Assembly (NCBI GenBank): GCA_020725405.1
Contig: DYFB01000039.1
Coordinates: 44,428-108,427, forward strand
Direction: 5' to 3'
Length of the DNA: 64,000 nt
Source of the DNA: Symbiobacterium sp.
GTDB taxonomy: Bacteria; Bacillota; Sulfobacillia; UBA995; UBA9673
In this document: one piece after another, positions 1 through 64,000 of the stretch
Position numbering within the stretch: the stretch's first letter is position 1
How the letters are laid out: the number at the start of each line of letters is the position of its first letter
Notes under the pieces: generated by a model
Database searches by the model: none
What the model was told of the DNA's origin: nothing
What the model saw: the letters and a program-made list of their open reading frames with translations, nothing else
Position numbers and translations under genes: made by a program

Positions 1-361
1 TGACGAGGGCGCCTGCCGCCGTCCAAACGCTGAGGGTGTTGGTGAGGAGGATGGGCGTCTCGAGGACGCCGAGCTCGCCCAACTGGACAAGGCCTGTCGT
101 CTTCCCGTAGCCGTTGAAGACGAAGTGCCCCGCTCGGACCCGCCGCTGGTAGAGGTTACCCGGGTGAGGGCGGACGGCGGTGACCCCCGTACGGACGACG
201 GGGCCCGGCCCGCCGGCCTCACCCCTGACCAGGGTCACGTGCCCGACCGAGACTCCCGGCACGTCGGTGATGGCGTTCCGGGGCCCCGGCAGGAGGCGGC
301 CGATGATCAGCCCGACCTCCCGCGCCCGCGGCCGGGAAGTGGAGGTCGGCCCGCAGTTCAA
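1..361 (-). CDS. Partial (N-terminal ~120 aa) S58/DmpA-family peptidase (L-aminopeptidase/D-Ala-esterase-like); continues beyond window start
   Basis: Manual minus-strand translation gives ...LIIGRLLPGPRNAITDVPGVSVGHVTLVRGE...VTAVRPHPGN...FNGYGKTTGLVQLGELGVLETPILLTNTLS, matching the DmpA N-terminal signature (NAITDVPGVxVGH). TTG start at 361..359 overlaps the upstream TGA stop (TTGA). Not in the ORF track because the 3' end lies outside the window. Confidence 0.5.
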   Translation of the reverse strand, partial: MNCGPTSTSRPRAREVGLIIGRLLPGPRNAITDVPGVSVGHVTLVRGEAGGPGPVVRTGVTAVRPHPGNLYQRRVRAGHFVFNGYGKTTGLVQLGELGVLETPILLTNTLSVWTAAGALV

Positions 362-1209
362 CTCGGGTCCCCCCGGCCCCGGCGGTAGCGCCGGGCGGCC
401 TCGATGAGTCCGGTGAAGAGATTGAGGAAGAGGGGCTCCCTCGGCCACAGATTCTCCGGATGCCACTGGACCCCGATAAACCATGGACCGGCGGCGCCGT
501 CCGGCGGGACGGCCCCGGAGAAGCCGACCTGCTCGACGGCCTCGATAACGCCGTCAGAGGCTGCGGCCGAAACGCGAAAACCCTCGGGGACACGGGAGAC
601 CGCCTGGTGGTGGAAGGAGTTGACCTTGAGCCGGCCCGGGCGGAGCAGGGCCGCGATAAGACTGTCCTCTTCCACGGTCACGAAGTGGGTCGCCACGTCC
701 CGCTCGGCGTCCTGCCGGTGCTTGAGCCCGCCAGGCCTCTGAGCGGCAAGGTCCTGGTAGAGCCCGCCGCCGGCGGCGGCGATCAGCACCTGGAGGCCGC
801 GGCAGATGCCTAGCGTGGGGAGACCCCGGCTCAGGGCCTCCCGAGCGAGAGCCATCTCGAGGATGTCGCGCGGGCCGTCCACCCGTCCGAGCCTAGGCAG
901 GGGCTCCTCACCCAGGAACTCCGGGTCGAGGTCCGGACCTCCGGAAAGGAGGAGACCGTCGGCGGCGTCGAGGACCTCGACGGCGAAGCGGTCGGCGAAG
1001 GCGCGGGCCTCGCTCCACGGCCCGCGTCTCAGCCGGTAGGGAACGGGCAGGACGAGGGGCAGGCCGCCGGCTTCCTCGACGCCTCCGGAGTAGTCCAGCC
1101 CGAGCTGTGACGTGGGGACGTTCCCTCCGGGCGGTGACGTACTGACGCCCCCGGAGTAATCGCAGGTTACGATGATGCGGGGTCTTGGAGACCGGGCGGA
1201 GGTCGTCAT
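358..1209 (-). CDS. Class-I glutamine amidotransferase (peptidase C26 / gamma-glutamyl-GABA hydrolase PuuD-like)
   Basis: 283-aa C-terminal part of ORF 358..2172, from MTTSARS... The upstream part of that ORF is an alternate-frame artefact over the next gene. Motifs: LGICRGLQVL (Cys nucleophile) and GVQWHPE (His). ATG at 1209 preceded by GAGGAGGGG. ATGA overlap with the upstream gene's stop. Confidence 0.8.
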   Translation of the reverse strand: MTTSARSPRPRIIVTCDYSGGVSTSPPGGNVPTSQLGLDYSGGVEEAGGLPLVLPVPYRLRRGPWSEARAFADRFAVEVLDAADGLLLSGGPDLDPEFLGEEPLPRLGRVDGPRDILEMALAREALSRGLPTLGICRGLQVLIAAAGGGLYQDLAAQRPGGLKHRQDAERDVATHFVTVEEDSLIAALLRPGRLKVNSFHHQAVSRVPEGFRVSAAASDGVIEAVEQVGFSGAVPPDGAAGPWFIGVQWHPENLWPREPLFLNLFTGLIEAARRYRRGRGDPS

Positions 1210-2231
1210 GGGATGGCCGACCCCTCCTCGCGCCCGAGATGATCTTCGAGGGCGGCCGCCTCGGCCATCAGCCCCGGCCACCCACCGGTGTGCACGAACA
1301 GCACGTTCGACGCTGGTGAGAGCCGGCCCTGGCGGATGAGCCCGATGAGGCCGGAGAGGGCCTTTCCGGTGTAGACCGGGTCGAGGACCAGGCTCTCGGT
1401 CCTGGCCGCCAGGACGATGGCCTCCCAGCCGGCCCGGGTCGGGATGGCGTAGCCCTGGCCCACGTAGCCCCCGTGGACGACGGCCCGGGGCAGGCCGCCC
1501 GGATCCAACCCGAGAAGACCGGCCGTCTCCGCGGCTATGGCCTCCACCCTGGCGGCGGCGACGGATGGCTCCCGGCTGACGGTGATCCCGTGCAGCCTGG
1601 CTCCGGGCATGAAGCGGGCCAGACCGACCAGAAGGCCGGCGTGGGTGCCGCCGGACCCTGTGGTCACGAAGACGTCGTCGAAGGCCACCCCCTCCTCGGC
1701 GGCCTGGGCGGCCACCTCGAGCGCGGCTGAGACGTAGCCGAGGGTGCCGACGGCGCTCGAGCCGCCGAGGGGGACAACATAGGGTCGCCGACCGCGGTCC
1801 CTGAGGCCGGTCGCGACATCGGCCATGGTCTTCGCCACGGCCTCGTCCGAGTTCTCGGAAGTGAAGACGACCTCCGCCCCGTACAGGTAGTCGAGGAGCA
1901 GGTTCCCAGTCAGCGCCGCCGGTCGGCCCGGGACGCCCGCCAGCACGAGGACGACGCCGAGACCCAGGCGCCGGCAGGCGGCGGCCGTCAGGCGGGCGTG
2001 GTTCGACTGCAGCCCGCCCGTTGTGACGACCGTGTCGGCCCCCTCTTTCAGTGCAGCTCCCAGGAGGTACTCGAGCTTTCTGACCTTGTTCCCTCCAAGG
2101 CCGAGGTCGGTCAGGTCGTCGCGCTTGACCCAGATATGCGGCCCGCCGAGAGCCGCGGACAGTCTCGGGCACTCCTCGAGAGGCGTCGGCCAGGAGGACA
2201 GCCTGACCCTGGGTTGGTTGGCGAGGTTCAA
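1206..2231 (-). CDS. PLP-dependent D-cysteine desulfhydrase / ACC-deaminase family enzyme
   Basis: ORF 1206..2510 contains WVKRDDLTDLGLGGNKVRKLEYLL...TTGGLQSNHARLTAAA, characteristic of the DcyD/ACC deaminase fold-type II family. The ATG at 2510 would overlap alr by ~280 nt. A TTG at 2231 overlapping the alr stop (TTGA) is more plausible; the start is uncertain. Confidence 0.75.
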   Translation of the reverse strand: MNLANQPRVRLSSWPTPLEECPRLSAALGGPHIWVKRDDLTDLGLGGNKVRKLEYLLGAALKEGADTVVTTGGLQSNHARLTAAACRRLGLGVVLVLAGVPGRPAALTGNLLLDYLYGAEVVFTSENSDEAVAKTMADVATGLRDRGRRPYVVPLGGSSAVGTLGYVSAALEVAAQAAEEGVAFDDVFVTTGSGGTHAGLLVGLARFMPGARLHGITVSREPSVAAARVEAIAAETAGLLGLDPGGLPRAVVHGGYVGQGYAIPTRAGWEAIVLAARTESLVLDPVYTGKALSGLIGLIRQGRLSPASNVLFVHTGGWPGLMAEAAALEDHLGREEGSAIP

Positions 2232-3454
2232 CTCAGGCCACCTCCGGACGGAGCGGGGCCGAGAATAGACCGCGCCGCCACGGGGCGACCTCCGCGGAGG
2301 TAGACCCGGGGGACGCGGCGTCCCACAGTGGACACTATCTCGTAGGCGATGGTTCCACAGTGGCCGGCAAGCTCCTCCGCGGTTATCCGCGCCTCTCCGG
2401 CTGAGGGACCGAGGAGCACGGCCTCGTCTCCCGGCCGGGCGCCCGGGACGGCCTCCAGCCCGACCATGATATGGTCCATGTTGACCCGCCCGAGGACCGG
2501 ACAGCTCCACCCCTGAACCAGAACGCGCCCCCGCCCCGCTAGGGCCCGCCGGTAGCCGTCGGCGTAGCCGACCGGGCAGGTCCCGATAAGGGTCGGACGG
2601 GTGGTCACGTACTCCCCCCCGTAGCTCACCGGGGTTCCGGCCGGGACCCGCTTGACGTGCATGAGCCTGGTCTTCCAGGCCATGGCCGGGAGGAGCTCGA
2701 CCCGGGAGCGGTCGACCTCCTCCGAGGGATAGAGCCCGTAGAGAGAGATGCCGGTGCGGACGAGGTCGAACCGGGTCTCCGGAAGGTCGAGAAGGGCCGC
2801 GCTGTTCGCCGCGTGGCGCCAGCGGAACCGAAGGCCCTCGCCGGCGGCGAGGTCGAGAAAGGACCGGAAGAGGTCGGTCTGACGCCGGGCTGAGGTCTTG
2901 TCCTTCTCGTCGGCCCCGGCATAGTGGGTGTAGACCCCATCGAGGACAAGACCGTCGAGGGCGGCCAGCTTCGCTGCCAGACGGACCCCTTCGGCGTCAG
3001 GGCTCACGCCGATGCGGCTCATCCCGGTGTCGACCTTGAGGTGGGCCCGGGCGGTGCGCCCGGCCCGCCGGGCAGCCGCGGCGAGCGCCTCGGCCGTCCC
3101 CATCTCGAAGACGGCGGCGGTCACGTCGTGCTCGACGATGCTCCGGGCCTGAGCCGGGCTCGACGGACCCATGATCAGTACGGGAGCCGTGAGGCCCTCC
3201 CTTCTCAGCTGGATGGCCTCCTCGAGCGTGGCCACGCCGAGCCACGTCGCCCCGGCCGCGAGGGCCGCCCGGGCGGTCTCGACGGCCCCGTGGCCGTAGG
3301 CGTCGGCCTTAACCACGGCCATGAGTTCCGCCGGCCGGGCCAGGGCCGCTAGGCGCCGGGTGTTCTCGGCGACAGCATCGAGGGATATCTCGGCCCAGGT
3401 GGGACGGTGGGCGGCCTCCCACTCGGGAACGGACGCGCGGTAGTCGAAGAGCAA
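2228..3454 (-). CDS. alr: Alanine racemase
   Basis: 408 aa; AVVKADAYGHG PLP-lysine motif, typical Alr length and C-terminal domain. Sits downstream of acpS-nnr, as in many Firmicutes. Confidence 0.9.
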   Translation of the reverse strand: MLFDYRASVPEWEAAHRPTWAEISLDAVAENTRRLAALARPAELMAVVKADAYGHGAVETARAALAAGATWLGVATLEEAIQLRREGLTAPVLIMGPSSPAQARSIVEHDVTAAVFEMGTAEALAAAARRAGRTARAHLKVDTGMSRIGVSPDAEGVRLAAKLAALDGLVLDGVYTHYAGADEKDKTSARRQTDLFRSFLDLAAGEGLRFRWRHAANSAALLDLPETRFDLVRTGISLYGLYPSEEVDRSRVELLPAMAWKTRLMHVKRVPAGTPVSYGGEYVTTRPTLIGTCPVGYADGYRRALAGRGRVLVQGWSCPVLGRVNMDHIMVGLEAVPGARPGDEAVLLGPSAGEARITAEELAGHCGTIAYEIVSTVGRRVPRVYLRGGRPVAARSILGPAPSGGGLS

Positions 3455-3602
3455 CGCCTGCCCCTCCTATCGTGATCGAAGCTATCCACGGACCGTCACA
3501 GGACCGTACCAGGATCTCCGCCGACGAAGGTCTCGGGCGGGAGCGGACTCGCCCGAGCCCGCCCGGTCCCGCCCGGCCCCGCTGGTGCTGACCCTGCGGG
3601 AG

Positions 3603-5288
3603 TCAGGCGTCGACGAGAATGGGTCCGTAGCCGGTCGCCCCGGCGAGCGACTCGGCGGCCCGGGGCAGACGGTGGGCCACGTCGGAGGCCAGAAGGCCCC
3701 GTGACCCGACCTCGGCGGCGGCGAGGTCCCCGGCCAGACCGTGCACGGCCACCCCGAGAAGGGCCGCCTCCAGAGGGGGAACCCCCTGGGCCAGGTAGGC
3801 GCCGATGGCCCCGGCCAGGACGTCGCCGCTGCCGGCGGTGGCCAGCCCCGGGTTCCCGGTGGCGTTGAGCCAGGCCCGACCATCCGGAGCGGCGACCACC
3901 GTGCCCGCTCCCTTGAGAACGACCACGCAGCGCCAGGCCGTGGCGGCCGCGAGGGCCGCTGCGGTGCGGTCGGCCTGGATGTCCTCCGCCGGGCGGCCCG
4001 TCAGCCGGGCCATCTCGCCCGGGTGCGGGGTGAGAACCGGAACGAGGGCGTCCGGTCTCCGGGTGGACGAGAGTGCGTCGGCCACGGCCTCCGGACCGGC
4101 GAGAGCCAGGTTGTTCAGGGCATCGGCGTCGAGGACCACGGGCAAGGACAGCCGCCCGACGAGACGGCCGACGACGGCGGCCACCCCGTCGCCGACGCCG
4201 AGCCCTGGGCCGGCGACGAGCGCGGTCCTCCCCGCCGCCCCGCCGAGGGCCGCACCGAGGGTCGTATCGAGTTCCCCGGCCGCGTCCGCGGACAGCCGGC
4301 CGGAGGTGTCCTCCGGAAGACCGCGGGTGAGCGCTTCGGGCAGGGCGCCGGCCACAAGAGGGCGGCTCCCTTCGGGGCAGAGGGCCGTCACCAGCCCGGC
4401 GCCCGCCCGCAGCGCTCCCAGCGCGGCCAGGACCGCGGCTCCGGTGAAGCCTGGCGAGCCGGCGAGAACGAAGACACGCCCGAAGGTGCCCTTGTGGCCG
4501 GTGACCGGTCGCGGGGGAAGCCACACCGCGGCCTCCGGCGGTAGGAGCCATCTCAGAGCACCGCGGCGCGGGCGGGCGCCGGAGTCGGCCGACGCCTCTT
4601 CGAGACAGCGCGAGGGAAGACCGATGGGGGCGAGATAGAGCCTGCCGGTGTGCTCGCGCGCCTCGGGCGCGGCCAGGCCGGCCTTGACCCCCCCGAAGGT
4701 GACCGTGGCGGCGGCCCTCACGGCCTCCCCCCGGGCCCGCCCGGTGTCCGCATCGAGACCGGACGGAAGGTCAACAGCCAGGACCCGGGGGCCGGAGACC
4801 GAGTTGACCAGCGCTATGAGGTCAGCCACGGGCTCACGCGGCCTTCCGCGCGCCCCCGTACCGAGCAGGGCATCGACGACGACGGCAGCCCTGGCTAGAA
4901 GCGGGGCGAACTCGCTCGGGCCCAGGCCTGCTTCTCCGAAGACGCGGGGCCGGGCGAAGCCACCCCGCGTGAGAGCCTCGAGGTTGGTCCGGGCGTCCCC
5001 GGCCAGGGTTTCGGCCGCTTCGGCCAGGACGACCTCGACCGGCAGGCCCCTCTCGGCCAGGTGTCTTGCGGCGACCAGGCCGTCGCCGCCGTTGTTCCCG
5101 CGGCCGGCGAGGACGACCACAAGGCCGGGGACCGAGCCGCGGGCGCGGGCCTCGGGCTCGACCAGGTCCAACACCACCCGGGCCACGGCCCGACCGGCAT
5201 TCTCCATCAGGACCAGCGAAGGTATCCCGCTGGCCGTGGCCAGTTCATCGGCCCGCTTCATCTCGGCTGCGGTGTAGAGCCGGACCAT
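3603..5288 (-). CDS. nnr: Bifunctional NAD(P)H-hydrate repair enzyme Nnr (YjeF_N epimerase + YjeF_C ADP-dependent dehydratase)
   Basis: 561 aa. N-terminal VVLAGRGNNGGDGLVAARHL (YjeF_N) and C-terminal GHKGTFGRVFVLAGS...GSGDVLAG (carbohydrate-kinase-like YjeF_C). ATG at 5288 overlaps the acpS stop (ATGA). Confidence 0.9.
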   Translation of the reverse strand: MVRLYTAAEMKRADELATASGIPSLVLMENAGRAVARVVLDLVEPEARARGSVPGLVVVLAGRGNNGGDGLVAARHLAERGLPVEVVLAEAAETLAGDARTNLEALTRGGFARPRVFGEAGLGPSEFAPLLARAAVVVDALLGTGARGRPREPVADLIALVNSVSGPRVLAVDLPSGLDADTGRARGEAVRAAATVTFGGVKAGLAAPEAREHTGRLYLAPIGLPSRCLEEASADSGARPRRGALRWLLPPEAAVWLPPRPVTGHKGTFGRVFVLAGSPGFTGAAVLAALGALRAGAGLVTALCPEGSRPLVAGALPEALTRGLPEDTSGRLSADAAGELDTTLGAALGGAAGRTALVAGPGLGVGDGVAAVVGRLVGRLSLPVVLDADALNNLALAGPEAVADALSSTRRPDALVPVLTPHPGEMARLTGRPAEDIQADRTAAALAAATAWRCVVVLKGAGTVVAAPDGRAWLNATGNPGLATAGSGDVLAGAIGAYLAQGVPPLEAALLGVAVHGLAGDLAAAEVGSRGLLASDVAHRLPRAAESLAGATGYGPILVDA

Positions 5289-5860
5289 CAGGACCGACCT
5301 CCAGGGGCCGCCCAGCAGCCCGGACCGGACCGCTCTGCGAGGCAGAGGGCCTGGGCCGCCGCAAGGCGCCGGGTGTGGGTCAGGCTGACCACCACGGCGG
5401 CTACTCCGAGGTCCCGGGCCGCCTGGAGGGCCCGCCCCCGCAGGACGACCTCCGGGCGACCTTCCGGAGTCTTGACTATTTCCACGTCGAGCCAGCCGAC
5501 AGCGGGCCGTCCCCGGCCGAGAGCCTTGAAGACGGCCTCCTTGGCGCAGAAGCGGGCCGCCAGCCGCTCGAAGCGGTCAGGTCCGGCGCCGGCGTCCTCC
5601 ACCTCGCCGGAGGTGAACACGCGGGCGAGGAAGCCGTCACCCCAACGCCGGGCGGCCCGCTCGATCCGGGCCACCTCGACGAGGTCGAGACCGAGGCCGA
5701 GAGCCGGGACGAGTGCGGGTGGACCCGCCCGGCCGCCGGGGGTCGCCGCACGTCGCGGACCCGCCCGGCCGCCGGGGGTCGCCGCGCGTTGTGGACCCGC
5801 CCGGCCGCCGGGGGTCGCCGCACGTGGCGGACCCGCCGGGCCGTTCCCGGACGGAGCCAT
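5288..5860 (-). CDS. acpS: Holo-[acyl-carrier-protein] synthase with a Pro/Gly-rich repeat N-terminal extension
   Basis: C-terminal ~130 aa LGLGLDLVEVARIERAARRWGDGFLARVFTSGE...FCAKEAVFKALG is the AcpS 4'-PPTase fold. Preceded in frame by 3x PRAATPGGRAGP. Start chosen at ATG 5860 (GGTGGTGA RBS); GTG 5872 is also possible. Confidence 0.8.
   Translation of the reverse strand: MAPSGNGPAGPPRAATPGGRAGPQRAATPGGRAGPRRAATPGGRAGPPALVPALGLGLDLVEVARIERAARRWGDGFLARVFTSGEVEDAGAGPDRFERLAARFCAKEAVFKALGRGRPAVGWLDVEIVKTPEGRPEVVLRGRALQAARDLGVAAVVVSLTHTRRLAAAQALCLAERSGPGCWAAPGGRS
5713..5840. repeat. 39-bp tandem direct repeat x ~3.2 (ggacccgcccggccgccgggggtcgccgc(a/g)cg(t/c)...) inside the acpS 5' region
   Basis: Seen directly: three near-identical 39-nt units. 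They encode the 13-aa repeat RAATPGGRAGP(Q/R/P)R in the acpS reading frame on the minus strand. Confidence 0.85.
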
Positions 5861-5977
5861 CGTCATCACCACCTGGGAAAGCTTCGGGCGCGCCCCGGCC
5901 TTATCCTTGTCGCCGGCCCACCCCCGTACCCGCGCGGGATTCCGGCTCCCTCAGACGGCCGCGAGACGGCCGCGGCG

Positions 5978-6796
5978 TCAGCCGACCAGGTCCCGCCAGC
6001 CCAGGGCCTCCAGGCTGCGGTCGACCTTCTCGCCCGTCTCGACCTCGATGATGAAGCGGGGATTGAGACCCCGCCCGGCGAGGGCGTCGAAGAAGGGGAC
6101 GAAGTCGATGACCCCGTCCCCGACGGCCAGATGCTCGTCCCAGCCGCCGTGGTTGTCGGAGAGATGGACGTAGGTGAGACGGCGGTCCAGGGCGGCGACC
6201 CATCCCGGAAGCGGGACGCGGGAGAAGAGGTTGACGTGACCCGTATCGAGACAAGCCCGGAGATGAGGGCTCCCCACCAGATCCAGGAGTTCCACCAGGA
6301 AGTCCGGGCAGGGATCCCACATGTTCTCGAGGACGGCCGTGAGCCTGGTCCGACGCAGAACAGGCACGAGGTCCGACCAGAAAGCCGCGCTCTCCTCCAC
6401 CCAGCGGCGCGGGTAGCCGGGCATCCGGAGAACCGGATGGAACTGCGTGTGGAAGACGACGTGGTCGGCCCCGAGCCGGGCCGCCGCCTCTATCGCCTGC
6501 AGATACCGGCTCCGCGTGAGGGACCGGAGACCGGGTTCCGGGCTGATAGGGTTGAGGTCGAGGAACGGCCCGTGGACCGAGAGCTTCCCGGGGCTGCCAC
6601 CCACGAGGTCGTCGTAGAGCCGCGTGAGGCCGGCTGTGTCCCCGTCGAGGACCTCCCCCCGCCCGAAGTCGGCCACCTCCAGGCCGAGCCGTCCGGACCG
6701 GACGGGGGCGGTGAAGGGCTCGGGGACGAGAGCCCGCTCGACCGGGACGGCGAGAGACGGTCTTGAGAAGGCCAGGGACCCGGCTCTGTTATCCAT
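5978..6796 (-). CDS. Sugar phosphate isomerase/epimerase (xylose-isomerase-like TIM barrel)
   Basis: 272-aa C-terminal part of ORF 5978..7321 starting MDNRAGS (ATG 6796). Motifs HVVFHT, ENMWD, DTGHVN, HLSDNHG are typical of AP-endonuclease-2/xylose-isomerase-like TIM barrels. The upstream part of the ORF is a low-complexity artefact across the CT-repeat. Confidence 0.75.
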   Translation of the reverse strand: MDNRAGSLAFSRPSLAVPVERALVPEPFTAPVRSGRLGLEVADFGRGEVLDGDTAGLTRLYDDLVGGSPGKLSVHGPFLDLNPISPEPGLRSLTRSRYLQAIEAAARLGADHVVFHTQFHPVLRMPGYPRRWVEESAAFWSDLVPVLRRTRLTAVLENMWDPCPDFLVELLDLVGSPHLRACLDTGHVNLFSRVPLPGWVAALDRRLTYVHLSDNHGGWDEHLAVGDGVIDFVPFFDALAGRGLNPRFIIEVETGEKVDRSLEALGWRDLVG

Positions 6797-6920
6797 GTTC
6801 ACGGTCGGCAGGCCTCGGTTCGAAGAATGCAGGGGGGCATGTCGGTCAAGTGGGTCAAGGATGGCCCATCTTCCGGAAACATACTTCCGGTCGAGAAGTA
6901 TGTTTTCCAGAGGGGAACAT

Positions 6921-7070
6921 CCTCTTCTCTCCCTTCCCTTCTCTCCCTCGCCTTCTCTCCCTTCCCTTCTCTCCCTCGCCTTCTCTCCCTTCCCTTCTTC
7001 TCCTTCGCTTCTCTCCCTTCGCTTTTTCCCCTTCGCTTCTCTCCCTACTGCCTTCCCCTGCCTTCCCCGG
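6921..7070. repeat. ~150-bp almost pure polypyrimidine (CT) tract made of ~5 degenerate ~28-bp direct repeats (cttctctcccttcccttctctccctcgc)
   Basis: Seen directly. The plus strand is ~100% C/T over 150 nt. Lies in the 600-bp divergent intergenic region between the isomerase gene (minus) and the CaCA antiporter (plus). Confidence 0.9.
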
Positions 7071-7194
7071 CCCGCCCAGCGCCGCGCTATCGCGGCCCGC
7101 CCAGCGGGGCCGCGGCGGCGAGGCCGAGCCGGCCGTGGCCCCACGGGCCGCGGCTTTCGGCCCGGTTCGACAGGAACCCGGCTCCGCGGGTGGA

Positions 7195-7330
7195 AGTTGG
7201 CCGGGCGAAGGGGAGTAGCCCACGACTTCGCAAGCGTCAGCACGGCTGGGTCCGACCCGGCCCGCTCCCGAGCCCGGGTCCGCCATCCCGGGAGCGAGAC
7301 CTTCGACGGCCTCCGCGCCAAGGGCGACGG
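7195..7330 (+). ncRNA. Possible yybP-ykoY (Mn2+) riboswitch-like leader upstream of the CaCA antiporter
   Basis: Contains GGGGAGUAGCC (7210-7220), identical to the motif upstream of terC at 8728-8738, and a downstream GAGACCUUCG (7296). It sits in the 5' leader of gene 7400..8629. The motif match is partial and recalled from memory of the RF00080 consensus. Confidence 0.35.
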
Positions 7331-7399
7331 GCGCGGCCGTGGAGGTCTTTTTGCAGGTCAGGTCGACAAGACTAGACCCTGGAGGTCGAGTTCCGGACG

Positions 7400-8629
7400 A
7401 TGAGACCCCTCGCACCCCTCTTCCTGGCTGTGGGCGCTACCCTACCTTGGCTGTCTCTGCGCCTCTCGGGTTTCCACGGGACTCCGATGGCTGAGGCCGC
7501 CCTGGCCGGGATGGCCATCCTCGGGGCGGCCTTCATCCTTTCTTGGGCCGCCGAGCTGGCGCGACTGGAGATATCGGCCCACCTGGCCGTGGCCGTGCTG
7601 GCCTTCATCGCCGTTCTGCCCGAGTACGCCGTCGACATCTACTTCGCCTGGCAGGCCGGGCAGGATCCCGCTTACGCTCACTACGCCGTAGCCAACATGA
7701 CCGGAGCCAACCGGCTGCTCATTGGTCTCGGCTGGAGTGCCGTGGTCCTCACTTTCTGGTGGAGGTCCAGGCGGCGCGTCCTGGCCCTGGGAAAGCACGA
7801 CCGGCTCGAACTCGGCGCCCTCGCCCTGGCCACGGTCTACGCCATAGTCATACCGTCCAAGGCCAACCTCTCTCTCCTCGACACGGTCGTGCTCATCGCC
7901 GTGTTCCTGATCTACATCCGGGCCGCGGCCGCTCAGGCGGTGGAGGAGCCCGAGCTTCTCGGCCCGGCGGCCGCCCTGAGTGAACTCCCCGTGAACTGGC
8001 GGCGACTGACGACAGTAGGCATGTTCGTTTTCGCCGCGGTCGCGATCCTGCTCTCGGCCGAGCCGTTCGCCGAAGGTTTGGTCGGAACGGGCAAGCTCCT
8101 CGGTATCGACGAGTTCTTCTTGGTCCAGTGGCTGGCCCCCCTGGCCTCCGAGGCCCCCGAGTTCATCGTGGCCATCCTCTTCGCCGTCCAGGGGCGGGCG
8201 AATCTGGGCATCCGGACGATGATCTCCTCGAAGGTCAACCAGTGGACGCTTCTCATCGGGATGCTGCCCCTGGCCTACGCCATCTCTTCCGGCGGGCTCC
8301 AGCCGCTCCCGATGGACGCGCGCCAGGTGGGCGAGGTGGCTCTCACCGTGGCCCAGAGTGCCTTCGCCATCGTCGTTCTGGCCAGGTTCACCTTCTCTGT
8401 GTGGTCGGCGGCGGCTCTGGCGGTGCTCTTCATCAGCCAGCTCTTCCTCCCCTCACTGCACGGCCTCTTCACCGGCATCTACGCCGCGCTGTCCTTGGGC
8501 ATCATCCTGGCCGACCCGAGACGCCTGGTGACCCTCGGACCCTCGATGGCGGCGCTTTTCTCCGGGAAGGAGCCGGGCGGTGCCCCCGGGGATGAGGGGC
8601 GCGGCGGGAGAGAGGACGGGACCGCCTGA
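7400..8629 (+). CDS. Ca2+/cation antiporter (CaCA family, sodium/calcium exchanger membrane region, YrbG-like)
   Basis: 409-aa polytopic membrane protein with two internally repeated halves carrying the GxSxPE-like alpha-repeats of Na_Ca_ex proteins (LASEAPEF...). ATG at 7400 with GGAGG 14 nt upstream. Confidence 0.75.
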   Translation: MRPLAPLFLAVGATLPWLSLRLSGFHGTPMAEAALAGMAILGAAFILSWAAELARLEISAHLAVAVLAFIAVLPEYAVDIYFAWQAGQDPAYAHYAVANMTGANRLLIGLGWSAVVLTFWWRSRRRVLALGKHDRLELGALALATVYAIVIPSKANLSLLDTVVLIAVFLIYIRAAAAQAVEEPELLGPAAALSELPVNWRRLTTVGMFVFAAVAILLSAEPFAEGLVGTGKLLGIDEFFLVQWLAPLASEAPEFIVAILFAVQGRANLGIRTMISSKVNQWTLLIGMLPLAYAISSGGLQPLPMDARQVGEVALTVAQSAFAIVVLARFTFSVWSAAALAVLFISQLFLPSLHGLFTGIYAALSLGIILADPRRLVTLGPSMAALFSGKEPGGAPGDEGRGGREDGTA

Positions 8630-8714
8630 GCCACCGGGCAATGGCCGTGCGGTGGCCACGCCCGTTGACAGGCGGGGGTGAAGGACCGATAATGAGCGGG
8701 TAGACACTAGGGAG

Positions 8715-8880
8715 CGGGCGCGACCCTAGGGGAGTAGCCAACCTGGTTCGCCCAGGTGGTGCAGTCGGTCAATACGGGGAAACCCCCGATTGCACCTGCC
8801 CCCGGCGTTGGGGCACGGCAAGACCTGGCCCGACGGGGACAAGGTCCTGCCGTGCCGCGTTCTTTCTCGGGGCTTTGAGG
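8715..8880 (+). ncRNA. yybP-ykoY family Mn2+ riboswitch-like leader of terC
   Basis: CUAGGGGAGUAGCCAACCUGGUUCGCCCAGGUGG... carries the conserved GGGGAGUAG loop motif, followed by helices (CCUGG/CCAGG; GGGGAAACCCCC). Sits immediately 5' of a TerC-family gene, the classic yybP-ykoY target. Confidence 0.5.
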
Positions 8881-8913
8881 TCGACGCCTTCCCCTCCAGA
8901 AAGCTGGGCCGCG

Positions 8914-9891
8914 ATGAGTTTCGGTGGTCTTGCCCTGTGGGTAGCCTTCAACGCCTTCGTTCTGGCCATGCTGGCTCTTGATCTCGGGGTCTTTCATCGG
9001 AAGCCCCGCGAGGTGTCAACCAGGGAGGCCGCCGTATGGAGTCTCGTCTGGGTGGCCCTGGCGATGGTCTTCAACCTTGCTCTGGGTTTCTGGCAGGGAC
9101 GCGACCTGGCCCTGGAGTTCCTGACGGGCTACATCATAGAGAAGTCCCTCAGCGTTGACAACGTCTTCGTTTTTGTGATGATCTTCCGCTACTTCAGCGT
9201 ACCGCCCCGGTATCAACACCGTGTGCTTTATTGGGGCATCGTCGGCGCCCTGGTCATGCGCGGCGCGTTCATCGCGGCCGGCGTCACGCTGCTGGCCCGA
9301 TTTGACTGGGTCATCTACGTCTTCGGCCTGTTCCTTGTCCTGACCGGTTTGAAGATGGCTCGGTCAAAGCAGAGCGCAGGTCCCGAACCCGAGGCCAACC
9401 CCGTTATCGGGTTCTTCCGGAGGGTCTTCCCCGTCACCGACGGCTACAGGGGGCACCGCTTCTTCGTGCGGGAGGACCGACGGCTCTTCGCGACCCCTCT
9501 GTTCCTGGTGCTCGTGATGGTGGAAACCACGGACCTTGTCTTCGCCCTTGACTCCATCCCGGCCATCTTCGGGGTGACCCGAGACCCGTTCATCGTCTAC
9601 TCCTCAAATGTCTTCGCCGTCCTGGGGCTCCGCGCCCTGTACTTCCTGTTGGCCGGCGTCATGGATCTGTTCCGCTACCTGAGGACCGGGCTGGCCGTCA
9701 TCCTGGCCTTCATCGGTCTCAAAATGCTGCTCTACGACCTCTACCACCTTCCGGTCACCGTTTCCCTCGGAGTGGTCCTGGGTATTCTGGCCGTGTCGGT
9801 ATCGGCTTCCGTCCTGACCTCACCTCGCGTCAGGGTGGGCGGGTCAGCCCGGGTCGAGCGGGCGAGAACGACGAGAACGAGAAGAGAATAA
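8914..9891 (+). CDS. terC: TerC family integral membrane protein (YkoY/Alx-like, probable Mn2+ efflux)
   Basis: ORF 8875..9891; the ATG at 8914 (MSFGGLALW...) is preferred. Multi-TM protein with conserved TerC motifs (SVDNVFVFV, ALDSIPA). Confidence 0.85.
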   Translation: MSFGGLALWVAFNAFVLAMLALDLGVFHRKPREVSTREAAVWSLVWVALAMVFNLALGFWQGRDLALEFLTGYIIEKSLSVDNVFVFVMIFRYFSVPPRYQHRVLYWGIVGALVMRGAFIAAGVTLLARFDWVIYVFGLFLVLTGLKMARSKQSAGPEPEANPVIGFFRRVFPVTDGYRGHRFFVREDRRLFATPLFLVLVMVETTDLVFALDSIPAIFGVTRDPFIVYSSNVFAVLGLRALYFLLAGVMDLFRYLRTGLAVILAFIGLKMLLYDLYHLPVTVSLGVVLGILAVSVSASVLTSPRVRVGGSARVERARTTRTRRE

Positions 9892-9896
9892 CGAAG

Positions 9897-9932
9897 AAGG
9901 AGAGGATGGCTCTCACCCCGCGGTGATCCTCT
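9897..9932. terminator. Hairpin in the convergent intergenic region (ggagaggat-N18-atcctctcc), candidate bidirectional terminator
   Basis: 9-bp perfect inverted repeat seen directly just 3' of terC; glmS converges from the other side. There is no U-tract, which is common in high-GC genomes. Confidence 0.35.
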
Positions 9933-9934
9933 CC

Positions 9935-10018
9935 TTCCGGCCACCCTCTCCTTCCGGCCACCCTCTCCCTCCGGCCACCCTCTCCCTCCGGTCACCCTCT
10001 CCCTCCGGTCATCCTCTC
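9935..10018. repeat. 17-bp tandem direct repeat x ~5 ((c/t)ca(c/t)cctctcc(c/t)tccgg)
   Basis: Seen directly between the terC 3' end and the glmS 3' end. CT-rich on the plus strand, like the 6921-7070 tract. Confidence 0.85.
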
Positions 10019-10036
10019 TACTCTACCCCTAACCGC

Positions 10037-11887
10037 TCACTCGACCGTCACGCTCTTGGCCAGGTTCCTCGGCTTATCCACGTCACAGCCCCTGGTCACC
10101 GCGGCGTAGTAGGCCAGGAGCTGGAGCGGGATGGCCGCGAGGATAGGGGCCAGGAGAGGGTCGATGTCCGGAAGCCAGACAACCTCGTCGGCGTGGTCGG
10201 CAATCCCCCGGTTCGCGCCGAGGGTCACGGCGGTAACCCGGCCGCCCCTCGCCTTGACCTCGCGGATGTTGGAGATGGTCTTCTCCGTGAGGTCGGGCTG
10301 GGTGGCGATGGCGATGACCGGCACGCCCTCCTCGATCAGAGCGAGGGTCCCGTGCTTCAGCTCCCCGGCGGCCAGGGCCTCGGCGTGGATATAGGAGATC
10401 TCCTTGAGCTTCAGCTGACCCTCCATAGCCACGGCCCAGTCGAGGCCCCGCCCGATGTAGAAGACGTCATCCCACCGGGCGAGGTCCTCGGCGAGCCCCC
10501 TCAGGGCCTGGCTCCCGTCGAGAACCTCCTGGGCGAGGGACGGAAGGCGCCTGGTCTCCTCGAGCAGCCGGGCGGCCCGGCCGGCCGGAAAGGTCCCCCG
10601 GGCCACGCCGAGATGGACGGCGAGCAGGACGAAGGCGAGCAGCTGGGCCGTGTAGGCCTTCGTCGAGGCCACGGCTATCTCCGGTCCGGCCCGGGTGTAG
10701 ATGACCTCGTCGGCCTCGCGGGCCACCGAGCTCCCCACGACGTTGGTGATAGCCACGGTCCGGGAGTCGCGGCGGCCGGCCTCCCTCAGGGCGGCCAGGG
10801 TATCGGCCGTCTCCCCGGATTGGCTGACGACCACCAGCATGTCCCCGCGACCCATGAGGATGTCGCGGTAGCGGAACTCGGAGGCGATATCCACCTCCAC
10901 CGGCAGCCGGGCCAGTCTCTCGACAAGATGCTTCCCGACCAGCCCAGCGTGGTAGGCCGTCCCGCAGGCGGTAATGAAAAAGCGGCTCAAGGCGGCCACC
11001 CGCTCTGTGTCGAGGACCCCGGTATCGAACACGATCCCGGTCTCGGCCGGGCTGCGCGGCCCTCCGGCGACGAGCCTTCCGGCCAGGGTCTGGCGGAGGC
11101 AGGCCGGCTGCTCGAAGATCTCCTTCAGCATGAAGTGGGCGTAGCCGCCCTTCTCAGCGGCCTCGACGTCCCAGTCGACGACGTAAGGCTCGCGCGACAC
11201 CGGACGCCCGTCCGGCCCGGTCAGAGTCACCTTCTCCCGCTCCAGGACGACGACGTCGCCGTCCTCGAGGATGACGACCCGTCGCGTGTAGCGAAGAATG
11301 GCCGGTATGTCGGAGGCCAGGAAGTTCTCGCCCTGCCCCAACCCCACGACGAGGGGGCTGTCCTTCCTCACGGCCACCAGGCGGTCGGGTTCGTCGGTCC
11401 GCAGGACCACGAAGGCGTAGGAGCCCTGGAGCTCCAGGCTGGCCCGCCGCGCGGCCTCGGCCAGGTCCCCGGCGTAGTACTCCTCGATCAGGTGCGGGAT
11501 GACCTCGGTGTCCGTTTCCGAGCGGAAGCGGTGACCCCGGTCCTTGAGCCTCTGGCGGAGGACAAGGTAGTTCTCGATGATCCCGTTGTGGACGACGGCC
11601 ACCTTGCCGTGGCAGTCCGTATGGGGGTGGGCGTTGGCGTCCGACGGCCGGCCGTGCGTCGCCCAGCGTGTGTGCCCGATGCCCACGGTGGTCTCCGGGG
11701 CGCCCTCACGGGCCAGTTTCTCGATAAGGGTGGCGATGCGTCCCTCGGTCTTGGTGACCCCGACCCGGCCGTTCCCGGTCACGGCCACCCCGGCCGAGTC
11801 GTAGCCCCGGTATTCAAGTCTCTTCAGGCCGTCAAGGACGACCGGCAGGGCCGGCCGGCGTCCGATGTAGCCGACAATGCCGCACAT
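10037..11887 (-). CDS. glmS: Glutamine--fructose-6-phosphate aminotransferase
   Basis: Start set at MCGIVGY (ATG 11887), the conserved N-terminal Cys nucleophile. Two SIS domains; ends ...AKSVTVE. Confidence 0.95.
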   Translation of the reverse strand: MCGIVGYIGRRPALPVVLDGLKRLEYRGYDSAGVAVTGNGRVGVTKTEGRIATLIEKLAREGAPETTVGIGHTRWATHGRPSDANAHPHTDCHGKVAVVHNGIIENYLVLRQRLKDRGHRFRSETDTEVIPHLIEEYYAGDLAEAARRASLELQGSYAFVVLRTDEPDRLVAVRKDSPLVVGLGQGENFLASDIPAILRYTRRVVILEDGDVVVLEREKVTLTGPDGRPVSREPYVVDWDVEAAEKGGYAHFMLKEIFEQPACLRQTLAGRLVAGGPRSPAETGIVFDTGVLDTERVAALSRFFITACGTAYHAGLVGKHLVERLARLPVEVDIASEFRYRDILMGRGDMLVVVSQSGETADTLAALREAGRRDSRTVAITNVVGSSVAREADEVIYTRAGPEIAVASTKAYTAQLLAFVLLAVHLGVARGTFPAGRAARLLEETRRLPSLAQEVLDGSQALRGLAEDLARWDDVFYIGRGLDWAVAMEGQLKLKEISYIHAEALAAGELKHGTLALIEEGVPVIAIATQPDLTEKTISNIREVKARGGRVTAVTLGANRGIADHADEVVWLPDIDPLLAPILAAIPLQLLAYYAAVTRGCDVDKPRNLAKSVTVE

Positions 11888-11984
11888 TCGTCGTATCCCC
11901 CGTTTCATGTCCCGCGGCCCTCGACGGGGCGGTCGCCCCGCGGCGCCGCGAGAGCCATGTCCGATGAAGGCCAAGCAAAAACCG

Positions 11985-12175
11985 CGTCCTCCGGAAGAAC
12001 GCGGTCGGGGTCCGACCACACCAGCCCCTGTTGTCCCGCCCGTCACCGGACGGTTTTGTGGGACCTTTCCGGCCTGTGGTCAAGGCCGCCGGGCACCCGC
12101 CGAAACTTCGAATAACCCGGTCCTCGTCAACTCCCGCCGCCTCACGACCTCGCGGGAGTTCCGGCGCTAGGTCTT
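11985..12175 (-). ncRNA. glmS ribozyme (GlcN6P-responsive self-cleaving riboswitch) in the glmS 5' leader
   Basis: Minus-strand transcript reads ...GACCU A|GCGCC GGAACUCCC...GGGAGUUGACGAGGACCGGGUUAUUCGAAGUUUCGGCGGGUGCC... It has the canonical cleavage-site AGCGCC (A at 12168), the core GACGAGGA and a UUAUUCGAA segment. Location between glmM and glmS matches the Firmicutes arrangement. Confidence 0.8.
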
Positions 12176-12289
12176 TCCTGAGACCTTTCTCGTGAGCCAA
12201 TACCTTCCCGGCCGTCTTCCAGGGACCTCCCGGACACCCCGTCCGGGCCCTTCGAGTCTGTCCGCCCGTCCTGCGGCTGGGTCACCGCG

Positions 12290-13798
12290 CTACTTCCGGG
12301 CTATCTCACCCCCCAGTTCGGCCGCCACGACGCCGGCGAGCTCGATGGCCATCGCCTCGATGCGTGCGGCGTCCCGGCCTTCGACCATTATCCTTACCAG
12401 CGGCTCCGTCCCCGAGGGCCGGACCAGGACGCGGCCGGTGTGACCCAGGGACTCGCGGGCCCGCTCGATAGCGGTGGCTACCTTCTCGCTGGTCTGAAGC
12501 TTATCCTTCTCTTTGACGATGACGTTTACAAGAACCTGCGGGAGCCGGACGACCACCGAGGCGAGGTCGGAGAGGCGCCGCCCGGTCCGCGACATGACCG
12601 CCAGGACGGCCAGCCCCGCGGCGAGGCCGTCCCCGGTCGTGTTGTGCCGGAGGTGGATGACGTGACCCGATTGCTCACCCCCGAGGACCAGCCCGGAGTC
12701 GAGCATTTTCTGAAGGACGTTCCGGTCCCCGACGGGGGTCCGGACGACGCGGCCCCCGGCTTCCCGCAAGGAGAGGTCGAGACCGTAGTTGCTCATGACC
12801 GTGGCCACGACGGTCTTCTTCGGCAGCTCCCGGCGGCTTATCATATCCAGGGCCAGGATAGCCATTATCTGGTCGCCGTCGACGATCCGCCCCTCCTCGT
12901 CGCAGAGGATGACGCGGTCGGCGTCGCCGTCGAAGGCCAGACCGGCGGCCGCCCCCTCCTCGACCACTTTCCTGGCCAGCGTCTCGGGATTCGTCGACCC
13001 GCAGTCCACGTTTATGCGGGTGCCGTCACAAACGTCATTGATGGCCGTGACGCGGGCGCCGGCCCGCCTCAACACCTCGGTGGCCAGGACGGCGGCCGCC
13101 CCGAAGGCCGGGTCGACCACGACGGGGAGGCCCATTAGACCGCCGCCCTGAGCCGCCGGCAAACCGGGAGTCCCCGGCGGGGTCGCGGTCGCACCCCCGC
13201 GCTCCGCCCCCTGACCGGCCGGTGGTCTCGCCGCCAGAGCCACGAGGTGGTTCACGTAGGCCTCGAGGTGCGCCCGCCCGTCGGTCCGGAGCCCCACCGC
13301 CGCACCGGTCGGGCGGGGGAGACGGTCGTGCCGCGCCCGGACCAGCGTCTCGATGGCCGCTTCGGCCTCAGCCGACAACTTGTAGCCCGAATGGTCGAAG
13401 AACTTTATGCCGTTGTCTTCCACCGGGTTGTGTGAGGCCGAGACGACCACCCCGCCCGCGGCCCCAAGACCTTGCGTCAGGAAGGCCACGCCGGGCGTCG
13501 GGATGATTCCGGCGTCGACCACGTCGACCCCAACCGAGCAGCATCCCGCGGTCACCGCCGCGGTGAGGAGATCGCCGGAGAGGCGGGTGTCCCGGCCCAG
13601 CACGACAAAGGGGCGCTCGATCGGTGTCCGGCGCGCGGCCGAAGCGGTCGAGAGATGGTGGGCCCCGGCCCGGCCGATGCGCAGGGCCTGTTCCGGGGTC
13701 AGCTCGGCGTTGGCGACACCCCGCACGCCATCGGTGCCGAATAGGCCAGGCAGCGGTATCCCTCCAGCGGGGCCCGCGCGGCCTTCGATCTTCCGCAC
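12290..13798 (-). CDS. glmM: Phosphoglucosamine mutase
   Basis: FGTDGVRG, SASHNPVEDNGIKF (phosphoserine loop) and GGEQSGH motifs. 502 aa because of an N-terminal extension and a Gly/Ala/Pro-rich low-complexity insertion. Confidence 0.9.
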   Translation of the reverse strand: MRKIEGRAGPAGGIPLPGLFGTDGVRGVANAELTPEQALRIGRAGAHHLSTASAARRTPIERPFVVLGRDTRLSGDLLTAAVTAGCCSVGVDVVDAGIIPTPGVAFLTQGLGAAGGVVVSASHNPVEDNGIKFFDHSGYKLSAEAEAAIETLVRARHDRLPRPTGAAVGLRTDGRAHLEAYVNHLVALAARPPAGQGAERGGATATPPGTPGLPAAQGGGLMGLPVVVDPAFGAAAVLATEVLRRAGARVTAINDVCDGTRINVDCGSTNPETLARKVVEEGAAAGLAFDGDADRVILCDEEGRIVDGDQIMAILALDMISRRELPKKTVVATVMSNYGLDLSLREAGGRVVRTPVGDRNVLQKMLDSGLVLGGEQSGHVIHLRHNTTGDGLAAGLAVLAVMSRTGRRLSDLASVVVRLPQVLVNVIVKEKDKLQTSEKVATAIERARESLGHTGRVLVRPSGTEPLVRIMVEGRDAARIEAMAIELAGVVAAELGGEIARK

Positions 13799-13883
13799 CG
13801 GTCCCGGTCATAGTCTTTCTCCCCGGAACGGCCCGCCGCCCCGCCCGGCTCAGGAGGCCGGGTCCGGGGCTCGATTCGGCCGG

Positions 13884-15086
13884 CTAGGGGCCCAGGGTCA
13901 GGGTCACCTCGGCCGGATCGGACGCGACGAGCTCGAGGCGACCTTCGGTCCATCCAGCGAACTCCACGCTGACGGGAACGGAGGCTGTTCCGCTCCCACG
14001 GCCGCCAGCGTCCACCCAGGCGACAACGTCCGCCTGGCCGAGGCGGTCGAGAAGGGCCCTCGGCCCGCGGACAACGAGAACCACCGCGGCCGGCTTGACC
14101 GCAGCCGTCAGTCCGGGCGGGACGTTCCTGACCACCACCGGGACGGACCCCAGGGTGACCGACCCGCCGATGACCACCGTGACCTCGACCTCGACCGGGA
14201 GGACCGAGGCGACCCCGGGCGGGGTGACAAGCCTCACCGTCTGCCGGACGTCAGCCGTGGCCCCCGAGATATCAACGGGGGCTGTCGCGACGCGGTCAAA
14301 GTCGATGGTCCTCCCCGGCTCGGGACGGACGCTGGCCCGGTCGGGGCTGATAAGCACCCGGAGAACGGCGTAGCCCGGAGCCGGACTCCCCGCCAGGACG
14401 GGCTCGATGTCGACGCTCTCGGCCGCCGGCAGGGCAATGACCGGAACGGTCACCGTAGCCCTGGCCGGGTGCAGGGTGACGCCGGAGACGACCGAGCCTC
14501 GCCCGTCGAGCGGCACCAGGTCCACGAGAGCCAAGACGTCGGCCGTGGCCGAGGTGAGGTCAGGCCGGGCCAGGACCTCGACGACCCGGGAAACCTCGCT
14601 TTCAGGTCCCCGCACGGCCACCGCCGGCGGCGAAACGGACGGGGGACCCGGCATGAAGCCCTCGGAGCACGAGCCGGCGGGGCGGACCACAACGCCGACC
14701 TCGGCCTCGGCCATCTTCTCCAGAGAGACTGAGACCGTGGCCGGGCTTATCTCCACCAGCTCGACGCCGGCGGGCACGGAAACCTCGACGGGGTAGGCGT
14801 AGGTCCCAATGTGGCCGCCCTCAAGAGAGACCCTGGCCTGGAACTCCGCGCTGGTGAGCCGTTCAGCCAACCGGCGGCCGCACCTCACGGTGATGTTGAC
14901 CTTCGCCGGCCGCAGGGTCCCAGCGACGACCATCCCCTCCGGCACACCGGCGGCGGTGACCGGGACACCGTCGAAGATGAACTGACCTTCCGGGTTCTGC
15001 TCGGTCGTAGCCTGGATCCAGAGGACGATGGCCAGGAGGACGGAGAGGATCTGGAGGAAGACGTCCCTATTCAGCAGGCGGTCCAA
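13884..15086 (-). CDS. cdaR: YbbR-domain protein CdaR (regulator of diadenylate cyclase CdaA)
   Basis: N-terminal TM segment (VFLQILSVLLAIVLWI) followed by repeated YbbR-like beta domains. The ORF's ATG at 15314 would lie inside cdaA. A TTG at 15086 (GGAGG 7 nt upstream) is used, giving a 20-nt overlap with the cdaA 3' end. Confidence 0.75.
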   Translation of the reverse strand: MDRLLNRDVFLQILSVLLAIVLWIQATTEQNPEGQFIFDGVPVTAAGVPEGMVVAGTLRPAKVNITVRCGRRLAERLTSAEFQARVSLEGGHIGTYAYPVEVSVPAGVELVEISPATVSVSLEKMAEAEVGVVVRPAGSCSEGFMPGPPSVSPPAVAVRGPESEVSRVVEVLARPDLTSATADVLALVDLVPLDGRGSVVSGVTLHPARATVTVPVIALPAAESVDIEPVLAGSPAPGYAVLRVLISPDRASVRPEPGRTIDFDRVATAPVDISGATADVRQTVRLVTPPGVASVLPVEVEVTVVIGGSVTLGSVPVVVRNVPPGLTAAVKPAAVVLVVRGPRALLDRLGQADVVAWVDAGGRGSGTASVPVSVEFAGWTEGRLELVASDPAEVTLTLGP

Positions 15087-15954
15087 TCCCGGCACCTCCT
15101 CCCCCGTTCCGCTTGCGGCCGCTCCGACCGGCCGCCGGCCCGAAGAGGTTGAGCCCGAGGGGCCGAGCCGGCCCCGACAGCGGGAGGGCGGACCGGCGGA
15201 TGCGGGTCTTGAGCATTTCCTTGAGGGTAGCGTCGTCCAGGCGCCGCATGAGCTTCCCGCCGCTGGCCAGGGAGATGGAGCCGGTCTCCTCCGAGACCAC
15301 GACCACCAGGGCATCGGAGTGCTCGGTCATACCGACGGCCGCTCGGTGCCGCGTCCCCAACTCGCGGCCGAGATCGGGGTTCTCCGAGAGCGGCAGGAAG
15401 CAGCCGGCCGCGACGACCCGGTTGCCGCGGAGGATGACGGCCCCGTCGTGCAGGGGAGCGTTCGGGACAAAGAGGTTTATGAGGAAAGAGGAGGACACGA
15501 GGCCGTCGATCTGGGTCCCGGTCTCAGCGATGTCCTTGAGCCCCGTCTCCCGCTCAATGACGATGATGGCCCCGATCTTGTTCCTGGCCAGGACATCGCA
15601 GGCCAGGGCGATCTCGTCCACGACCTTGTCAAGCTCGGGCTCCGGCAGAGAGCTCGCCGGGGCGAAGAGACGCCCCCGGCCGAGCTGCTCAAGGGCCCGC
15701 CTGAGCTCGGGCTGGAAGACGACCGGGACGGCGACGATGAGCGCCATCTGGGCGTAGTTGAGAATAAAGACGACGGTGGTGAGCTTGAGCCAGCGAGCGA
15801 CGATCCCGGCGACGAAGAGGATGACGATGCCCTTCACAAGCTGAACGGCCCTCGTTCCGCGCATCAGGAGGAAGACGCGGTAGAGAACGTAGGCGACGAT
15901 GGCGATGTCGAGAGTGTCCCAGACGACCCGGAAGTCGTGGAAGACCGAGAGCAC
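15067..15954 (-). CDS. cdaA: Diadenylate cyclase (c-di-AMP synthase) CdaA
   Basis: Three N-terminal TM helices plus a DisA_N (DAC) domain with the DGA...RHRAA(V)G motif. Confidence 0.9.
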   Translation of the reverse strand: MLSVFHDFRVVWDTLDIAIVAYVLYRVFLLMRGTRAVQLVKGIVILFVAGIVARWLKLTTVVFILNYAQMALIVAVPVVFQPELRRALEQLGRGRLFAPASSLPEPELDKVVDEIALACDVLARNKIGAIIVIERETGLKDIAETGTQIDGLVSSSFLINLFVPNAPLHDGAVILRGNRVVAAGCFLPLSENPDLGRELGTRHRAAVGMTEHSDALVVVVSEETGSISLASGGKLMRRLDDATLKEMLKTRIRRSALPLSGPARPLGLNLFGPAAGRSGRKRNGGGGAGIGPPAE

Positions 15955-16047
15955 CGGAATCCACCTTGGGCGGAGTATTTGGGTCTCACAAGTGGCAGGA
16001 ACCTATCTTCGACCTTTCTACGGCAGACATCCAAACCCTGCCCGGAC

Positions 16048-16869
16048 CTAGCTCCGCCCGATGATATAGCGGTAGGGGTCCACCTCCTCGCGAAGGACGC
16101 GGAGCTCCTCGGAGGTCGGAGGGCTCGTCTCCGGGGGGTCGGCCGGCCAGATGAGCTCGAAGCCGGTGTTCTCAACGACCCGGGTCTTCGGGACTCCGCG
16201 GTGGAGGCTTTCCACCCGCATCCGTTTGGTCTCCTCGTCGAAACCGAGAACGCACAGGTCGGTGATGACCTTGTAGGGTCCGGCTCCGGGCGGGAGCCCG
16301 GCGGCCTCGCGGGCCCCTCTGCCCGCGATGTAGCCGGGCGAGGTCATGAAGTCGAGCTTGGGGATGAACCTTCTCGCGTCCTGGACGGTGATCATCATGG
16401 TCCGCCAGGCGAGAGAGGCAAGGTCGTTGGCTCCACCGCTCCCCGGAAACCTCACCTTAGGGCGCTGGATGTCCGTGCCGATCATCGTCGAGTTTATGTT
16501 CCCGTACATGTCTATCTGCGCGCCGCCGAGGAAAGTGTAGTCTATCCACCCCCGCTGGCAGTGCTCCATTATCTCGGCCATACTCGAGGCGACAAGGCCG
16601 CGGTGGAAGGTCCGCGAGTCGCCGACCGATATCGGCATGGTCGGCAGAAACGGACCCATACCCCCGGCCTCGAACATGATCATCAGGTCCGGGGAGGCCG
16701 TCTTCTGGGCGAGCATGGCCGCGGCGCAGGGCGCCCCCGTGCCGACGATTACCGTCGCACCGTTCTCGAGGTAGCGGGCGGCGACGCAGATCATGAGCTC
16801 CATACGGTTGTAGGCCTCGGCCGGGCCCCGTCCCGGGCCGCCGGCCGCCTCAGCGACCGCCGTCGTCAC
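16048..16869 (-). CDS. CoA-transferase subunit B (3-oxoacid/glutaconate CoA-transferase family I)
   Basis: 273 aa, family-I CoA-transferase beta-subunit fold. ATGA overlap with subunit A. Confidence 0.85.
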   Translation of the reverse strand: MTTAVAEAAGGPGRGPAEAYNRMELMICVAARYLENGATVIVGTGAPCAAAMLAQKTASPDLMIMFEAGGMGPFLPTMPISVGDSRTFHRGLVASSMAEIMEHCQRGWIDYTFLGGAQIDMYGNINSTMIGTDIQRPKVRFPGSGGANDLASLAWRTMMITVQDARRFIPKLDFMTSPGYIAGRGAREAAGLPPGAGPYKVITDLCVLGFDEETKRMRVESLHRGVPKTRVVENTGFELIWPADPPETSPPTSEELRVLREEVDPYRYIIGRS

Positions 16870-17898
16870 CGTGAGGTCCTCCCTTCCGCCTCAAGGCAGA
16901 GCTCCTCCGCGCGGAGCTCCCTCAGTCTCTCGATGCCACCACAGAGGTCGAGATACTCCGAGAAGCAGGACACCCCGTAGATGTAACGGTCCAGGAAGGC
17001 CTTGAGGACCTCCTCGTTCTCTTCGGCGTCAAGCCACTCCCGCAGGTGCCGCTCGTCCGAGTAGTACTCGTAGGGCATGTTCCCCGGGTAGCTCCCGTAG
17101 GGGACCTCGCACACCGCGTCGACCAGGAAGTACGGGATGGCCGTCCTGTCCGGGCGACGCCGGATGTCCTCGTGGGGGACCAGGCGCTCGGTGGTGATGA
17201 TGAGCCGCTTGGCCGCCCGGGCGAGGTCCCAGTCGGCGATGGTGATACCGTCTATCTGCGAGTTCCCGTAGACGTCGGCCCGGTGGACGTGGATGACGGC
17301 CACGTCGGGGAAGAGGGCCGGAACGGCCAGGAACGTCTTCCCGGTGAACGGGCACTCGACCCGAACGCCCGCGCTCCTGGCCTCGGTGTCGGTGCCCATC
17401 ACGCTCCGGATGGGCAGGAACGGGACGCCCATGGCCGCGGCCTTGTAGCGCCAGGCCAGGGCGGCGTTGGACCACTCGGTGACCCGCACCTCGCCGCTCT
17501 CGAAGAGGCGGCGGGCCGCCCGCGAGAGCCCGCGGGCCTCGAGCCCGACCACGTAGGCCACATCGCAGCGGTCGAAGCACTTCCCCGCGGCCAGGATCTG
17601 GCAGTCGTGGGTGGCCGTGTGCCCGGACAGCCCCAGGTTCCTCCGCCCCTGCCGGACAATCTCGTGCAGGACGGCCGTAGGGATGCGGCTTCCCCCGAAG
17701 CCCCCGACGGCGAGGTAGTCGCCGTCGGAGATGAGGTCGGCGACGGCCTGCCGCACCGTGGTCACTTTCGGCACCATCGACCTCGACTTCGCCCGGAAGT
17801 GCTCCCGGGCCCGGTCGACGTCGGGATCGGTGAAGAGCTCACCCTCCCCCGTGCGCCGGTAGGTCACCTGTCTCTCGACATAGGGCGCCTCGTAGCCC
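16866..17898 (-). CDS. CoA-transferase subunit A (glutaconate CoA-transferase GctA-like)
   Basis: Start at ATG 17898 (MGYEAPYV...) with GGAGGAGAGAAGG upstream. GGFGG motif of family-I CoA-transferase alpha subunits. Confidence 0.85.
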
Positions 17899-17960
17899 AT
17901 ACCTTCTCTCCTCCAGCCGGCTGAACGCGAGCGGACCCGCCTCGGCAAGAGCCGCCCCCC

Positions 17961-19100
17961 TCAGCACCCCAGGTTCCTGGCGATGACCAGGCGCTGGATC
18001 TCCGACGTCCCTTCTCCTATCTCCATCAGCTTGGCGTCCCGCAGATATCGCTCGACCGGATACTCATCCATATAGCCGTAGCCCCCGTGGATCTGCACGG
18101 CCTGGAGGGCGGCCCTGACGCAGGTCTCGGAGGCGAAGAGCTTGGCCATGGCCGCCTCCCGCCCGAAGGGAAGGTGGTTGTCCTTCAACCAGGCCGCCTT
18201 GAGGGTCATGAGCCGCGCCAGTTCGGTCTCCATGGCCATGTCGGCCAGCTTGAACTGGATGGCCTGGAACTTGGAAATGGCCTGGCCGAACTGGACCCGG
18301 GTCTTGGCGTACTCCAGGGACGCGTCAAGACAGGCCTGGGCGATGCCCACGGACAGGGCAGCGATGCTGATGCGCCCGCCGTCCAGGGCCGTCAGAAACT
18401 GCCGGAAGCCGGCGCCGCGCTCCCCGAGGAGCGCATCTTCCGGGAGCCGGCAGTCGGCGAAGACGAGCTCGGCGGTGTCCGAGGCCCTGAGCCCGAGCTT
18501 GGAGTACCTCTGACCGACCGAGAAGCCGGGCGCGTCGGCCGGAACGACGAACGAGCTTATGCCCCGCGACCCCTTCCCGGGTTCGGTCACGGCCGTGGCG
18601 ACGACGACCCCGGCCAGCGAAGCGTTGGTGATGAAGCACTTCGTGCCGTTCAGCACCCACTCCCCGTCGACGAGCGAGGCCGTCGTCTCCGTCCCTCCGG
18701 CGTCCGAACCGGCGCCCGGCTCGGTGAGGCCGAAGGCGGCCAGAACTTCCCCCCTCAGGCACGGGCCGAGCCAGCGTTCCTTCTGGACCCGGCTTCCGAA
18801 GAGATAGATCGGCATGGTCCCGATGGAGACGTGGGCGGCGTAGGAGATACCGAGCGAGGCCGAGACGCGAGATATTTCCTCGACCGCCAGGGCGTAGGCG
18901 AGGTATCCGGCTCCGAGACCGCCGACCTCCTCGGGGAAGGGGAGGGCGAAGAAGCCCATTTCTCCCATCCGGGCGAAGACCTCCCGGGGGATGGCCTTCT
19001 TCTCCTCCCACTCGGCGACGTGAGGCTGGACTTCCTTGAGGGCGAAATCCCGGGCCATTCTCTGCAGCATCCGCTGTTCCCCGGTGAGCTGGAAATCCAT
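17961..19100 (-). CDS. Acyl-CoA dehydrogenase (short/branched-chain type)
   Basis: 379 aa. Motifs [11 protein letters not shown], catalytic Glu region [29 protein letters not shown], and ends ...ARNLGC. Confidence 0.9.
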
Positions 19101-19293
19101 GGCTGACCTCCAGGTGAAAAGACCTAGCCTGCCTCTGACCGATGGGGCCGCCCCCTCACCAGGCCGTTCCGTTCGGGCCCGGTGCGGCCCGGCGGCCCCA
19201 CCAAGGGTCGATTGCCTCTACGCTACGCCGGCACGAAGTAGACCTCGTGTCGACCCCGTCGAACTCCACCGCGATGAGGTGGCCGGGGTCCTA

Positions 19294-19782
19294 TCAGGTG
19301 GCAGCGGGTCTGTGCCGCACCGGCCGGAAATGAGCTATATCGAGAATAGAGCCTGTCCGCTGGGCGGGAGGCAGGAACACCGCCTCCACCTCCAGGCCGA
19401 TGTGCACGTCACCGGGATCCACCTCTCCCAGCCGGTGCACCAAGCCTCCGGCGGTCCCGTCGATACGCACGAAGGCGTAGACGACCGGCGGCTCCAACTG
19501 CCGCCCTTCGAGGTCACGGTGGGCGACGGTGAACGTCTCCACCGTACCCCGCGCCTCCACGTCCCTTGGCTCCCCGGTCTTTTCGAAACAGCGCTCACAG
19601 TAGAGCCGGGGTGGCAGGTACTTGGTGCCGCAGCCGAGACAGGCCGACGCCGCCAGCCGACCCCGCTCCTTGATGGCGCGCAGGTAAGCCTCGCCCGCCA
19701 CCCCCGCGGTGTAAACGTACTCGACCGGTATGCTCCCCGGCCACGTCCGCACGTGCTCCGGGTTGGTCAGCTTCTCCCGCAT
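19294..19782 (-). CDS. DUF35 OB-fold/Zn-ribbon protein (thiolase-associated)
   Basis: 162 aa. CLGCG...CERC rubredoxin-like Zn ribbon followed by an OB fold. Confidence 0.8.
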   Translation of the reverse strand: MREKLTNPEHVRTWPGSIPVEYVYTAGVAGEAYLRAIKERGRLAASACLGCGTKYLPPRLYCERCFEKTGEPRDVEARGTVETFTVAHRDLEGRQLEPPVVYAFVRIDGTAGGLVHRLGEVDPGDVHIGLEVEAVFLPPAQRTGSILDIAHFRPVRHRPAAT

Positions 19783-19786
19783 CGGC

Positions 19787-20302
19787 CTACCCTCCCTGGA
19801 CCGGTTTCCAGTACTTGATGTCGGTGATGGCCCCTTCGCGCTCGCCGGGGCTCTTCCACACCGCCCGCACCCGCATGCCGATGTGGACGTCCTCCGGCCG
19901 GACCTCGCCCAGAAGGTGCAGTATCCCCATGCCGGGGGAAGCCCCGTCCACGTTGATGACCGCGGGCAACAGGGGCTCCTTCAGCCGGGCCACATCCCAC
20001 CGGACATAGCAGATGGAGAAGGTGTTCACCGTGCCCGTATCCTCTACGTACACCCATTCGTCGGTGGGGACGAAGCACTGCTCGCAGAACATCCGGGGCG
20101 GGAGCAGGATGCGGTCGCACCCCCCGCACCGGCGGGCGACGAGCCGGCCGTTCTTCAACTCGCGCAGATAGCGGCCGATGGCCACGCCGGCGTCCCAGGC
20201 GTACTCCGCCTTCAGCTTGTGCCTGACCGTGAGCACCCGCCCTTCCTCGATGTCCCGTGAACTCAGGGCGGTGCCGGGCCATTCCTTGATCTTGACGGTC
20301 AT
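19787..20302 (-). CDS. DUF35 OB-fold/Zn-ribbon protein (second copy)
   Basis: Start at ATG 20302 (MTVKIKEW...), with GGGGAGGGGGG upstream. CGGC...CEQC Zn ribbon plus OB fold. Confidence 0.8.
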   Translation of the reverse strand: MTVKIKEWPGTALSSRDIEEGRVLTVRHKLKAEYAWDAGVAIGRYLRELKNGRLVARRCGGCDRILLPPRMFCEQCFVPTDEWVYVEDTGTVNTFSICYVRWDVARLKEPLLPAVINVDGASPGMGILHLLGEVRPEDVHIGMRVRAVWKSPGEREGAITDIKYWKPVQGG

Positions 20303-20319
20303 GGTGTATCCCCCCTCCC

Positions 20320-21477
20320 CTAGCGTCCCAGGATGATGACGGTGCCCACCTGCATCAGGTCGCCCCACGCCTGCGCCAGGCCGCGTCGCGGAGTCCCGGG
20401 CACCTGGCGCTTGCCGGCCTCGCCCCGGAGTTGCCAGAACAACTCGCACACCTTCATGAGGCCGGCGGCGGCGATGGGGTTGCCCACCCCCAGAAGGCCC
20501 CCGGAAGGACACACGGGCAGGTCGCCGTCGCGCTGGGTGACCCCGTCGGCGGTCAGGCGGGCCGCCCCGCCCCGCTCGCACAGCAGTAACCCCTCCAGGT
20601 GGTGCAGTTCCTTGTAATCAAAGGGGTCGTACGGCTCCACGATGTGGATCTCCTTGCGCGGCTCCTTGATGCCCGCCATCTCATAGGCCATCCGGGCGGC
20701 GTACTCCACGTAGCGCGGGTAGTACAGGTCTCGGTTGGTCCAGTAGGCGGTGTCCAGGTGCCAGCCCACGCCCTCGACCCAGACCGGCTTGTCGCTCACC
20801 CGCTTGGCGACGTGTTCGGCGCACATCACCACCGCAGCCGCGCCGTCGCTGGCCGGGGAGACGTCCAGCCGGTTGACCGGCCAGGCCAAGACCTCCGAGT
20901 TGAGGACGTCCTCGACCGTCAGTTCCTCGCCCAGTTGGGCACAGGGGTGGTCCAGGGCGTTCTTCTTGTTCTTCACCGCGACCAGGGCTATCTCTTCCTT
21001 GGTGATGCCGTGAACCGTCATGTACCGGTTCATCTCCAGGGCGAAGATCCACAGCAGGTTGGGCCCCAGAGGGCGCTCGGTGGTGTGGTCGAAGATGGTT
21101 ATGAAGGCTCCCTGGGGGTGGGGGTGGCAGGAGGACATCTTCTCCTCGCAGACCACCAGCACCGTGTCAAACTGGCCGGACGCGATGTGGTACCAACCCT
21201 GGATGGGGGCGAACACTCCGGTCGCGCCGCCCACGAAATTCCGGATGCACGGCTTGCGCCAGGCGCCGGAACCGTCCGCCAGGTACTCACCTTTCATGTG
21301 GACGCCGTCGAAGGCATCCGGCGCGGAGCCGATGACCACCGCGTCCACGTCCTTGAGAGTGAGACCCGCCGAGTCCAGGGCCATTTTGGCCGCCTGCCAG
21401 GACAGCTCCCGTCCGGTTTCCTGCGCCCGCCGGACGAACTTGGTCATGCCCGCGCCGACTACCGCTACTTTCGCCAC
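20320..21477 (-). CDS. Thiolase-like protein (SCP-x/nonspecific lipid-transfer-type thiolase)
   Basis: KVAVVGAGMTKF N-terminus and C-terminal CPSGG...G thiolase catalytic region. Start probably GTG 21477 after GAGGGGAGGGAG. Confidence 0.85.
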   Translation of the reverse strand: MAKVAVVGAGMTKFVRRAQETGRELSWQAAKMALDSAGLTLKDVDAVVIGSAPDAFDGVHMKGEYLADGSGAWRKPCIRNFVGGATGVFAPIQGWYHIASGQFDTVLVVCEEKMSSCHPHPQGAFITIFDHTTERPLGPNLLWIFALEMNRYMTVHGITKEEIALVAVKNKKNALDHPCAQLGEELTVEDVLNSEVLAWPVNRLDVSPASDGAAAVVMCAEHVAKRVSDKPVWVEGVGWHLDTAYWTNRDLYYPRYVEYAARMAYEMAGIKEPRKEIHIVEPYDPFDYKELHHLEGLLLCERGGAARLTADGVTQRDGDLPVCPSGGLLGVGNPIAAAGLMKVCELFWQLRGEAGKRQVPGTPRRGLAQAWGDLMQVGTVIILGR

Positions 21478-21491
21478 CGTTCTCCCTCCCC

Positions 21492-22646
21492 TCAAGCCCT
21501 CTCCAGGATTACCACGCAACCGGTCGTGGTGGGAAGATTGCGCCAGCTCTGGGCCAGTCCCCGCGCGACGTCGGGCAGCTGGTTCCCGCCCGCCTGGCCC
21601 CTCAACTGCAGCACCACCTCATATACCCGGTGCAGGCCGGTTGCCTCCAGTAGGTGTCCCACGCCCAGGCTGCCGCCGGACACGTTGACCGGGAAATCGC
21701 CGGACGGCAAGGTGACACCCTCTTCGAGCCACGAGCCCGCCTCGCCGGGGCGGCAGATGCGCAGGGCCTCGAGGTGCTCGAGTTCCTTATACGAGAAAGA
21801 ATCGTCCACCTCGGCAAAGTCCAGCTCGCGGAAGGGGTCGGTGATGCCCGCCATGCGGTAGGCCTGCTGGGCGGCCAGCCGCGCGTAGGCCGCCTCGCCC
21901 CACTGCCGGGAATCCAGGGCCGGGGTATCGGTGCACCACCCGTAGCCGGTGATCCAGACCGGCTCCCCCGCCAGGCCGGCGATCGCCCTCTCGCCGGCCA
22001 CAACCATGACGAAGCCGCCGTCGGCCGGCCGGGCGATGTCCAGTTCGCCCAGGGGGGTGAAGGCCGGGGGAGCACCCAGCACGTCCTCGAGCGAGACCCG
22101 GGCCCCGTAGACCGCCCGGGGGTTCAGGAGCGCGTTCGCCAGGTTCTTCTTGACCACCAGCCCGCACTGCTCCCGGGTGTTGCCCGTCACGTGGAGGAAA
22201 CGGTTCATCTCCAGCCCCGCCAGGTGATGCGGGTGAGCCTCAAGGGGCCGGTGATAAATGGGGTCATAGGCGAAGTTATGAATGTGGGCGGGCGTGCGCA
22301 TGTCCGAGTGCTTGCTATGGCCCTCCACCACCACCACCCGGGCCATTCCGGTGCGGATCAGCATCGCCGCACAGGCCAGCGCATGAATCCCGTCACCGGT
22401 GACCGTGTGGACCGGCCGCAGGGCACCGCCCAGCTGATCGGGGACGTACTCGTCATAAATGCTGGTGCCCTCCCAGAAGTCCTCGGAGACACAGATGAAG
22501 CTGTCCACGTCCTTGCGAGGGTTGACCCCGGCGTCTTCGTAGGCTCTGGCCGCCGCTTCGTACATCATCTCCTTGCAAGAGAGCCCGGGGGTAATGGATC
22601 TGATGTCCGAGTGACCGACCCCCACGATGGCGACCCTTTCCGGCAC
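21492..22646 (-). CDS. Thiolase-like protein (SCP-x type), paralogue of the downstream gene
   Basis: RVAIVGVGHSD... and NVSGGSLGVGH thiolase motifs. GTG at 22646 preceded by GGGAGGTGG. Confidence 0.85.
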   Translation of the reverse strand: MPERVAIVGVGHSDIRSITPGLSCKEMMYEAAARAYEDAGVNPRKDVDSFICVSEDFWEGTSIYDEYVPDQLGGALRPVHTVTGDGIHALACAAMLIRTGMARVVVVEGHSKHSDMRTPAHIHNFAYDPIYHRPLEAHPHHLAGLEMNRFLHVTGNTREQCGLVVKKNLANALLNPRAVYGARVSLEDVLGAPPAFTPLGELDIARPADGGFVMVVAGERAIAGLAGEPVWITGYGWCTDTPALDSRQWGEAAYARLAAQQAYRMAGITDPFRELDFAEVDDSFSYKELEHLEALRICRPGEAGSWLEEGVTLPSGDFPVNVSGGSLGVGHLLEATGLHRVYEVVLQLRGQAGGNQLPDVARGLAQSWRNLPTTTGCVVILERA

Positions 22647-22845
22647 TTCTCGCCACCTCCCAAGTACCCGCCGGCGGCGGGTTTCTCCGATCCCGGCCGG
22701 CCTGAGGCGGTTCCCACCCGTGAGAACATCTCCCCTTGCCGGCGTTCTACCTAACGGTAGGTTGAGCAGCCCCCAAATAAAAGCGGGTCGTCCGACCAGG
22801 ATCATCCAGGCTCCGGATTCCCATGACCCTGTGAGGGCTGGGCTC

Positions 22846-22885
22846 CGCTCGGGAAACCGAAGGCTTCGCTCGGGAAACCAAAGGC
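22846..22885. promoter_or_regulatory. Imperfect direct repeat (cgctcgggaaacc[g/a]aagg x2) in the promoter region of the thiolase/DUF35/ACAD operon
   Basis: Seen directly, 40-80 nt upstream of the first thiolase start codon on the minus strand. Candidate operator. Confidence 0.3.
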
Positions 22886-22995
22886 CGCAAAGACAATTCG
22901 GTATTTTCGGCGGTGGGCGGGCTATTCCTCCCCCGCGGGCCCGGTGGGCGACAGGGGTTCGCGGGAGGCGGGCATCGGATGGGGCCGGTTGGACC

Positions 22996-23397
22996 CTAGA
23001 TGAGCCGCTGGACCTGTTCGAGGACTGTCTGGATGAAGAAGCCGTGCTGGAAGGAGACGAAAAACTGGACGGCCCCCGTCTGTCCCGGAGCCGCGACCCG
23101 GCGGTAGACGTAGGGGAAGGCCACCGCAGCCAGGATGACCGACGAGGCCACGGTGACCCAGCTCAGAGTTCCGCCGCGGCTCGCGGCTTCGATGAAGAAC
23201 TTAGCCAGGACTCCGAGCACGAGGGCGAGGTAGTGGAGCACGGTGTAAACGGCCTGACGGCGCTGGTCGTCGGCCGGGCACGGCGCTTGGGGCCGGTCCC
23301 CGACCGGGGACGGCACAGCCCAGGACCGCACGGTGAACTCCGGCGGCCTCGCCGAGCCCAGGTAAAAGTAGCCTCCGAGACGACGGAGAAAGCCCAC
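22996..23397 (-). CDS. Hypothetical small membrane protein (2 predicted TM helices)
   Basis: 133-aa ORF with two hydrophobic stretches. No recognisable family; could be spurious. Confidence 0.35.
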   Translation of the reverse strand: MGFLRRLGGYFYLGSARPPEFTVRSWAVPSPVGDRPQAPCPADDQRRQAVYTVLHYLALVLGVLAKFFIEAASRGGTLSWVTVASSVILAAVAFPYVYRRVAAPGQTGAVQFFVSFQHGFFIQTVLEQVQRLI

Positions 23398-23481
23398 GCC
23401 TGAGCCCCCCTCGCGCGGCCCCGGGCCTATCGGACTCCGGGAGGCGCTGCTAGACAGCGTACGCGCGAGCGGGCCAGCCGG

Positions 23482-25179
23482 TTACCCGGAGGAGCTTCCC
23501 GAGGCCGCCGGGACCACGGCCGCGGCCGCCTCCGCGAGGAGGCTATCCTCGCTCGGCCGGTAGTGGCGGTCCAGGAAGGACCGGAGCCGGGCGACGTCTT
23601 CTTCCGGGAGGAGGGCCCGGGTCACGACGACCTCCACGCCGACCTCGGGCACGGGAGCCGTGCTGACGACGAAGTCGGGCCGGATGTCCTTCACCACCTC
23701 GCGGAGGCCGTGCGCGGACGAGGTCCCGACGACGTCCAGCCCGCAGAACTCGGTCGCCAGACGGGCGGCCAGGATATCGCTGACCCCCACCCCGGCCGTC
23801 GAGGCGACGACGACGCGCCTGCGGCCGGAGACCGTCTTCCGGCGGCGCAGGACGGCCGCCGCCACGTGGAGGGTGAGGTGGCCCACCTCCTCCGGCGGGA
23901 GGGTCACGCCGGCCACGAGCTCGCACTGGCGGCAGGCCCGCGAGCAGGCGGCGAAAATCCTCGGGTAGAGGGCGGTTATCTCGTCCAGGAGCGGGTTCGT
24001 CACCGGCAGCCCGAAACGCAGCCGGCCCAGGGTCGGGCGGAGGTGAAGGACCAGGCCGTCAAGAAGAGTCTCCTCACCCGAGAGCGGGATGCCGAGCTCT
24101 TTCTCCACGCCTTCGACGAAGATGCGCGCCACCGCCGAGGACTCGACGTCGAGCCGGGGGCGGAGGTCCGGACCGCCGGTCCTCCGCCGGGCGGGTCCCC
24201 GGACCCTGGCCCCGAGAAGATGGAGGGTGAGGTTGCCGATCTCCGCCTCGGGAACCCGGACGCCGAACTCCTCGCTCATGCGCCCGGCCAGGAGGGCGGC
24301 CAGGCTGTACTCCGGCTGCGACCGGAGGGCCGCCAAGCGCTCGCGAGGAACCTCGACGTGCTTGCCGCCCGCCAGACGCTGGACGGCGATGGCCACCTGG
24401 AAGACGAGGGCGGAGTACGAGCCCGTGGTGAACTCGGCCCCAGCCGCGCCCTCGACTTCCCGGACCATGGTCTCCACGACCCCGAGGTCTATGCCCCCCA
24501 GCAGAGCCAGGAGATGCGGGCCTCCGGAGGCCCCGGAGGCGGAGCCTGAAGCAGCGCTGGAGGCAGCGTCCCCGGCCGTGCCCTCGCCCGCCCCGCTTCC
24601 GGGCTCAGACCCGACGCTCATGAGGAGCCGGCCCAGCTCTCCCGACTCGGCGAACTCGTTGAGGAGGTCGGAGACCGCCTGTCTCCAGGCCGACTCCTGG
24701 CCGACCACCCTGAGGCCGTAGTTGGAGCGCCTGACCAGGGCGAGCCCGCGGCGCTCGAGCCAGGCCTGAACGCCGTCGAGGTCGGCGAAGACCGTGGTCC
24801 GCGAGACGTGAAGCTCGTCGGCGAGACAGTGGCTGGTTACGGGCTCTTCACACTGGAGGAGGCGGGCGACAATGATGTTGCGCCTCTGCTCCGGAGAGAG
24901 AACGGGGCGGTACTCCTCGACGAGACCAAGTTTCTGCCGGGCCGCGGCGACGCCGTCTTCGGAGCCGTCTATCCAGATGCCGACGCGGGGCCGGCGGCAC
25001 AGCCTGACCGGAGTGGACTCGAGCCACATCTCGATCTCGTCAAGATCGTAGCGGATGGACCGGGGGCTGACACCGAACTGCCGGGCGAGGTCTGCGATGA
25101 CCACAGGGCCCTTCTCGTTGAGGAGAGCCAGAAGAAGGTGCTTGGCCCGGATGTTCAGCTGCAGCGGCGCCTCTTCCAC
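23482..25179 (-). CDS. PRD-domain transcriptional regulator (BglG/LicR/MtlR-like: HTH + 2 PRD + PTS EIIB-like domain)
   Basis: 565 aa with an N-terminal wHTH (VVIADLARQFGVSPRSIRYDLDEIE). The central region has conserved His-containing PRD-like helices. The C-terminal RRVVVASTAGVGVS resembles an EIIB(Gat) P-loop. Confidence 0.75.
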   Translation of the reverse strand: MEEAPLQLNIRAKHLLLALLNEKGPVVIADLARQFGVSPRSIRYDLDEIEMWLESTPVRLCRRPRVGIWIDGSEDGVAAARQKLGLVEEYRPVLSPEQRRNIIVARLLQCEEPVTSHCLADELHVSRTTVFADLDGVQAWLERRGLALVRRSNYGLRVVGQESAWRQAVSDLLNEFAESGELGRLLMSVGSEPGSGAGEGTAGDAASSAASGSASGASGGPHLLALLGGIDLGVVETMVREVEGAAGAEFTTGSYSALVFQVAIAVQRLAGGKHVEVPRERLAALRSQPEYSLAALLAGRMSEEFGVRVPEAEIGNLTLHLLGARVRGPARRRTGGPDLRPRLDVESSAVARIFVEGVEKELGIPLSGEETLLDGLVLHLRPTLGRLRFGLPVTNPLLDEITALYPRIFAACSRACRQCELVAGVTLPPEEVGHLTLHVAAAVLRRRKTVSGRRRVVVASTAGVGVSDILAARLATEFCGLDVVGTSSAHGLREVVKDIRPDFVVSTAPVPEVGVEVVVTRALLPEEDVARLRSFLDRHYRPSEDSLLAEAAAAVVPAASGSSSG

Positions 25180-25222
25180 GTCTTAACCTCCCTGCCCTGC
25201 CCTAATGATTGTGGAAACCCAG

Positions 25223-28200
25223 TCATTGATTCCTGCTCGCGGAGGCTTTTCCTGCCATGGCTCGCGCCGGACCCGCCGGCCCGCGGGAGCGGCGCAGGGT
25301 CGGGCCGAAGAATGCCCGAACCCCGGTCACAAGGTCGTCGGCGATCACGTAAGTCGCCGGGATGACGACGAGGGTGAGGAGAGTCGAGGAGACGAGTCCC
25401 CCGATGACGGCGACGGCCAGGGAGTTGGCCAGCTCGGAGCCTTCGAGCGACGCCGCGGCCATCGGAAGGAGCCCGAGCGCCGTGGTCGCCGTGGTCATGA
25501 GGATAGGCCGTAGTCTGGCCCCGGCCGCGACGAGAACGGCCTCGTCACGCGGGACGCCCCTGGCCCGGATCTGCCCCACGAAATCGAGGAGGACGATGGC
25601 GTTGTTGACGACGATGCCGCCGAGCATGATGATCCCGATGACGGACGGGACGGACAGGGTGATGCCCGTAAGCCTCAGGGCCGCGACCACGCCGACGACC
25701 GCGAGAGGGATGGTGACCATGATGACCAGGGGTTGGACAAGGGACTCGAACTGGGAGGCCATGACCATATAGACGAGGACGACCGCGAGCGAGAGGGCCA
25801 GTCCGAGACCGGCGAAGGCCTCCTCCATCTGCTCGTGCTCGCCGGCCACGGTATAGTCGTAGCCCTCCGGGAACTCGAGCCGGTCGAGCCGGGCGACGAT
25901 GTCGGCCGTGACCGAGGCTAGATCGCGCCCGGTGACGCCGGCCGACACCACGACGACCCGCCGCCCCTCCTGACGGCTGATGGCCGACGGGCCTTCGGCC
26001 CGGGTCACCTCGGCCACCTCGGTGAGGGAGACGGGGTACCCCCCAGGGGTGCGGAGGACGAAGTCCTCCACCGCCCGGATACCCTTCCGGCTGTCCGCGT
26101 CGTAGCGCAGGACGACGTCGTGACGGCGGCCGTCCAGGCTCAGGGTCCCGACCGTGCGACCCTCGATGGCCTCCCGAACCGTCACGGCCACCGCCGCCGG
26201 GTGAAGACCAAGGGCGGCCAGCCTGTCCCGGTCGTACCTGACGACGAGTTCCGGCCTCGGCTCGGCCCGGCCGCTATCGACGTTGACCGTCCCGGGAGTC
26301 TGGCGCACGATGGACGCCACCTCCTCCGCCAGGCCGGCGAGGACCTCGGGGTCGTAGCCCCGGATGACAAGCTCTACGGGACGTATTCCGCCCATGCTCA
26401 TGAAGGAGCTGAGCGACTCGACGGTTATCCGGCCGCCCCTGACGTTGAACAACCTCCGCTCGAGGTCCCGGACGATCTCGTCGGCGCTCCGCTCCCGGCG
26501 GTCCCGCTCGACGAGCTTGAGAGTGACCGAACCCACGTTGGTCCCCCCGCCCAGGACTCCCGCCGCGTCGAGCATCAGCCCTCCGCTCGACCCCACGGTC
26601 GAGGTCACGAACCGAGCCTCCGGCACGCCCAGGGCCACCTCCTCGACCCTTCGGACGAGGGCGTCGGTCGAGGCGAGGTCGCTCCCGGCCGGAAGGCGGA
26701 CGTTGATGATGACCTCCCCCCGGTCCATGGGAGGAACGAACTCGGCCCCAAGGCCGGGAACCAGGCGGACGGCGAGGAGGACGGCCGCGGCCGCCAGGCC
26801 GAGAACAAGATAGCGCGACCGGAGGGCCCCCCGGACAAGTGTCCGGTACCGCCCCCGGAGGGCCGGAGCGGATCGATCCTCCCCGGACCCGGACGGAAGG
26901 GGGGCGACCCGTCGCCCGGGCGCCCGCCCGGCGGTGAACAGGGTGGCCGCGGCCATGGGGACGAAGGTCAGGGCGACCGCGAGCGAGGAGAGGAGCGAGA
27001 AGGACACCGTTACGGCGAGCTCCTTGAAGAGCGTCCCGGCCACCCCGCCGACGAAGACCACCGGGAGGAAGACGACAACGGTCGTCAGGGTGGAGGCGCT
27101 GATGGCGGTCGAGACCTCCCGCGAGCCATCGACGGCGGCCTCCACCGGGGCCTTGCCCTCTTCGAGGTGGCGGAAGATGTTCTCGAGAACGACGATGGAG
27201 TTGTCGACCAGCATACCCACCCCGAGCGCCAGTCCCCCGACGGTCATCAGGTTCAGGGTGAGGTTGCTGAAGTACATCAGGGTGAAGGTGGCCACGACGG
27301 AGATGGGCATGGCCAGACCGATGATAAGGACGCTTCGCAGGTTCCTGAGGAAGAGAAGGAGCACGAGGGCGGCCAGGAGAGCCCCCTGCCAGGCGTTGGC
27401 GCCGACGAGGCCGACAGCCCTGGCGATGAAATCGGCCTGGCTCACGGTCACCTCCACCCGAAGGCCGGGCGGAAGGTCCTGTCGGAGAAGGTCGAGCTCG
27501 GCCTTGACCCGGCGGGCCACATCCACCGAGTTGGCGTCGGAGGCCTTCTGGACCGAGAGGATGACGGAATCCTCGCCGCCCAGCCGGGAGATATCCCTGA
27601 CCTCCCGGGGGAGAAGGGCCACGTCGGCCACCTCCCCCAGGCGGACCGGAATGGCGACGGTCCTCGGGCCCAGGGGGGTGGGTCTGGTCTCCGTCCTCAC
27701 CCCGACGACGAGGGCCTCGAGGTCGTCGAGGTCCTCGAACTCCCCGAGGGAGCGGATGAGGAGCGTCTGTCCGTCCTCGGTCACCGAGCCGCCCGGGAGG
27801 TTCAGGCTGGCCCCGGCCAGAGCGGTCCTGAGCTCGAGCCAGGTGAGACCGGCCGCGGCCAGGCGGTCCGGGTCGACGGCAACGAGCACCTCTTCCTCGG
27901 CCCCGCCGATGATCGTTACCGCCGCCACTCCGTCCACGCGCTCGAGGCGGGGCTTGACCGCGTCCATGGCGAGCCGCCGGAGGGCCACGAGCGGGTCTCC
28001 TGCAAGCGGGTCTCCCGTGAGAGGGTCCCCCGCGAGAGGGTCTCCGCCCGGCGCAAAGTCGCTCCTGCCCCCGCCGCTCACTGCCACGAAGAGGAGCGGC
28101 AGAGACGAGGGGTCGAAGGCCGTGACCACCGGCCGGCCGGCCTCGTCCGGGAAGTACCGGCTGGCGAGGTCGAGCTTCTCGCGCATCTCGAGGGTGGCGT

Positions 28201-28504
28201 AGTCCATGTCCGTGTTCCACTCGAACTGGACGATGACGACGGAGCGCTCCTCGAGGGAGATGGAGCTTATCGTCTTGACCCGGGCCACCCGGCCGACGGC
28301 TTCCTCGACGACCCGGGTAACGTGGCTCTCCACCTCCGCGGGAGCGGCTCCGGGGTACTCGGTGACGACTCCGGCGGCGGGGAAGTCGAAGCGCGGGAAG
28401 AGGTCGACACTGATGCGGCCGGCCGATACCCCTCCTAGGAGGAGAACGGCCAGAACGCCCATCAGGATCGTGACCCTGCGCCTCACCGAGAACGCGCTGA
28501 TCAA
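25223..28504 (-). CDS. RND family efflux transporter permease (AcrB/HAE1-like)
   Basis: 1093 aa with 12-TM AcrB architecture and large periplasmic loops. No adjacent membrane-fusion or outer-membrane partner gene. Confidence 0.9.
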   Translation of the reverse strand: MISAFSVRRRVTILMGVLAVLLLGGVSAGRISVDLFPRFDFPAAGVVTEYPGAAPAEVESHVTRVVEEAVGRVARVKTISSISLEERSVVIVQFEWNTDMDYATLEMREKLDLASRYFPDEAGRPVVTAFDPSSLPLLFVAVSGGGRSDFAPGGDPLAGDPLTGDPLAGDPLVALRRLAMDAVKPRLERVDGVAAVTIIGGAEEEVLVAVDPDRLAAAGLTWLELRTALAGASLNLPGGSVTEDGQTLLIRSLGEFEDLDDLEALVVGVRTETRPTPLGPRTVAIPVRLGEVADVALLPREVRDISRLGGEDSVILSVQKASDANSVDVARRVKAELDLLRQDLPPGLRVEVTVSQADFIARAVGLVGANAWQGALLAALVLLLFLRNLRSVLIIGLAMPISVVATFTLMYFSNLTLNLMTVGGLALGVGMLVDNSIVVLENIFRHLEEGKAPVEAAVDGSREVSTAISASTLTTVVVFLPVVFVGGVAGTLFKELAVTVSFSLLSSLAVALTFVPMAAATLFTAGRAPGRRVAPLPSGSGEDRSAPALRGRYRTLVRGALRSRYLVLGLAAAAVLLAVRLVPGLGAEFVPPMDRGEVIINVRLPAGSDLASTDALVRRVEEVALGVPEARFVTSTVGSSGGLMLDAAGVLGGGTNVGSVTLKLVERDRRERSADEIVRDLERRLFNVRGGRITVESLSSFMSMGGIRPVELVIRGYDPEVLAGLAEEVASIVRQTPGTVNVDSGRAEPRPELVVRYDRDRLAALGLHPAAVAVTVREAIEGRTVGTLSLDGRRHDVVLRYDADSRKGIRAVEDFVLRTPGGYPVSLTEVAEVTRAEGPSAISRQEGRRVVVVSAGVTGRDLASVTADIVARLDRLEFPEGYDYTVAGEHEQMEEAFAGLGLALSLAVVLVYMVMASQFESLVQPLVIMVTIPLAVVGVVAALRLTGITLSVPSVIGIIMLGGIVVNNAIVLLDFVGQIRARGVPRDEAVLVAAGARLRPILMTTATTALGLLPMAAASLEGSELANSLAVAVIGGLVSSTLLTLVVIPATYVIADDLVTGVRAFFGPTLRRSRGPAGPARAMAGKASASRNQ

Positions 28505-28552
28505 GGCGACCTCCCTACCGCGCCGGCGACCCCGGCGCGAACGGGTGGGCGG

Positions 28553-30256
28553 CTACCGGCGCAGGACCTTCCCGGCCCTGTCGCTGGAGAGCGCCCCCCG
28601 CTCGACGGCCATCACGCCGTTGACGATGACCCACTCGACGCCTACGGGAGCAAGGTACGGCTCCTTTCCCGTCGCGCGGTCGGAGATGGTCTCGGGGTCG
28701 AAGACGACCACATCGGCCCAGCCGCCGCGGGCCAGGAGGCCCCGGTCGGTCAGGCGGAGCTTGCGGGCCGGCAGGGCGGTGAGCTTGTGGACCACACCGG
28801 CGAGGTCGCCCAGACCGCGGCTGCGCCGGTAGTGGCCGAGGACGCGCGGAAAGGTCCCGAAGTGCCGGGGATGGACGGGGGTCCGCTCCCCGAGTTCGCG
28901 GTCAAGGGCGAAGGCGTCGGTTCCGACCATCGTCTCCGGGTGGGAGAGCACCGCGAAGACGTCATCCTCGCTCATGAGTGCGGCCAGGTGGAGCTTCAGG
29001 TCCTGCTCCAGAAGGAGGTCGGCCAACCGGTCGACGAGCCGCCGGCTCCACGCCTCGTCCGGCGGTCCCTTCTTGGTCCCCGGCGGTTCAATCCCCAGGA
29101 CCTCCTCGAAGGCCCGGCCCTCGAGGTCCGCGTCCCGGCCGGCGGTCACAATGAGGTAGTGGTGGGGCGACGCTAGGAACCCGGGAAGCTTCCCGTCGCG
29201 GGCGGCGGCTTTTCGGACCTCGTTCGCGGCCCGCTCGCGGAACTCGGGGTGACCAAGGCTGGCACGGACATCGTCGGGTGCCCCGCGCGGCGTCACCCCC
29301 GGAATCTCCCCGAGGAGCGAGAAGACCTGGGCGAAGGAGTAGGGGTAGACATCGCAGGTTATGTCGATGCCTTCCCGGCGGGCCTCCTCCATCAGGGCCA
29401 AGGTGCGCGCGACCTTTCCGAAGTTCTCGCGGCCGATGGCCTTGTGGTGCGAGACCTCAACGCGGACGCCGGCTTCCCGGCCGATGCGGACGGCCTCCTC
29501 GACCGCCTCGACCACCCCGCCGCTCTCGTCCTTCACGTGCGATGTGTAGAGGCCGTCGTACCGAGCCACCACCCGGGCGAGGGCGACGACCTCCGCGGTC
29601 GACGAACTCGCCCCCGGCATATAGGAGCGTCCGGTGGAGAGGCCGTGGGCCCCTTCTTCCAGGCAGGCTCGGGTCAGAGCCTCCATGGCTTCAATCTCGC
29701 CGGGGGTCGCCGGCCGGCGGTCGAGTCCCACGATATGGGCCCGGATGAGGCTCTGCCCGACGATAGGGTAGAGGTTCACCCCTATGCCGTGCTTGTCGAG
29801 GTAGTCGAGGTACTCTCCGAAGGAGTGCCAGGCCGGCCCCGAGCCGTCGTCAGCGCCGGCGGCGATCTGGGATGGGACCTCCCCGAGGAGGCCCTCGGAG
29901 AGCATCTTGAGGACGGTTTGGGCGACCTCGCCCTTCAGGGGGGCCGGCGACCAGCCGCAGCTCCCGGCGACCTCGGTGGTGATGCCCTGGAGGAGAGAGC
30001 TCCGGGCCCGGGGATGGGAGGGCAGGGAAAGGTCGGAGTGGGAGTGCATGTCGATGAACCCCGGGGCGACGGCGAGGCCCCGAGCGTCGATAACCGTGGC
30101 CGCCTCGGCGCCCTCAAAGGATCCCAGGCCGGCGATACGGCCTCCGGAGATGCCGAGGTCGGCCACGTAGGGGGGGTTACCGGTGCCGTCGACGATCAGC
30201 CCGCCGCGGATGAGCACGTCCAGCAAGTCCGCATCCTCCTCGGGTCGCGGCGCCAC
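28553..30256 (-). CDS. N-acyl-D-amino-acid deacylase (D-aminoacylase, amidohydrolase_3 family)
   Basis: 567 aa. N-terminal GGLIVDGTG...PGFIDMHSHSD metal-binding motif and C-terminal GDRATGKEPY region typical of D-aminoacylases. Confidence 0.85.
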   Translation of the reverse strand: MAPRPEEDADLLDVLIRGGLIVDGTGNPPYVADLGISGGRIAGLGSFEGAEAATVIDARGLAVAPGFIDMHSHSDLSLPSHPRARSSLLQGITTEVAGSCGWSPAPLKGEVAQTVLKMLSEGLLGEVPSQIAAGADDGSGPAWHSFGEYLDYLDKHGIGVNLYPIVGQSLIRAHIVGLDRRPATPGEIEAMEALTRACLEEGAHGLSTGRSYMPGASSSTAEVVALARVVARYDGLYTSHVKDESGGVVEAVEEAVRIGREAGVRVEVSHHKAIGRENFGKVARTLALMEEARREGIDITCDVYPYSFAQVFSLLGEIPGVTPRGAPDDVRASLGHPEFRERAANEVRKAAARDGKLPGFLASPHHYLIVTAGRDADLEGRAFEEVLGIEPPGTKKGPPDEAWSRRLVDRLADLLLEQDLKLHLAALMSEDDVFAVLSHPETMVGTDAFALDRELGERTPVHPRHFGTFPRVLGHYRRSRGLGDLAGVVHKLTALPARKLRLTDRGLLARGGWADVVVFDPETISDRATGKEPYLAPVGVEWVIVNGVMAVERGALSSDRAGKVLRR

Positions 30257-30337
30257 CGGAAGCCCGGGGCGCTGTCATCGTCCGGCGGTCTTCGCTCCCG
30301 GGTGTCGGAAGCCCTGCTGGTGCTCTTACTAAGCGTC

Positions 30338-30360
30338 GCCCGGCGAGGCCCTCGCCGGGC
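30338..30360. promoter_or_regulatory. 23-bp perfect palindrome gcccggcgagg-c-cctcgccgggc in the divergent promoter region
   Basis: Seen directly. Lies between the D-aminoacylase start (30256, minus) and the helicase start (30555, plus). Confidence 0.4.
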
Positions 30361-30554
30361 CGCCCTGTCGCCCTGGCCGTGAGCCCGCCGCGCCAATCCT
30401 GGCGCTCCCGCCCGAGGAGGCCCCGCTGTCTGAGCGGAAACCCACATCTGGGCTTCCATTCCACTTGCCAGGGAACTCTCCCGTTCGTAGCGAAAAGTGT
30501 CAGGAGTTGGCGCTTTGCCCCGGAGCAAGCCCTAATCCACTGGCGAGGGAGCCT

Positions 30555-33500
30555 ATGAGCGCGGTCCCGGCCATACCGGAAATCGACTTCTCGGCCGACC
30601 CCGAGGCCGTCCGCCTCGTGGCCGAGGCGCACCGCCTGAGCTATGGTCACCTGGCGAACCCCGGGTTCGCCGCCGAGGTGTCTCTCATCGACCCCCTGCC
30701 GCACCAGCGAATCGCGGTCTACGACCACATTCTGAACCAGCGGCCGCTTCGCTTCCTCCTGGCCGACGACGCCGGGGCCGGAAAGACTATCATGACCGGC
30801 CTCTACATCCGCGAGATGCTCAGCCGGCGTCTCCTGCGCCGCGTACTGGTAGTCCCGCCCGCCGGACTGGTCAGCAACTGGCGGCGCGAGCTGGCCACGC
30901 TCTTCGGCCTCCGCGCGCGGGTGATCACCGGGGCGGACGCCTCCCGCGCGAGCGGGTCCGGTGACTCGCCGAACCCCTTCCGCGGTCCGGGCTCCGACCT
31001 CGCCATCGTCAGCGTCGACACCCTGGCGGGGCAGAAGGTCTTCTCCCGTCTGGCCGAGCCGGGCGTGGAACCCTACGACCTCGTCGTCTTCGACGAGGCC
31101 CACAAGCTGGCCGCCCGCCAGGACCCGGACGGCCGCATCGTGAAGACCGACCGCTACAGCCTCGCGGAGGCGCTGGCGGGCGTGAAGACTAGCGAGCCCC
31201 GGTTCCGTCTCGATTGGCACGCCCGCAATCTCCTGCTCCTCACGGCCACGCCGCACATGGGCAAGGACTTCCCCTACTACTGCCTCTGGCGGCTCCTCGA
31301 GCCCGAGGCCCTGGCTACCTTCGAGGCCTTCTCGGCCTACCCGCCCGCCGAGCGACGCCATCATTTCCTCCGCCGGACCAAGGAGGAGATGGTGGACTTC
31401 TCCGGACGCCCGCTCTACCCGCCGCGGCACTGTGATACCGTGAGCTACGAGCTCACCCAGGGCGGGGAGAGCGAGCAAGAGCTCTACGACGAGACCACCA
31501 AGTACATCAGCAGTTACTACAACCGGGCGCGCCTCCTCAATCGCACGGCCGTACGCCTGGCCATGAGCGTCTTCCAGCGCCGTCTGGCGAGTTCCACCTA
31601 CGCCCTGATGCGATCGTTCGAGCGCCGCCTGGAGAAGCTCGAAGCCATCATGGACGACCTCAGGTCCGGGCGCCTCACCGCCGACCAACTGCTCATCCGG
31701 CAGCGCCGCCTGGACAGCACCCGTGATCTCCTGGACGAGGCCACGGCGGACGAAGAAGGAGTCGAGCACGGCGAGGAGAGCAGCGAGGCCGCTGAGCGGA
31801 ACCTCCTCGGCGGCGTGGTCGCCGTGAACCTGGCCGAGCTCGAGGTGGAGAAAGCCAAAGTCGCCGAGCTCCTCGACCTCGCCCGCCGCGTAGCGGCCAA
31901 GGGCAGCGGGGCCAAGTTCGAACGCCTCCTGGAGGTCCTGGGCGACGCGCGTTTCGCCGAAGAGAAGTTCCTCATTTTCACAGAGCACCGCGACACGATG
32001 GACTTCATCGCCCGCCGGTTGGAGGCCCTCGGCTATACCGGCCAGGTGGCCCGGATCCACGGCGGTCTCGACGCCGCCGAGCGGGACCGCCAGATCGAGT
32101 TCTTCCGCGCCCCGGCCGGCGCCGGAGGAGCCCGCTTCATGGTCTGCACCGACGCGGCTGGTGAGGGTATTAACCTTCAGTTCTGCTGGCTCATGGTCAA
32201 CTACGACATCCCGTGGAACCCGGCTCGCCTGGAGCAGCGCATGGGCCGCATCCATCGCTACCTTCAGACCCGCGAGGTCCGCATCATCAACCTCGTTGCC
32301 GGGAACACCCGCGAGGGCCGGGTGCTGAAGACTCTGCTCGACAAGCTCCAGCTCATCCGCGAGCGGCTCGGCTCGGACAAGGTCTTCGACGTGGTGGGGC
32401 GGCTCTTCGAGGGCGTCTCGCTCCGAGAGTACATGGAGATGGCCGTCACCGAAGCGGGGGTTGAGGCTGCCGCCAGGTTCATCGAAGGCCGACTCACCCC
32501 CGAGCAGGTCGAGGCCCTCGAGGCCCGTGAGCGCCTCCTCTACGGCGACCGCGGGGACGTCAAACGAGAACTGCCGGCTCTCAAAGACCGGCTCGAGCAG
32601 GAAGGACTGCGGCGGCTCCTTCCGGGCTACGTCCGGCACTTCGTGCTCGGGGCCGCGCCGGTGCTCGACCTCGCCCTCGAGGGCCCGGTGGACGGCCGCT
32701 TCACCTTCCGGCCCCTCCGCCCAGGCGCTCTGGACCCCTTCCTGCCGGCCTCGGAGGCCTACCCTCCCGACTGGCAGACACTCTTCACCATCGAGCGCCC
32801 GGCACGGGAGGAGAAGGTCGTCTTCCTGCGCCCCGGCGAGCCGTTCTTCGAGAGTCTGCGCGAGGCTGTGGCGTCCAGGCTGGAGGGGTCAGCCCTCAGG
32901 GGTGGGGTCTTCACCGACCCCCACGCCACGGGTCCCTACCTCTTCCACCTGGCCCTGGTCAGCGTGGTGCGCCGCCGTGACCCCGCCGATCCGGGCTTCG
33001 CGGAAGAACTTCTCCTGGAGGAGAGAGTCGTCGGCGTGCGCCAGGACGAGAGCGGCAACATGGAGCTGTGCCCCATCGAGCACCTGCTCCTCCTGCGCGG
33101 GGCGCCAGGGGCCTTGCCGGTGGGCCGTCTTGCGGCGGCGCCGCTGGAGTACCGGGAACAGGCCCGCCGATTCGCGATGACCCGGGTGGCGGAGGTCCGG
33201 GCCGAGGACATCCGGGAGAGGCTCCGGCTGGAACTGGCCCGGCGCCGAGAGGCGGTCCGCCAGGGCTACGACTACCGGCTGGCCGAGCTCGGCGAGAGCC
33301 GGGTCAGGCTGCGCAAGGCGGCCTCGGAGGGAGACCGCAGGGCCGCCGGCGAGCTCGAGGCCGTCAAGCGAGAGCAGGAGCGGGTCACGGCCGAGGCGCA
33401 GGCGGCCTCCCGGCGGTTGGAGCGGGAACCCGACCTCGTGGCGCCGGGCGAGGTGCGCTTCCTCGCCCACGCGCTGGTCCTGCCCAGCGCCGACAGCGAG

Positions 33501-33911
33501 GACCAGGCTCATCACGACGCCCGGGTGGAGGCTCTGGCCATGGAGTACGCCCGCCGCTACGAGGAGGACCTCGGCGCCGTGGTGAAGGACGTCTCCACAG
33601 CGGACCGGGCCCGCGAGGCCGGCCTCGGCGACCGGCCCGGCTTCGACCTCCTCTCCCGGCGCCCCGATGGGCAGGAGCTGTGCATCGAGGTCAAGGGCCG
33701 GGCCCACGCCGGTGAGGTCGAGGTGACCCGGAACGAGTGGGCCCAGGCCTGTAACCTGGGTCCGCGGTACTGGCTCTACGTGGTCTACGACTGCGCCACC
33801 CGCCAGCCGAGGTTGCGCCGGATCCAGGACCCCTTCTCCCGGCTCCTGGCCAGGACCAAGGGGAGCGTGCTCATCAGCGAAGCGGAAATAGCCGAAGCGG
33901 CGGAGGGATGA
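30555..33911 (+). CDS. SNF2-family helicase (DEAH box) with a C-terminal DUF3883-like PD-(D/E)xK nuclease-like domain (BrxHII-like; 'HmaA'-like)
   Basis: Start at ATG 30555 (GAGGGAG RBS); the ORF track's TTG at 30465 is less likely. Helicase motifs: I DDAGAGKT, II VVFDEAHKL, VI QRMGRIHRYLQ. C-terminal segment ...DGQELCIEVKG...YWLYVVYDC carries a D..E.K signature. Confidence 0.9.
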   Translation: MSAVPAIPEIDFSADPEAVRLVAEAHRLSYGHLANPGFAAEVSLIDPLPHQRIAVYDHILNQRPLRFLLADDAGAGKTIMTGLYIREMLSRRLLRRVLVVPPAGLVSNWRRELATLFGLRARVITGADASRASGSGDSPNPFRGPGSDLAIVSVDTLAGQKVFSRLAEPGVEPYDLVVFDEAHKLAARQDPDGRIVKTDRYSLAEALAGVKTSEPRFRLDWHARNLLLLTATPHMGKDFPYYCLWRLLEPEALATFEAFSAYPPAERRHHFLRRTKEEMVDFSGRPLYPPRHCDTVSYELTQGGESEQELYDETTKYISSYYNRARLLNRTAVRLAMSVFQRRLASSTYALMRSFERRLEKLEAIMDDLRSGRLTADQLLIRQRRLDSTRDLLDEATADEEGVEHGEESSEAAERNLLGGVVAVNLAELEVEKAKVAELLDLARRVAAKGSGAKFERLLEVLGDARFAEEKFLIFTEHRDTMDFIARRLEALGYTGQVARIHGGLDAAERDRQIEFFRAPAGAGGARFMVCTDAAGEGINLQFCWLMVNYDIPWNPARLEQRMGRIHRYLQTREVRIINLVAGNTREGRVLKTLLDKLQLIRERLGSDKVFDVVGRLFEGVSLREYMEMAVTEAGVEAAARFIEGRLTPEQVEALEARERLLYGDRGDVKRELPALKDRLEQEGLRRLLPGYVRHFVLGAAPVLDLALEGPVDGRFTFRPLRPGALDPFLPASEAYPPDWQTLFTIERPAREEKVVFLRPGEPFFESLREAVASRLEGSALRGGVFTDPHATGPYLFHLALVSVVRRRDPADPGFAEELLLEERVVGVRQDESGNMELCPIEHLLLLRGAPGALPVGRLAAAPLEYREQARRFAMTRVAEVRAEDIRERLRLELARRREAVRQGYDYRLAELGESRVRLRKAASEGDRRAAGELEAVKREQERVTAEAQAASRRLEREPDLVAPGEVRFLAHALVLPSADSEDQAHHDARVEALAMEYARRYEEDLGAVVKDVSTADRAREAGLGDRPGFDLLSRRPDGQELCIEVKGRAHAGEVEVTRNEWAQACNLGPRYWLYVVYDCATRQPRLRRIQDPFSRLLARTKGSVLISEAEIAEAAEG

Positions 33912-33918
33912 ACTCGCG

Positions 33919-36900
33919 GTGGAACCCAGCGGACCGACCGGACGGCGCCTCATCGAGGCGACCTTTCCGCTGAGGCAGGCGTCACTCGACTCCGTGCACG
34001 AGAAGAACGTCCGGCACGGGCATATCTCCACCCTGCACATCTGGCCGGCCCGGCGACCCCTGGCCGCCTGCCGGGCCGCGCTCATCGCCACTCTCCTGCC
34101 GGACCCCGGGACTTCCGAAGAGCGCCGGCGGCTCGCGGAGAGAATCGGCGGGAGGGTTGTCGAGCGTCGCGAGATGAAGAAGGTCGGCTCCCGGGAGGTC
34201 GAGACGGTCCGGGAGGAGACCGAGGGAGGACTCCTCCACTGGGGGCGGGAGAACAGCCCCGACCTCGACTGGTTCCGGGAGGAGATCCGCAAGGCCTACG
34301 GCGGCAGGGCTCCGAAGGTGCTGGACCCCTTCGCCGGTGGAGGGTCCATACCCCTCGAGGCCATGCGCCTCGGCTGCGAGGCCATCGCGATGGACATCAA
34401 CCCGGTGGCGTGGTTCATCCTGAAGTGCACGCTGGACTACCCCCACCGGATGGCCGGTAAGACCCTGCCTCTGCCCAAGGCGGCCCTCGAGTCGGCCGAG
34501 TTCATGGAGGCCTTCCTGCGAGGGACGGGGAGGGTCAAGAAGAAGGCGGACCTTGAGCGGCAGCTCCAAGGGGTGCAGCTCGGCCTCTTCCCGCCTCCCG
34601 AGGCCGACCTCGCTTGGCACGTGCGGGCGTGGGGTCGCTGGGTCTTCCAGCGGGCCAAGGTGGACCTCGAACGCTTCTACCCGGTGGTCGACGGGAAGCC
34701 CACGGTGGCCTACCTGTGGGCGAGGACGGTCAAGTGCAAGAACTGCCGCGGGGAGGTGCCTCTCCTCAAGACCAGGTGGCTCTGCCGTAAGCCGGATAAG
34801 AAGGTGCTCCTCACCCTGCGCACGGAGCCGGGCAAGGCCGAGGCCGACTTCGGCGTCCGGGTTCTCCGGCCTGACGAGGTGGTGAACGACGCCGACACCA
34901 AGGGTACCATGTCCAGGGCCGGGGCGACCTGCCCGCACTGCGGCGTCATCACGATGATGGAGGACCTCCGCCAGGAGGGTCGCGCCGGTCGCCTAGGGCA
35001 GCGGTTGGTGGCCGTGGTGGTCGAGGGGGCCCGTGGAAAGGAGTATCGACCTCCCACCGGTGAGGAGATACGGAGGGCATCGGAGGCTGGGGGCGCGGTC
35101 GCTTCGGCGTTCGACGGAGTACCCTTCGGGACCCCCGACGAACCGCTTCCGGCCAAGGAGGCGCTCGGCATCCGGGTCCCACTCTACGGCTTGGATACCT
35201 GGGGGAAGCTGTTCAACCCTCGCCAGCTGCTCGCCCTGGGAAGCTTCGTCCGCCATACTCGTGCGGCACGGGAGGCGATGCATGCTCACGAGTACTCCCC
35301 AGAGTGGGTCGAAGCGGTGGGGACCCTTCTAACCCTCGTAGTCGATAAACTCGCGGACTATAACGCGAGCCTAACGACATGGAACACGCCTGGGGAAAAG
35401 ATGAGGAACGTCTTTGTCCGGTTCGCCCTGCCCATAACGTGGGATTATGCTGAGCTTAACCCCCTTTCACAGTCTACCGGGAACTACCTAGCCTGCCTAG
35501 AGTGGGTGGCCCGGTCAACGGAGCATACCTCTCTAGCTGCGCTGAGGTGTCCCTTCCCGCAAAGCGTTCTCGGCTCGGCTATCCGCCTACCTGCCGAGCA
35601 GGGGACGGTGGACCTCGTGGTGACCGACCCGCCGTACTACGACGCCATACCCTACTCGGATACGATGGACTTCTTCTACGTCTGGCTACGCCGGAGCACG
35701 CACGGGCTGGCTCCGGACGTCGATGCGGCCTTTTCCGAAGAGCTCGGCCCGAAGTGGGACGGGCCTCGAGAGGAAGGAGAGCTTATCGACGACGATAGTC
35801 GCTTCGGTGGTGACCCCCAAAGGTCCCGGGCCGCCTACGAAGCCGGCATGCTTAAGGCGTTCCAGGAGTGCTACCGAGTCCTCCGCCCCGAGGGGCGGCT
35901 CGTGGTCGTCTTCGCCCAGAAGAACCCTGCGGCGTGGGAAGCCCTCGTTTCGGCCATGCTTCGAGCGGGCTTCGTGGTCACCGCAAGTTGGCCGGTGCAA
36001 ACCGAGAGGGAGACCCGCACTAGAGCACTGTCCGGAGCTGCCCTCTCCTCGTCAGTCTGGCTTGTCTGCCGCAAGCGCCCGCCGAGCGCCCGACCCGGGT
36101 GGGATAACCAGGTCCTCGAAGAGACGCGCGCACGCCTCTGGGGCGTGCGGGCTGACGAGGTCGGCGAGTGGGTGTATCGCCCCACCCTCCGCGAGTTCTG
36201 GGATGCCGGGATTCGCGGCCCCGATTTCGTCTGGGCGGCCACCGGTCCGGCGCTCGAGGCCTACAGCCGCTACCCGGCGGTGAAGAAGGCCGACCGGCCC
36301 GATGAACTCCTGACCGTGAGCGAGTTCCTCCGCCACGTGCGTCGCCTGGTGGTGGATTTCGTCGTCGGCCGCGTGCTCACCCCGGAAGGAGAGCCGTCGG
36401 CCGCGCCCCCGCTAGACGACGTAACGACCTACTACCTCCTTCACCGGCAGGCTTTCCAGTTTTCCGAGACCCCCATCGGCGCGGTCATCCTCTATTCCGT
36501 GTCGTGCGGGCTCTCGGACCGCGACCTCGTGGAGGAGTACGACCTCCTTTCCCGCAGCGGCGGGAGCACCGCGCCCGCCGACCTGGAAGAGGACGGTTCG
36601 GATTCCGGGGAGGACGCCCAAGAAGAGGGAGAGGAAGAGGAAACCGCCGGCGCTTCCGGCGGCACCTCAAAGGTCCGGCTCAGGCCCTGGCACCAACGCC
36701 GGGGCAAGCGCATGGGTTACGAGAACGGCGGCCGGCCGGTGCCGCTGATAGACCAGGTCCATCGGCTGATGCATCTCTGGAAGACCGGCGACGTGCGCGC
36801 GGTCAACCACTACATCGGCGAGCGGGGTCTGCAATCAAGCGGCGTGTTCGCTAGGCTCCTCCAGGCCCTCATCGAGCTCTCGCCCGTCGGAGACGAGGAG

Positions 36901-37023
36901 CGGACGCTCCTGGAGAGCATCAGCAACCACCTGGCCGGGCTCCGGCTGGCTCGCCGGCCCGACCAGCTCTTTGACAGCCAGCAGGCTCCTGAAGAGCCCT
37001 TTCGGGGAGGCGTAAAGTCATGA
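33919..37023 (+). CDS. DUF1156-type DNA methyltransferase (N6-adenine/N4-cytosine class; PglXI-like; 'HmaB'-like)
   Basis: GTG start 8 nt after the helicase stop. N-terminal DUF1156 signature (IEATFPL...HISTLHIWPARRP). Motif I VLDPFAGGGSIPLEA. Cys4 Zn-ribbon insertion (CKNCRG...CPHCG). Motif IV VVTDPPYYD about 440 aa after motif I. Confidence 0.9.
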   Translation: MEPSGPTGRRLIEATFPLRQASLDSVHEKNVRHGHISTLHIWPARRPLAACRAALIATLLPDPGTSEERRRLAERIGGRVVERREMKKVGSREVETVREETEGGLLHWGRENSPDLDWFREEIRKAYGGRAPKVLDPFAGGGSIPLEAMRLGCEAIAMDINPVAWFILKCTLDYPHRMAGKTLPLPKAALESAEFMEAFLRGTGRVKKKADLERQLQGVQLGLFPPPEADLAWHVRAWGRWVFQRAKVDLERFYPVVDGKPTVAYLWARTVKCKNCRGEVPLLKTRWLCRKPDKKVLLTLRTEPGKAEADFGVRVLRPDEVVNDADTKGTMSRAGATCPHCGVITMMEDLRQEGRAGRLGQRLVAVVVEGARGKEYRPPTGEEIRRASEAGGAVASAFDGVPFGTPDEPLPAKEALGIRVPLYGLDTWGKLFNPRQLLALGSFVRHTRAAREAMHAHEYSPEWVEAVGTLLTLVVDKLADYNASLTTWNTPGEKMRNVFVRFALPITWDYAELNPLSQSTGNYLACLEWVARSTEHTSLAALRCPFPQSVLGSAIRLPAEQGTVDLVVTDPPYYDAIPYSDTMDFFYVWLRRSTHGLAPDVDAAFSEELGPKWDGPREEGELIDDDSRFGGDPQRSRAAYEAGMLKAFQECYRVLRPEGRLVVVFAQKNPAAWEALVSAMLRAGFVVTASWPVQTERETRTRALSGAALSSSVWLVCRKRPPSARPGWDNQVLEETRARLWGVRADEVGEWVYRPTLREFWDAGIRGPDFVWAATGPALEAYSRYPAVKKADRPDELLTVSEFLRHVRRLVVDFVVGRVLTPEGEPSAAPPLDDVTTYYLLHRQAFQFSETPIGAVILYSVSCGLSDRDLVEEYDLLSRSGGSTAPADLEEDGSDSGEDAQEEGEEEETAGASGGTSKVRLRPWHQRRGKRMGYENGGRPVPLIDQVHRLMHLWKTGDVRAVNHYIGERGLQSSGVFARLLQALIELSPVGDEERTLLESISNHLAGLRLARRPDQLFDSQQAPEEPFRGGVKS

Positions 37024-40000
37024 TTTCAACCCCGACCTTCACTCCGTGGCACAAGGTGGTGCGGCTCCGCGACGACCTCCGGTCCGGGGAACTTCCCCTG
37101 GCCATCTTCGCCGCCGATCTCTACGCGGTCCGGATGGCGACGGCCCCACCGGTCTACCGGGACCCCCGGGAGTTCTTCTCGCTGACCTACCCGGCCCACA
37201 ACCTCCGCAGGCTGGCCAAGGAGGTCATGGACCGGCTCGCCGGCCGGAGCGAGCGAGCCGTCCGCCAACTCGAGCTCACCTACGGAGGCGGCAAGACCCA
37301 CGCCCTCATCACCCTCTACCACCTCGTGAACGACCCAGAGACGCTTCCGGAGGACCTTCCGGCCGTACGCGAGTTCATCGTGCACGCTGGGCAGCGCCCG
37401 CCCAAGGCCCGCGTGGCCGTGCTGGCCTTCGACAAGCTGGACGTCGAGAAGGGCATGGAGGTGCCCGGCCCCGACGGCCGGAAGCGGTGGCTCCGCCATC
37501 CCTGGAGCGTCCTCGCCTACCAGCTCGCCGGCTCGGAGGGTCTGCGCCTCCTCCACGCCGCGGACCGGGACGAAGAGCGCGAGAGCCCCCCGGCGGAGAA
37601 CCTCCTCACCGAGCTCCTCGCCATCCCCGCCCGCGCAGACCTGGCCACTCTCATCCTCATCGACGAGGTCCTGATGTACGCCCGCGAGAAGGTGGCCCTG
37701 GACCCCACCTGGAGGGCGCGGCTCGTGGACTTCTGCCAGTACCTCACCCAGGCCACCACGGCCGTTCCGCGCTGCGCCATCGTCGCTTCACTCCTGGCCA
37801 CCGACCCGCGCAAGTACGACTCCCTGGGCCGCGAGCTGGCGAAGGACCTCTCCGACATCTTCCGCCGGGAGAAGGAGGAGAGCATCCAGCCCGTCCTCAA
37901 GGAGGACGTGGCCGAGATCCTCCGCCGTCGTTTCTTCACGCCGGAGTCGACCCGCGACCACGAGCTCTTCCGGCCGCACGTCATAGCGGCTCTACAGGGC
38001 ATCCAGGCCCTGGACGAGGCCACCGCTCGTCAGGGCCCTGAGGCCGAGGAGAGGTACCTGGCCAGCTACCCCTTCCATCCAGACCTCACCGACGTCTTCT
38101 ACACCAAGTGGACCAACCTCGAGGGCTTCCAGCGCACCCGGGGTATCCTCCGCACCTTCGCCCTCGCCCTGCGCGAGGCGGAACGCTGGGACACCTCGCC
38201 CCTGGTGGCCGCCAACGTCTTCCTCAGCGAGCCCGGCCGGACCGATCTCTCCCCGGCGGCCCGGGAGCTCACCGGGGTAGCCGCCACCGAGGAGTACGAG
38301 GGTAAGAGGCAGGAGTGGACCGCCATCCTTGAAGGGGAACTGGCCAAGGCACGAGCCATACAGGAAGAGTGCCCGGCCCTTCGTCACCGCGAGGTGGAGC
38401 AGGCCGTCTTCGCGACCTTCCTCCACTCCCAGCCGGCGACCCAGAAGGCCCTCACCCGGGAACTCATGGTTCTGGTCGGAGCCACCTGCCCGGACCGGAT
38501 CGAGCTCGGAAAGGCCCTCCGGCGATGGGCGGAGGTCTCCTGGTTCCTCGACGAGGCCGGCCTCCAAGACGTGGAGAACGGTCCACAGGGAGAGCGATTC
38601 CTGCCCCGAACGTGGCGTCTGGGCTCCCGGCCTAACCTGACCCAGATGCACCACGACGCCTGCGGCCGCGTATCGGCGGAGTTGGTCGAGGCCCGGCTGC
38701 TTGAGGACATCGCCAGGACCAAGGACCTTACGGCCGGTGCCGGTAAGGCCGGGGCCAGGGTTCACACCCTGCCGGAGGCGCCCAACGACATCTCCGACGA
38801 CTGGGAGTTCCACTATGCGGTGCTCGGGCCGAAGGCCGCGTCCGAGCCGGGTAAGCCCAGTGCCGAGGCCGTCCGCTTTCTCACCGAGACCTCCGGCCCG
38901 CAAAAGCCCCGGGTCAACCAGAACGCCGTCGTCCTGGCCGTTCCGGCCCGGGAGGGGCTCGAGATCGCTCGGAGCCGCGTCCGTGACTACCTTGGGTGGG
39001 AGGAAGTGGCCCAGCAGCTCAAGGAGCAGAAGGTCCACGACCCCCTGCGCACGGCGGCCCTGAACGCCCACCTCGATGCAAGCCGCAAGGCCATCCCGGC
39101 CGCCGTCCAGCAGGCCTACTGCATCGTCGTCACCATCGGACGAGACGGCGGACCCGAGGCCTTCAGAGTCACCGTCGGCGACCGGCCGCTGTTCGAGGTT
39201 ATCAAGGCCGACGAGCGCTCGCGCATCCGCGAGTCGGCTGTGGCGGCCGGCGCCCTCCTACCCGGCGGCCCGTACGACCTGTGGGAGGAAGGCGAGACCT
39301 CGCGCCGGATGCGGGACCTCGTCGGGTCCTTCGCCCAGTTTCCACGCCTGCCGAAGATGCTCAACTCCCAGGCCATCCTGGACACCCTCCTGGCTGGCTG
39401 TCAGAGCGGCCTCTTCGTGATGCGGCTGACCCGGCCCGACCGCTCGGTCCGCACCTTCTGGCGGGAGAGGCCGGACGATGTGGCCGTGAAGGATCCGAGC
39501 CTCGAGGTGGTTCTGCCCCAGGGGGCCGCTCTAACGGAGCTGGCCCCGTCTCTTCTCGAGCCCGGCGCTCTGCCGGGACTGTGGCCGCAAGAGGGGAGGT
39601 TCAGGGTGGGCGACCTTTACGCCTACTTCGCCGGCGGCCACTCCGTGGCCGTTTCGCGCGGGACGTACGAGGAGACCGTCGTCATCCCCGCGGCCCCGCG
39701 GGAGGTCGTGGACGTGGCCGTGCGCGCCGCGGTAAGGGAGGCCAAGGTGTGGCTCCTCGCCGCCGGCGGGGCGGCCAGCGTCTGCGAGGAGGACATCCCG
39801 CCGGGGCTGCTCACCGAGAACGCCATCCTCCAGGGGCCGCCGGAGCCTCTGTCGCCCACGTCCATCCTGCCGGACGCCCTGCCGGCGGCCTGGCCGGGGC
39901 CACCGCCCGGCTCGGTCGAACGCCTTACCAGCGCCCTGGCCATCCTAGACGCCGCCTCGGCCAGAGCCGGGCTGACCCTGCCTTGGGCGGTGGTCCGCCG

Positions 40001-40346
40001 GGCCATCGACGGGGCCCTTCGGACCCGGCTCCTCGAGCTGGCCGACGGCTCGGGCCCTTGGCCGTGCGAGCTAACGGCGGCGAAGGACGTCAGGCTGAGG
40101 GAGAGGAAGGCTGGCGGCGGCCCCGTGCCACCTGAATGGCCCAAAGTGGCCCAGGCTGACCTCGAACCGAACGAGCTCCAGGAGCTGGCGGACCAGACCG
40201 CCACCCTCCTCAAGGTCGCGGGCCGCGAGAAGGTCAAGTACCACGTCCGCATCGAGCTCTCCGAGACCGATGCGGAGACCCTCGAACAAGTCGCGAACGT
40301 GCTCCTTGCCGTGAGCCCGCGCTTGCGGCTGAAAGAGAGTGGTTAG
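37020..40346 (+). CDS. DUF499-like P-loop ATPase (BrxC/PglY-like; 'HmaC'-like)
   Basis: ATGA overlap with the methylase stop. N-terminal TPWHKVVRLRDDL...FAADLYAV...FFSLTYPAHNLRRL...LELTYGGGKTHALITLYHL (Walker-A-like GGGKTH). 1108 aa, with size and architecture like BrxC. Confidence 0.85.
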   Translation: MISTPTFTPWHKVVRLRDDLRSGELPLAIFAADLYAVRMATAPPVYRDPREFFSLTYPAHNLRRLAKEVMDRLAGRSERAVRQLELTYGGGKTHALITLYHLVNDPETLPEDLPAVREFIVHAGQRPPKARVAVLAFDKLDVEKGMEVPGPDGRKRWLRHPWSVLAYQLAGSEGLRLLHAADRDEERESPPAENLLTELLAIPARADLATLILIDEVLMYAREKVALDPTWRARLVDFCQYLTQATTAVPRCAIVASLLATDPRKYDSLGRELAKDLSDIFRREKEESIQPVLKEDVAEILRRRFFTPESTRDHELFRPHVIAALQGIQALDEATARQGPEAEERYLASYPFHPDLTDVFYTKWTNLEGFQRTRGILRTFALALREAERWDTSPLVAANVFLSEPGRTDLSPAARELTGVAATEEYEGKRQEWTAILEGELAKARAIQEECPALRHREVEQAVFATFLHSQPATQKALTRELMVLVGATCPDRIELGKALRRWAEVSWFLDEAGLQDVENGPQGERFLPRTWRLGSRPNLTQMHHDACGRVSAELVEARLLEDIARTKDLTAGAGKAGARVHTLPEAPNDISDDWEFHYAVLGPKAASEPGKPSAEAVRFLTETSGPQKPRVNQNAVVLAVPAREGLEIARSRVRDYLGWEEVAQQLKEQKVHDPLRTAALNAHLDASRKAIPAAVQQAYCIVVTIGRDGGPEAFRVTVGDRPLFEVIKADERSRIRESAVAAGALLPGGPYDLWEEGETSRRMRDLVGSFAQFPRLPKMLNSQAILDTLLAGCQSGLFVMRLTRPDRSVRTFWRERPDDVAVKDPSLEVVLPQGAALTELAPSLLEPGALPGLWPQEGRFRVGDLYAYFAGGHSVAVSRGTYEETVVIPAAPREVVDVAVRAAVREAKVWLLAAGGAASVCEEDIPPGLLTENAILQGPPEPLSPTSILPDALPAAWPGPPPGSVERLTSALAILDAASARAGLTLPWAVVRRAIDGALRTRLLELADGSGPWPCELTAAKDVRLRERKAGGGPVPPEWPKVAQADLEPNELQELADQTATLLKVAGREKVKYHVRIELSETDAETLEQVANVLLAVSPRLRLKESG

Positions 40347-40572
40347 GAGAGCGTCCGACGCCCGCACGGCTCCGAGCAGCCTTACCGGGGCCCAGGACCT
40401 CGTCCCCCTCGGTCACCGCCCAGGTGCGGCGCCGGGGGTCGAGAAAGACCTGGGCTCCCTCCAGTTTGCGCCAGACGCCCGACGGCTGGAACCAGTAGAT
40501 GCGGTTGCGCCGGTCATCCTCGAGGACCGTCACCAGCTCGCCGCGGAGCTCCGGACCGGATGGTCCGGCCAT
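40234..40572 (-). CDS. Possible small ORF (112 aa) downstream of bshC, antisense-overlapping the 3' end of the DUF499 gene
   Basis: ATG 40572 preceded by GGGAGGTGG at -6. The first ~60 aa (MAGPSGPELRGELVTVLEDDRRNRIYWFQPSGVWRKLEGAQVFLDPRRRTW...) look protein-like; the rest is low complexity. No family recognised. Confidence 0.25.
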   Translation of the reverse strand: MAGPSGPELRGELVTVLEDDRRNRIYWFQPSGVWRKLEGAQVFLDPRRRTWAVTEGDEVLGPGKAARSRAGVGRSPNHSLSAASAGSRQGARSRLVRGSPHRSRRARCGRGT

Positions 40573-40658
40573 TCCCGCCACCTCCCTTCCCCCGCCCCCG
40601 GAAGGGCTGTCACACGCTTCCAGGCTATGCCGGGAACGGAAGGGAGGTTAACATAACG

Positions 40659-42344
40659 CTACAGCCAGACCAGGCGGTGCCCCGGGTCGACGGCCGCCCC
40701 CGGGGGGACTAGCGGCAGTCCCGCCAGGGCGTCGGCGAGGCCGGGACCGTACTTGACAAGATAGGGGAAGATGTTGAACACCCGCTCCTGGTAGTCGCCC
40801 CGCGGCCGGAGGGAGGCACCCACGACGTCGAAGCGGCCAAGGGTCTCCCGGCTCTTCCGGCGGTGCTCCTGCCAGACCTTCTTTCTGAGCCACTCCGCCT
40901 CGGCCAGAACCTTCCCGCGGTTCTTTGCGGCAAGCTCCTTGAGCGAGGTTTCCACGCCGGCCACCACGCCGGTGAGGGTCTCGTACTCGTCCGCGATCAA
41001 CCGGGCCAGGCGGTCGAAAGCCTTGTCGATGCCCACAGGGTCGGCCCGGTCGAGCCAGCTCGCCCGCGCCGCCTGCAGGGCCTCCGGGTCGAGAGCGGAC
41101 GCGGGATCGAGACCGAGCCGGTCGAGGTGCCGCGCGACCGACGGCTCGATGATGGTGACCCCGGGGCGCGGGTAGACAATCGGCATCCGGCGGCCGAGCC
41201 GGTGGTAGACCTCGCGGTAAAGGCCGAAATAGCTCGTCTCGCCCGGGCCTCCGACGTAGGCCAGGACCGGAAGGAGCATGTCCTGGCCGACCGGCCGCAG
41301 GACCACGTTGGGACTCAGCCGCTCCGGGCTCGCGGCGACCATCTCCAGAAGGTCCCGCCGGGTCAGGGTCTCCGCCCGGTCCTGGCCGTGTCCCGGACCG
41401 AGCTCGAAGACGTCGGCCGACAGCCGGCGGAGCGGGACCCGCTCCATCCCCCGATAGACGTAGAGGTTGGCCGACTGCGGGTCCTTGTCCACCTGGGGCT
41501 CGAAACCGAGGTCCCGCACCCGCCTCTGGCCGAGGGCGAAGGCCTCGGCGAGGGCCTCGTTCTCCTCGACCATCCGGCGGAAGGCCGGCCTCTGGAGAGC
41601 CCGGAGACCCGGGTCGAGAGGGTTGGCCACGAGGAGGCCGCGGTCCCCGAAGAGAGCAAAGAGGAGCCGTCCGAACCACTCGCCGAGGTCGGTCGACGCG
41701 GCCGCGGTCTCGCGGAGAAGACCGACGACCCCGGCGGTGAACTCCGTGGACCACAGCGACGTCTCGACCTCCGCCAGGAAGGCCTCGACGGCCGGGCCGG
41801 TCGGGAGGCTGCCGACCGACGTCCGGGGAGCGAACCCGCCGCCGGGGTCGTAGGCGTGGCGGACGATGTCGCCTCGAGGAGTAAGAACGTGCACCTGGGA
41901 TATCTCGGCAAGGTCGTGGTCTTCCGCGCCGACCCAGAAGACCGGGACGACCTTGGTCCCGGCCGGGAGGAGTTGCCGGACCTCCCCGGCGAGCTCGATG
42001 ACGACGGCGGCCTTCCAGAAGGTGTAGAGGGGCCCGGTCAGGACCCCGGGCTGCTGGCCGCCGATGACGACGACGGACCCGGGGTCGGCCAGGTCCTCCG
42101 CCGCGGCCAGGACCGGGGCCGGGGCCCCGAGCGACCGGGCGTAGGCCGCCAGAACGGCCGCGAGGGCCTCGCGGTCGCCCTCAAACCGCTGTCTCAGCTC
42201 CTCGAGGCGGTGGCCGTACGAAGCCGGGTCGTGGGGTGAATGGTCGTAGAGATGAGCGACAGTGTCAAAGCAGTGCAGGTAGGCCGCCCACAGCGGGTAG
42301 CGGGGGTCGGACGTCGGCGTCGTCGATACGCGGTATCCGGTCAT
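40659..42344 (-). CDS. bshC: Bacillithiol biosynthesis cysteine-adding enzyme BshC (YllA family)
   Basis: 561 aa, with a GGQQ motif and overall YllA/BshC-like length and composition. Recalled family resemblance, not a computed match. Confidence 0.7.
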   Translation of the reverse strand: MTGYRVSTTPTSDPRYPLWAAYLHCFDTVAHLYDHSPHDPASYGHRLEELRQRFEGDREALAAVLAAYARSLGAPAPVLAAAEDLADPGSVVVIGGQQPGVLTGPLYTFWKAAVVIELAGEVRQLLPAGTKVVPVFWVGAEDHDLAEISQVHVLTPRGDIVRHAYDPGGGFAPRTSVGSLPTGPAVEAFLAEVETSLWSTEFTAGVVGLLRETAAASTDLGEWFGRLLFALFGDRGLLVANPLDPGLRALQRPAFRRMVEENEALAEAFALGQRRVRDLGFEPQVDKDPQSANLYVYRGMERVPLRRLSADVFELGPGHGQDRAETLTRRDLLEMVAASPERLSPNVVLRPVGQDMLLPVLAYVGGPGETSYFGLYREVYHRLGRRMPIVYPRPGVTIIEPSVARHLDRLGLDPASALDPEALQAARASWLDRADPVGIDKAFDRLARLIADEYETLTGVVAGVETSLKELAAKNRGKVLAEAEWLRKKVWQEHRRKSRETLGRFDVVGASLRPRGDYQERVFNIFPYLVKYGPGLADALAGLPLVPPGAAVDPGHRLVWL

Positions 42345-42459
42345 TGCGGCCGGTGGCCGACCCTCCCGTCAGCAGGCGATGGCCCTAGTTTCTCGTCGAG
42401 AAAGCCGCGGACCTCCCCGGGCCGAACGACCTCACGGGTACGGCCCGGACCGGAGCCCG

Positions 42460-43539
42460 TCAGATGTCGTTGGGGTGGATCTTTCCCCCCTCCTCCCCAT
42501 TCGGGAAGACCTTGAGAATGCCCGGCTGGAGGCCGGCGACCCGGCTCAGGGTCGAGTCGTCGAGCGGGCTCAGGACGGTAGCGGTTCGACGGCGGAAATC
42601 GACAGCCCTCAGGATGCCGACCCCGAGAAGCTGGCCGCTCCGGTCAATGAGTCCAGTAAGGAGGTTCTCGAACTTGTCGACCTTGGTCAGGAAGACCTCT
42701 TCGACTCTCTCCCGCTCCTTGATGCGCTGAAGCCCGTCGAGCTCGAAGTAGCCGTCGGCCACGATGAAAATGCCGTCGGCGAGCCACTCGGCGTGAGCGA
42801 TGCGGCAGCGCAGGTCGGTCGCGAGGAGGGCCGTCTCGCTCTCGTCCATCGGCCGCCCGGTGAGGTACGTGCTGCGGAACAGGGCGGTCCGGCTGAGGTC
42901 GAACTCGTGCAGGGCGGCCCCGGCGAAGTACTGGCGGTAAGCCTTCTCGCGGGCCGCCCGCCGGTCGCGACGGCTCTTCTCCGTGGCCCGCGGCGAGACC
43001 GGGAGACGCCTCACCTGCACGATTGGACTCCCCAGGACCTCCCAGGGCCGGAGAAGATGCTCCAGCTCGATATCCCGCTGGAGGGCCAGGACATGGGTCG
43101 GCTCGATGAGCTCTATCTTCGCGTTCTTGAGGAATCGAGCCGTCCGCCCCCAGACGAGCCCGGTGGTATCGATGATCACGACGTCGGGCTCGGACGACAA
43201 GGCCCGGTCCACAGCGGACTTGGCCGCCGCGGCGGTGGTGAAGCTGAGAAGCTCGGGCGAGTTCGACCCGACGAAGTAGCCGTGGGCCAGGGGAATGTCC
43301 CGGAGGCGCTCGATGGGTCCCTGGGCGAAACCGCAGCCGACGGACCCCGGGGGACCGATCTCCGATTGCCCCACGTCGGCGTCGACCACCGCAGCCTTGA
43401 GGCCGGCGCTGACGGCGACGTTGGTCAGGAAGGCCGCCAGGGTGGTCTTGCCCGTGTCCGTCGCTCCGAGAAGGAACAGCTTCAAGGGACGCGCCCCCGA
43501 GGCGAAGATGTCCTCGGCGGCTCTCTTCCACTCTCTCAT
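42460..43539 (-). CDS. Clp1/Grc3/Nol9-family P-loop polynucleotide 5'-hydroxyl kinase-like protein
   Basis: Walker A LLGATDTGKTT, the Clp1-characteristic DADVGQSEIGPPG segment (compare eukaryotic DLDPGQ), and Walker-B-like VVIIDTTGLVWG (compare Clp1 INTCGWVKG). Confidence 0.65.
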   Translation of the reverse strand: MREWKRAAEDIFASGARPLKLFLLGATDTGKTTLAAFLTNVAVSAGLKAAVVDADVGQSEIGPPGSVGCGFAQGPIERLRDIPLAHGYFVGSNSPELLSFTTAAAAKSAVDRALSSEPDVVIIDTTGLVWGRTARFLKNAKIELIEPTHVLALQRDIELEHLLRPWEVLGSPIVQVRRLPVSPRATEKSRRDRRAAREKAYRQYFAGAALHEFDLSRTALFRSTYLTGRPMDESETALLATDLRCRIAHAEWLADGIFIVADGYFELDGLQRIKERERVEEVFLTKVDKFENLLTGLIDRSGQLLGVGILRAVDFRRRTATVLSPLDDSTLSRVAGLQPGILKVFPNGEEGGKIHPNDI

Positions 43540-43595
43540 GCTTGAAAGGACCTCCCCCGGCGGGACCGCGGGCCTGACCGGCCCAGAGGTCCCGT

Positions 43596-44174
43596 TCAGG
43601 CGTCTCCCGCCGGGTGGTCGCCCTGCCCGTAGAGCGACAGCACGGTCTCCCCGTAGGTGTACTCGCGCACCAGGCGCAGGGCCCCGGCTCGGGCGGGGAG
43701 CTCCTCCTTCCGGTGCCTCTGGACGAAGACGAGACCGTCAGGGGCCAGGACTCCGGTCCGGTCGATAAGGTCGAGGACCCGCGGGCCGAGGCCCCGGAAG
43801 TACGGCGGGGCCACGCCGATAACGTTAAACCGTGCTTTATTGGCTGCTAGCCGCGGAAGCTCCTGCAGGACATCTCCTCGAATTACCGTGGCCCGGGCGG
43901 CGAGTCCGGTCGTTTCGAGGTTCTGGCGGATTATCCGGACGGCCTTGGGGTCGAGTTCGACCATGACCACGGCCTCGGCCCCGCGGCTCAGGGCCTCGAC
44001 GCCGTAGCTGCCGGTGCCGGCGAAGAGGTCGAGCCAGCGGGCGCCGGGGGTGATCGGCTGGAGGATGTTGAACACAGCCTGCCTGACCCGGGCCAGTGGA
44101 GGGCGTGTCGACGCCCCGGGCACCGACCGGATGCGCCGGCCCCGGGCCGACCCTCCGAGTACGCGCACTCCCAT
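43596..44174 (-). CDS. rsmD: 16S rRNA (guanine966-N2)-methyltransferase RsmD
   Basis: Start at MGVRVLGG (ATG 44174). Motifs LDLFAGTGSYGVEALSRGA and IGVAPPY (DPPY variant). Confidence 0.85.
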   Translation of the reverse strand: MGVRVLGGSARGRRIRSVPGASTRPPLARVRQAVFNILQPITPGARWLDLFAGTGSYGVEALSRGAEAVVMVELDPKAVRIIRQNLETTGLAARATVIRGDVLQELPRLAANKARFNVIGVAPPYFRGLGPRVLDLIDRTGVLAPDGLVFVQRHRKEELPARAGALRLVREYTYGETVLSLYGQGDHPAGDA

Positions 44175-44202
44175 CACCGTCCTTGACGGCTCAGGACGAC
44201 GG

Positions 44203-45225
44203 TCAGTCCTCCCCGCCCTCGCCGCCCCGTGAGCCGCCCCTGTAAAGGAAGCGGTCGAGGGTCCGGTGGTAAGTGAACGGCGACCCCGCGTCACGGTCGC
44301 TCTCAGAACGGAAGTGCTCCTGGATGGTGTCGACCTTGGCCGTGAGGTCGTCCACGCAGTGGAGGATCATGGCTTCGAGAGTCTTGGGTCGCTTCGGGGA
44401 CCCCCACTCGTACTGGCCATGGTGGCTCAGGACCATGTGCCTCAGCTCGAGGAGCGTTTCGGCGGGGAAGCCGGGCAAGCGGCCGGCCCGCTCGGTGACC
44501 ATCTCCGCACCGAGGACGATGTGGCCGACGAGGCGCCCCTCCACGGTATAGTCGAACTGCCGGGTCCAGGAGAGCTCCTTGGTCTTGCCGACATCGTGGA
44601 GCAGGGCCCCGGTGACAAGAAGGTCGGTGTCCAATCTGGGAGCGGCCTTGTCCCCCGGAAGGGACCGGTAGCGCCCGGCGACGTCGAGGCAGATCTCGGC
44701 CACGGCCAGCGTGTGCTCGAGCAGACCCCCAAGGGTGGCGTGGTGAATCGTCTTGGCCGCCGGGGCCCGCCGGAAGAGGGCCCAAAACTCCGGGTCGGTG
44801 AAGAAGCTTTCATTCAGGGCCCTGAGGTGCGGGCACGCAATCGCGGCGATAAGGTTTCTCAGCCGCTGCTCCATCTGTTCGGGGTCCTGGATGCTGGTCG
44901 GCTGGAAGTCGGCCAGGTTCACCTGCTCTTCCGGCACGGCCTCAAGGTCGGTGACGTTTATCTGCCGCTGGCCGTTGTAGAGGCTCACCTTGCCCACGAC
45001 CCGGACGAACCCGCCCACGGTCACAGCCGCCTGGAGGACTTCGGCGTTGTCCCAGACGCGGGCCTGGACACACCCGCTGGCGTCGCAGAGCTCCAGAGCC
45101 AGGAACGGCCCTTTCGACGAGCCGACCCGCCGGAGGTCCTTCGAGCAGACGAGATAGACCTCGTCTACGGTCTGGTTCTCCCGGAGGTCGCGAACGAAGG
45201 CCCTTGTCTTCTGGAACAGGGCCAT
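44203..45225 (-). CDS. yhaM: 3'-5' exoribonuclease YhaM (OB-fold + HD domain)
   Basis: N-terminal OB fold (FLALELCDASG...VRVVGKV) and HD phosphohydrolase domain (HTLAVAE...LHDVGK). Confidence 0.85.
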   Translation of the reverse strand: MALFQKTRAFVRDLRENQTVDEVYLVCSKDLRRVGSSKGPFLALELCDASGCVQARVWDNAEVLQAAVTVGGFVRVVGKVSLYNGQRQINVTDLEAVPEEQVNLADFQPTSIQDPEQMEQRLRNLIAAIACPHLRALNESFFTDPEFWALFRRAPAAKTIHHATLGGLLEHTLAVAEICLDVAGRYRSLPGDKAAPRLDTDLLVTGALLHDVGKTKELSWTRQFDYTVEGRLVGHIVLGAEMVTERAGRLPGFPAETLLELRHMVLSHHGQYEWGSPKRPKTLEAMILHCVDDLTAKVDTIQEHFRSESDRDAGSPFTYHRTLDRFLYRGGSRGGEGGED

Positions 45226-45284
45226 GGTTGAAACACCCTTTCCCCGCCCGGGCCCTCGTGGGCCGGGCGCCGGCTGCCGAAGCC

Positions 45285-45578
45285 TCAGAGCACGGCCGCC
45301 GCCACGGCGGCCACCTGAACGACCAGGAGACCCAGCGCGGCGAGCGCGAGTTTACGGTTCCCTTCGGCGCGGTAAGTTACCAGCGCCAAGACGGATTGAG
45401 CCGCCGGGAGGACGAACATCGTCAGGATGCCGAGGGAGACGAGGATGACTCCCTCCCGTTCCCGGCCGGCCGCCAGGCAGACGACAAGGCCCGCGACGAG
45501 CAGGGTCAGGCTGACGGCGACGCCGACCCTCAGGACCAGACCCAGCCGCTCGTAGAGCCGTTCGTCGTGGACTCCCAA
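45285..45578 (-). CDS. Small membrane protein (DUF1634-like), partner of the TauE/SafE gene
   Basis: 97 aa with two TM helices, immediately downstream of the DUF81 gene as in many genomes. Confidence 0.5.
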   Translation of the reverse strand: MGVHDERLYERLGLVLRVGVAVSLTLLVAGLVVCLAAGREREGVILVSLGILTMFVLPAAQSVLALVTYRAEGNRKLALAALGLLVVQVAAVAAAVL

Positions 45579-45704
45579 TAGCCTTCCCCTTCCCGTGTCC
45601 GTCCTTCTCCCCGAACGCGCTTCCCACCGGCCGCTCTCCGATCCGCTCCGACCAGTGCTTCACGACCACCGCCGGGCCGGCGACCGCCGCGCCGCCCCAT
45701 CCGG

Positions 45705-46556
45705 TCAAAAGAGGGGAAACCCGAAGGCCTGGGCCAGCATGCGGAGAGCCATGTAGAAAAGGACGACGGCGAAGACCTTCTTGATAACCGCCCCAGGCAG
45801 CACCTGGGCCAGCCAGGCCCCGGTCCGCGAGCCGACTATGACGCCGATGATGGTCACGGCGGTGATAACCGGGTCGACGAACCCCCGGGCCGCGTAAACC
45901 ACGGCGCCAGCTGCGGCCGTCAAGGAGATGATGTGGCTGGAAGTAGCCGTGGCGGCCTTCATCGGCAGCCCGAGAAGCAGGTTCATGACCGGGACCTGGA
46001 TGACCCCTCCGCCGATTCCGAGGGTCCCGGCCATGGTCCCGGCAAGAAAGCTGAAAGTCAGCCCTCGCCTGGCCCCCACCGGGCGATAGGCGACGGAGGT
46101 GCCAGCGGCGGGGTCGTAGTAGCTCCCGTCGAGGTCGCCCTCACCGCCCGCCTCCGCTCCCGCCAGCGCAGGCCCAGGCCGGGGCGTCCGATCCGGCCTC
46201 AGGAGCATAATCAGCCCGACGCCGAGAAGGAGAGCCCCGAACGTCCCACCGAGCCAGGCCCCGCTCAGGGACGTCCCGATGAACCCCCCGAGAAGAGCCC
46301 CGGCGGCGGTCACCCCACCCAGGATGAGAGCCAGCCTAACGTTGGTCAGCCGGGTCTTGAGATAGACCGTGGTGGCCGTCGACGCGTTGGCCACCACGGC
46401 GACGAGGCTCGTCCCCACGGCGACGTGGACGGGAAGACCGAAGCCTAGCGTGTAGAGGGGGACGATGATGACGCCCCCCCCTAAGCCGAGCATCGCGCCC
46501 ACGACCCCGGCGAAGACAGCCGACAGGCCGAGCCCGGCGGCATATCCGAGTTCCAA
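45705..46556 (-). CDS. TauE/SafE (DUF81) family sulfite/anion exporter-like membrane protein
   Basis: 283 aa, with two repeated 4-TM halves carrying GxGGG motifs (GLGGGVIIVP / GIGGGVIQVP). Confidence 0.85.
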   Translation of the reverse strand: MELGYAAGLGLSAVFAGVVGAMLGLGGGVIIVPLYTLGFGLPVHVAVGTSLVAVVANASTATTVYLKTRLTNVRLALILGGVTAAGALLGGFIGTSLSGAWLGGTFGALLLGVGLIMLLRPDRTPRPGPALAGAEAGGEGDLDGSYYDPAAGTSVAYRPVGARRGLTFSFLAGTMAGTLGIGGGVIQVPVMNLLLGLPMKAATATSSHIISLTAAAGAVVYAARGFVDPVITAVTIIGVIVGSRTGAWLAQVLPGAVIKKVFAVVLFYMALRMLAQAFGFPLF

Positions 46557-46778
46557 GGAGACGGCCCTCCAACATCGGCCGGATGTAGCCTGGCCCGGCG
46601 GTACCCCTGACAGGGCTCAGCGGCGGCCTACCGGAGGCCGGCCCCTGAACTCCGGTGACCGACCCTCGGCGGGCTCCGGCATCGTGCTCTATTCTACCTT
46701 GAGCAAGACCTTTCCTGTGACCGCGGGTGGAGGGGAATCGCGCGGTGGCCTGGAGAAGCAGTGCGCGGGAGAAGCAGT

Positions 46779-49227
46779 GCCCGAGAGAGAACAGGGCGCG
46801 AAGAGCGCTTTCCCGCCCCGGGGCGGCGCCGGCCCGAGGCGCGGGGGGAAAGGGGATCCGGACATCCGCCTGCTCCGCATCGCGACCGTGCTTCTTCTCG
46901 CGGTCCTCCTGGGCCTGGGAGCCGTGCTGTCATCGCTGGCCCCGAACCCGCCCTGGGCCGCAGCTGAGCCGCCGCCGGACCCGTCGACGGCGGAATCCGT
47001 CGACGCCGGGGTCGTCATTCTCCCCCCGAACTCGCTCGAGCTGCTCCCGCTCGACCCGCCGGTTCACGCGCCCAGCGGGTCTCTCCCGGCGGAGGCCCGC
47101 CGGGAGATAGAGCTCGTCCTGGCTGCCCAGTCCGAGGCCCTGCTTAAGGGCGACCCGGCCGGCTACCTATCTGTGTTCCGGACGGCCCGGGAGCCGGGGG
47201 GTTACGGGGCACCCGGTTCGGACCCGGAGACGCCCCCCCTACCCGGGGTCGCCGGGTCGCCCGACCTCCGGGTGAGGGAGTGCCTCTTCGGCTGTCTTCC
47301 GGAGGGGTCGCACGTTCTCCAGGTCGAGACGACGCCGCTCTTCCTCGCCCCAGGTCCAGCCGGCACGGCGGACGTCCTTCTGAGGCATACCGTGGTCTTC
47401 CAGGCTCCCGGCGGTCAGCCGAGCTTCGTCGAGACCACCGCCCTCCAGCGGCTATGGCGGGACGATGACGGCCGCTGGTGGGTCTTCGACTGGTTCGTGG
47501 CCTCCGAGAAGCAGGCTCGCCCGGCCTGGCTCGTCTGGGTCGAGGGTAAGGTCGCCCTGGAGCCTTTCGCCGACCGCCTCCAGGCCGAGATGACCTACAC
47601 GCTCTACCCGGGGTTCCTCGACAGGAGCCGGAAGGTCACCTTTGACCTGGCCGAGTCCTTCGAGGTCCTCGATGTCCGCGGCGACCCCGATCCGGTCCTG
47701 TGGGAGAGAAGCGGCGACAGAATCCGGGTGTCGTTCCCCGCACCGGCCGGGAGCTCGGGAGCGGCGGCAGGCCCGGCGGCCGAAGGAACCGGGGTGACCG
47801 TGACAATCACCTACCAGGGCCGGGTTGAGACGGAGACCCTGCGCCGCGGCCGACTCGAGTCCCTGGACGCCGAAGGCATCTACCTCCGGCCCGGCACGGG
47901 CTGGTACCCCAGACCCGCCGGGGGCGGGGCCGTGCGGGGGACCCTGACCGTGACGGTCCCCGGCTGGTGGGCCGCGGCCGCTTCGGGTCGACTGGTAGGC
48001 CACTCCCCTACCCGCGACCTCACCTCCTTCACCTGGGGCCTGGATACGCCAGCCGAGATTTACCTGGCTGCCGGCCCTTACCGGATCGGCACCTTGTCCA
48101 CGGGCCGAGGCGTGGTCATCAGGACCTTCTTCTACCCCCTCAATGCGGAGCACGCCGCCGCCTATCTCACGGAGACGGCCCGCATCCTGGACGTCTTCTC
48201 CAGGTTGTTCACCCCCTACCCCTACACCAACCTGACCCTGGCCGAGGTCTGTCGCTTCTACTACGGGGGGCTCTCGGCCCGCTCGCTCATCCTGCTCGAT
48301 GCCGGAGGTCTCGACGACCCTCGAGATCCCCGCTACGCGAGGGACCTCCTCGCCCACGAAATATCTCACCAGTGGTGGGGCGAGATCATCCCGGTCTGGG
48401 GGAACATCGAGTGGTACCTCTGGGAGGGGCTGGCCACCTACAGCGAGGCCCTCTACACCGAGGCGGTCGGGGGGCGGGCGGCCCTGGCCCGGTCGATGCA
48501 GGACAAGGCGGACGTCTTCTCCGCCGAGACGCGAGGCCGTCGGCACTGGTCGGTCAGCGAGGCGGGCGTCAGGACCGAGAACTGGCAGGACCGCTTCGTC
48601 TACGAGAAGGGGGCCTGGGTCTTCCACACCCTGCGGTTCCTTCTCGGGGACGAGGACTTCTTCGCCCTCCTCCGTCGCTACATCAACCACTTCGCCGGCC
48701 GCCAGCCGGCTACCGCCGACCTCGAGGCCCTCATCGCCGAGGCCGCCGGCGGCGACCCCTATCTCCTCAGCTACGTCGACCGCTGGGTGCGGGGGACCGA
48801 CAGTGTGGACCTCTCCTTCTCGCGGGTGTCCTCCACCCGGACCGAGTCCGGCACCAGTCTCCGGTTCGAACTCGTCGACCGCGGGACGGGCGACTTCCCT
48901 TGGGCCGAGGTCGAGCTCGGTCTTCAAGACGGCCGGACCAGCCGGCTACTCCTCCGCCCGGGTGAGCATGTGGTCGAGGTGCCGGGGACCGTCGTGTCTC
49001 TGGAAGCCGACCCCGACCGCTGGGTCCTCGACCTCGAGCGGGCCAACAATCGATACCGGCGACTCCTCGGGGTCTGGGTCCCGGAGCAGACGGCCACAGC
49101 GTCGGCCCGTGTCGCCCTGGTCGCCGCCGCCGTGGTCGCCCTGGGAGCCCTTGTCCCTGCCGCCCGGAGGCGCTCGGCCGGCGGTCCGGTGGCCCCGCCC
49201 GGCGCCGGGGACTTCCCGCCGTCTTGA
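46779..49227 (+). CDS. MA-clan zinc metallopeptidase (HEXXH...E; M1-like aminopeptidase N family) with an N-terminal signal/anchor
   Basis: HEISHQWWGE followed by WEGLATYSE (gluzincin). N-terminal hydrophobic segment LLRIATVLLLAVLLGLGAV. Start is uncertain: the ORF-track ATG at 46465 would overlap the divergent TauE start; GTG at 46779 or 46888 is possible. Confidence 0.65.
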
Positions 49228-49299
49228 CGGAGGCCCGCAGGCGGTGCTAATTTGGTGGTGCCTGCTCCCGACGCCTCGGCGTCGGCGGCCGGCCTCGCT

Positions 49300-49420
49300 C
49301 CTTCAAGTGCTCAACCAAAGGCACGTGGCAGAGTAGATGTTCCCGCGTTAAGTGCCAGAGGATGGGAGGTCGCCTCTGGACGAAAGGCGGGCCGCGACCG
49401 GTCCGCCTGCGGTGGGGCAT
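49300..49420 (+). ncRNA. THF (tetrahydrofolate) riboswitch upstream of folT
   Basis: GGCAGAGUAGAUGUUCCCGCGUUAAGUGCCAGAGGAUGGGAGG... matches the conserved THF-I core (AGAGUAG...CGCGUUAAGUGCC). Lies directly 5' of an ECF folate S-component gene. Confidence 0.7.
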
Positions 49421-49503
49421 CGCTTCCGCTGTCACATCAAAGACGCCTCCGTCTCTGGTGTGGCCTGCCGGCCTGCCTGAAGAGAAGGGAGGTGTCGTTG
49501 TTC

Positions 49504-50079
49504 ATGCCTACAAGCAGCACGAGGCGTCTTGCCTACCTTGGTCTTCTGGTCGCCCTGGCCGTCGTCCTTACGCGCTTTGCCAGCGTGAGGGTCGCCATCG
49601 GCGGGATCGAGGGCGTACGGCTGGGGCTCGGGCACTTCCCTCTCATCATGGCCGGCGTTCTTTACGGTCCTCTCGCCGGCGCCGCGGCCGGCGCCGTTGC
49701 CGATATCACCGGCTTCTTCATCAGCCCGATGGGTCCGTACATGCCCCACTTCACCCTGACGGCGGCGCTTACCGGGGCCTTGCCCGCCCTCTTCCTCGCG
49801 GTGATGAGGCCGAGGCGGGCCGGGGCCCCGTCCCTCGCCCGACTCGCGGCGGCCATCGCGCTCTCGCAGGGGATAGTGGCGGTCATCCTTGTCCCCTACT
49901 TCCTGAAGGCCCTTTTCGGACTGCCACCGGCGGTGACCGTGCCCCCCAAGGTCGTTGAGCAGGCCATCGTCATCCCGTCCTACGCCCTTCTCCTGCACCT
50001 CCTCCTGCGGAGACTCACCGGCCTCGTCCCGGTCTGGGAAAGGCCGGACCTCGCCCGGAACCCGACGGGCTCGCGGTAG
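49504..50079 (+). CDS. folT: ECF transporter S component, folate family (FolT)
   Basis: Start at ATG 49504 (GGGAGGTG RBS). ~190 aa, 5-6 TM, typical FolT-like composition. Confidence 0.8.
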   Translation: MPTSSTRRLAYLGLLVALAVVLTRFASVRVAIGGIEGVRLGLGHFPLIMAGVLYGPLAGAAAGAVADITGFFISPMGPYMPHFTLTAALTGALPALFLAVMRPRRAGAPSLARLAAAIALSQGIVAVILVPYFLKALFGLPPAVTVPPKVVEQAIVIPSYALLLHLLLRRLTGLVPVWERPDLARNPTGSR

Positions 50080-50093
50080 AGCCCGAAAAGCGT

Positions 50094-50127
50094 TGAGCGG
50101 GGAGAGAGGCTCTCTCTCCCCGCTCGT
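50094..50127. terminator. 14-bp perfect-stem hairpin (gagcggggagagag/ctctctccccgctc), candidate bidirectional terminator between convergent genes
   Basis: Seen directly. Lies 15 nt after the folT stop, with the 50162.. minus-strand gene converging. Confidence 0.5.
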
Positions 50128-50161
50128 CTCCACCTTCCGTCTCTCTCGCGAAGGCCGGCCC

Positions 50162-50656
50162 CTACTTCACCCGGCCATCCAGACTGACGTCCATCCTGAT
50201 CAAGACGCCCAGGACGGCTAGGGTTATGCCCATGTCCACGAGATGGTGAAGAGCCGTTCCGACGCCGACGACGACGGAGGCCTGGCCGAGCGTGTAGCCG
50301 AACGGCAGGACCACGAGAGCTTCGCCGATGGCGTGGACCGGAAGGATGACCAGAAGGACCAGCCAGGGTTTCATCCCGTTCCGGTAGAGCAGGGCCCCGA
50401 GGACGCCCCAGACGATGTGCACCGCCGCCCGGGCTGCGATAACCGGCGACATGGCGATGAGGAACCCGACCGTCGAGCCGAGGCCCGCCGACAGGGCCAC
50501 GACCGGGCCGGCGAAGACTCCGAGCATGACCGGCACGTGAGAAGCCAGGGTGGCTGAAAACGGAGGGATGACGACTCTCAGAAAGCCGAAGGCCAGCGGG
50601 ATCACCACGGCCACGGCGCCCAGCAGCGCTCCCAGGGCCACCTCTCTCGTCTTCAA
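50162..50656 (-). CDS. Small polytopic membrane protein (possible ECF-type S component / substrate transporter) co-transcribed with the aminotransferase
   Basis: ~164 aa if the TTG at 50656 is used (GAGAAAGGA upstream); the ATG at 50749 would overlap the aminotransferase by 55 nt. 5 TM segments. Confidence 0.45.
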   Translation of the reverse strand: MKTREVALGALLGAVAVVIPLAFGFLRVVIPPFSATLASHVPVMLGVFAGPVVALSAGLGSTVGFLIAMSPVIAARAAVHIVWGVLGALLYRNGMKPWLVLLVILPVHAIGEALVVLPFGYTLGQASVVVGVGTALHHLVDMGITLAVLGVLIRMDVSLDGRVK

Positions 50657-50693
50657 GTCAGGATTCCGTCCTTTCTCGCCATTGGACGCGTCT

Positions 50694-52043
50694 CTAACCG
50701 GTCCGACAGACCTCGTCGAGCGACTCTCCGATGATGCCGATGGCCTCATCGAGCTGCTCGTCGGTGATCACCAGGGGCACGAGGATGCGGATGACGCTCC
50801 CGTAGATGCCCGACTTCAGGAGCAGGAGACCGCGCTTCATGGCCGCCTTGGTGACAGCCGTGGTGATGTCGGGCGCGGGCTCTTTGGTCTTCTGATCCTT
50901 TACGAACTCCATGGCCACCATCGCGCCGAGACCCCGGACGTCCCCGATGACCGAGTGCCTCCCCTGGAAGTCGCGGAAGGCCTCGGTCAGACGGCGCCCG
51001 ATAACCCGGGACCGCTCGAGGAGGTTGTCCCGCTCGATGATGTTCAAGACCTCCAGGGCCGCCGCGCAGCCGACCGGGCTCCCGACGTAGGTCCCGCCGA
51101 TGGTGCTGTCTTCGGGGGCGTCCATGACCTCCCGGCGGCCGATGACCCCGCTCAGAGGGATGCCGGCGGCGATGGACTTGGCGACCGGCATCAGGTCGGG
51201 CTCGACGTCGAACTGCTCGCTGGCGAACATGGTCCCCGTCCGGCCGAACCCCGTCTGCACCTCGTCAAGGATGAGGAGGATGCCGTGCCGCTCGCAGATC
51301 TGCTTCAGCCTGACGAAGTAGTCCTTGGGGGGAACGATGAACCCGCCCTCGCCCTGGACGGGCTCGGCGACGACCGCGGCTATCTCGCGGGCTGAGACCG
51401 TGGTCGCGAAGAAACGGTTGAGAGCCTCGACGCAGGCGAGATCGCACCCGGGATAAGTGAGCCCGTAGGAGCACCGGTAGCAGTACGCGGAGGGGATGCG
51501 GTAGACGTCGGGCGCGAAGGGGCCGAAGTCCTCCTTATAGGGCTTGACCCTCGACGTCAGGGTCATGCACAGGAGGGTGCGCCCGTGGAAGGCGCACTCG
51601 AAAGTAATGAGAGCTTTCCGCTTCGTCGCCTTCTTGGCTATCTTGACCGCGTTCTCGACAGCCTCGGCCCCTGAATTAAAGAAGCAGCATTTCTTCGGAC
51701 TCGGCCCCGGGGCGAGCTCGGCCAGGCGGGCGGCGAGGTCGATCAGAACCTGGTAGGGCACAATGCTGAAGTCGGTATGGATAAACCGGGCCACCTGCTC
51801 CTGGATGGCCCTCACTACATCCGGCGGGCAGTGGCCCGTGTTGAGAACACCCACTCCGCCTCCGAAATCAATGAAGCTGTTCCCGTCGATGTCCGTGAAC
51901 ACCGCACCCTGGCCCCTATCGATGATGGCCGGTAGATACAGGGTGAAGGCGTTCGCGATGTATTGTTCCTTTTTTCTGATGAGCTCCTTCGACTTGGGAC
52001 CGGGGAGGTCCGTCGTCACTCTCGCGTACTTACCCATTGTCAT
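50694..52043 (-). CDS. Class-III (omega) aminotransferase, GabT/4-aminobutyrate aminotransferase-like
   Basis: 449 aa. PLP-lysine region ILLILDEVQTGFGRTGTMFA...AKSIAAG and N-terminal GNSFIDFGGGVGVLNTGH. Confidence 0.9.
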   Translation of the reverse strand: MTMGKYARVTTDLPGPKSKELIRKKEQYIANAFTLYLPAIIDRGQGAVFTDIDGNSFIDFGGGVGVLNTGHCPPDVVRAIQEQVARFIHTDFSIVPYQVLIDLAARLAELAPGPSPKKCCFFNSGAEAVENAVKIAKKATKRKALITFECAFHGRTLLCMTLTSRVKPYKEDFGPFAPDVYRIPSAYCYRCSYGLTYPGCDLACVEALNRFFATTVSAREIAAVVAEPVQGEGGFIVPPKDYFVRLKQICERHGILLILDEVQTGFGRTGTMFASEQFDVEPDLMPVAKSIAAGIPLSGVIGRREVMDAPEDSTIGGTYVGSPVGCAAALEVLNIIERDNLLERSRVIGRRLTEAFRDFQGRHSVIGDVRGLGAMVAMEFVKDQKTKEPAPDITTAVTKAAMKRGLLLLKSGIYGSVIRILVPLVITDEQLDEAIGIIGESLDEVCRTG

Positions 52044-52297
52044 CCCCTTTCAGAACTGGTGAGTGATGCCCCGCCGGCAGCGGGAGGGCCTCAGGTTAGG
52101 GCCGGAGCTCGATATGCTTCGCCGCTCTTCGGGGAAAGCCCTGCCGCGAAAAGAACCGGCTCCGCCGCCCGGCGGTCGCCGGTCCATGGGTACTCCGGGC
52201 GCCGGTCCGGTAATAGCGCTGGCGGTTACCGGAGTGGGGGCCGAGCGACGCGACGGGCGGCGGCGATACGGCCGTCGCCGGGAGCGGGGAGACCTGG

Positions 52298-53020
52298 CTA
52301 CCCCGCCACCCGGTCGTCGCCGCTCTCGGGAGAACACTCTTTCATGGCCACAAGGAACTCCATCGCAGCCTTCCTGACGTGCTCCTCGGCCAGGCTGTGG
52401 AGCCGGGGAAGATCGCGCGCCCGGAGGGCCTCCAGCATCGCCTCGTGCTCGGCGATAGCCTCCGCGCCCCGCCGGGAGAGGATGATGTCCCCCGCCTGCG
52501 GGTGCCAGTCCCAGAGAGACTCGATGCACTCCACAAGCTTCGGGAGGCGGCAGGGCTGGACCAGAGCCCGGTGGAAGCGGCGGTTCAGGACCCCCAGATC
52601 GGAGGGCCGGTCGGACTGGACCTTCCTGACAAGGGCATTGTGGATGCCCTCGATAGCCTCGATCTCCGCGTCGGTGACTCGGGTCACCGCGAGTTCGAGC
52701 GCCGTCCGCTGCAGGATAACGAGGGCGTCGTGGACCTCCTGCACCTCCTGTAGCACGGGCTGCCTCACGACTGCGCCGCGGTGAGGCTGGAACTCGACAA
52801 GGCCTTCCTTGGCCAGCCTCTGGAGAGCCTCCCGGACCGGCATCCGGCTTACGCCCAGCTGGCTGGCGAGGTCTTCCTGGCGCAGGCGCTCGCCCGGCTT
52901 GAGAACCCCCGCGCAGATGGCCTGACGAAGCTCCTCGTAGACAACCTCGGAGAGAGGCCGGTAACGCGCTACCGAGAGCGAGCGGGGCACCCCCACCCCG
53001 ACCTCCTTTCGGACGCACAA
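52298..53020 (-). CDS. GntR-family transcriptional regulator (FadR/FCD subfamily)
   Basis: N-terminal wHTH (LRQEDLASQLGVSRMPVREALQRLAKEGLV) plus a C-terminal all-helical FCD domain. Confidence 0.85.
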   Translation of the reverse strand: MCVRKEVGVGVPRSLSVARYRPLSEVVYEELRQAICAGVLKPGERLRQEDLASQLGVSRMPVREALQRLAKEGLVEFQPHRGAVVRQPVLQEVQEVHDALVILQRTALELAVTRVTDAEIEAIEGIHNALVRKVQSDRPSDLGVLNRRFHRALVQPCRLPKLVECIESLWDWHPQAGDIILSRRGAEAIAEHEAMLEALRARDLPRLHSLAEEHVRKAAMEFLVAMKECSPESGDDRVAG

Positions 53021-53099
53021 CTAGTGCGGACCCCGTGGGCGGAGGTCATCAATGTAGCAAACACTACGTTATGCTTCCACGTCCAGGCCGTGGAGTCCT

Positions 53100-54695
53100 T
53101 CAGGGTTCCATGGGCTCAAGTCCGCCGCTGGCGTCGAGACTCATCTCGCCCGAGACAAGCTTCACTCTGACGTGCCTCAGCCACTCGGCGTCGTCCTGCT
53201 CCGGGAAGTCAGCCCGGAAGTGCAGGCCCCGGCTCTCCTTCCGGTAGCGGGCGGACCTGATGACCGCCTCAGCGACGAGCAGGACGTTGAGGGCTTTCAG
53301 GGCCGCCCAGATCTCGGTGCTGGTGCCGGTCTCGCAGCTGAAAGGCATGGCCCTTTTGATCTTGTTGAGCTCGGACTGCGCGGCGTCCAGGCTCTCCCGC
53401 GTCCGGACGAGAGCCGCATGCCGCCACATGGCCAAGGCGATGCGTCTGACCGCGTCCTGCGGACGGGGGGCACCGGGCTGGGTGGACTCGAGGAGGGCCA
53501 TGACCCGGCGGACCCGCTCGCGGGCCCCGCGCTCGACATCGCCCGGCGGGACACCGGTCCCGCCCGGAAGACCGGCGACGTACTTCCCGGCCCGCCACCC
53601 GGTGACGAGGGCCTCGGTAAGGCCGCTCCCACGGAGGCGGTCCGCGCCATGACTCCCGGCCACCGCCTCGCCGGCGACGACCAGACCGTGGACCCTTGTC
53701 TGCCCGTGGTCGCCGCAGACGACACCCCCCAGGGTGTGATGGGCGACGGGCCTCACCGGAACCGGAACGATGACGCCGGCGGCGGTCGCGCCCGGTCCCG
53801 AGGGGTCGCCGGGGGTTAGAACCACGGTCGCCTCCTCCTGCCGGGCGGCGAACTGCCCCATCACCTGCTCGTAGATGCGGCGGGCGAGCTCGCCCGGACC
53901 GATCCGCCCGTCAAGAAAGGCAGGGAGGCCGGCGTCCTCGGTAACGTCCCGCTCACCGGAGACGAGACGCATCCCCCCGAGCAAGCGGGGCTCAAGGCAC
54001 CTCCAGACGCCGCCGGCCTCATCGGGCTCGCCGGCTGCAACCGGCCAGAACTGAACGAACTCCATGTCCGCCAGAACGGCTCCGGCCCGGAAAGCTGCGG
54101 CCAGGCCGTCTCCGGTGGCGCTGGGCGAGTGACTCGTGTAGGGATAGAGACCGGCGGCCCCGCCGGTGGCCAGGACGACGGCCGGTGTGGTGATAGCTAC
54201 CCAGCCGGCCGCTGACCGGTCGTAGGCCAGAAGGCCGGTGACGGAGCCGCCGTCGGGAGCGACGAGGACGTCCCAGGCCAGGGCTTCCAGGGTTCTCACC
54301 CCTGCCCCCTCCAGAGCCCCGCGGAGACAGCCCGTCAGAACCTCACCCGGAGGACGTCCGGCGCCCTCGACGGCAAAGCCGGTGTCCGTGTCGCGCGTCC
54401 TGACCCCGGCCGCTTCGAGAAGCTGCCGGGCGCTCGGGGCGTCTTCGGCCATGGCCCTGGCCAGTGAGCGCTGGGCGAGGTATCCCCCGGCCGCCAGGGT
54501 ATCGAGGAAATGGCGCTCGGCCGTGTAGCCGCCGGTGGCGCAACGGAACCACCCGCCGCTGCGAGCCGTGGCCGCCGGAGTCTCGGGGTCACGGATAAGG
54601 AGGGGGGCCCTGCCGCTCTGGTAGAGAGTGAGGGCCGCGGTGAGTCCGGCGAGCCCGGACCCGACGACCACGACGTCGGCCTCGCGGGAGAGCAT
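53100..54695 (-). CDS. FAD-dependent oxidoreductase of the L-aspartate oxidase / fumarate-reductase flavoprotein family (NadB-like)
   Basis: N-terminal DVVVVGSGLAGLTAAL Rossmann motif. Conserved HHTLGGV and RYRKESRGLHFR motifs characteristic of NadB/FrdA/SdhA. No nadA/nadC adjacent. Confidence 0.75.
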   Translation of the reverse strand: MLSREADVVVVGSGLAGLTAALTLYQSGRAPLLIRDPETPAATARSGGWFRCATGGYTAERHFLDTLAAGGYLAQRSLARAMAEDAPSARQLLEAAGVRTRDTDTGFAVEGAGRPPGEVLTGCLRGALEGAGVRTLEALAWDVLVAPDGGSVTGLLAYDRSAAGWVAITTPAVVLATGGAAGLYPYTSHSPSATGDGLAAAFRAGAVLADMEFVQFWPVAAGEPDEAGGVWRCLEPRLLGGMRLVSGERDVTEDAGLPAFLDGRIGPGELARRIYEQVMGQFAARQEEATVVLTPGDPSGPGATAAGVIVPVPVRPVAHHTLGGVVCGDHGQTRVHGLVVAGEAVAGSHGADRLRGSGLTEALVTGWRAGKYVAGLPGGTGVPPGDVERGARERVRRVMALLESTQPGAPRPQDAVRRIALAMWRHAALVRTRESLDAAQSELNKIKRAMPFSCETGTSTEIWAALKALNVLLVAEAVIRSARYRKESRGLHFRADFPEQDDAEWLRHVRVKLVSGEMSLDASGGLEPMEP

Positions 54696-54809
54696 CGGTA
54701 AACCTCCAAGCGGCGCCCGTCAGTGGTTGACTGGGAGACTGGGGCCGGAATTGGGATAATGTATCCAATCTGAGAACCGATGCTTCTCCCCTGCTAGCGC
54801 GATTCCCTT

Positions 54810-55349
54810 CTAGAACTCGATGCCTTCCCGAGCGGGGATTCCATCGGCGTAGTGGTGCTTGATGTCCAGAACCTCGCTGACCATGTCGGCCGCCTGGACT
54901 AGTTCGGTCGGGGCGTAGCGGCCCGTAAGGATGACATCCACGTGCGGCCGCCGGCTGGCGAGGGCCTCCTGGACATCCGCCAGGCCAATCAGTCCGAAAT
55001 CCAGAGCTACGTTTATCTCATCCAGGACGACAAGGCCGTACTCGCCCCCGGCGAGAGCTTCCTTCGCTTTCGCGAGCCCCCTCCGGGCGAGGTCGATGTC
55101 CTCTGGACGAGGGTTGGCCTTGTCCACGAAGCGGTGAAGCCCGTGCTGCTCGACGGTGAGGACCCCTCCAAGATGCTGGCGGGCCGCCTTCAGTTCCCCG
55201 TACTCCTCACTGCCCTTCATGAACTGGATGACGAGGACCTTGGCTCCGTGGCCTATGGCCCGGAGGGCCTGACCGAAGGCCGAGGTCGTCTTCCCCTTGC
55301 CGTTCCCCGTCAGGACCATCACCAGGCCGCGCCTTCCCGTGTCCATCAT
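54810..55349 (-). CDS. cobO: Cob(I)yrinic acid a,c-diamide adenosyltransferase (CobO/BtuR/CobA-type)
   Basis: Start at MMDTGRRGLVMVLTGNGKGKTT (P-loop). ~180 aa. Confidence 0.85.
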   Translation of the reverse strand: MMDTGRRGLVMVLTGNGKGKTTSAFGQALRAIGHGAKVLVIQFMKGSEEYGELKAARQHLGGVLTVEQHGLHRFVDKANPRPEDIDLARRGLAKAKEALAGGEYGLVVLDEINVALDFGLIGLADVQEALASRRPHVDVILTGRYAPTELVQAADMVSEVLDIKHHYADGIPAREGIEF

Positions 55350-55481
55350 GACCCAACTCCCCTCGCCGCCGTCTATTCTCCCCCGGCCCGACCCTCCCTC
55401 CCCGGCGCAGGGAGACACGCCCCAGAGGACGAAGTATCCCCGGCCGGACTACCCGGACGGGGAGAAGGGAGACTCACCGAT

Positions 55482-55668
55482 GGACCTGGTCCTGCTCGAG
55501 TACGCCCTCTGGGTCAGCCTCGGCCTGTGGGCCACCCTCTTCGCGGCCCATCCGCTGGCCAGAGGAGCCGGGCTCCTGCTCGTCATCCTGGCCGTCCTGC
55601 GGTCCTTCACCGAAAAGGAGGACGCCGGCTCCGCCTTTAGCGGGCCGGCTCCTTCAGAGCGCGGATAG
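55482..55668 (+). CDS. Possible small hydrophobic protein (62 aa)
   Basis: Internal ATG of ORF 55297..55668, preceded by GGGAGAAGGGAG at -8. Sequence MDLVLLEYALWVSLGLWATLFAAHPLARGAGLLLVILAVL... Overlaps the 3' end of the convergent TPR gene by ~30 nt, so it is uncertain. Confidence 0.3.
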
Positions 55669-56998
55669 TCTGAACCAGCCCGGCGTCAGACGGGTTCGAG
55701 CTCTTGCGGGCCTCGCGCTCGAGGACCTTCAGAGTTACGTCGTCCAGGCAGGCCCGCACGGTCGGCCCCTGGCTCACGAGGAAGTCCGGACTGCGAGAGA
55801 CCGATTTCCGCCAGGCGTCGAGCGCCTCCCGAGCCTCGCCGCGCCGGGCGAGAGCCACCCCGAGGACGAACTGAGCCCGCGGGTGGGCCGGCGAGGCGAT
55901 GACCGCCTGTCGGGCGTAGTCCGCGGCCAGGTCAAGGTCGCCCTTCCGAGTGTAGACCTCCGAAAGGTTCGCCAGAATGTCGGGGTTATTCTCCTGCCCC
56001 TCAAGAAGAGCCTTCCATTCGGCGAGGGCCTCATCGTAGCGCCCGAGCCTGGTGAAGGCTGCGGCCAGGTTAATGCGGGCCGGACGGTGCCTGGGTGAGA
56101 GTTCGAGCGCCTGCCGCCACTCGGCGAGGGCCTCCTCGGTCCGGCCCTGCCGGAAGAGAGCCACCCCGAGGTTGTGATGGGCGTCGGCGTAGCCCGGGCG
56201 GACCTCGAGGGCCTTCCGCCAGACCTCTACGGCCCTATCGAGGTTTCCGCGGGCGAGATAGGCCTCCCCCTGGTTCAGGTACGGCTCGGGGTCCCGGAGA
56301 TCGAGGGCAATAGCCCGGTCGTAGGCCTCGATGGCCTCCTGGACCCGCCCGAGGCGCATCAGGGCGAGACCCCGGTTGAGCTCGGCGGTGGCGGTCCTGG
56401 CCCCGAGCCTGACCGCCTCCCCGCTTTCGACCAAGGCGTCCTCGAACCGCCCTGCGTCAAGATAGGCCGCCCCGAGGTTAACCCGGATGCGGGGGTCGTC
56501 GGGGTCGAGGTCCCTGGCCTTCTCCCAGGCGGAGATGGCCGCCTCGAGCTTGCCGCGTGCCAGGTAGACCTCGCCGAGATGAACGTAGGCCAGGGGCGGC
56601 CGGGCCTCGGGCTCCGCCTCTATGCTCTTGCGAAGCTCGTGGATGGCCGCGTCCCACATCCCCTTGAGGGCGTAGGTCTTGCCGAGGAAGTAGCGGCTGG
56701 CCGCATGCCCCGGGTTTGCCTTGACGACTTCCTTCCAGCGGCTGATGGCCCGGTCGTAGTCCCCGGCCTCGGCGAGGGCCACACCGGCCAGGTGCAGGCC
56801 GTCGATGTCCCGCCGGTTGAGGTCGTGGGCGTGGTCGAAAGCCTCGGCCGCCTGAGCGAAGCGGCCGAGTTCCATATAGGCGACGCCCATGTCGTGGTAG
56901 GCCGCCCAGTTCCTCGGGTCGCGCCGCAGGACCTCAAGGCAGGTGGCGATGACCCTCTCCATCCTCGCGGTGCGCTCGTCCTTCCCCTTCTCCGTCAT
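55637..56998 (-). CDS. Tetratricopeptide (TPR) repeat protein
   Basis: ~11 TPR units (W-LG-Y-A-F-A-P consensus). Start at MTEKGKDE (ATG 56998, GGGGGAGG RBS). Confidence 0.8.
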   Translation of the reverse strand: MTEKGKDERTARMERVIATCLEVLRRDPRNWAAYHDMGVAYMELGRFAQAAEAFDHAHDLNRRDIDGLHLAGVALAEAGDYDRAISRWKEVVKANPGHAASRYFLGKTYALKGMWDAAIHELRKSIEAEPEARPPLAYVHLGEVYLARGKLEAAISAWEKARDLDPDDPRIRVNLGAAYLDAGRFEDALVESGEAVRLGARTATAELNRGLALMRLGRVQEAIEAYDRAIALDLRDPEPYLNQGEAYLARGNLDRAVEVWRKALEVRPGYADAHHNLGVALFRQGRTEEALAEWRQALELSPRHRPARINLAAAFTRLGRYDEALAEWKALLEGQENNPDILANLSEVYTRKGDLDLAADYARQAVIASPAHPRAQFVLGVALARRGEAREALDAWRKSVSRSPDFLVSQGPTVRACLDDVTLKVLEREARKSSNPSDAGLVQTIRALKEPAR

Positions 56999-57100
56999 TC
57001 GGGACCTCCCCCGGCTCCCCGAGCCGGTCTGTACTTCTCTGGGGCCCAGGCAAACCCTGCCTTCTTCGCCCGGTGCCACCGGCGGACCGGCCGGGGCTGT

Positions 57101-57958
57101 CTACCGGCCGGCTTCGTCGCCTTCGGGCCGTCCGGTCGGTGGCGGGTAAGGAGCCGGAACGTACTGGACCGACGGCCGCCGGGACGGAGGTTGGCGGTAG
57201 AGCTCCATGAGCTCATAGACCTGCTTGGGCATCCGAGTGCTCACGGTGAGGCCGAAGCCCTGGAGCTCCCGGTAGGTGATGGGGTAGTCGTGGGTCCACC
57301 GCCCCTCGGTCAGGACCTCGGCCAGGCGCCTCGCGTCAGCCTCGTCGAGCTTCGGCTCAAGGATCTCCCGGACGGTCTCCTTGACCTGCCTCATAGCCTT
57401 CGCGGCCACGTCGGCCAGGATGAGGGTCTGGTCCTCCAGGCGGTTCTTGTCCTTCTGGGCGGCGGCGGCCAGGATGGAGGCGGCGGGCCAGGCCCCTATC
57501 TGAGGGTCGACCGGCCCCAGGACGGCGTTCTCATCCATGATAATCTCGTCCGCCGCCAGGGCGAGCATAGTCCCGCCGGACATGGCATAGTGCGGCACAA
57601 GAACCGTGGTCCGGGCCTTGTGGGCCTTGATGGCCCTGGCGATCTGCTCGGCAGCCAGGACCAGTCCCCCGGGGGTGTGGACGATGAGGTCGATCGGCGT
57701 GTCCTCCGGCGTGAGGCGGATGGCCCGGAGGATCTGCTCGGAATCCTCTATGGTTATGTGCCGGGAGAACAGGAAGCCAAGAAGGCTCATGAGCTCCTGG
57801 CGGTGGACGAGGGCTATCACCCGCGAACCGCGGATCTCCTGGAGCTCCCGCATGAGCGCTATCCGCGTGGCCTCTATCCTCCTCTGCCGCCAGAGCGGCA
57901 GAAGGAAGGTCACCGCCAGAAGAAGTATCCAGAGGAGGTTCGTGGCCAAGGTCGTCAC
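57101..57958 (-). CDS. SDH-family Clp-fold serine protease (membrane-anchored, SppA-like)
   Basis: N-terminal TM helix; HTPGGLVLAAEQIARAI...AMSGGTMLALAADEIIM serine-protease motif of the SDH (PF01972) family. Confidence 0.75.
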   Translation of the reverse strand: MTTLATNLLWILLLAVTFLLPLWRQRRIEATRIALMRELQEIRGSRVIALVHRQELMSLLGFLFSRHITIEDSEQILRAIRLTPEDTPIDLIVHTPGGLVLAAEQIARAIKAHKARTTVLVPHYAMSGGTMLALAADEIIMDENAVLGPVDPQIGAWPAASILAAAAQKDKNRLEDQTLILADVAAKAMRQVKETVREILEPKLDEADARRLAEVLTEGRWTHDYPITYRELQGFGLTVSTRMPKQVYELMELYRQPPSRRPSVQYVPAPYPPPTGRPEGDEAGR

Positions 57959-58078
57959 CGGAGCACCGCCCCCCGGGTCGTCGCCGGTCCACAGCCCTCG
58001 CAGGCCCCGCCGGCCTCGGGCGGGCCTGGGAAGTCGACCTGGCTCGGCCTCAGCTAATGTACTGCGGGAGAGAGGCCG

Positions 58079-58351
58079 CTATCCGCGGCGCGGTTTCCGG
58101 ACGGGATCGCCCACGGGGACCCCGGCTTCCTTCTGGAGGGCTTCGTAGAGCCTGCGGGTGAACTCGGCTCGGGGTGGAAGGGGTTCGCTCCGCTCGAGGG
58201 CGTTGACGGCCCGGGCGAGCTCGACGAGCTTCCGGCGACATTCCAGGCAGGCTCGGATGTGCGCCTCGACAGCCCGCTCCTGCTCGGCCGTGACGCTGGC
58301 GTCAAGATAGGCCTGAAGCCATTTGTAGACGTCGGCGCACTCCACTGTCAT
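58079..58351 (-). CDS. Zinc-finger anti-sigma factor (ZAS / RsrA-ChrR-like)
   Basis: 90 aa with an HxxxCxxC motif (EAHIRACLECRRKL) typical of ZAS anti-sigma factors. Located 144 bp downstream of the ECF sigma gene. Confidence 0.7.
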   Translation of the reverse strand: MTVECADVYKWLQAYLDASVTAEQERAVEAHIRACLECRRKLVELARAVNALERSEPLPPRAEFTRRLYEALQKEAGVPVGDPVRKPRRG

Positions 58352-58495
58352 CCAGCCTCCGTCCTGTCCTGCCCCGGTTCAGGGATGCGCTCCGATCTTT
58401 ATCTTCCCCGAACGCCGGGCGAGACCTTCCGGACCGCGGGGCGCTCGCCGCGACCGGGGATCCGGCCGATGGACGGACCACCCGGCCGGACCGCC

Positions 58496-59074
58496 CTAGC
58501 CCTCATCGCGGAGAAGAACCCGCAAGCTCTCGCGGGCCCGGAAGAGGCGCGTCTTGACCGTGCCCAGAGGCAGCCCCAGCACATCGGCGATCTCCTCGTA
58601 GGAGAGGTCTTCGATGTGCCTCAGAACCACGACCGTCCGATACTTCTCCGGCAGGCTGTCGATGGCTCTCTGAACATCGAGTCCGAGGACCCCGGCCAGA
58701 GCCACGTCCTCGGGGAGTTCGGTGTCGTCGGCGATCTCGCGGGGCATGTCCCCTTCGGGACCGATGGGGGCGTCAAGCGAGACCGTGGGCGGTCGGCGCC
58801 TCCGGAGTTGGTCGAGGCACAGGTTAGACGCTATCTTATATATCCAGGGCGAGAAGCGCTCGCCCTTGAAGGTGCGCAGAGCCCGGTAGACGTTTATGAA
58901 GGTTTCCTGGGTGACGTCTTCGGCCTCCTCCCGGTTACCCAGCATCCGGTAGGCCATGTTGTAGATACGCGTCTGGTAGCGCTCGACGAGGCCGCCGAAA
59001 TACTCGAGGCGGCCCTGCTGGCACCGCTCCACAAGTCGGAGGTCGATTGCGTCCTGCTCGGGGCTTTGCGCCAC
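58496..59074 (-). CDS. ECF-type RNA polymerase sigma-70 family factor
   Basis: Region 2 (ETFINVYRALRTF...WIYKIASNLCLDQLRRRR) and region 4 (YRTVVVLRHIEDLSYEEIADVLGLPLGTVKTRLFRAR). Confidence 0.9.
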   Translation of the reverse strand: MAQSPEQDAIDLRLVERCQQGRLEYFGGLVERYQTRIYNMAYRMLGNREEAEDVTQETFINVYRALRTFKGERFSPWIYKIASNLCLDQLRRRRPPTVSLDAPIGPEGDMPREIADDTELPEDVALAGVLGLDVQRAIDSLPEKYRTVVVLRHIEDLSYEEIADVLGLPLGTVKTRLFRARESLRVLLRDEG

Positions 59075-59136
59075 GGTAGCCTCGCCTCTCCGGGTACATA
59101 CACGACGCGCCGGTCAAAGGTTTCAAGCGGTCGGAC

Positions 59137-59415
59137 TCACCCACGCCCGAGAAGCAGGAAGACCCCGATGGCGACGAAGAGGCCGCCGGCCGCGAGCCGG
59201 ATGTAGCGCAGAGGCACGACCTGGGTGATGGCCGACCCGACCAGCACCCCGAGGAGGGCCGAGCCCGCGAGGGCCAGGGCCGCGCCCAGAAAGACCGACA
59301 GCGGCGAGCGGGTCTGGGCGGCCAGCACCATGGTGGTGAGCTGGGTCTTATCCCCCAGTTCAGCGAGAAAGATGAGGGCAAAGGTAGTCAGCAGGACCTT
59401 AATGTCCACTCCCAC
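59137..59415 (-). CDS. UPF0016 (GDT1/TMEM165/MneA-like) family membrane protein, single half-size unit
   Basis: 92 aa with the E-x-G-D-(KR)-(TS) motif (AELGDKTQL) diagnostic of UPF0016. Only one repeat is present. Confidence 0.65.
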   Translation of the reverse strand: MGVDIKVLLTTFALIFLAELGDKTQLTTMVLAAQTRSPLSVFLGAALALAGSALLGVLVGSAITQVVPLRYIRLAAGGLFVAIGVFLLLGRG

Positions 59416-60157
59416 GCCTCCTCCAGCGGGCGGGTCCGGCCGGATGGGGTCGGACCCGCCGGGCGGACCTTCTCTTCCTGAGCCGGCGGCTGAGATCGAG
59501 CGTCACCCGAAGGGTCCCCCGGGGGTCGAGGAAGACCTCATCCGCATCCTCCAGGCTGAGGCCCCTCCGCCGCACGGCCCGCCTCAGATCCTCGATGGTC
59601 AGCCCCGCCTTCCGGAGCCCCGCGGGGTCGGGCTCGCCATCCAGGAGGAGGGTCGTCGATGCCTCCCGACCGAGGAAGCGAGGGGTGACCGGGGCGGCTT
59701 CGCGCTTAGGGATGGCCGAGAGCAGGCCGTCGGCCTCTAGGGTGGCCAGCTCGATGTCGGAGACGTCGACGAACCCCTTCTCCCTAAGCCTACCGGCCAG
59801 CTCTTCTGGGCTGAGCCTCGCCCGGCGCAGGTTGTCCTCGAGAACGCGCCCTCCTTTGACCACCACGATGGATTCTCCTTCGAGAACCTTCTCGACCCGG
59901 GCGCTCTGGAGGCTGGCGTAGGCCAGGACGATCTGGAGCAGGGCCAGAGAGACCACGGCGATGACCGCCGGGGCCACGGAGAGCTGCGGGTCGGCCAGGG
60001 GAGCCCCGACGACTTCGGCGATGACCAGGACGATTACGAAGTCCAGCGCCTCCATGTCCCCCAGGGTGCGCTTGCCCATCAGGCGAAAGAGGACCAGCGC
60101 CAGGGCGTAGAGACCGACAGTCTTCCCGACGATGAGAAGGGCGACCCCGAGGTCCAC
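59399..60157 (-). CDS. DUF421 (YetF-like) membrane protein
   Basis: 252 aa. N-terminal 3 TM plus a cytoplasmic DUF421-like domain. 17-nt overlap with the downstream UPF0016 gene. Confidence 0.7.
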   Translation of the reverse strand: MDLGVALLIVGKTVGLYALALVLFRLMGKRTLGDMEALDFVIVLVIAEVVGAPLADPQLSVAPAVIAVVSLALLQIVLAYASLQSARVEKVLEGESIVVVKGGRVLEDNLRRARLSPEELAGRLREKGFVDVSDIELATLEADGLLSAIPKREAAPVTPRFLGREASTTLLLDGEPDPAGLRKAGLTIEDLRRAVRRRGLSLEDADEVFLDPRGTLRVTLDLSRRLRKRRSARRVRPHPAGPARWRRRGSGH

Positions 60158-60161
60158 GAGC

Positions 60162-61502
60162 CTAGAGCCGCGGCGGCGGTCGGAAGTGCTGGTCCAGAGC
60201 GTCTTCGAGGTCGGGGCGCCCGATCTCCTGCAGCTCGTAGCTCACCCGGACCGCCGGGCGGCGGATGTCCACGACCCGCCGGAGGTCGATGGGGGTGGCG
60301 ATGACGACGAGCTCGGCCGGGGTCCTGTCGACGGTAGCCGCGAGGTCTTCCATCTGCTGTTTCCCGTAGCCCATGGCCGGGAGGAGTGGACCGACCTCGT
60401 AGCGGGCGAAGGTATCCCGGATGCTGCCGAGCGCGTAGGGACGGGGGTCGACCAGCTCAGCCGCCCCGAACCTCCTCGCCGCGATGACGCCCGCTCCGTA
60501 GGTCATCCCCCCGTGGGTGAGGGTGGGGCCGTCCTCGATGACGAGGACTCGTTTGCCCCGCACGGCGGCCGGGTCCTCGACGAAGATGGGCGAAGCCGCC
60601 TCGACGACGGTCGCCCGGGGGTTCAGGCGGCGGGCGCTCTCCCGGACCGCGTCGACCCCGTCAGGGCCGGCGGTGTCAACCTTGTTGATGACCACGATGT
60701 CCGCCATCCGGAGATTGGCCTCCCCCGGATGGTAGGCCGTCTCGTGGCCCGGCCGGTGGGGGTCGACCAGGACGATGTGGACGTCGGGCCGGTAGAAGGG
60801 AAGGTCGTTGTTCCCGCCGTCCCAGAGGATGACGTCGGCCTCGCCGGCGGCCTCCTCCAGAACGGCTCCGTAGTCAACCCCGGCGTAGACGACGACGCCC
60901 CGTCGGATGTGGGGCTCGTACTCCTCCCGTTCCTCGATGGTCGTTCGATGCGCGTCAAGGTCCTCATATGAAGAGAAGCGCTGGACGGCCTGGGCGGCGA
61001 GGTCGCCGTAGGGCATCGGGTGGCGCACGACCACGAGCCGGTAGCCCCGGGCCTGAAGGAGGGAGACGACCCGCCGCGTCGTCTGGCTCTTGCCCACCCC
61101 GGTCCGCACGGCGGTCACGGCCACCACCGGACGGGGGGCCTGGAGCATGGTGGTGCCCGGGCCCATGAGCCAGAAGTCCAGCCCGAGGGCCAGGCACTGC
61201 GAGGCCCGGTGCATCACGTAGGTGTGGGAGACGTCACTGTAGGCGAAGACCGCCCGCTCGGCGCCCCTCTCCTGAACGACCCGCTCGAGCTCCTCCTCGG
61301 GGAAGATGGGAATTCCCCGGGGGTAGCGGGGTCCGGCGAGGCCGGACGGGTAGACCCGGCCGGCGATGTCGGGAATCTGGGTCGCCGTGAAGGCGACGAC
61401 GTCGTATTCCGGGTTGTCCCGGAAGAAGACGTTGAAGTTATGGAAGTCACGGCCGGCGGCGCCCATGATGACGACCCGCGTCGGACCGTGTCTCACCACC
61501 AT
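60162..61502 (-). CDS. P-loop protein of the family annotated as cyclic 2,3-diphosphoglycerate synthetase (cDPGS-like), paralogue 2
   Basis: 446 aa. N-terminal IMGAAGRDFHNFN, P-loop AVTAVRTGVGKSQTTR, and DGGNND / GDGPTLTHGGM motifs. About 60% identical to the upstream paralogue. Confidence 0.6.
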   Translation of the reverse strand: MVVRHGPTRVVIMGAAGRDFHNFNVFFRDNPEYDVVAFTATQIPDIAGRVYPSGLAGPRYPRGIPIFPEEELERVVQERGAERAVFAYSDVSHTYVMHRASQCLALGLDFWLMGPGTTMLQAPRPVVAVTAVRTGVGKSQTTRRVVSLLQARGYRLVVVRHPMPYGDLAAQAVQRFSSYEDLDAHRTTIEEREEYEPHIRRGVVVYAGVDYGAVLEEAAGEADVILWDGGNNDLPFYRPDVHIVLVDPHRPGHETAYHPGEANLRMADIVVINKVDTAGPDGVDAVRESARRLNPRATVVEAASPIFVEDPAAVRGKRVLVIEDGPTLTHGGMTYGAGVIAARRFGAAELVDPRPYALGSIRDTFARYEVGPLLPAMGYGKQQMEDLAATVDRTPAELVVIATPIDLRRVVDIRRPAVRVSYELQEIGRPDLEDALDQHFRPPPRL

Positions 61503-61617
61503 AGCCCCGCCTCCGGGGCTAGTATTGGCGGCCGCTTCCTACCCGTATGCAGGACAGCCGGGCGAGGGGGTAGGGGCGGCCCCGGACCGGGGCCCGTCAG
61601 CCCCGGACCGGGGCCCG

Positions 61618-62937
61618 TCAGCCCAGGACCGGAGCCAGCGCCTCGGCCAGGGTCGGCCGCCCCCTCTCCTGGAGGTCGTAGCGGACACGGACGGCCGGCT
61701 TCGAGAGCTTGACCACACGCCGGAGGTCGATGGGGGTGCCGATGACGACCACCTCGGCCGGGGTGCGTTCGATGGTCTCCTCGAGCTCGCGGACCTGCTC
61801 GGCCCCGTAACCCATGGCCGGGAGCACCGGCCCCATGTGCGGGTATTTGGCGAACGTGGTCGCGATGGACCCAACGGCGTAGGGCCGGGGGTCGACGGCC
61901 ACCGCGCCGGCCCGGCAGGCGGCGATGGTGCCGGCCCCGTAGGCCATCTCGCCGTGGGTCAGGGTCGGTCCGTCCTCGACGACAAGTACGGTCCGTCCCC
62001 GGAGAGCCTCCGCGTCCCCGGATACGGTGAGGGGTGAGTCGGCTTCGATGACCACGGCCCGCGGGTTAACCGCCGCCACGTTCCGACGGACCGCCTCGAC
62101 GTCCTCGGGGCGGGCCGTATCCACCTTGTTGATGACCACGATGTCGGCCAGGCGGAGGTTGGTCTCCCCGGGGTGGTAGAGAAGCTCGTGCCCTGGACGG
62201 TGCGGATCGGCCACGGTTATGTAGACGTCGGCCCGGTAGAAGGCGAAGTCGTTGTTGCCCCCGTCCCAGAGGATGACGTCGGCCTCCTTCTCGGCCCGGC
62301 GGAGGATGGCCTCGTAGTCGACCCCTGCGAAGACGATGCTGCCCCGGTCGAGGTGCGGCTCGTACTCCTCGCGCTCCTCGATGGTGCAGTCGTGACGGTC
62401 GAGATCCTCATAGACGGCGAAACGCTGGACGGCCTGTTTCACGAGGTCTCCGTACGGCATCGGATGCCGGACGACGGCCACCTGCTTTCCGGCGTCCTTG
62501 AGTATCTCGCTCACCCGGCGGGTGGTCTGGCTCTTCCCCGCGCCCGTGCGAACAGCGCAGACCGCGACAACGGGCTTGGTCGACCGCAGCATCGTGGCCT
62601 CCGGCCCCTGGAGAACGAAGTCGGCTCCGGCCGCCAGGGCCGTCGAGGCCTTGTGCATGACGTAGTCGTGGGGCACGTCGCTGTAAGCGAAGACCACCTG
62701 GTCCACGCCAAGCTCCTTCACCAGCCTGGGCAGCTCGTCCTCGGGATGGATGGGTATACCGCGCGGGTAGCCCTCCCCGGCAAGCTCGGCCGGGTAGACC
62801 CGGCCCTCGATGTTCGGAATCTGGGTGGCGGTGAAGGCCACCACCTCGTAGGCGGGGTTACCCCGGTAGAAGGTGTTGAAGTTGTGGAAGTCCCGCCCGG
62901 CCGCGCCCATGATGAGGACGCGCGTCCTCCTGGTCAC
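61618..62937 (-). CDS. cDPGS-like P-loop protein, paralogue 1
   Basis: 439 aa with the same motif set (IMGAAGRDFHNFN, AVCAVRTGAGKSQTTR). Tandem duplicate of 60162..61502. Confidence 0.6.
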   Translation of the reverse strand: MTRRTRVLIMGAAGRDFHNFNTFYRGNPAYEVVAFTATQIPNIEGRVYPAELAGEGYPRGIPIHPEDELPRLVKELGVDQVVFAYSDVPHDYVMHKASTALAAGADFVLQGPEATMLRSTKPVVAVCAVRTGAGKSQTTRRVSEILKDAGKQVAVVRHPMPYGDLVKQAVQRFAVYEDLDRHDCTIEEREEYEPHLDRGSIVFAGVDYEAILRRAEKEADVILWDGGNNDFAFYRADVYITVADPHRPGHELLYHPGETNLRLADIVVINKVDTARPEDVEAVRRNVAAVNPRAVVIEADSPLTVSGDAEALRGRTVLVVEDGPTLTHGEMAYGAGTIAACRAGAVAVDPRPYAVGSIATTFAKYPHMGPVLPAMGYGAEQVRELEETIERTPAEVVVIGTPIDLRRVVKLSKPAVRVRYDLQERGRPTLAEALAPVLG

Positions 62938-63044
62938 TTGAGCTCCTCCCCCTTGCCTGGCTTATGTCGTCTGGGTGCTTTCCCGGGTCCGCACCGCTTC
63001 GCGGTTTCGCCCGTCCCGGTCGGGCCCGCCCTCACATGACCACC

Positions 63045-63980
63045 TCACATAACCAGGGCCATGATGGCCTTCTGCGTGTGCAGACGGTTCTCAGCCTGGT
63101 CGAAAACGACGGAGTTCGGACCATCTATCACTTCGTCGGTGACCTCTTCGCCCCGGTGGGCCGGCAGGCAGTGCATGAAAAGGGTCCCGGGGCGGCCGGT
63201 GGCCCGCATCAGAGCCTGGTTGACCTGGTAGGGCGCGAGGTCGCGGACGCGCTGTTCGCGCTCGGCCTCCTGTCCCATGCTGGTCCAGGTGTCGGTATAG
63301 ATGACGTCGGCGCCCTCGACGGCTTCGAGCGGGTTGTGGGTGAGGTCGATCCGGGCTCCCGTCAGGGCCGCGTCGGCCCGGGCCGTCTGGACGATACCGG
63401 GGTCGGGCTCGCGGCCGGGGGGCGTGGCGACGACCACGTGCATACCGGTCTTGGCTCCGGCGAACATGAGCGAGTGGGCCACGTTGTTGCCGTCCCCCAC
63501 GTAAACGAGCTTCACCCCGGCCAGGCGCCCGAGCTTCTCGTAGACCGTGTAGACGTCGGTCAGGCCCTGGCACGGATGAAGAAGGTCGGTGAGCCCGTTG
63601 ATGACGGGAACGCTGGCCGCGGCAGCCAGGTCGACAACATCCTGGTGCCTGAAGGTGCGGATCATGATACCGTCGAGGTACCGGGAGAGGACGCTCCCCG
63701 TGTCGTAGATGGTCTCTCCGCGTCCGAGCTGGAGGTCGCCGGTGCCCATGTAGAGGGCGTACCCTCCGAGCTGCCACACGCCGACCTCGAAGGAGACCCG
63801 GGTCCGGGTCGAAGGCTTGGCGAAGATCATCCCCAGGGTCTTACCGACGAGAGGCCTGTCCCGCTCGCCGCTCTTCCACCTCAGCTTCATCTGCTCGGTC
63901 GTCTTGAGGATCTGCCAGGTCTCCTCGACCGAAAGGTCGTGGATAGAGACGAGATCCTTGCCCTTCATACTGACGGCCAT
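63045..63980 (-). CDS. argF: Ornithine carbamoyltransferase
   Basis: STRTR carbamoyl-phosphate motif, HPCQ and HCLP motifs. 311 aa. Confidence 0.9.
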   Translation of the reverse strand: MAVSMKGKDLVSIHDLSVEETWQILKTTEQMKLRWKSGERDRPLVGKTLGMIFAKPSTRTRVSFEVGVWQLGGYALYMGTGDLQLGRGETIYDTGSVLSRYLDGIMIRTFRHQDVVDLAAAASVPVINGLTDLLHPCQGLTDVYTVYEKLGRLAGVKLVYVGDGNNVAHSLMFAGAKTGMHVVVATPPGREPDPGIVQTARADAALTGARIDLTHNPLEAVEGADVIYTDTWTSMGQEAEREQRVRDLAPYQVNQALMRATGRPGTLFMHCLPAHRGEEVTDEVIDGPNSVVFDQAENRLHTQKAIMALVM

Positions 63981-64000
63981 TCTTCTCTACCTCCTCCGCG

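What the first reader, a model, noticed from the sequence alone, without database searches (positions are those of the whole stretch)
34324..35640. DUF1156 methyltransferase with ~440-aa insertion containing a Cys4 zinc ribbon between AdoMet motif I and catalytic DPPY motif
Seen in sequence:
- Motif I VLDPFAGGGS is at ~aa 135 and motif IV VVTDPPYYD at ~aa 575.
- The intervening region contains VKCKNCRGEV...(57 aa)...CPHCGV, a treble-clef/Zn-ribbon signature, and Lys/Arg-rich stretches.

Such a large target-recognition insertion with a Zn ribbon is unusual for gamma-class amino-MTases. It may confer DNA-sequence or structure specificity. The N-terminal DUF1156 block (IEATFPL...HISTLHIWPARRP) has no assigned function.
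Basis: seen in the sequence. Interest (0 to 1): 0.55.

Follow-up and report, generated by a model that had tools for sequence, protein, structure and literature searches.

The report
Known defence methylase with built-in zinc ribbon
The gene is an ordinary member of a published anti-phage system (Hma, also called a type-1 BREX-related system), and its large middle insertion with four cysteines is the normal, already described DNA-recognition domain of that methylase family.

Summary
ORF 33919-37023 (+) encodes a 1034-aa DUF1156 methyltransferase. Motif I (VLDPFAGGGS) is at aa 134-143, DPPY at aa 570-573, and CKNC/CPHC at aa 273-276 and 338-341.

It is not unusual. The gene is HmaB (PADLOC E=3e-113). 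It sits between an SNF2 helicase-nuclease (HmaA) and a DUF499 ATPase (HmaC).

- **Insertion:** every relative examined has 380-610 aa between motifs I and IV, and this protein is at the short end.
- **Cysteines:** all four are kept in 121/121 close homologues, 78/81 genome loci and 96/107 representatives at 33-60% identity. Most lineages that lack the full set have lost several of the four together.
- **Fold:** a confident model (pLDDT 94) puts the insert after core strand 2, with each CxxC at a beta-hairpin turn, as in a zinc ribbon.
- **Class:** this is the alpha-class layout, not gamma.

A 2026 NAR paper already describes the nested recognition domain with a four-cysteine zinc finger in these methylases. 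The MANTIS preprint shows that swapping part of the equivalent domain switches specificity.

One thing is added here. A near-identical strain differs almost only in codons 321-720, while the first zinc knuckle and its strands are unchanged. The ribbon therefore looks like scaffold rather than sequence reader.

Verdict: already known, low interest.

The parts
30465..33911 (+). hmaA: SNF2-type helicase (1148 aa) with a C-terminal PD-(D/E)XK nuclease (NOV_C/DUF3883). Predicted restriction effector.
   Evidence: PADLOC HmaA E=3e-152. Pfam hits to Helicase_C, SNF2-rel_dom and NOV_C (aa 1021-1118). A D...ExK motif 'GFDLL...CIEVKG' is present.
33919..37023 (+). hmaB: DUF1156 alpha-class amino-methyltransferase (1034 aa). 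This is the gene of the finding.
   Evidence: PADLOC HmaB E=3e-113, colinear with profile positions 8-809 of 973. Pfam DUF1156 and N6_N4_Mtase. 7983 homologues with E<=1e-10.
33964..34122 (+). DUF1156 N-terminal element (aa 16-68). Its nearly invariant core loop KNVRHGHISTLHIWPARRPL (aa 29-48, nt 34003-34062) is probably a DNA minor-groove loop preceding motif X.
   Evidence: Pfam E=3e-17. Invariant columns R32-A50. The loop aligns with aa 37-58 of a Pseudomonas MtsC-like protein, the position of the DNA-inserting loop in MtsC. This mapping is an inference.
34318..34347 (+). Motif I VLDPFAGGGS (AdoMet binding) on core strand 1.
34456..35553 (+). Nested target-recognition domain (aa about 180-545), inserted after core strand 2/helix B and before core strand 3.
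   Evidence: AlphaFold2 model with pLDDT 93.9 and its secondary-structure order. No PDB structure covers it. Matches the published description.
34696..34956 (+). Zinc-ribbon-bearing beta sheet (aa 260-346), with knuckle 1 CKNC (nt 34735-34746) and knuckle 2 CPHC (nt 34930-34941).
   Evidence: Each CxxC lies at the turn between two strands, E262-272/E279-282 and E335-337/E344-346. All four Cys are kept in 121/121, 78/81 and 96/107 relatives. This is the lowest-entropy part of the insert.
34879..36078 (+). Mosaic tract (codons 321-720) that differs from a near-identical strain. It covers the distal recognition domain plus the catalytic half of the core. The equivalent of the MtsC specificity segment is aa about 369-443 (nt 35023-35247).
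   Evidence: Nucleotide identity is 58-73% (codons 321-560) and 82-84% (codons 561-720), against 97-100% in the rest of the gene and 99.1% in the upstream flank.
35617..35643 (+). Motif IV VVTDPPYYD (catalytic DPPY at nt 35626-35637) on core strand 4.
   Evidence: D470/P471/P472 of the fragment (= aa 570-572) are invariant in 142 sequences.
36139..37020 (+). C-terminal helical region (aa 741-1034) with an acidic low-complexity linker (aa 889-908, nt 36583-36642). The literature describes this region as three HTH-like domains.
   Evidence: Helical in the model, with low confidence over aa 820-939. Literature description. Not tested further here.
37020..40346 (+). hmaC: DUF499 AAA+ (ORC/Cdc6-like) ATPase, 1108 aa, with no HEPN N-terminus. 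Predicted loader and activator of the methyltransferase.
   Evidence: PADLOC HmaC E=2e-76 and Pfam DUF499. Walker A GGGKT lies near aa 90. Its start overlaps the hmaB stop (ATGA).

Best explanation
The ORF is HmaB, the modification subunit of an intact three-gene Hma system (a type-1 DUF499-centred BREX-related system): hmaA, hmaB, hmaC.

It is an alpha-class amino-methyltransferase, most likely modifying N6 of adenine in DNA. Its Rossmann core is split after strand 2 by a recognition domain of about 365 aa.

Inside that domain, two CxxC knuckles at beta-hairpin turns most likely bind one structural zinc ion. The zinc would rigidify a basic beta sheet that helps hold DNA. Sequence specificity is set mainly by the variable segments downstream of the ribbon (aa about 320-560), which are exchanged between strains by recombination.

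By analogy with MANTIS, HmaB probably marks short asymmetric host sites, needs the DUF499 ATPase to be loaded on DNA, and also directs the HmaA helicase-nuclease to unmodified sites.

Shown here: system identity, family-wide architecture, cysteine conservation, fold topology and the mosaic variation. Inferred: zinc binding, target base and sequence, ATPase dependence, and coupling to restriction.
For: - **System identity:** PADLOC HmaA/B/C at 3e-152, 3e-113 and 2e-76, plus the matching Pfam domains. The A-B-C order on one strand recurs in 48 of 80 loci from many phyla; most of the rest are truncated contigs.
- **Insert is universal:** the distance from motif I to motif IV is 421-612 aa in 81 genomic homologues, with the query at 432. 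It is about 380-520 aa in 106 representatives, 386 and 393 aa in two MANTIS-type proteins and 557 aa in a Klebsiella relative.
- **Cysteines:** all four are kept in 121/121, 78/81 and 96/107 relatives, while the other cysteines of the query fall to 12-78%. Most proteins that lack the full set have lost two to four of the cysteines together.
- **Structure:** the model has pLDDT 93.9 and pTM 0.93, with the insert after strand 2 and each CxxC at a hairpin turn.
- **Scaffold rather than reader:** aa 256-290 is the least variable part of the insert. Against a strain with about 99% identical flanks, codons 241-280 (first knuckle and its strands) show no differences and the CPHC knuckle itself is unchanged, while codons 321-560 drop to 58-73% nucleotide identity.
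- **Literature:** nested recognition domain and four-cysteine zinc finger in these methylases and in BrxXI (PMC12839542). MtsC is a group-alpha methylase with a central recognition domain, it hemimethylates adenine in 6-bp sites, it needs the DUF499 ATPase, and a domain swap switches both methylation and restriction specificity (10.64898/2026.09.23.753747). HmaA alone protects against T4 (PMC11232893).
Against: - No metal, methylation or phage data exist for this protein, and I found no methylome data for any type-1 member. In the Halomonas study, propagating T4 on cells overexpressing HmaB did not change its sensitivity to HmaA.
- MANTIS-type methylases keep only a C-x4-C pair yet remain sequence-specific. 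The ribbon is therefore dispensable in some lineages, and its role cannot be read from the solved MtsC structure.
- The basic composition of the sheet and the variable-length loop between the knuckles (57-89 aa) leave room for some contribution to DNA recognition.
- The mosaic comparison uses a metagenome-assembled genome, which could be a strain chimera.
Confidence: 0.75

Rival explanations
1. The zinc ribbon itself is the sequence or shape reader that sets the methyltransferase's DNA specificity.
For: - The sheet carrying the knuckles is 20% K+R.
- The loop between the two knuckles varies in length (57-89 aa) and in sequence.
Against: - The knuckle strands are the most conserved part of the insert across 33-93% identity.
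- The first knuckle and its strands are identical, and the CPHC knuckle is unchanged, between alleles whose distal recognition domain is only 50-75% identical.
- MANTIS-type enzymes lack the full Cys4 site but recognise defined 6-bp sites, and their specificity maps to a segment equivalent to aa about 369-443 here.
Confidence: 0.15
2. The zinc ribbon is a protein-protein docking or regulatory module, for example for the DUF499 loader HmaC or the helicase HmaA, rather than a DNA-binding element.
For: - The ribbon is strongly conserved independently of the variable recognition segments.
- In MANTIS the methylase cannot bind DNA without the ATPase and a co-activator, MtsB.
- MANTIS-type methylases, which have the extra MtsB, lack the full Cys4 site.
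Against: - This rests on correlation only.
- Type-1 clades that lost the four cysteines show no conserved extra gene in the operon.
- The basic surface composition fits nucleic-acid contact.
Confidence: 0.1
3. The enzyme modifies RNA (an m2G-type tRNA or rRNA methylase) rather than DNA.
Against: - These matches cover only the generic Rossmann core (140-185 of 640 residues).
- The operon partners are a DNA helicase-nuclease and an ORC/Cdc6-type ATPase.
- The homologue MtsC methylates DNA adenine.
- The DNA methylases TTHA0409 and EcoP15I Mod score nearly as well.
Confidence: 0.04
4. The long ORF is an artefact: a frameshifted or mis-assembled fusion of two genes.
For: None found.
Against: - The frame is uninterrupted.
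- The alignment is colinear with the HmaB profile, with 120 homologues at 96-100% coverage, and with genomic copies in about 80 taxa.
- The confident single-chain model has both halves of one Rossmann fold packed together.
Confidence: 0.01

Closest known systems
HmaB of the Hma system, also called the type-1 DUF499-centred BREX-related (BR) system (PADLOC, Payne 2021; Liu 2024 in Halomonas meridiana; NAR 2026, PMC12839542)
   Same: Same three-gene operon and same domain order: DUF1156, then motifs I/II, then nested recognition domain with four-cysteine zinc finger, then DPPY core, then helical C-terminus. Full-length profile match at E=3e-113.
   Different: Nothing architectural. This copy has a compact operon with no inserted defence genes, an HmaC without the HEPN N-terminus, and an insert at the short end of the family range.
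MtsC of MANTIS (Gao_RL, BR type 2; preprint 10.64898/2026.09.23.753747)
   Same: A homologous DUF1156 methylase of group alpha with a central recognition domain and a similar motif I to motif IV spacing of about 380 aa. It partners with a DUF499 ATPase. The swapped specificity segment and the N-terminal DNA loop can both be mapped onto the query.
   Different: - MANTIS has a fourth gene (DUF3780, MtsB) and a PLD-helicase effector instead of SNF2 plus PD-(D/E)XK.
- MANTIS-type methylases keep only a C-x4-C pair and have no second knuckle.
- The NCBIfam score here is 174 bits against a cut-off of 1000.
BrxXI/PglXI methyltransferase of type-3 BREX
   Same: According to PMC12839542, the same core with the recognition domain inserted after strand 2, a four-cysteine zinc finger at its apex, and three C-terminal HTH-like domains.
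   Different: BrxXI lacks DUF1156 and works with PglZ, BrxA and BrxF, which are absent here. The PADLOC PglXI model matches only 52 residues (E=3e-11).
Classical alpha-class N6-adenine methyltransferases (Dam, DpnM; D12 class)
   Same: Same permutation: AdoMet-binding region, then recognition domain, then catalytic DPPY region. There is a weak Pfam MethyltransfD12 match to aa 116-173.
   Different: Their recognition domains are much smaller and, to my knowledge, lack a zinc ribbon. They lack DUF1156 and the C-terminal HTH region, and they act alone rather than being loaded by an ATPase.

Membership tests
Hma / type-1 DUF499-centred BREX-related system | Adjacent, co-oriented genes for a Swi2/Snf2 helicase, an N6-methyltransferase and a DUF499 AAA+ ATPase | tested here: met
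   ORFs 30465-33911, 33919-37023 and 37020-40346, all on the + strand. PADLOC HmaA/B/C at 3e-152, 3e-113 and 2e-76.
Hma / type-1 DUF499-centred BREX-related system | Helicase carries a C-terminal active PD-(D/E)XK nuclease, which marks type 1 | tested here: met
   NOV_C (PF13020) at aa 1021-1118, E=3e-18. The D...ExK motif is present. Catalytic activity was not tested.
Hma / type-1 DUF499-centred BREX-related system | Methyltransferase with an N-terminal DUF1156 and a recognition domain inserted after core strand 2 | tested here: met
   PF06634 E=3e-17. The model places the insert between strand 2/helix B (aa 154-178) and strand 3 (aa 548-551).
Hma / type-1 DUF499-centred BREX-related system | Four-cysteine zinc finger within the recognition domain | tested here: met
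   CKNC and CPHC are present and conserved in 90-100% of relatives. Zinc binding itself cannot be tested with these tools.
Hma / type-1 DUF499-centred BREX-related system | Anti-phage activity and self-protective methylation | not testable with these tools
   Literature only: HmaA protects against T4. No methylation has been shown for any type-1 member in the papers read.
Alpha-class (group alpha) amino-methyltransferases | Linear order: AdoMet-binding motifs (X, I, II), then recognition domain, then catalytic motifs IV-VIII | tested here: met
   Motif I at aa 134-143, insert at aa 180-545, DPPY at aa 570-573, then strands 5-7. The homologue MtsC is classed as group alpha from its crystal structure.
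   The core is interrupted by about 365 aa between motifs I/II and motif IV. The MANTIS authors contrast this layout with the group-gamma PglX.
MANTIS (BR type 2, Gao_RL) | Four genes including a small DUF3780-type MtsB and a PLD-helicase MtsD | tested here: not met
   There is no small gene between the ATPase and the methylase, and the helicase is SNF2 plus PD-(D/E)XK. NCBIfam DUF1156_antiphage scores 174 bits against a cut-off of 1000, and DUF499_antiphage 87 against 1200. Compare the true MANTIS loci L082 and L084.
Type-3 BREX | PglZ, BrxC, BrxA and BrxF encoded together with PglXI | tested here: not met
   The genes flanking the operon are an amidohydrolase and BshC. The PglXI profile matches only aa 638-689.
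Zinc-ribbon fold | Two beta-hairpins, each with a CxxC knuckle at the turn, together binding one zinc ion | tested here: inconclusive
   The secondary structure fits: E262-272 | CKNC | E279-282, and E335-337 | CPHC | E344-346.

The most novel reading that the evidence does not exclude
In type-1 systems the conserved zinc ribbon might not be a DNA reader at all. It could be the docking or activation point through which the DUF499 ATPase loads the methyltransferase, doing the job that the separate co-activator MtsB does in MANTIS, whose methylases have lost the full Cys4 site.

Together with the naturally exchanged cassette of about 1.2 kb (codons 321-720), this would mean a fixed 'handle' plus a swappable 'reader' that reprograms modification and restriction at once.
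Probability: 0.1. Interest if true: 0.45.

Novelty: already known. Interest (0 to 1): 0.15.

Why it matters
It matters little as a discovery. The architecture, the zinc finger and the system are all published, and a homologue has a crystal structure.

It has modest practical value. This locus and its near-identical relative form a natural pair of alleles that differ almost only in the distal recognition domain. That makes them a ready-made test of where specificity resides in type-1 Hma/BR methylases, for which I found no recognition sequence or methylome in the papers read. It would also test whether the conserved zinc ribbon is needed for folding, DNA binding or ATPase-dependent loading.

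Tried and rejected
1. A full-length AlphaFold2 run with a shallow 30-sequence alignment gave pLDDT 58 and a disordered core. Its Foldseek search was uninformative, with all E>0.1. It was replaced by a model of aa 101-740 built on an 80-sequence alignment at 32-90% identity.
3. I tested whether type-1 clades that lost all four cysteines (L073, L074, L079) gained a conserved extra gene that might compensate. The inserted genes differ between loci, so the idea was dropped.
4. The apparent split of the helicase in the close relative L081 is an N-run assembly gap, not a pseudogene.
5. A search of the NAR paper's supplements for a motif table of these methylases returned nothing useful.
6. There are no tRNA genes in the window that would mark an integration site.
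7. An alignment of 142 sequences was too large for the structure server and was cut to 80.
Full report
**Observation.** ORF 33919..37023 (+) is one uninterrupted frame of 1034 aa.
- Motif I VLDPFAGGGS is at aa 134-143, VVTDPPYYD at aa 567-575, CKNC at aa 273-276 and CPHC at aa 338-341.
- Pfam places DUF1156 at aa 16-68 (E=3e-17). It also gives a partial N6_N4_Mtase match starting at the DPPY region.
- Two CxxC within 100 residues arise in 0.35% of shuffles of this protein.

The description is therefore accurate. The only corrections are that motif IV starts at aa 567, and that the true structural insert is about 365 aa rather than about 440.

**What the gene is.** The ORF is the middle gene of a compact, co-oriented operon.
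- Upstream lies an 1148-aa SNF2 helicase with a C-terminal NOV_C/PD-(D/E)XK nuclease (30465-33911).
- Downstream lies an 1108-aa DUF499 AAA+ ATPase (37020-40346), whose start overlaps the methylase stop codon.
- PADLOC identifies the three proteins as HmaA (3e-152), HmaB (3e-113) and HmaC (2e-76). The query aligns colinearly with positions 8-809 of the 973-position HmaB profile, so it carries no extra insertion relative to its family.
- NCBIfam models for the related MANTIS-type proteins match only weakly, far below their cut-offs.
- The flanking genes are housekeeping: an AcrB-type pump, an amidohydrolase and BshC.

**The insert is the family norm.**
- A search of 5.8 billion proteins gave 7983 homologues with E<=1e-10. 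The best 120 are mostly about 1000-1100 aa, and most cover 96-100% of the query.
- A scan of one genome per species returned 596 confirmed loci. The 80 kept span Bacillota, Chloroflexota, Acidobacteriota, Planctomycetota, Pseudomonadota and others. In 48 of them the helicase, methylase and ATPase are on one strand in the same order, and most of the rest are truncated contigs.
- In these 81 proteins the motif I to motif IV distance is 421-612 aa, with a median near 500. The query, at 432, is at the short end.
- An exhaustive HMMER search of 1.84 billion representatives found 1753 clusters with E<=1e-30. All full-length representatives in which both motifs could be located (33-60% identity) have about 380-520 aa between the motifs.

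**The cysteines.** All four cysteines are kept in:
- 121/121 sequences in the alignment of the query with its 120 close homologues;
- 78/81 genomic copies;
- 96/107 representatives.

They are among the columns that are at least 90% invariant in a 142-sequence alignment at 33-90% identity. The other nine cysteines of the query fall to 12-78% in the representatives.

Most lineages that lack the full set have lost several cysteines together. The replacement patterns include DTSS, DTSN, DPSS, HLCT and S-x-C-T, while the surrounding strands are retained. Loss of several ligands at once is what one expects of residues that together bind a single metal.

Two more distant branches differ.
- MANTIS-type methylases from Acinetobacter and Pseudomonas plasmids, and 120 relatives, keep only an invariant C-x4-C and have no second knuckle.
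- A Klebsiella plasmid relative, encoded next to SIR2 and SNF2 genes, has four Cys pairs. This fits the published 'two zinc fingers' variant.

**Structure.** A full-length model from a shallow alignment was poor. A model of aa 101-740 built on 80 diverse sequences reached pLDDT 93.9 and pTM 0.93. Its order of elements is:
1. strand 1 (aa 133-136, motif I), a helix, strand 2 (aa 154-159) and a helix (aa 162-178);
2. an alpha+beta module spanning aa about 180-545;
3. strand 3 (aa 548-551) and strand 4 (aa 564-569), followed by DPPY;
4. strands 5-7.

CKNC sits at the turn between strands 262-272 and 279-282. CPHC sits between strands 335-337 and 344-346. This is zinc-ribbon topology rather than treble clef.

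**What is already known.**
- PADLOC named Hma in 2021, from 1638 operons in 26 phyla.
- Liu et al. 2024 showed that HmaA protects against T4. They found that propagating T4 on HmaB-overexpressing cells had no effect on its sensitivity.
- The 2026 NAR survey renames these loci type-1 DUF499-centred BREX-related systems. [quoted passage not shown] It describes a conserved four-cysteine zinc finger at the apex of that insert in the type-3 BREX counterpart, and refers to 'the usual singular Zn-finger' in the BREX-related methylases.
- The MANTIS preprint solves the type-2 homologue MtsC and calls it group alpha with a central recognition domain, with motif I at F241 and DPPY at D621. It shows adenine hemimethylation of asymmetric 6-bp sites and dependence on the DUF499 ATPase and on MtsB. 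Exchanging aa 444-527 of the recognition domain switches both methylation and restriction specificity.

**Where the variation lies.** Column entropy shows that the knuckle-bearing strands (aa 256-290) are the most conserved part of the insert. Segments 196-225, 301-330, 376-420, 451-495 and 511-570 are hypervariable.

A more telling comparison is with MAG GCA_020725165.1.
- It shares the same synteny, and the DNA upstream of the tract, including hmaA, is about 99% identical.
- Within hmaB, codons 1-320 and 721-1034 are 97-100% identical at the nucleotide level.
- Codons 321-560 drop to 58-73% nucleotide identity, and codons 561-720 to 82-84%. Both synonymous and non-synonymous changes are abundant.

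This is an exchanged allele tract (window nt 34879-36078), not point mutation. A second relative, P0001, differs mainly at aa 451-570 and 601-720, so its breakpoints are different.

Through a Pseudomonas MtsC-like protein whose numbering is close to that of MtsC, the swapped MtsC segment maps to query aa about 369-443, inside the exchanged tract. The MtsC minor-groove loop (aa 37-58) maps to the invariant DUF1156 core KNVRHGHISTLHIWPARRPL. This mapping is an inference, accurate to about 10 residues.

**Mechanism.** The best-supported reading is as follows.
- HmaB is an alpha-class DNA adenine methylase.
- Its recognition domain is built on a zinc-stabilised basic beta sheet, which is 20% K+R.
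- Specificity is set by the downstream variable segments.
- By analogy with MANTIS, it is loaded by the DUF499 ATPase and also targets the helicase-nuclease.

Zinc binding, target base, target sequence and ATPase dependence are all inferred.

The rivals are less likely, for the reasons given in their entries:
- ribbon as the specificity reader;
- ribbon as a docking site for the loader;
- RNA as the substrate;
- an artefactual gene fusion.

**Verdict.** The class is wrong, since this is alpha and not gamma, and the claim of unusualness is wrong. The feature is already described in the literature, so interest is low. The only addition here is the allele mosaic. It makes this locus a convenient test case for where specificity resides in type-1 systems.

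Noticed in passing
window 34879-36078 (hmaB codons 321-720) compared with L081 7277-8476: A near-identical strain (MAG GCA_020725165.1) has about 99% identical DNA upstream and 97-100% identity in the rest of hmaB. It is only 58-73% identical over codons 321-560 and 82-84% over codons 561-720. This is an exchanged tract inside the methylase covering the distal recognition domain and the catalytic half of the core. P0001 shows a second mosaic with different breakpoints.
   Followed up: yes
L073, L074, L079 (methylase ORFs starting near 5960-5990), and representatives P0129, P0132, P0134, P0136, P0225, P0230, P0247, P0254, P0255: About 4-10% of type-1 methylases have lost several or all of the four zinc-ligand cysteines together (DTSS, DPSS, HLCT, S-x-C-T) while keeping the flanking strands. 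No conserved compensating gene was seen in the three genomic loci.
   Followed up: partly
L082 5690-8536 (A. baumannii pSSMA17_1), L084 5974-9021 (P. fluorescens pG69), and P0271-P0390: MANTIS-type (BR type-2) DUF1156 methylases keep only an invariant C-x4-C at the first-knuckle position. In the A. baumannii-type set (P0271-P0390) a conserved H-S-P replaces the second CxxC. The full Cys4 site is therefore absent from these relatives of the only branch with a solved structure.
   Followed up: partly
L083 5030-8245 (K. pneumoniae pKP0155-2): This DUF1156 methylase has DPPF instead of DPPY, 557 aa between motifs I and IV, and four Cys pairs, which suggests two zinc sites. Its locus also encodes DUF499, a SIR2 protein, an ATP-binding protein and an SNF2 protein. 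It is probably the published type-3 BR variant.
   Followed up: no
window 34003-34062 (HmaB aa 29-48): The nearly invariant DUF1156 core loop KNVRHGHISTLHIWPARRPL aligns with aa 37-58 of a Pseudomonas MtsC-like protein. That is the position of the loop the MANTIS preprint shows entering the DNA minor groove. This would give DUF1156 a DNA-binding role.
   Followed up: partly
window 36583-36642 (HmaB aa 889-908): An acidic low-complexity linker (LEEDGSDSGEDAQEEGEEEE) lies within the low-confidence C-terminal region. It recalls the 'flexible, negatively charged' C-terminal domain reported for MtsC.
   Followed up: no
window 33909-33921 and 37020-37023: The operon is tightly packed. The hmaA stop codon is 7 nt from the hmaB GTG start, and the hmaB stop overlaps the hmaC start (ATGA). 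There are no inserted defence genes, unlike many related loci, which carry 1-5 kb of extra genes between the three core genes.
   Followed up: partly
L081 about 3790-3800: In the public gene calls for the close relative, the helicase appears as two genes (297 aa and 823 aa). This is caused by a run of N (an assembly gap), not by a frameshift or pseudogene.
   Followed up: yes

Follow-up and report, generated by a model that had tools for sequence, protein, structure and literature searches.

A bacterial Clp1-family polynucleotide kinase homologue with a predicted archaeal-type C-terminal domain

The clp1 gene of this 64,000-nucleotide stretch of Symbiobacterium sp. DNA, the whole of which we call the window, is genuine and belongs to the Clp1 family, of which bacterial copies are rare, and what differs from the Thermus scotoductus enzyme Ts-Clp1 is its predicted architecture, in which an archaeal-type C-terminal domain is retained. 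As a whole, the sequence evidence is best explained if the product is a Clp1-family kinase that phosphorylates polynucleotide 5'-hydroxyl ends with ATP and that combines the two domains of the archaeal enzymes, without the eukaryotic N-terminal domain, and we consider this reading likely. It is a correctly recognisable and already annotated family member and not a system of a new type, since bacterial Clp1 proteins were described in 2019. The novelty implied in the original prediction was overstated in this respect: NCBI already names the identical protein 'Clp1/GlmU family protein', and bacterial Clp1 as well as the activity of Ts-Clp1 had been published.

42460..43539, minus strand: clp1-like gene, 359 aa plus stop, two-domain Clp1-family polynucleotide 5'-hydroxyl-kinase homologue
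42919..43467, minus strand: kinase (CLP1_P) domain, residues 25-207, Pfam PF16575 profile positions 1-188 of 188
42463..42918, minus strand: C-terminal domain, residues 208-359, archaeal Clp1_aC type, aligning with Thermococcus Clp1

The open reading frame begins with ATG and ends in a stop codon at 42460-42462. Its GC3 of 0.88 is what genuine genes of the window, which has 69% GC, usually show, a Shine-Dalgarno-like run, GGGGGAGG, is found 5' of the ATG, and the N-terminus M(K/R)EWKRAAE is kept in relatives. An NCBIfam profile search returned no model for the protein, and Pfam CLP1_P (PF16575) matches it over the whole profile with 134 bits (E 7.3e-39; gathering cut-off 26.6 bits). When 18 relatives are combined into a profile, it matches human CLP1 (E 1.1e-21) and C. 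elegans Clp1 (E 1.4e-21) in alignments that extend through the lid helix, and the combined sequence and profile alignment with these two proteins runs through all four of the motifs listed below. The AF2 model is confident (pLDDT 94.1, pTM 0.90), and the first 22 PDB matches found by Foldseek are all Clp1, Grc3 or NOL9 structures, including C. elegans Clp1 (4oi0, E 3.4e-18) and human CLP1 (8hmy_E, E 1.1e-17), with query TM-scores of about 0.6 over about 365 columns. The protein is thus by sequence and predicted fold a Clp1/Grc3-family kinase-like protein, and the family identity given in the original prediction is upheld by the profile match, the fold and the conserved catalytic motifs.

43441..43467, minus strand: P-loop (Walker A), G25-A-T-D-T-G30-K31-T32-T33, fits GxxxxGK[S/T]
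43366..43383, minus strand: Clp1 'Walker B', D53-A-D55-V-G-Q58, fits [D/E]hhQ
43147..43176, minus strand: clasp, I122-I-D124-T125-T-G127-L128-V-W130-G131, aligns with human VINTCGWVKG
42925..42972, minus strand: lid helix, R190-R-D-R193-R-A-A-R197-...-Y-F205, aligns with human RSKDFRRECRDERIREYF

The definition of the P-loop follows Pillon 2018 and Saito 2019 (PMC6777427), and that of [D/E]hhQ follows Saito 2019. Conservation was counted in an alignment of 83 Clp1 family members. The P-loop residues G25, G30 and K31 are kept in 82 of the 83, the remaining sequence being gapped there, and position 32 is Thr or Ser. The same fraction, again with one gapped sequence, holds for D53, D55 and Q58 of the segment that aligns with ELDVGQ of human CLP1, in which D55 would serve as catalytic base and Q58 corresponds to the conserved Gln. 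Of the lid arginines (RxxxR), R193 is found in 82/83 members and R197 in all 83. The clasp T125-T-G127 is conserved, with G127 invariant in the 83 members; L128, the residue aligned with the clasp Trp of human and other eukaryotic Clp1, varies (Leu in 41, Trp in 20 and Phe in 15 of the 83, Phe being the residue of archaeal-type proteins), and W130, two residues further on, is lineage-specific. In the definition of the clasp, T-x-G is followed by a hydrophobic residue or Trp in contact with the RNA, a stacking position that Leu may or may not be able to fill. Mutagenesis has identified the motifs required for kinase activity (Pillon 2018), and these are present in the window protein, with Leu at the Trp position of the clasp, and kept in 82-83 of the 83 relatives. 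The three segments quoted earlier, LLGATDTGKTT (containing the P-loop G25-T33), DADVGQSEIGPPG (which begins at D53-Q58) and IIDTTGLVWG (residues 122-131), are all present, and the CLP1_P match shows that they did not arise by chance. The last had been called a Walker B/clasp region, and only the second half of that name is apt: papers on Clp1 use 'Walker B' for the D-x-x-Q segment (D55 to Q58 in this protein), which holds the catalytic Asp, and 'Clasp' for the TTG segment (Pillon 2018; Saito 2019, PMC6777427).

Homology to C. elegans and human Clp1 is the basis of the mechanism that we propose. K31 and T32 of the P-loop would bind ATP-Mg2+, D55 of the D-x-x-Q motif would activate the terminal 5'-OH, the 5'-terminal nucleotides would be held by Q58 together with the clasp residues T125, G127 and L128, and the lid arginines R193 and R197 would stabilise the gamma-phosphate in transfer. 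The predicted product is a 5'-monophosphate end on ssRNA and, with lower efficiency, on ssDNA, a pattern shared with other Clp1 enzymes of prokaryotes. As far as we can infer it, the role in the cell would most likely be the conversion of 5'-OH ends, such as those left by metal-independent RNases, toxins or ribozymes, into 5'-phosphate ends fit for processing, degradation or ligation; the literature surveyed yielded no in vivo role for any bacterial Clp1.

The closest parallel in layout is archaeal Clp1 of the Thermococcus and Pyrococcus horikoshii Ph-Clp1 type (Jain & Shuman 2009, as reported in Saito 2019, PMC6777427), with which the window protein shares the short N-terminus, the CLP1_P kinase domain, the Clp1_aC C-terminal domain and the motif set. 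Identity to a Thermococcus Clp1 is about 37% across 95% of the length, and residues 208-359 alone match residues 210-351 of Thermococcus Clp1 P0046 with 31% identity (E 5e-15). The P-loop begins at residue 25, which leaves no long N-terminal domain, and the 152-aa C-terminal domain is folded in the AF2 model and conserved in the 18-sequence alignment; Pfam also reports a weak NOL9_C match at residues 304-339. The differences from the archaeal proteins lie in clasp position 128 (Phe there, Leu here), in the host, a bacterium (a Bacillota MAG) in which tRNA splicing by endonuclease and ligase is not expected, and in gene context, since archaeal loci have Obg-like GTPase and CitG neighbours and the order yhaM-rsmD-clp1-bshC is without an archaeal counterpart. 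CitG, which adjoins some archaeal Clp1 homologues, is a dephospho-CoA-using enzyme.

Ts-Clp1 supplies the functional precedent. It has 5'-OH kinase activity in vitro, prefers ssRNA over ssDNA, and has properties described as very similar to those of Ph-Clp1 (Saito 2019, PMC6777427). Unlike the 359-aa window protein, with its predicted archaeal-type C-terminal domain and invariant lid arginines, Ts-Clp1 is a kinase-only protein of ~27 kDa that has no N- or C-terminal domain and a poorly conserved lid (Saito 2019, PMC6777427). The length of the window protein and its folded, conserved C-terminal domain rule out assignment to this kinase-only type. Bacterial Clp1 was said to be without the archaeal C-terminal domain, and this supposed absence was used as an argument against transfer (Saito 2019, PMC6777427); because such a domain is present here, the clade of the window protein breaks that generalisation. 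Two-domain archaeal-type Clp1 is found in a bacterial clade that includes Bacillota, Armatimonadota and others, and it bears on the origin of clp1 in bacteria, whether by transfer from archaea or as an ancestral gene. Eukaryotic Clp1 (human, C. elegans) and Grc3/NOL9 share with the window protein the kinase fold, the catalytic motifs and a faint C-terminal motif, G-x-G-x-x-x-x-x-D-x-x-x-R-T-x-x-x-L-x-P, but they differ in the N-terminal domain, which is missing here, in the clasp Trp, which is replaced, and in their TSEN, Pcf11 or Las1 partners, of which the window protein has none; identity in the structural alignments is 17-19%. The reaction predicted here, phosphorylation of 5'-OH ends, is also that of T4 Pnk and bacterial Pnkp-Hen1 in RNA repair, but these belong to a different kinase family: the Pfam search found no T4-Pnk-type domain in the window protein, which is neither fused to a phosphatase or ligase nor accompanied by Hen1 in the window.

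The family is uncommon in bacteria, as had been claimed. Bacterial Clp1 was recorded in 14 of 1,543 species (0.9%) (Saito 2019, PMC6777427), and we find that at least 139 of 185,579 species genomes match one Clp1 peptide pattern and that 2,255 of 1.84 billion protein clusters matched. Ammonifex thiophilus is a carrier that can be cultivated. The neighbours of the window gene are those originally named, bshC on one side and rsmD and a yhaM-like gene on the other, all on the minus strand.

44203..45225, minus strand: yhaM-like gene, OB-fold and HD-domain 3'-5' exonuclease, Pfam HD and tRNA_anti-codon
43596..44174, minus strand: rsmD (16S rRNA m2G966 methyltransferase), TIGR00095 150 bits against a cut-off of 117.5
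40659..42344, minus strand: bshC (bacillithiol synthesis), TIGR03998 462 bits

The yhaM-like gene lies 28 nt upstream of rsmD, which lies 56 nt upstream of clp1, and bshC follows 115 nt downstream of clp1; these spacers hold no predicted terminator. The YhaM-like protein matches the solved YhaM structures 9h3f (E 7.1e-45 over residues 19-302) and 9o7t (E 2.3e-35, near full length), and it scores 180 bits with the NCBIfam YhaM model, under the 460-bit equivalog cut-off. The product of rsmD has 192 aa in the source assembly, and its start is likely the ATG at 44174, not the longest-ORF start at 44294. From the shared strand and the short spacers, clp1 is probably co-transcribed with the yhaM-like gene and rsmD; since promoter and terminator prediction in the high-GC DNA of the window gave no calls, we only infer the operon. 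A consensus scan found no regulatory RNA or terminators around clp1, the two spacers flanking it show no more folding than shuffled sequence (z -1.6 and -0.3), an Rfam search found nothing near it, and the window holds no tRNAs. We give bshC as context only and propose no functional link to it.

The arrangement yhaM-rsmD-clp1-bshC is found only in the closest clade, one Bacillota lineage with Clp1 at least 46% identical. Throughout this lineage, down to 46% Clp1 identity, clp1 keeps a yhaM-like gene at the second place upstream, and in the 46% sub-clade an unrelated 108-aa membrane protein stands in place of RsmD. The block from bshC through CoA-transferases to YbbR and GlmM is syntenic between the window and that sub-clade, so the adjacency of yhaM and rsmD to clp1 may simply be inherited with its surroundings. 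Restricted to one lineage and set in a broadly syntenic region, the order is weak functional evidence, and the RNA repair or processing role that the original prediction drew from the adjacency of YhaM and RsmD is weakly founded. It had also been remarked that clp1 occupies the position where coaD usually follows rsmD. This is fair as description, since one Limnochordales relative has the order recG-rsmD-coaD, but the idea that clp1 functionally replaces coaD is rejected and the position carries no functional weight: of the three Clp1-less relatives examined only that one has rsmD next to coaD, after recG, and the other two have a solitary rsmD. Because the rsmD of the window follows yhaM, not recG as in the Limnochordales relative, rsmD has moved and coaD was not simply swapped out. 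A defence role for clp1 was likewise set aside; the gene matches no PADLOC-DB family at E <= 0.001, and the adjoining HmaA/B/C island is missing from relatives that keep clp1, so the Hma system and clp1 are unrelated.

The same evidence bears on other readings of the protein. Bacterial members of the family were earlier annotated as GTPases (Saito 2019, PMC6777427), and the window protein has weak, sub-threshold matches to SRP54, CbiA and ParA; it could on these grounds be some other P-loop NTPase, such as a MinD/ParA/SRP-type ATPase or a GTPase, or else a small-molecule kinase of thiol or CoA metabolism, to which the adjoining bshC, the place of clp1 where coaD lies in other Firmicutes, and the nearness of some archaeal homologues to CitG would point. 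We regard this as extremely unlikely. The rival Pfam families, SRP54 and CbiA/MinD among them, stay under 22 bits and under their own cut-offs, against 134 bits for CLP1_P, so that the family assignment made earlier stands against MinD/ParA and GTPases; SRP54/FtsY, the next family found by Foldseek, begins at E 4.5e-5, 13 orders of magnitude weaker and confined to the P-loop core; and the family has kept the D-x-x-Q, clasp and lid motifs, which are specific to nucleic acids. The adjacency of clp1 and bshC is interrupted in relatives by unrelated genes (a hydrolase in one, SIR2 in another) and is missing outside the lineage. A Clp1 protein can also have lost its activity: that of S. cerevisiae retains the Clp1 fold and the ATP site yet is catalytically inert (Saito 2019, PMC6777427), and an inert, ATP-binding scaffold, for example one that recruits or regulates another nuclease, would fit with the unconserved clasp Trp. 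Such a scaffold is very unlikely, since the inactivity of the yeast protein is ascribed to accumulated mutations in its kinase domain (Saito 2019, PMC6777427), whereas K31, T32, D55, Q58, R193 and R197 are intact here and conserved family-wide, and the closest characterised relatives, in archaea and Thermus, are active.

If the protein is a kinase, its substrate could be mainly DNA, with the enzyme phosphorylating 5'-OH ssDNA ends in uptake or repair alongside the YhaM-like enzyme as a 3'-deoxyribonuclease. Ts-Clp1 and Ph-Clp1 do phosphorylate ssDNA (Saito 2019, PMC6777427), a recent report describes B. subtilis YhaM as a conserved 3'-deoxyribonuclease that ssDNA uptake requires, and the yhaM-like gene keeps its place throughout the lineage. 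Ts-Clp1, however, requires far more enzyme on DNA than on RNA (Saito 2019, PMC6777427), the window has no competence, recombination or DNA-repair genes near clp1, and the link to YhaM is limited to one lineage within a broadly syntenic region; we therefore judge a mainly DNA-directed function unlikely and retain the polynucleotide 5'-hydroxyl kinase with a preference for RNA.

Across the Clp1 family, gene context offers no consistent partner. In other phyla a histidine-phosphatase gene recurs close behind clp1; this pairing occurs in three Clp1 clades that diverge deeply and that include Armatimonadota MAGs, unclassified MAGs and a Bacillota MAG, and another Armatimonadota clade has an NTP_transf_5 nucleotidyltransferase beside clp1. 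We found no report of the pairing of Clp1 with a histidine phosphatase in the literature surveyed, and no NCBIfam model scores above its cut-off for the linked phosphatase. The pairs resemble the kinase and phosphatase logic of Pnkp, and their recurrence hints at split end-healing modules. More broadly, bacterial Clp1 might be the 5' half of such modules, with a 3' partner that depends on the lineage (a YhaM-type HD/OB 3' exonuclease in the clade of the window, elsewhere a histidine phosphatase, perhaps translationally coupled, or NTP_transf_5), yhaM-rsmD-clp1 might be an operon for RNA, possibly rRNA, end repair or quality control, and the archaeal-type Clp1 might be shared with, or transferred to, bacteria; this is speculative, and we hold it to be rather unlikely in this full form. 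If a pairing of kinase and 3'-end enzyme were true, it would make a new, simple bacterial route of RNA end healing, and the locus offers candidate partners that can be tested, YhaM here and a histidine phosphatase or nucleotidyltransferase elsewhere.

Within the window, Pfam annotation of every large ORF brought up neither RtcB nor another RNA ligase, and no CoaD or phosphoesterase. No tblastn match in the window to the histidine phosphatase, NTP_transf_5, SIR2, the 108-aa protein or E. coli CoaD was better than E 0.1. A further candidate that we rejected, as a possible Las1/HEPN-like nuclease partner, is a protein of 162 aa whose gene lies divergently upstream of clp1 in 21 distant loci; Pfam gave no hit for it, and the window has no copy. 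By eye, its N-terminus is a hydrophobic segment, the globular domain after it is putatively NTF2-like, and no nuclease motif is obvious.

The gene that the original prediction had called Clp1-like is present on the minus strand and uninterrupted, and its GC3 of 0.88 matches that of other genes in this window of 69% GC. A purine-rich run, GGGGGAGG, lies upstream of its start, and the N-terminus of the product (window Clp1) is kept among homologues in the sequence alignment. Pfam CLP1_P (PF16575), the HMM proposed as a check on the gene, matches residues 25-207 at 134 bits (E 7.3e-39), in an alignment spanning the whole 188-position profile. Because CLP1_P matches and the SRP54, CbiA/MinD and ParA-type models reach at most 22 bits, all under their cut-offs, the Clp1 assignment stands against a different P-loop family. 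With a profile built from 18 relatives, the region between P-loop and lid helix aligns to human CLP1 at E 1.1e-21 and to C. elegans Clp1 at E 1.4e-21; AlphaFold2, run with the 18-relative alignment, gives a highly confident model (mean pLDDT 94.1, pTM 0.90). When the PDB is searched with this model in Foldseek, the top 22 matches are without exception Clp1, Grc3 or NOL9 chains (~365 aligned columns, query TM-score ~0.6); the next family, SRP54/FtsY, begins at E 4.5e-5 and covers the nucleotide-binding core only.

All three motifs quoted in the original prediction are found in window Clp1, LLGATDTGKTT with its P-loop at residues 25-33, DADVGQSEIGPPG beginning at residues 53-58 and IIDTTGLVWG at residues 122-131, and they are not chance matches. 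We took motif definitions from Pillon 2018 and Saito 2019 (PMC6777427), where the P-loop is GxxxxGK[S/T] and the Clp1 "Walker B" is [D/E]hhQ.

Clp1-like gene of the window and catalytic elements of its product
42460-43539, minus strand: clp1-like ORF, intact, ATG start, 359 codons
G25...G30-K31-T32: P-loop, fits GxxxxGK[S/T]
D55-V-G-Q58: Clp1 "Walker B", fits [D/E]hhQ
T125-T-G127-L128: clasp
R193, R197: lid arginines

G127 and R197 occur in all 83 family members taken from public genomes, K31, D53, D55 and Q58 are kept in 82, the remaining sequence having a gap, R193 is kept in 82, with one Lys, and position 32 is always T or S. The sole motif departure is the clasp position aligned with the eukaryotic Trp, which is Leu in window Clp1; among the 83 members, 41 have L there, 20 have W and 15 have F.

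By analogy with C. elegans and human Clp1, window Clp1 is probably an ATP-dependent 5'-OH polynucleotide kinase. Its P-loop would bind ATP-Mg, D55 would serve as base, Q58 and the clasp would hold the terminal nucleotides, and R193 and R197 would stabilise the transition state; the predicted substrate is ssRNA, with ssDNA used less well. The data show family membership, fold and conservation of the motifs; activity, substrate, operon and cellular role are inferred from them. Ts-Clp1 of Thermus scotoductus, the one characterised bacterial enzyme, phosphorylates ssRNA with a Km for ATP of 2.5 uM, and ssDNA at higher enzyme levels (Saito 2019, PMC6777427). An unlikely alternative is that window Clp1 phosphorylates DNA ends together with YhaM as a 3'-deoxyribonuclease, a YhaM activity with published precedent. 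An inert ATP-binding scaffold, as in yeast Clp1, is less likely still, and the near-invariant catalytic residues have to be set beside it; another NTPase or small-molecule kinase is the least probable of these.

The kinase domain begins ~24 residues from the N-terminus, so window Clp1 is without the eukaryote-type N-terminal domain. A second domain, residues 208-359, is conserved and is well folded in the AlphaFold2 model; on its own it can be aligned to the last 142 residues of a Thermococcus Clp1 (31% identity, E 5e-15), and it carries a faint NOL9_C/Clp1-C signature, G-V-G-I-L-x-x-V-D-F-x-x-R-T-x-x-V-L-S-P. This kinase plus C-terminal layout is that of archaeal Clp1, whereas Ts-Clp1, at ~27 kDa, has neither terminal domain (Saito 2019, PMC6777427). 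According to the same study, the archaeal C-terminal domain is missing from bacterial Clp1, which its authors hold against an archaeal origin. The window Clp1 clade is an exception to this statement, and the modest new point is that an archaeal-type Clp1 C-terminal domain occurs in bacteria. Many relatives (P0205, P0225, P0227, P0231 and others) are ~415-440 aa long, with a ~78-aa N-terminal extension before the region matching window Clp1, and probably represent the "long N-terminus" prokaryotic class of Saito 2019 (PMC6777427).

The family is known and already annotated: NCBI holds an identical protein, "MAG: Clp1/GlmU family protein [Bacillota bacterium]", and the window maps to GCA_040754035.1, contig JBFMDS010000009.1. 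A survey of the Clp1 family across all domains found it in 14/1,543 bacterial species (0.9%) (Saito 2019, PMC6777427). Searching 185,579 species genomes with a single peptide pattern, we confirmed 139 relatives, a lower bound, in carriers including Bacillota, Armatimonadota, Ammonifex thiophilus, Halanaerobiales, Desulfobacterales and many archaea. An exhaustive HMMER search of 1.84 billion cluster representatives gave 2,255 matches with E-values up to 1e-3, of which 376 reached 1e-30 or better, and the two scans agree that bacterial homologues are uncommon, as had been said. In a crude NJ tree with no support values, window Clp1 groups with other Clostridia and Halanaerobiales sequences.

The minus-strand order is TauE, 97-aa ORF, yhaM-like, rsmD, clp1, bshC.

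Further genes of this run
45285-45578, minus strand: 97-aa ORF between TauE and yhaM, called in three independent assemblies
43596-44174, minus strand: rsmD, 192 aa from the ATG at 44174, a start backed by an AAGGA Shine-Dalgarno-like site and by the source annotation

The longest rsmD ORF (43596-44294, GTG at 44294) would overlap the yhaM end by 92 nt; the ATG at 44174 leaves a 28-nt gap. No Pfam family matches the 97-aa product, which appears hydrophobic and may be a membrane protein. The yhaM-like product has OB and HD domains, matches the solved YhaM 9h3f (E 7e-45) and is a true YhaM-family member. Spacers of 28, 56 and 115 nt separate yhaM-like, rsmD, clp1 and bshC, with no promoter-like or terminator-like sites found around clp1 and no significant structure in its flanking spacers, and from the spacers and the missing terminator-like sites co-transcription is plausible.

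Every close relative whose Clp1 is at least 46% identical has the yhaM-(rsmD)-clp1-...-bshC order. In the 46% sub-clade (L006:7652-7978; L015, L016) an unrelated 108-aa membrane protein replaces rsmD, its start overlapping the yhaM stop, with a hydrophobic C-terminal stretch and no Pfam match; a SIR2 deacetylase gene is inserted between clp1 and bshC, and the downstream CoA-transferases, CdaA, YbbR and GlmM are syntenic with the window. Loci with Clp1 below 46% identity have no YhaM, RsmD or BshC nearby. Because the adjacency is confined to close relatives and the wider region is syntenic, it fits plain inherited synteny. The original prediction is confirmed in its observation and partly supported in its interpretation: YhaM and RsmD are neighbours as described, and adjacency is weak functional evidence for the RNA role drawn from it. 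The suggestion that clp1 takes the usual place of coaD was checked in three Clp1-less relatives: one, a Limnochordales genome, has rsmD-coaD (recG-rsmD-coaD-...-rpmF), and the other two have a solitary rsmD. As the gene upstream of rsmD is another one in the window, the position says nothing about function. No CoaD, RtcB/RNA ligase or phosphatase partner and no tRNA genes are present in the window.

When neighbour proteins were clustered without bias in ~75 clp1 loci, three companions recurred outside the window's clade. A ~214-aa His_Phos_1 phosphatase (Pfam E 1.5e-58) lies directly downstream of clp1 in 15 loci, and its gene frequently touches or overlaps the clp1 stop codon (L027:7056-7718, L032-L034, L036-L039, L044, L046, L050, L054, L057, L065, L090). 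In the NJ tree these loci are spread over three Clp1 clades that are deeply separated, and as their Clp1 proteins have a median pairwise identity of 36% (minimum 29%), the two genes have been linked for long or are kept together by selection. The RHG catalytic start is present in the phosphatase, which has no NCBIfam equivalog assignment, and our literature search found no paper joining Clp1 with histidine phosphatases. An NTP_transf_5 (PF14907) nucleotidyltransferase gene lies directly downstream of clp1 in 8 Armatimonadota loci (including L008:9091-10158), and a ~162-aa protein is divergently encoded upstream in 21 loci (including L008:7247-7735); the latter has no Pfam match and, judged by eye, seems membrane-anchored and possibly NTF2-like, with no nuclease features. 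The clp1-His_Phos_1 pair is reminiscent of end healing by T4 Pnk and Pnkp and may be such a kinase-phosphatase pair. By this analogy, the data suggest that the partners of bacterial Clp1 may be 3'-end enzymes that differ between lineages, of which YhaM could be one in the window's lineage; that bacterial Clp1 belongs to split end-healing modules is a tentative idea, and we consider it rather doubtful.

A complete Hma defence system occupies window 30465-40346 on the plus strand, convergent to bshC.

30465-33911, plus strand: HmaA, SNF2 helicase with NOV_C (PADLOC E 3e-152)
33919-37023, plus strand: HmaB, DUF1156 adenine methylase (PADLOC E 3e-113)
37020-40346, plus strand: HmaC, DUF499 ATPase (PADLOC E 2e-76)

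Since the system is absent from the related loci L004 and L006, which both keep clp1-bshC, it has the look of an inserted island, with bshC on one side and the Amidohydro_3/PRD-regulator genes on the other. Two RNA elements are also present.

12013-12179, minus strand: glmS ribozyme/riboswitch (Rfam 92.7 bits), upstream of glmS (10037-12046)
49327-49433, plus strand: THF riboswitch (74 bits), just upstream of an ECF-transporter S-component gene (~49504-50079)

Self-cleavage of the glmS ribozyme is known to leave a 5'-OH product, so that this organism has in it a natural source, among others, of 5'-OH RNA.
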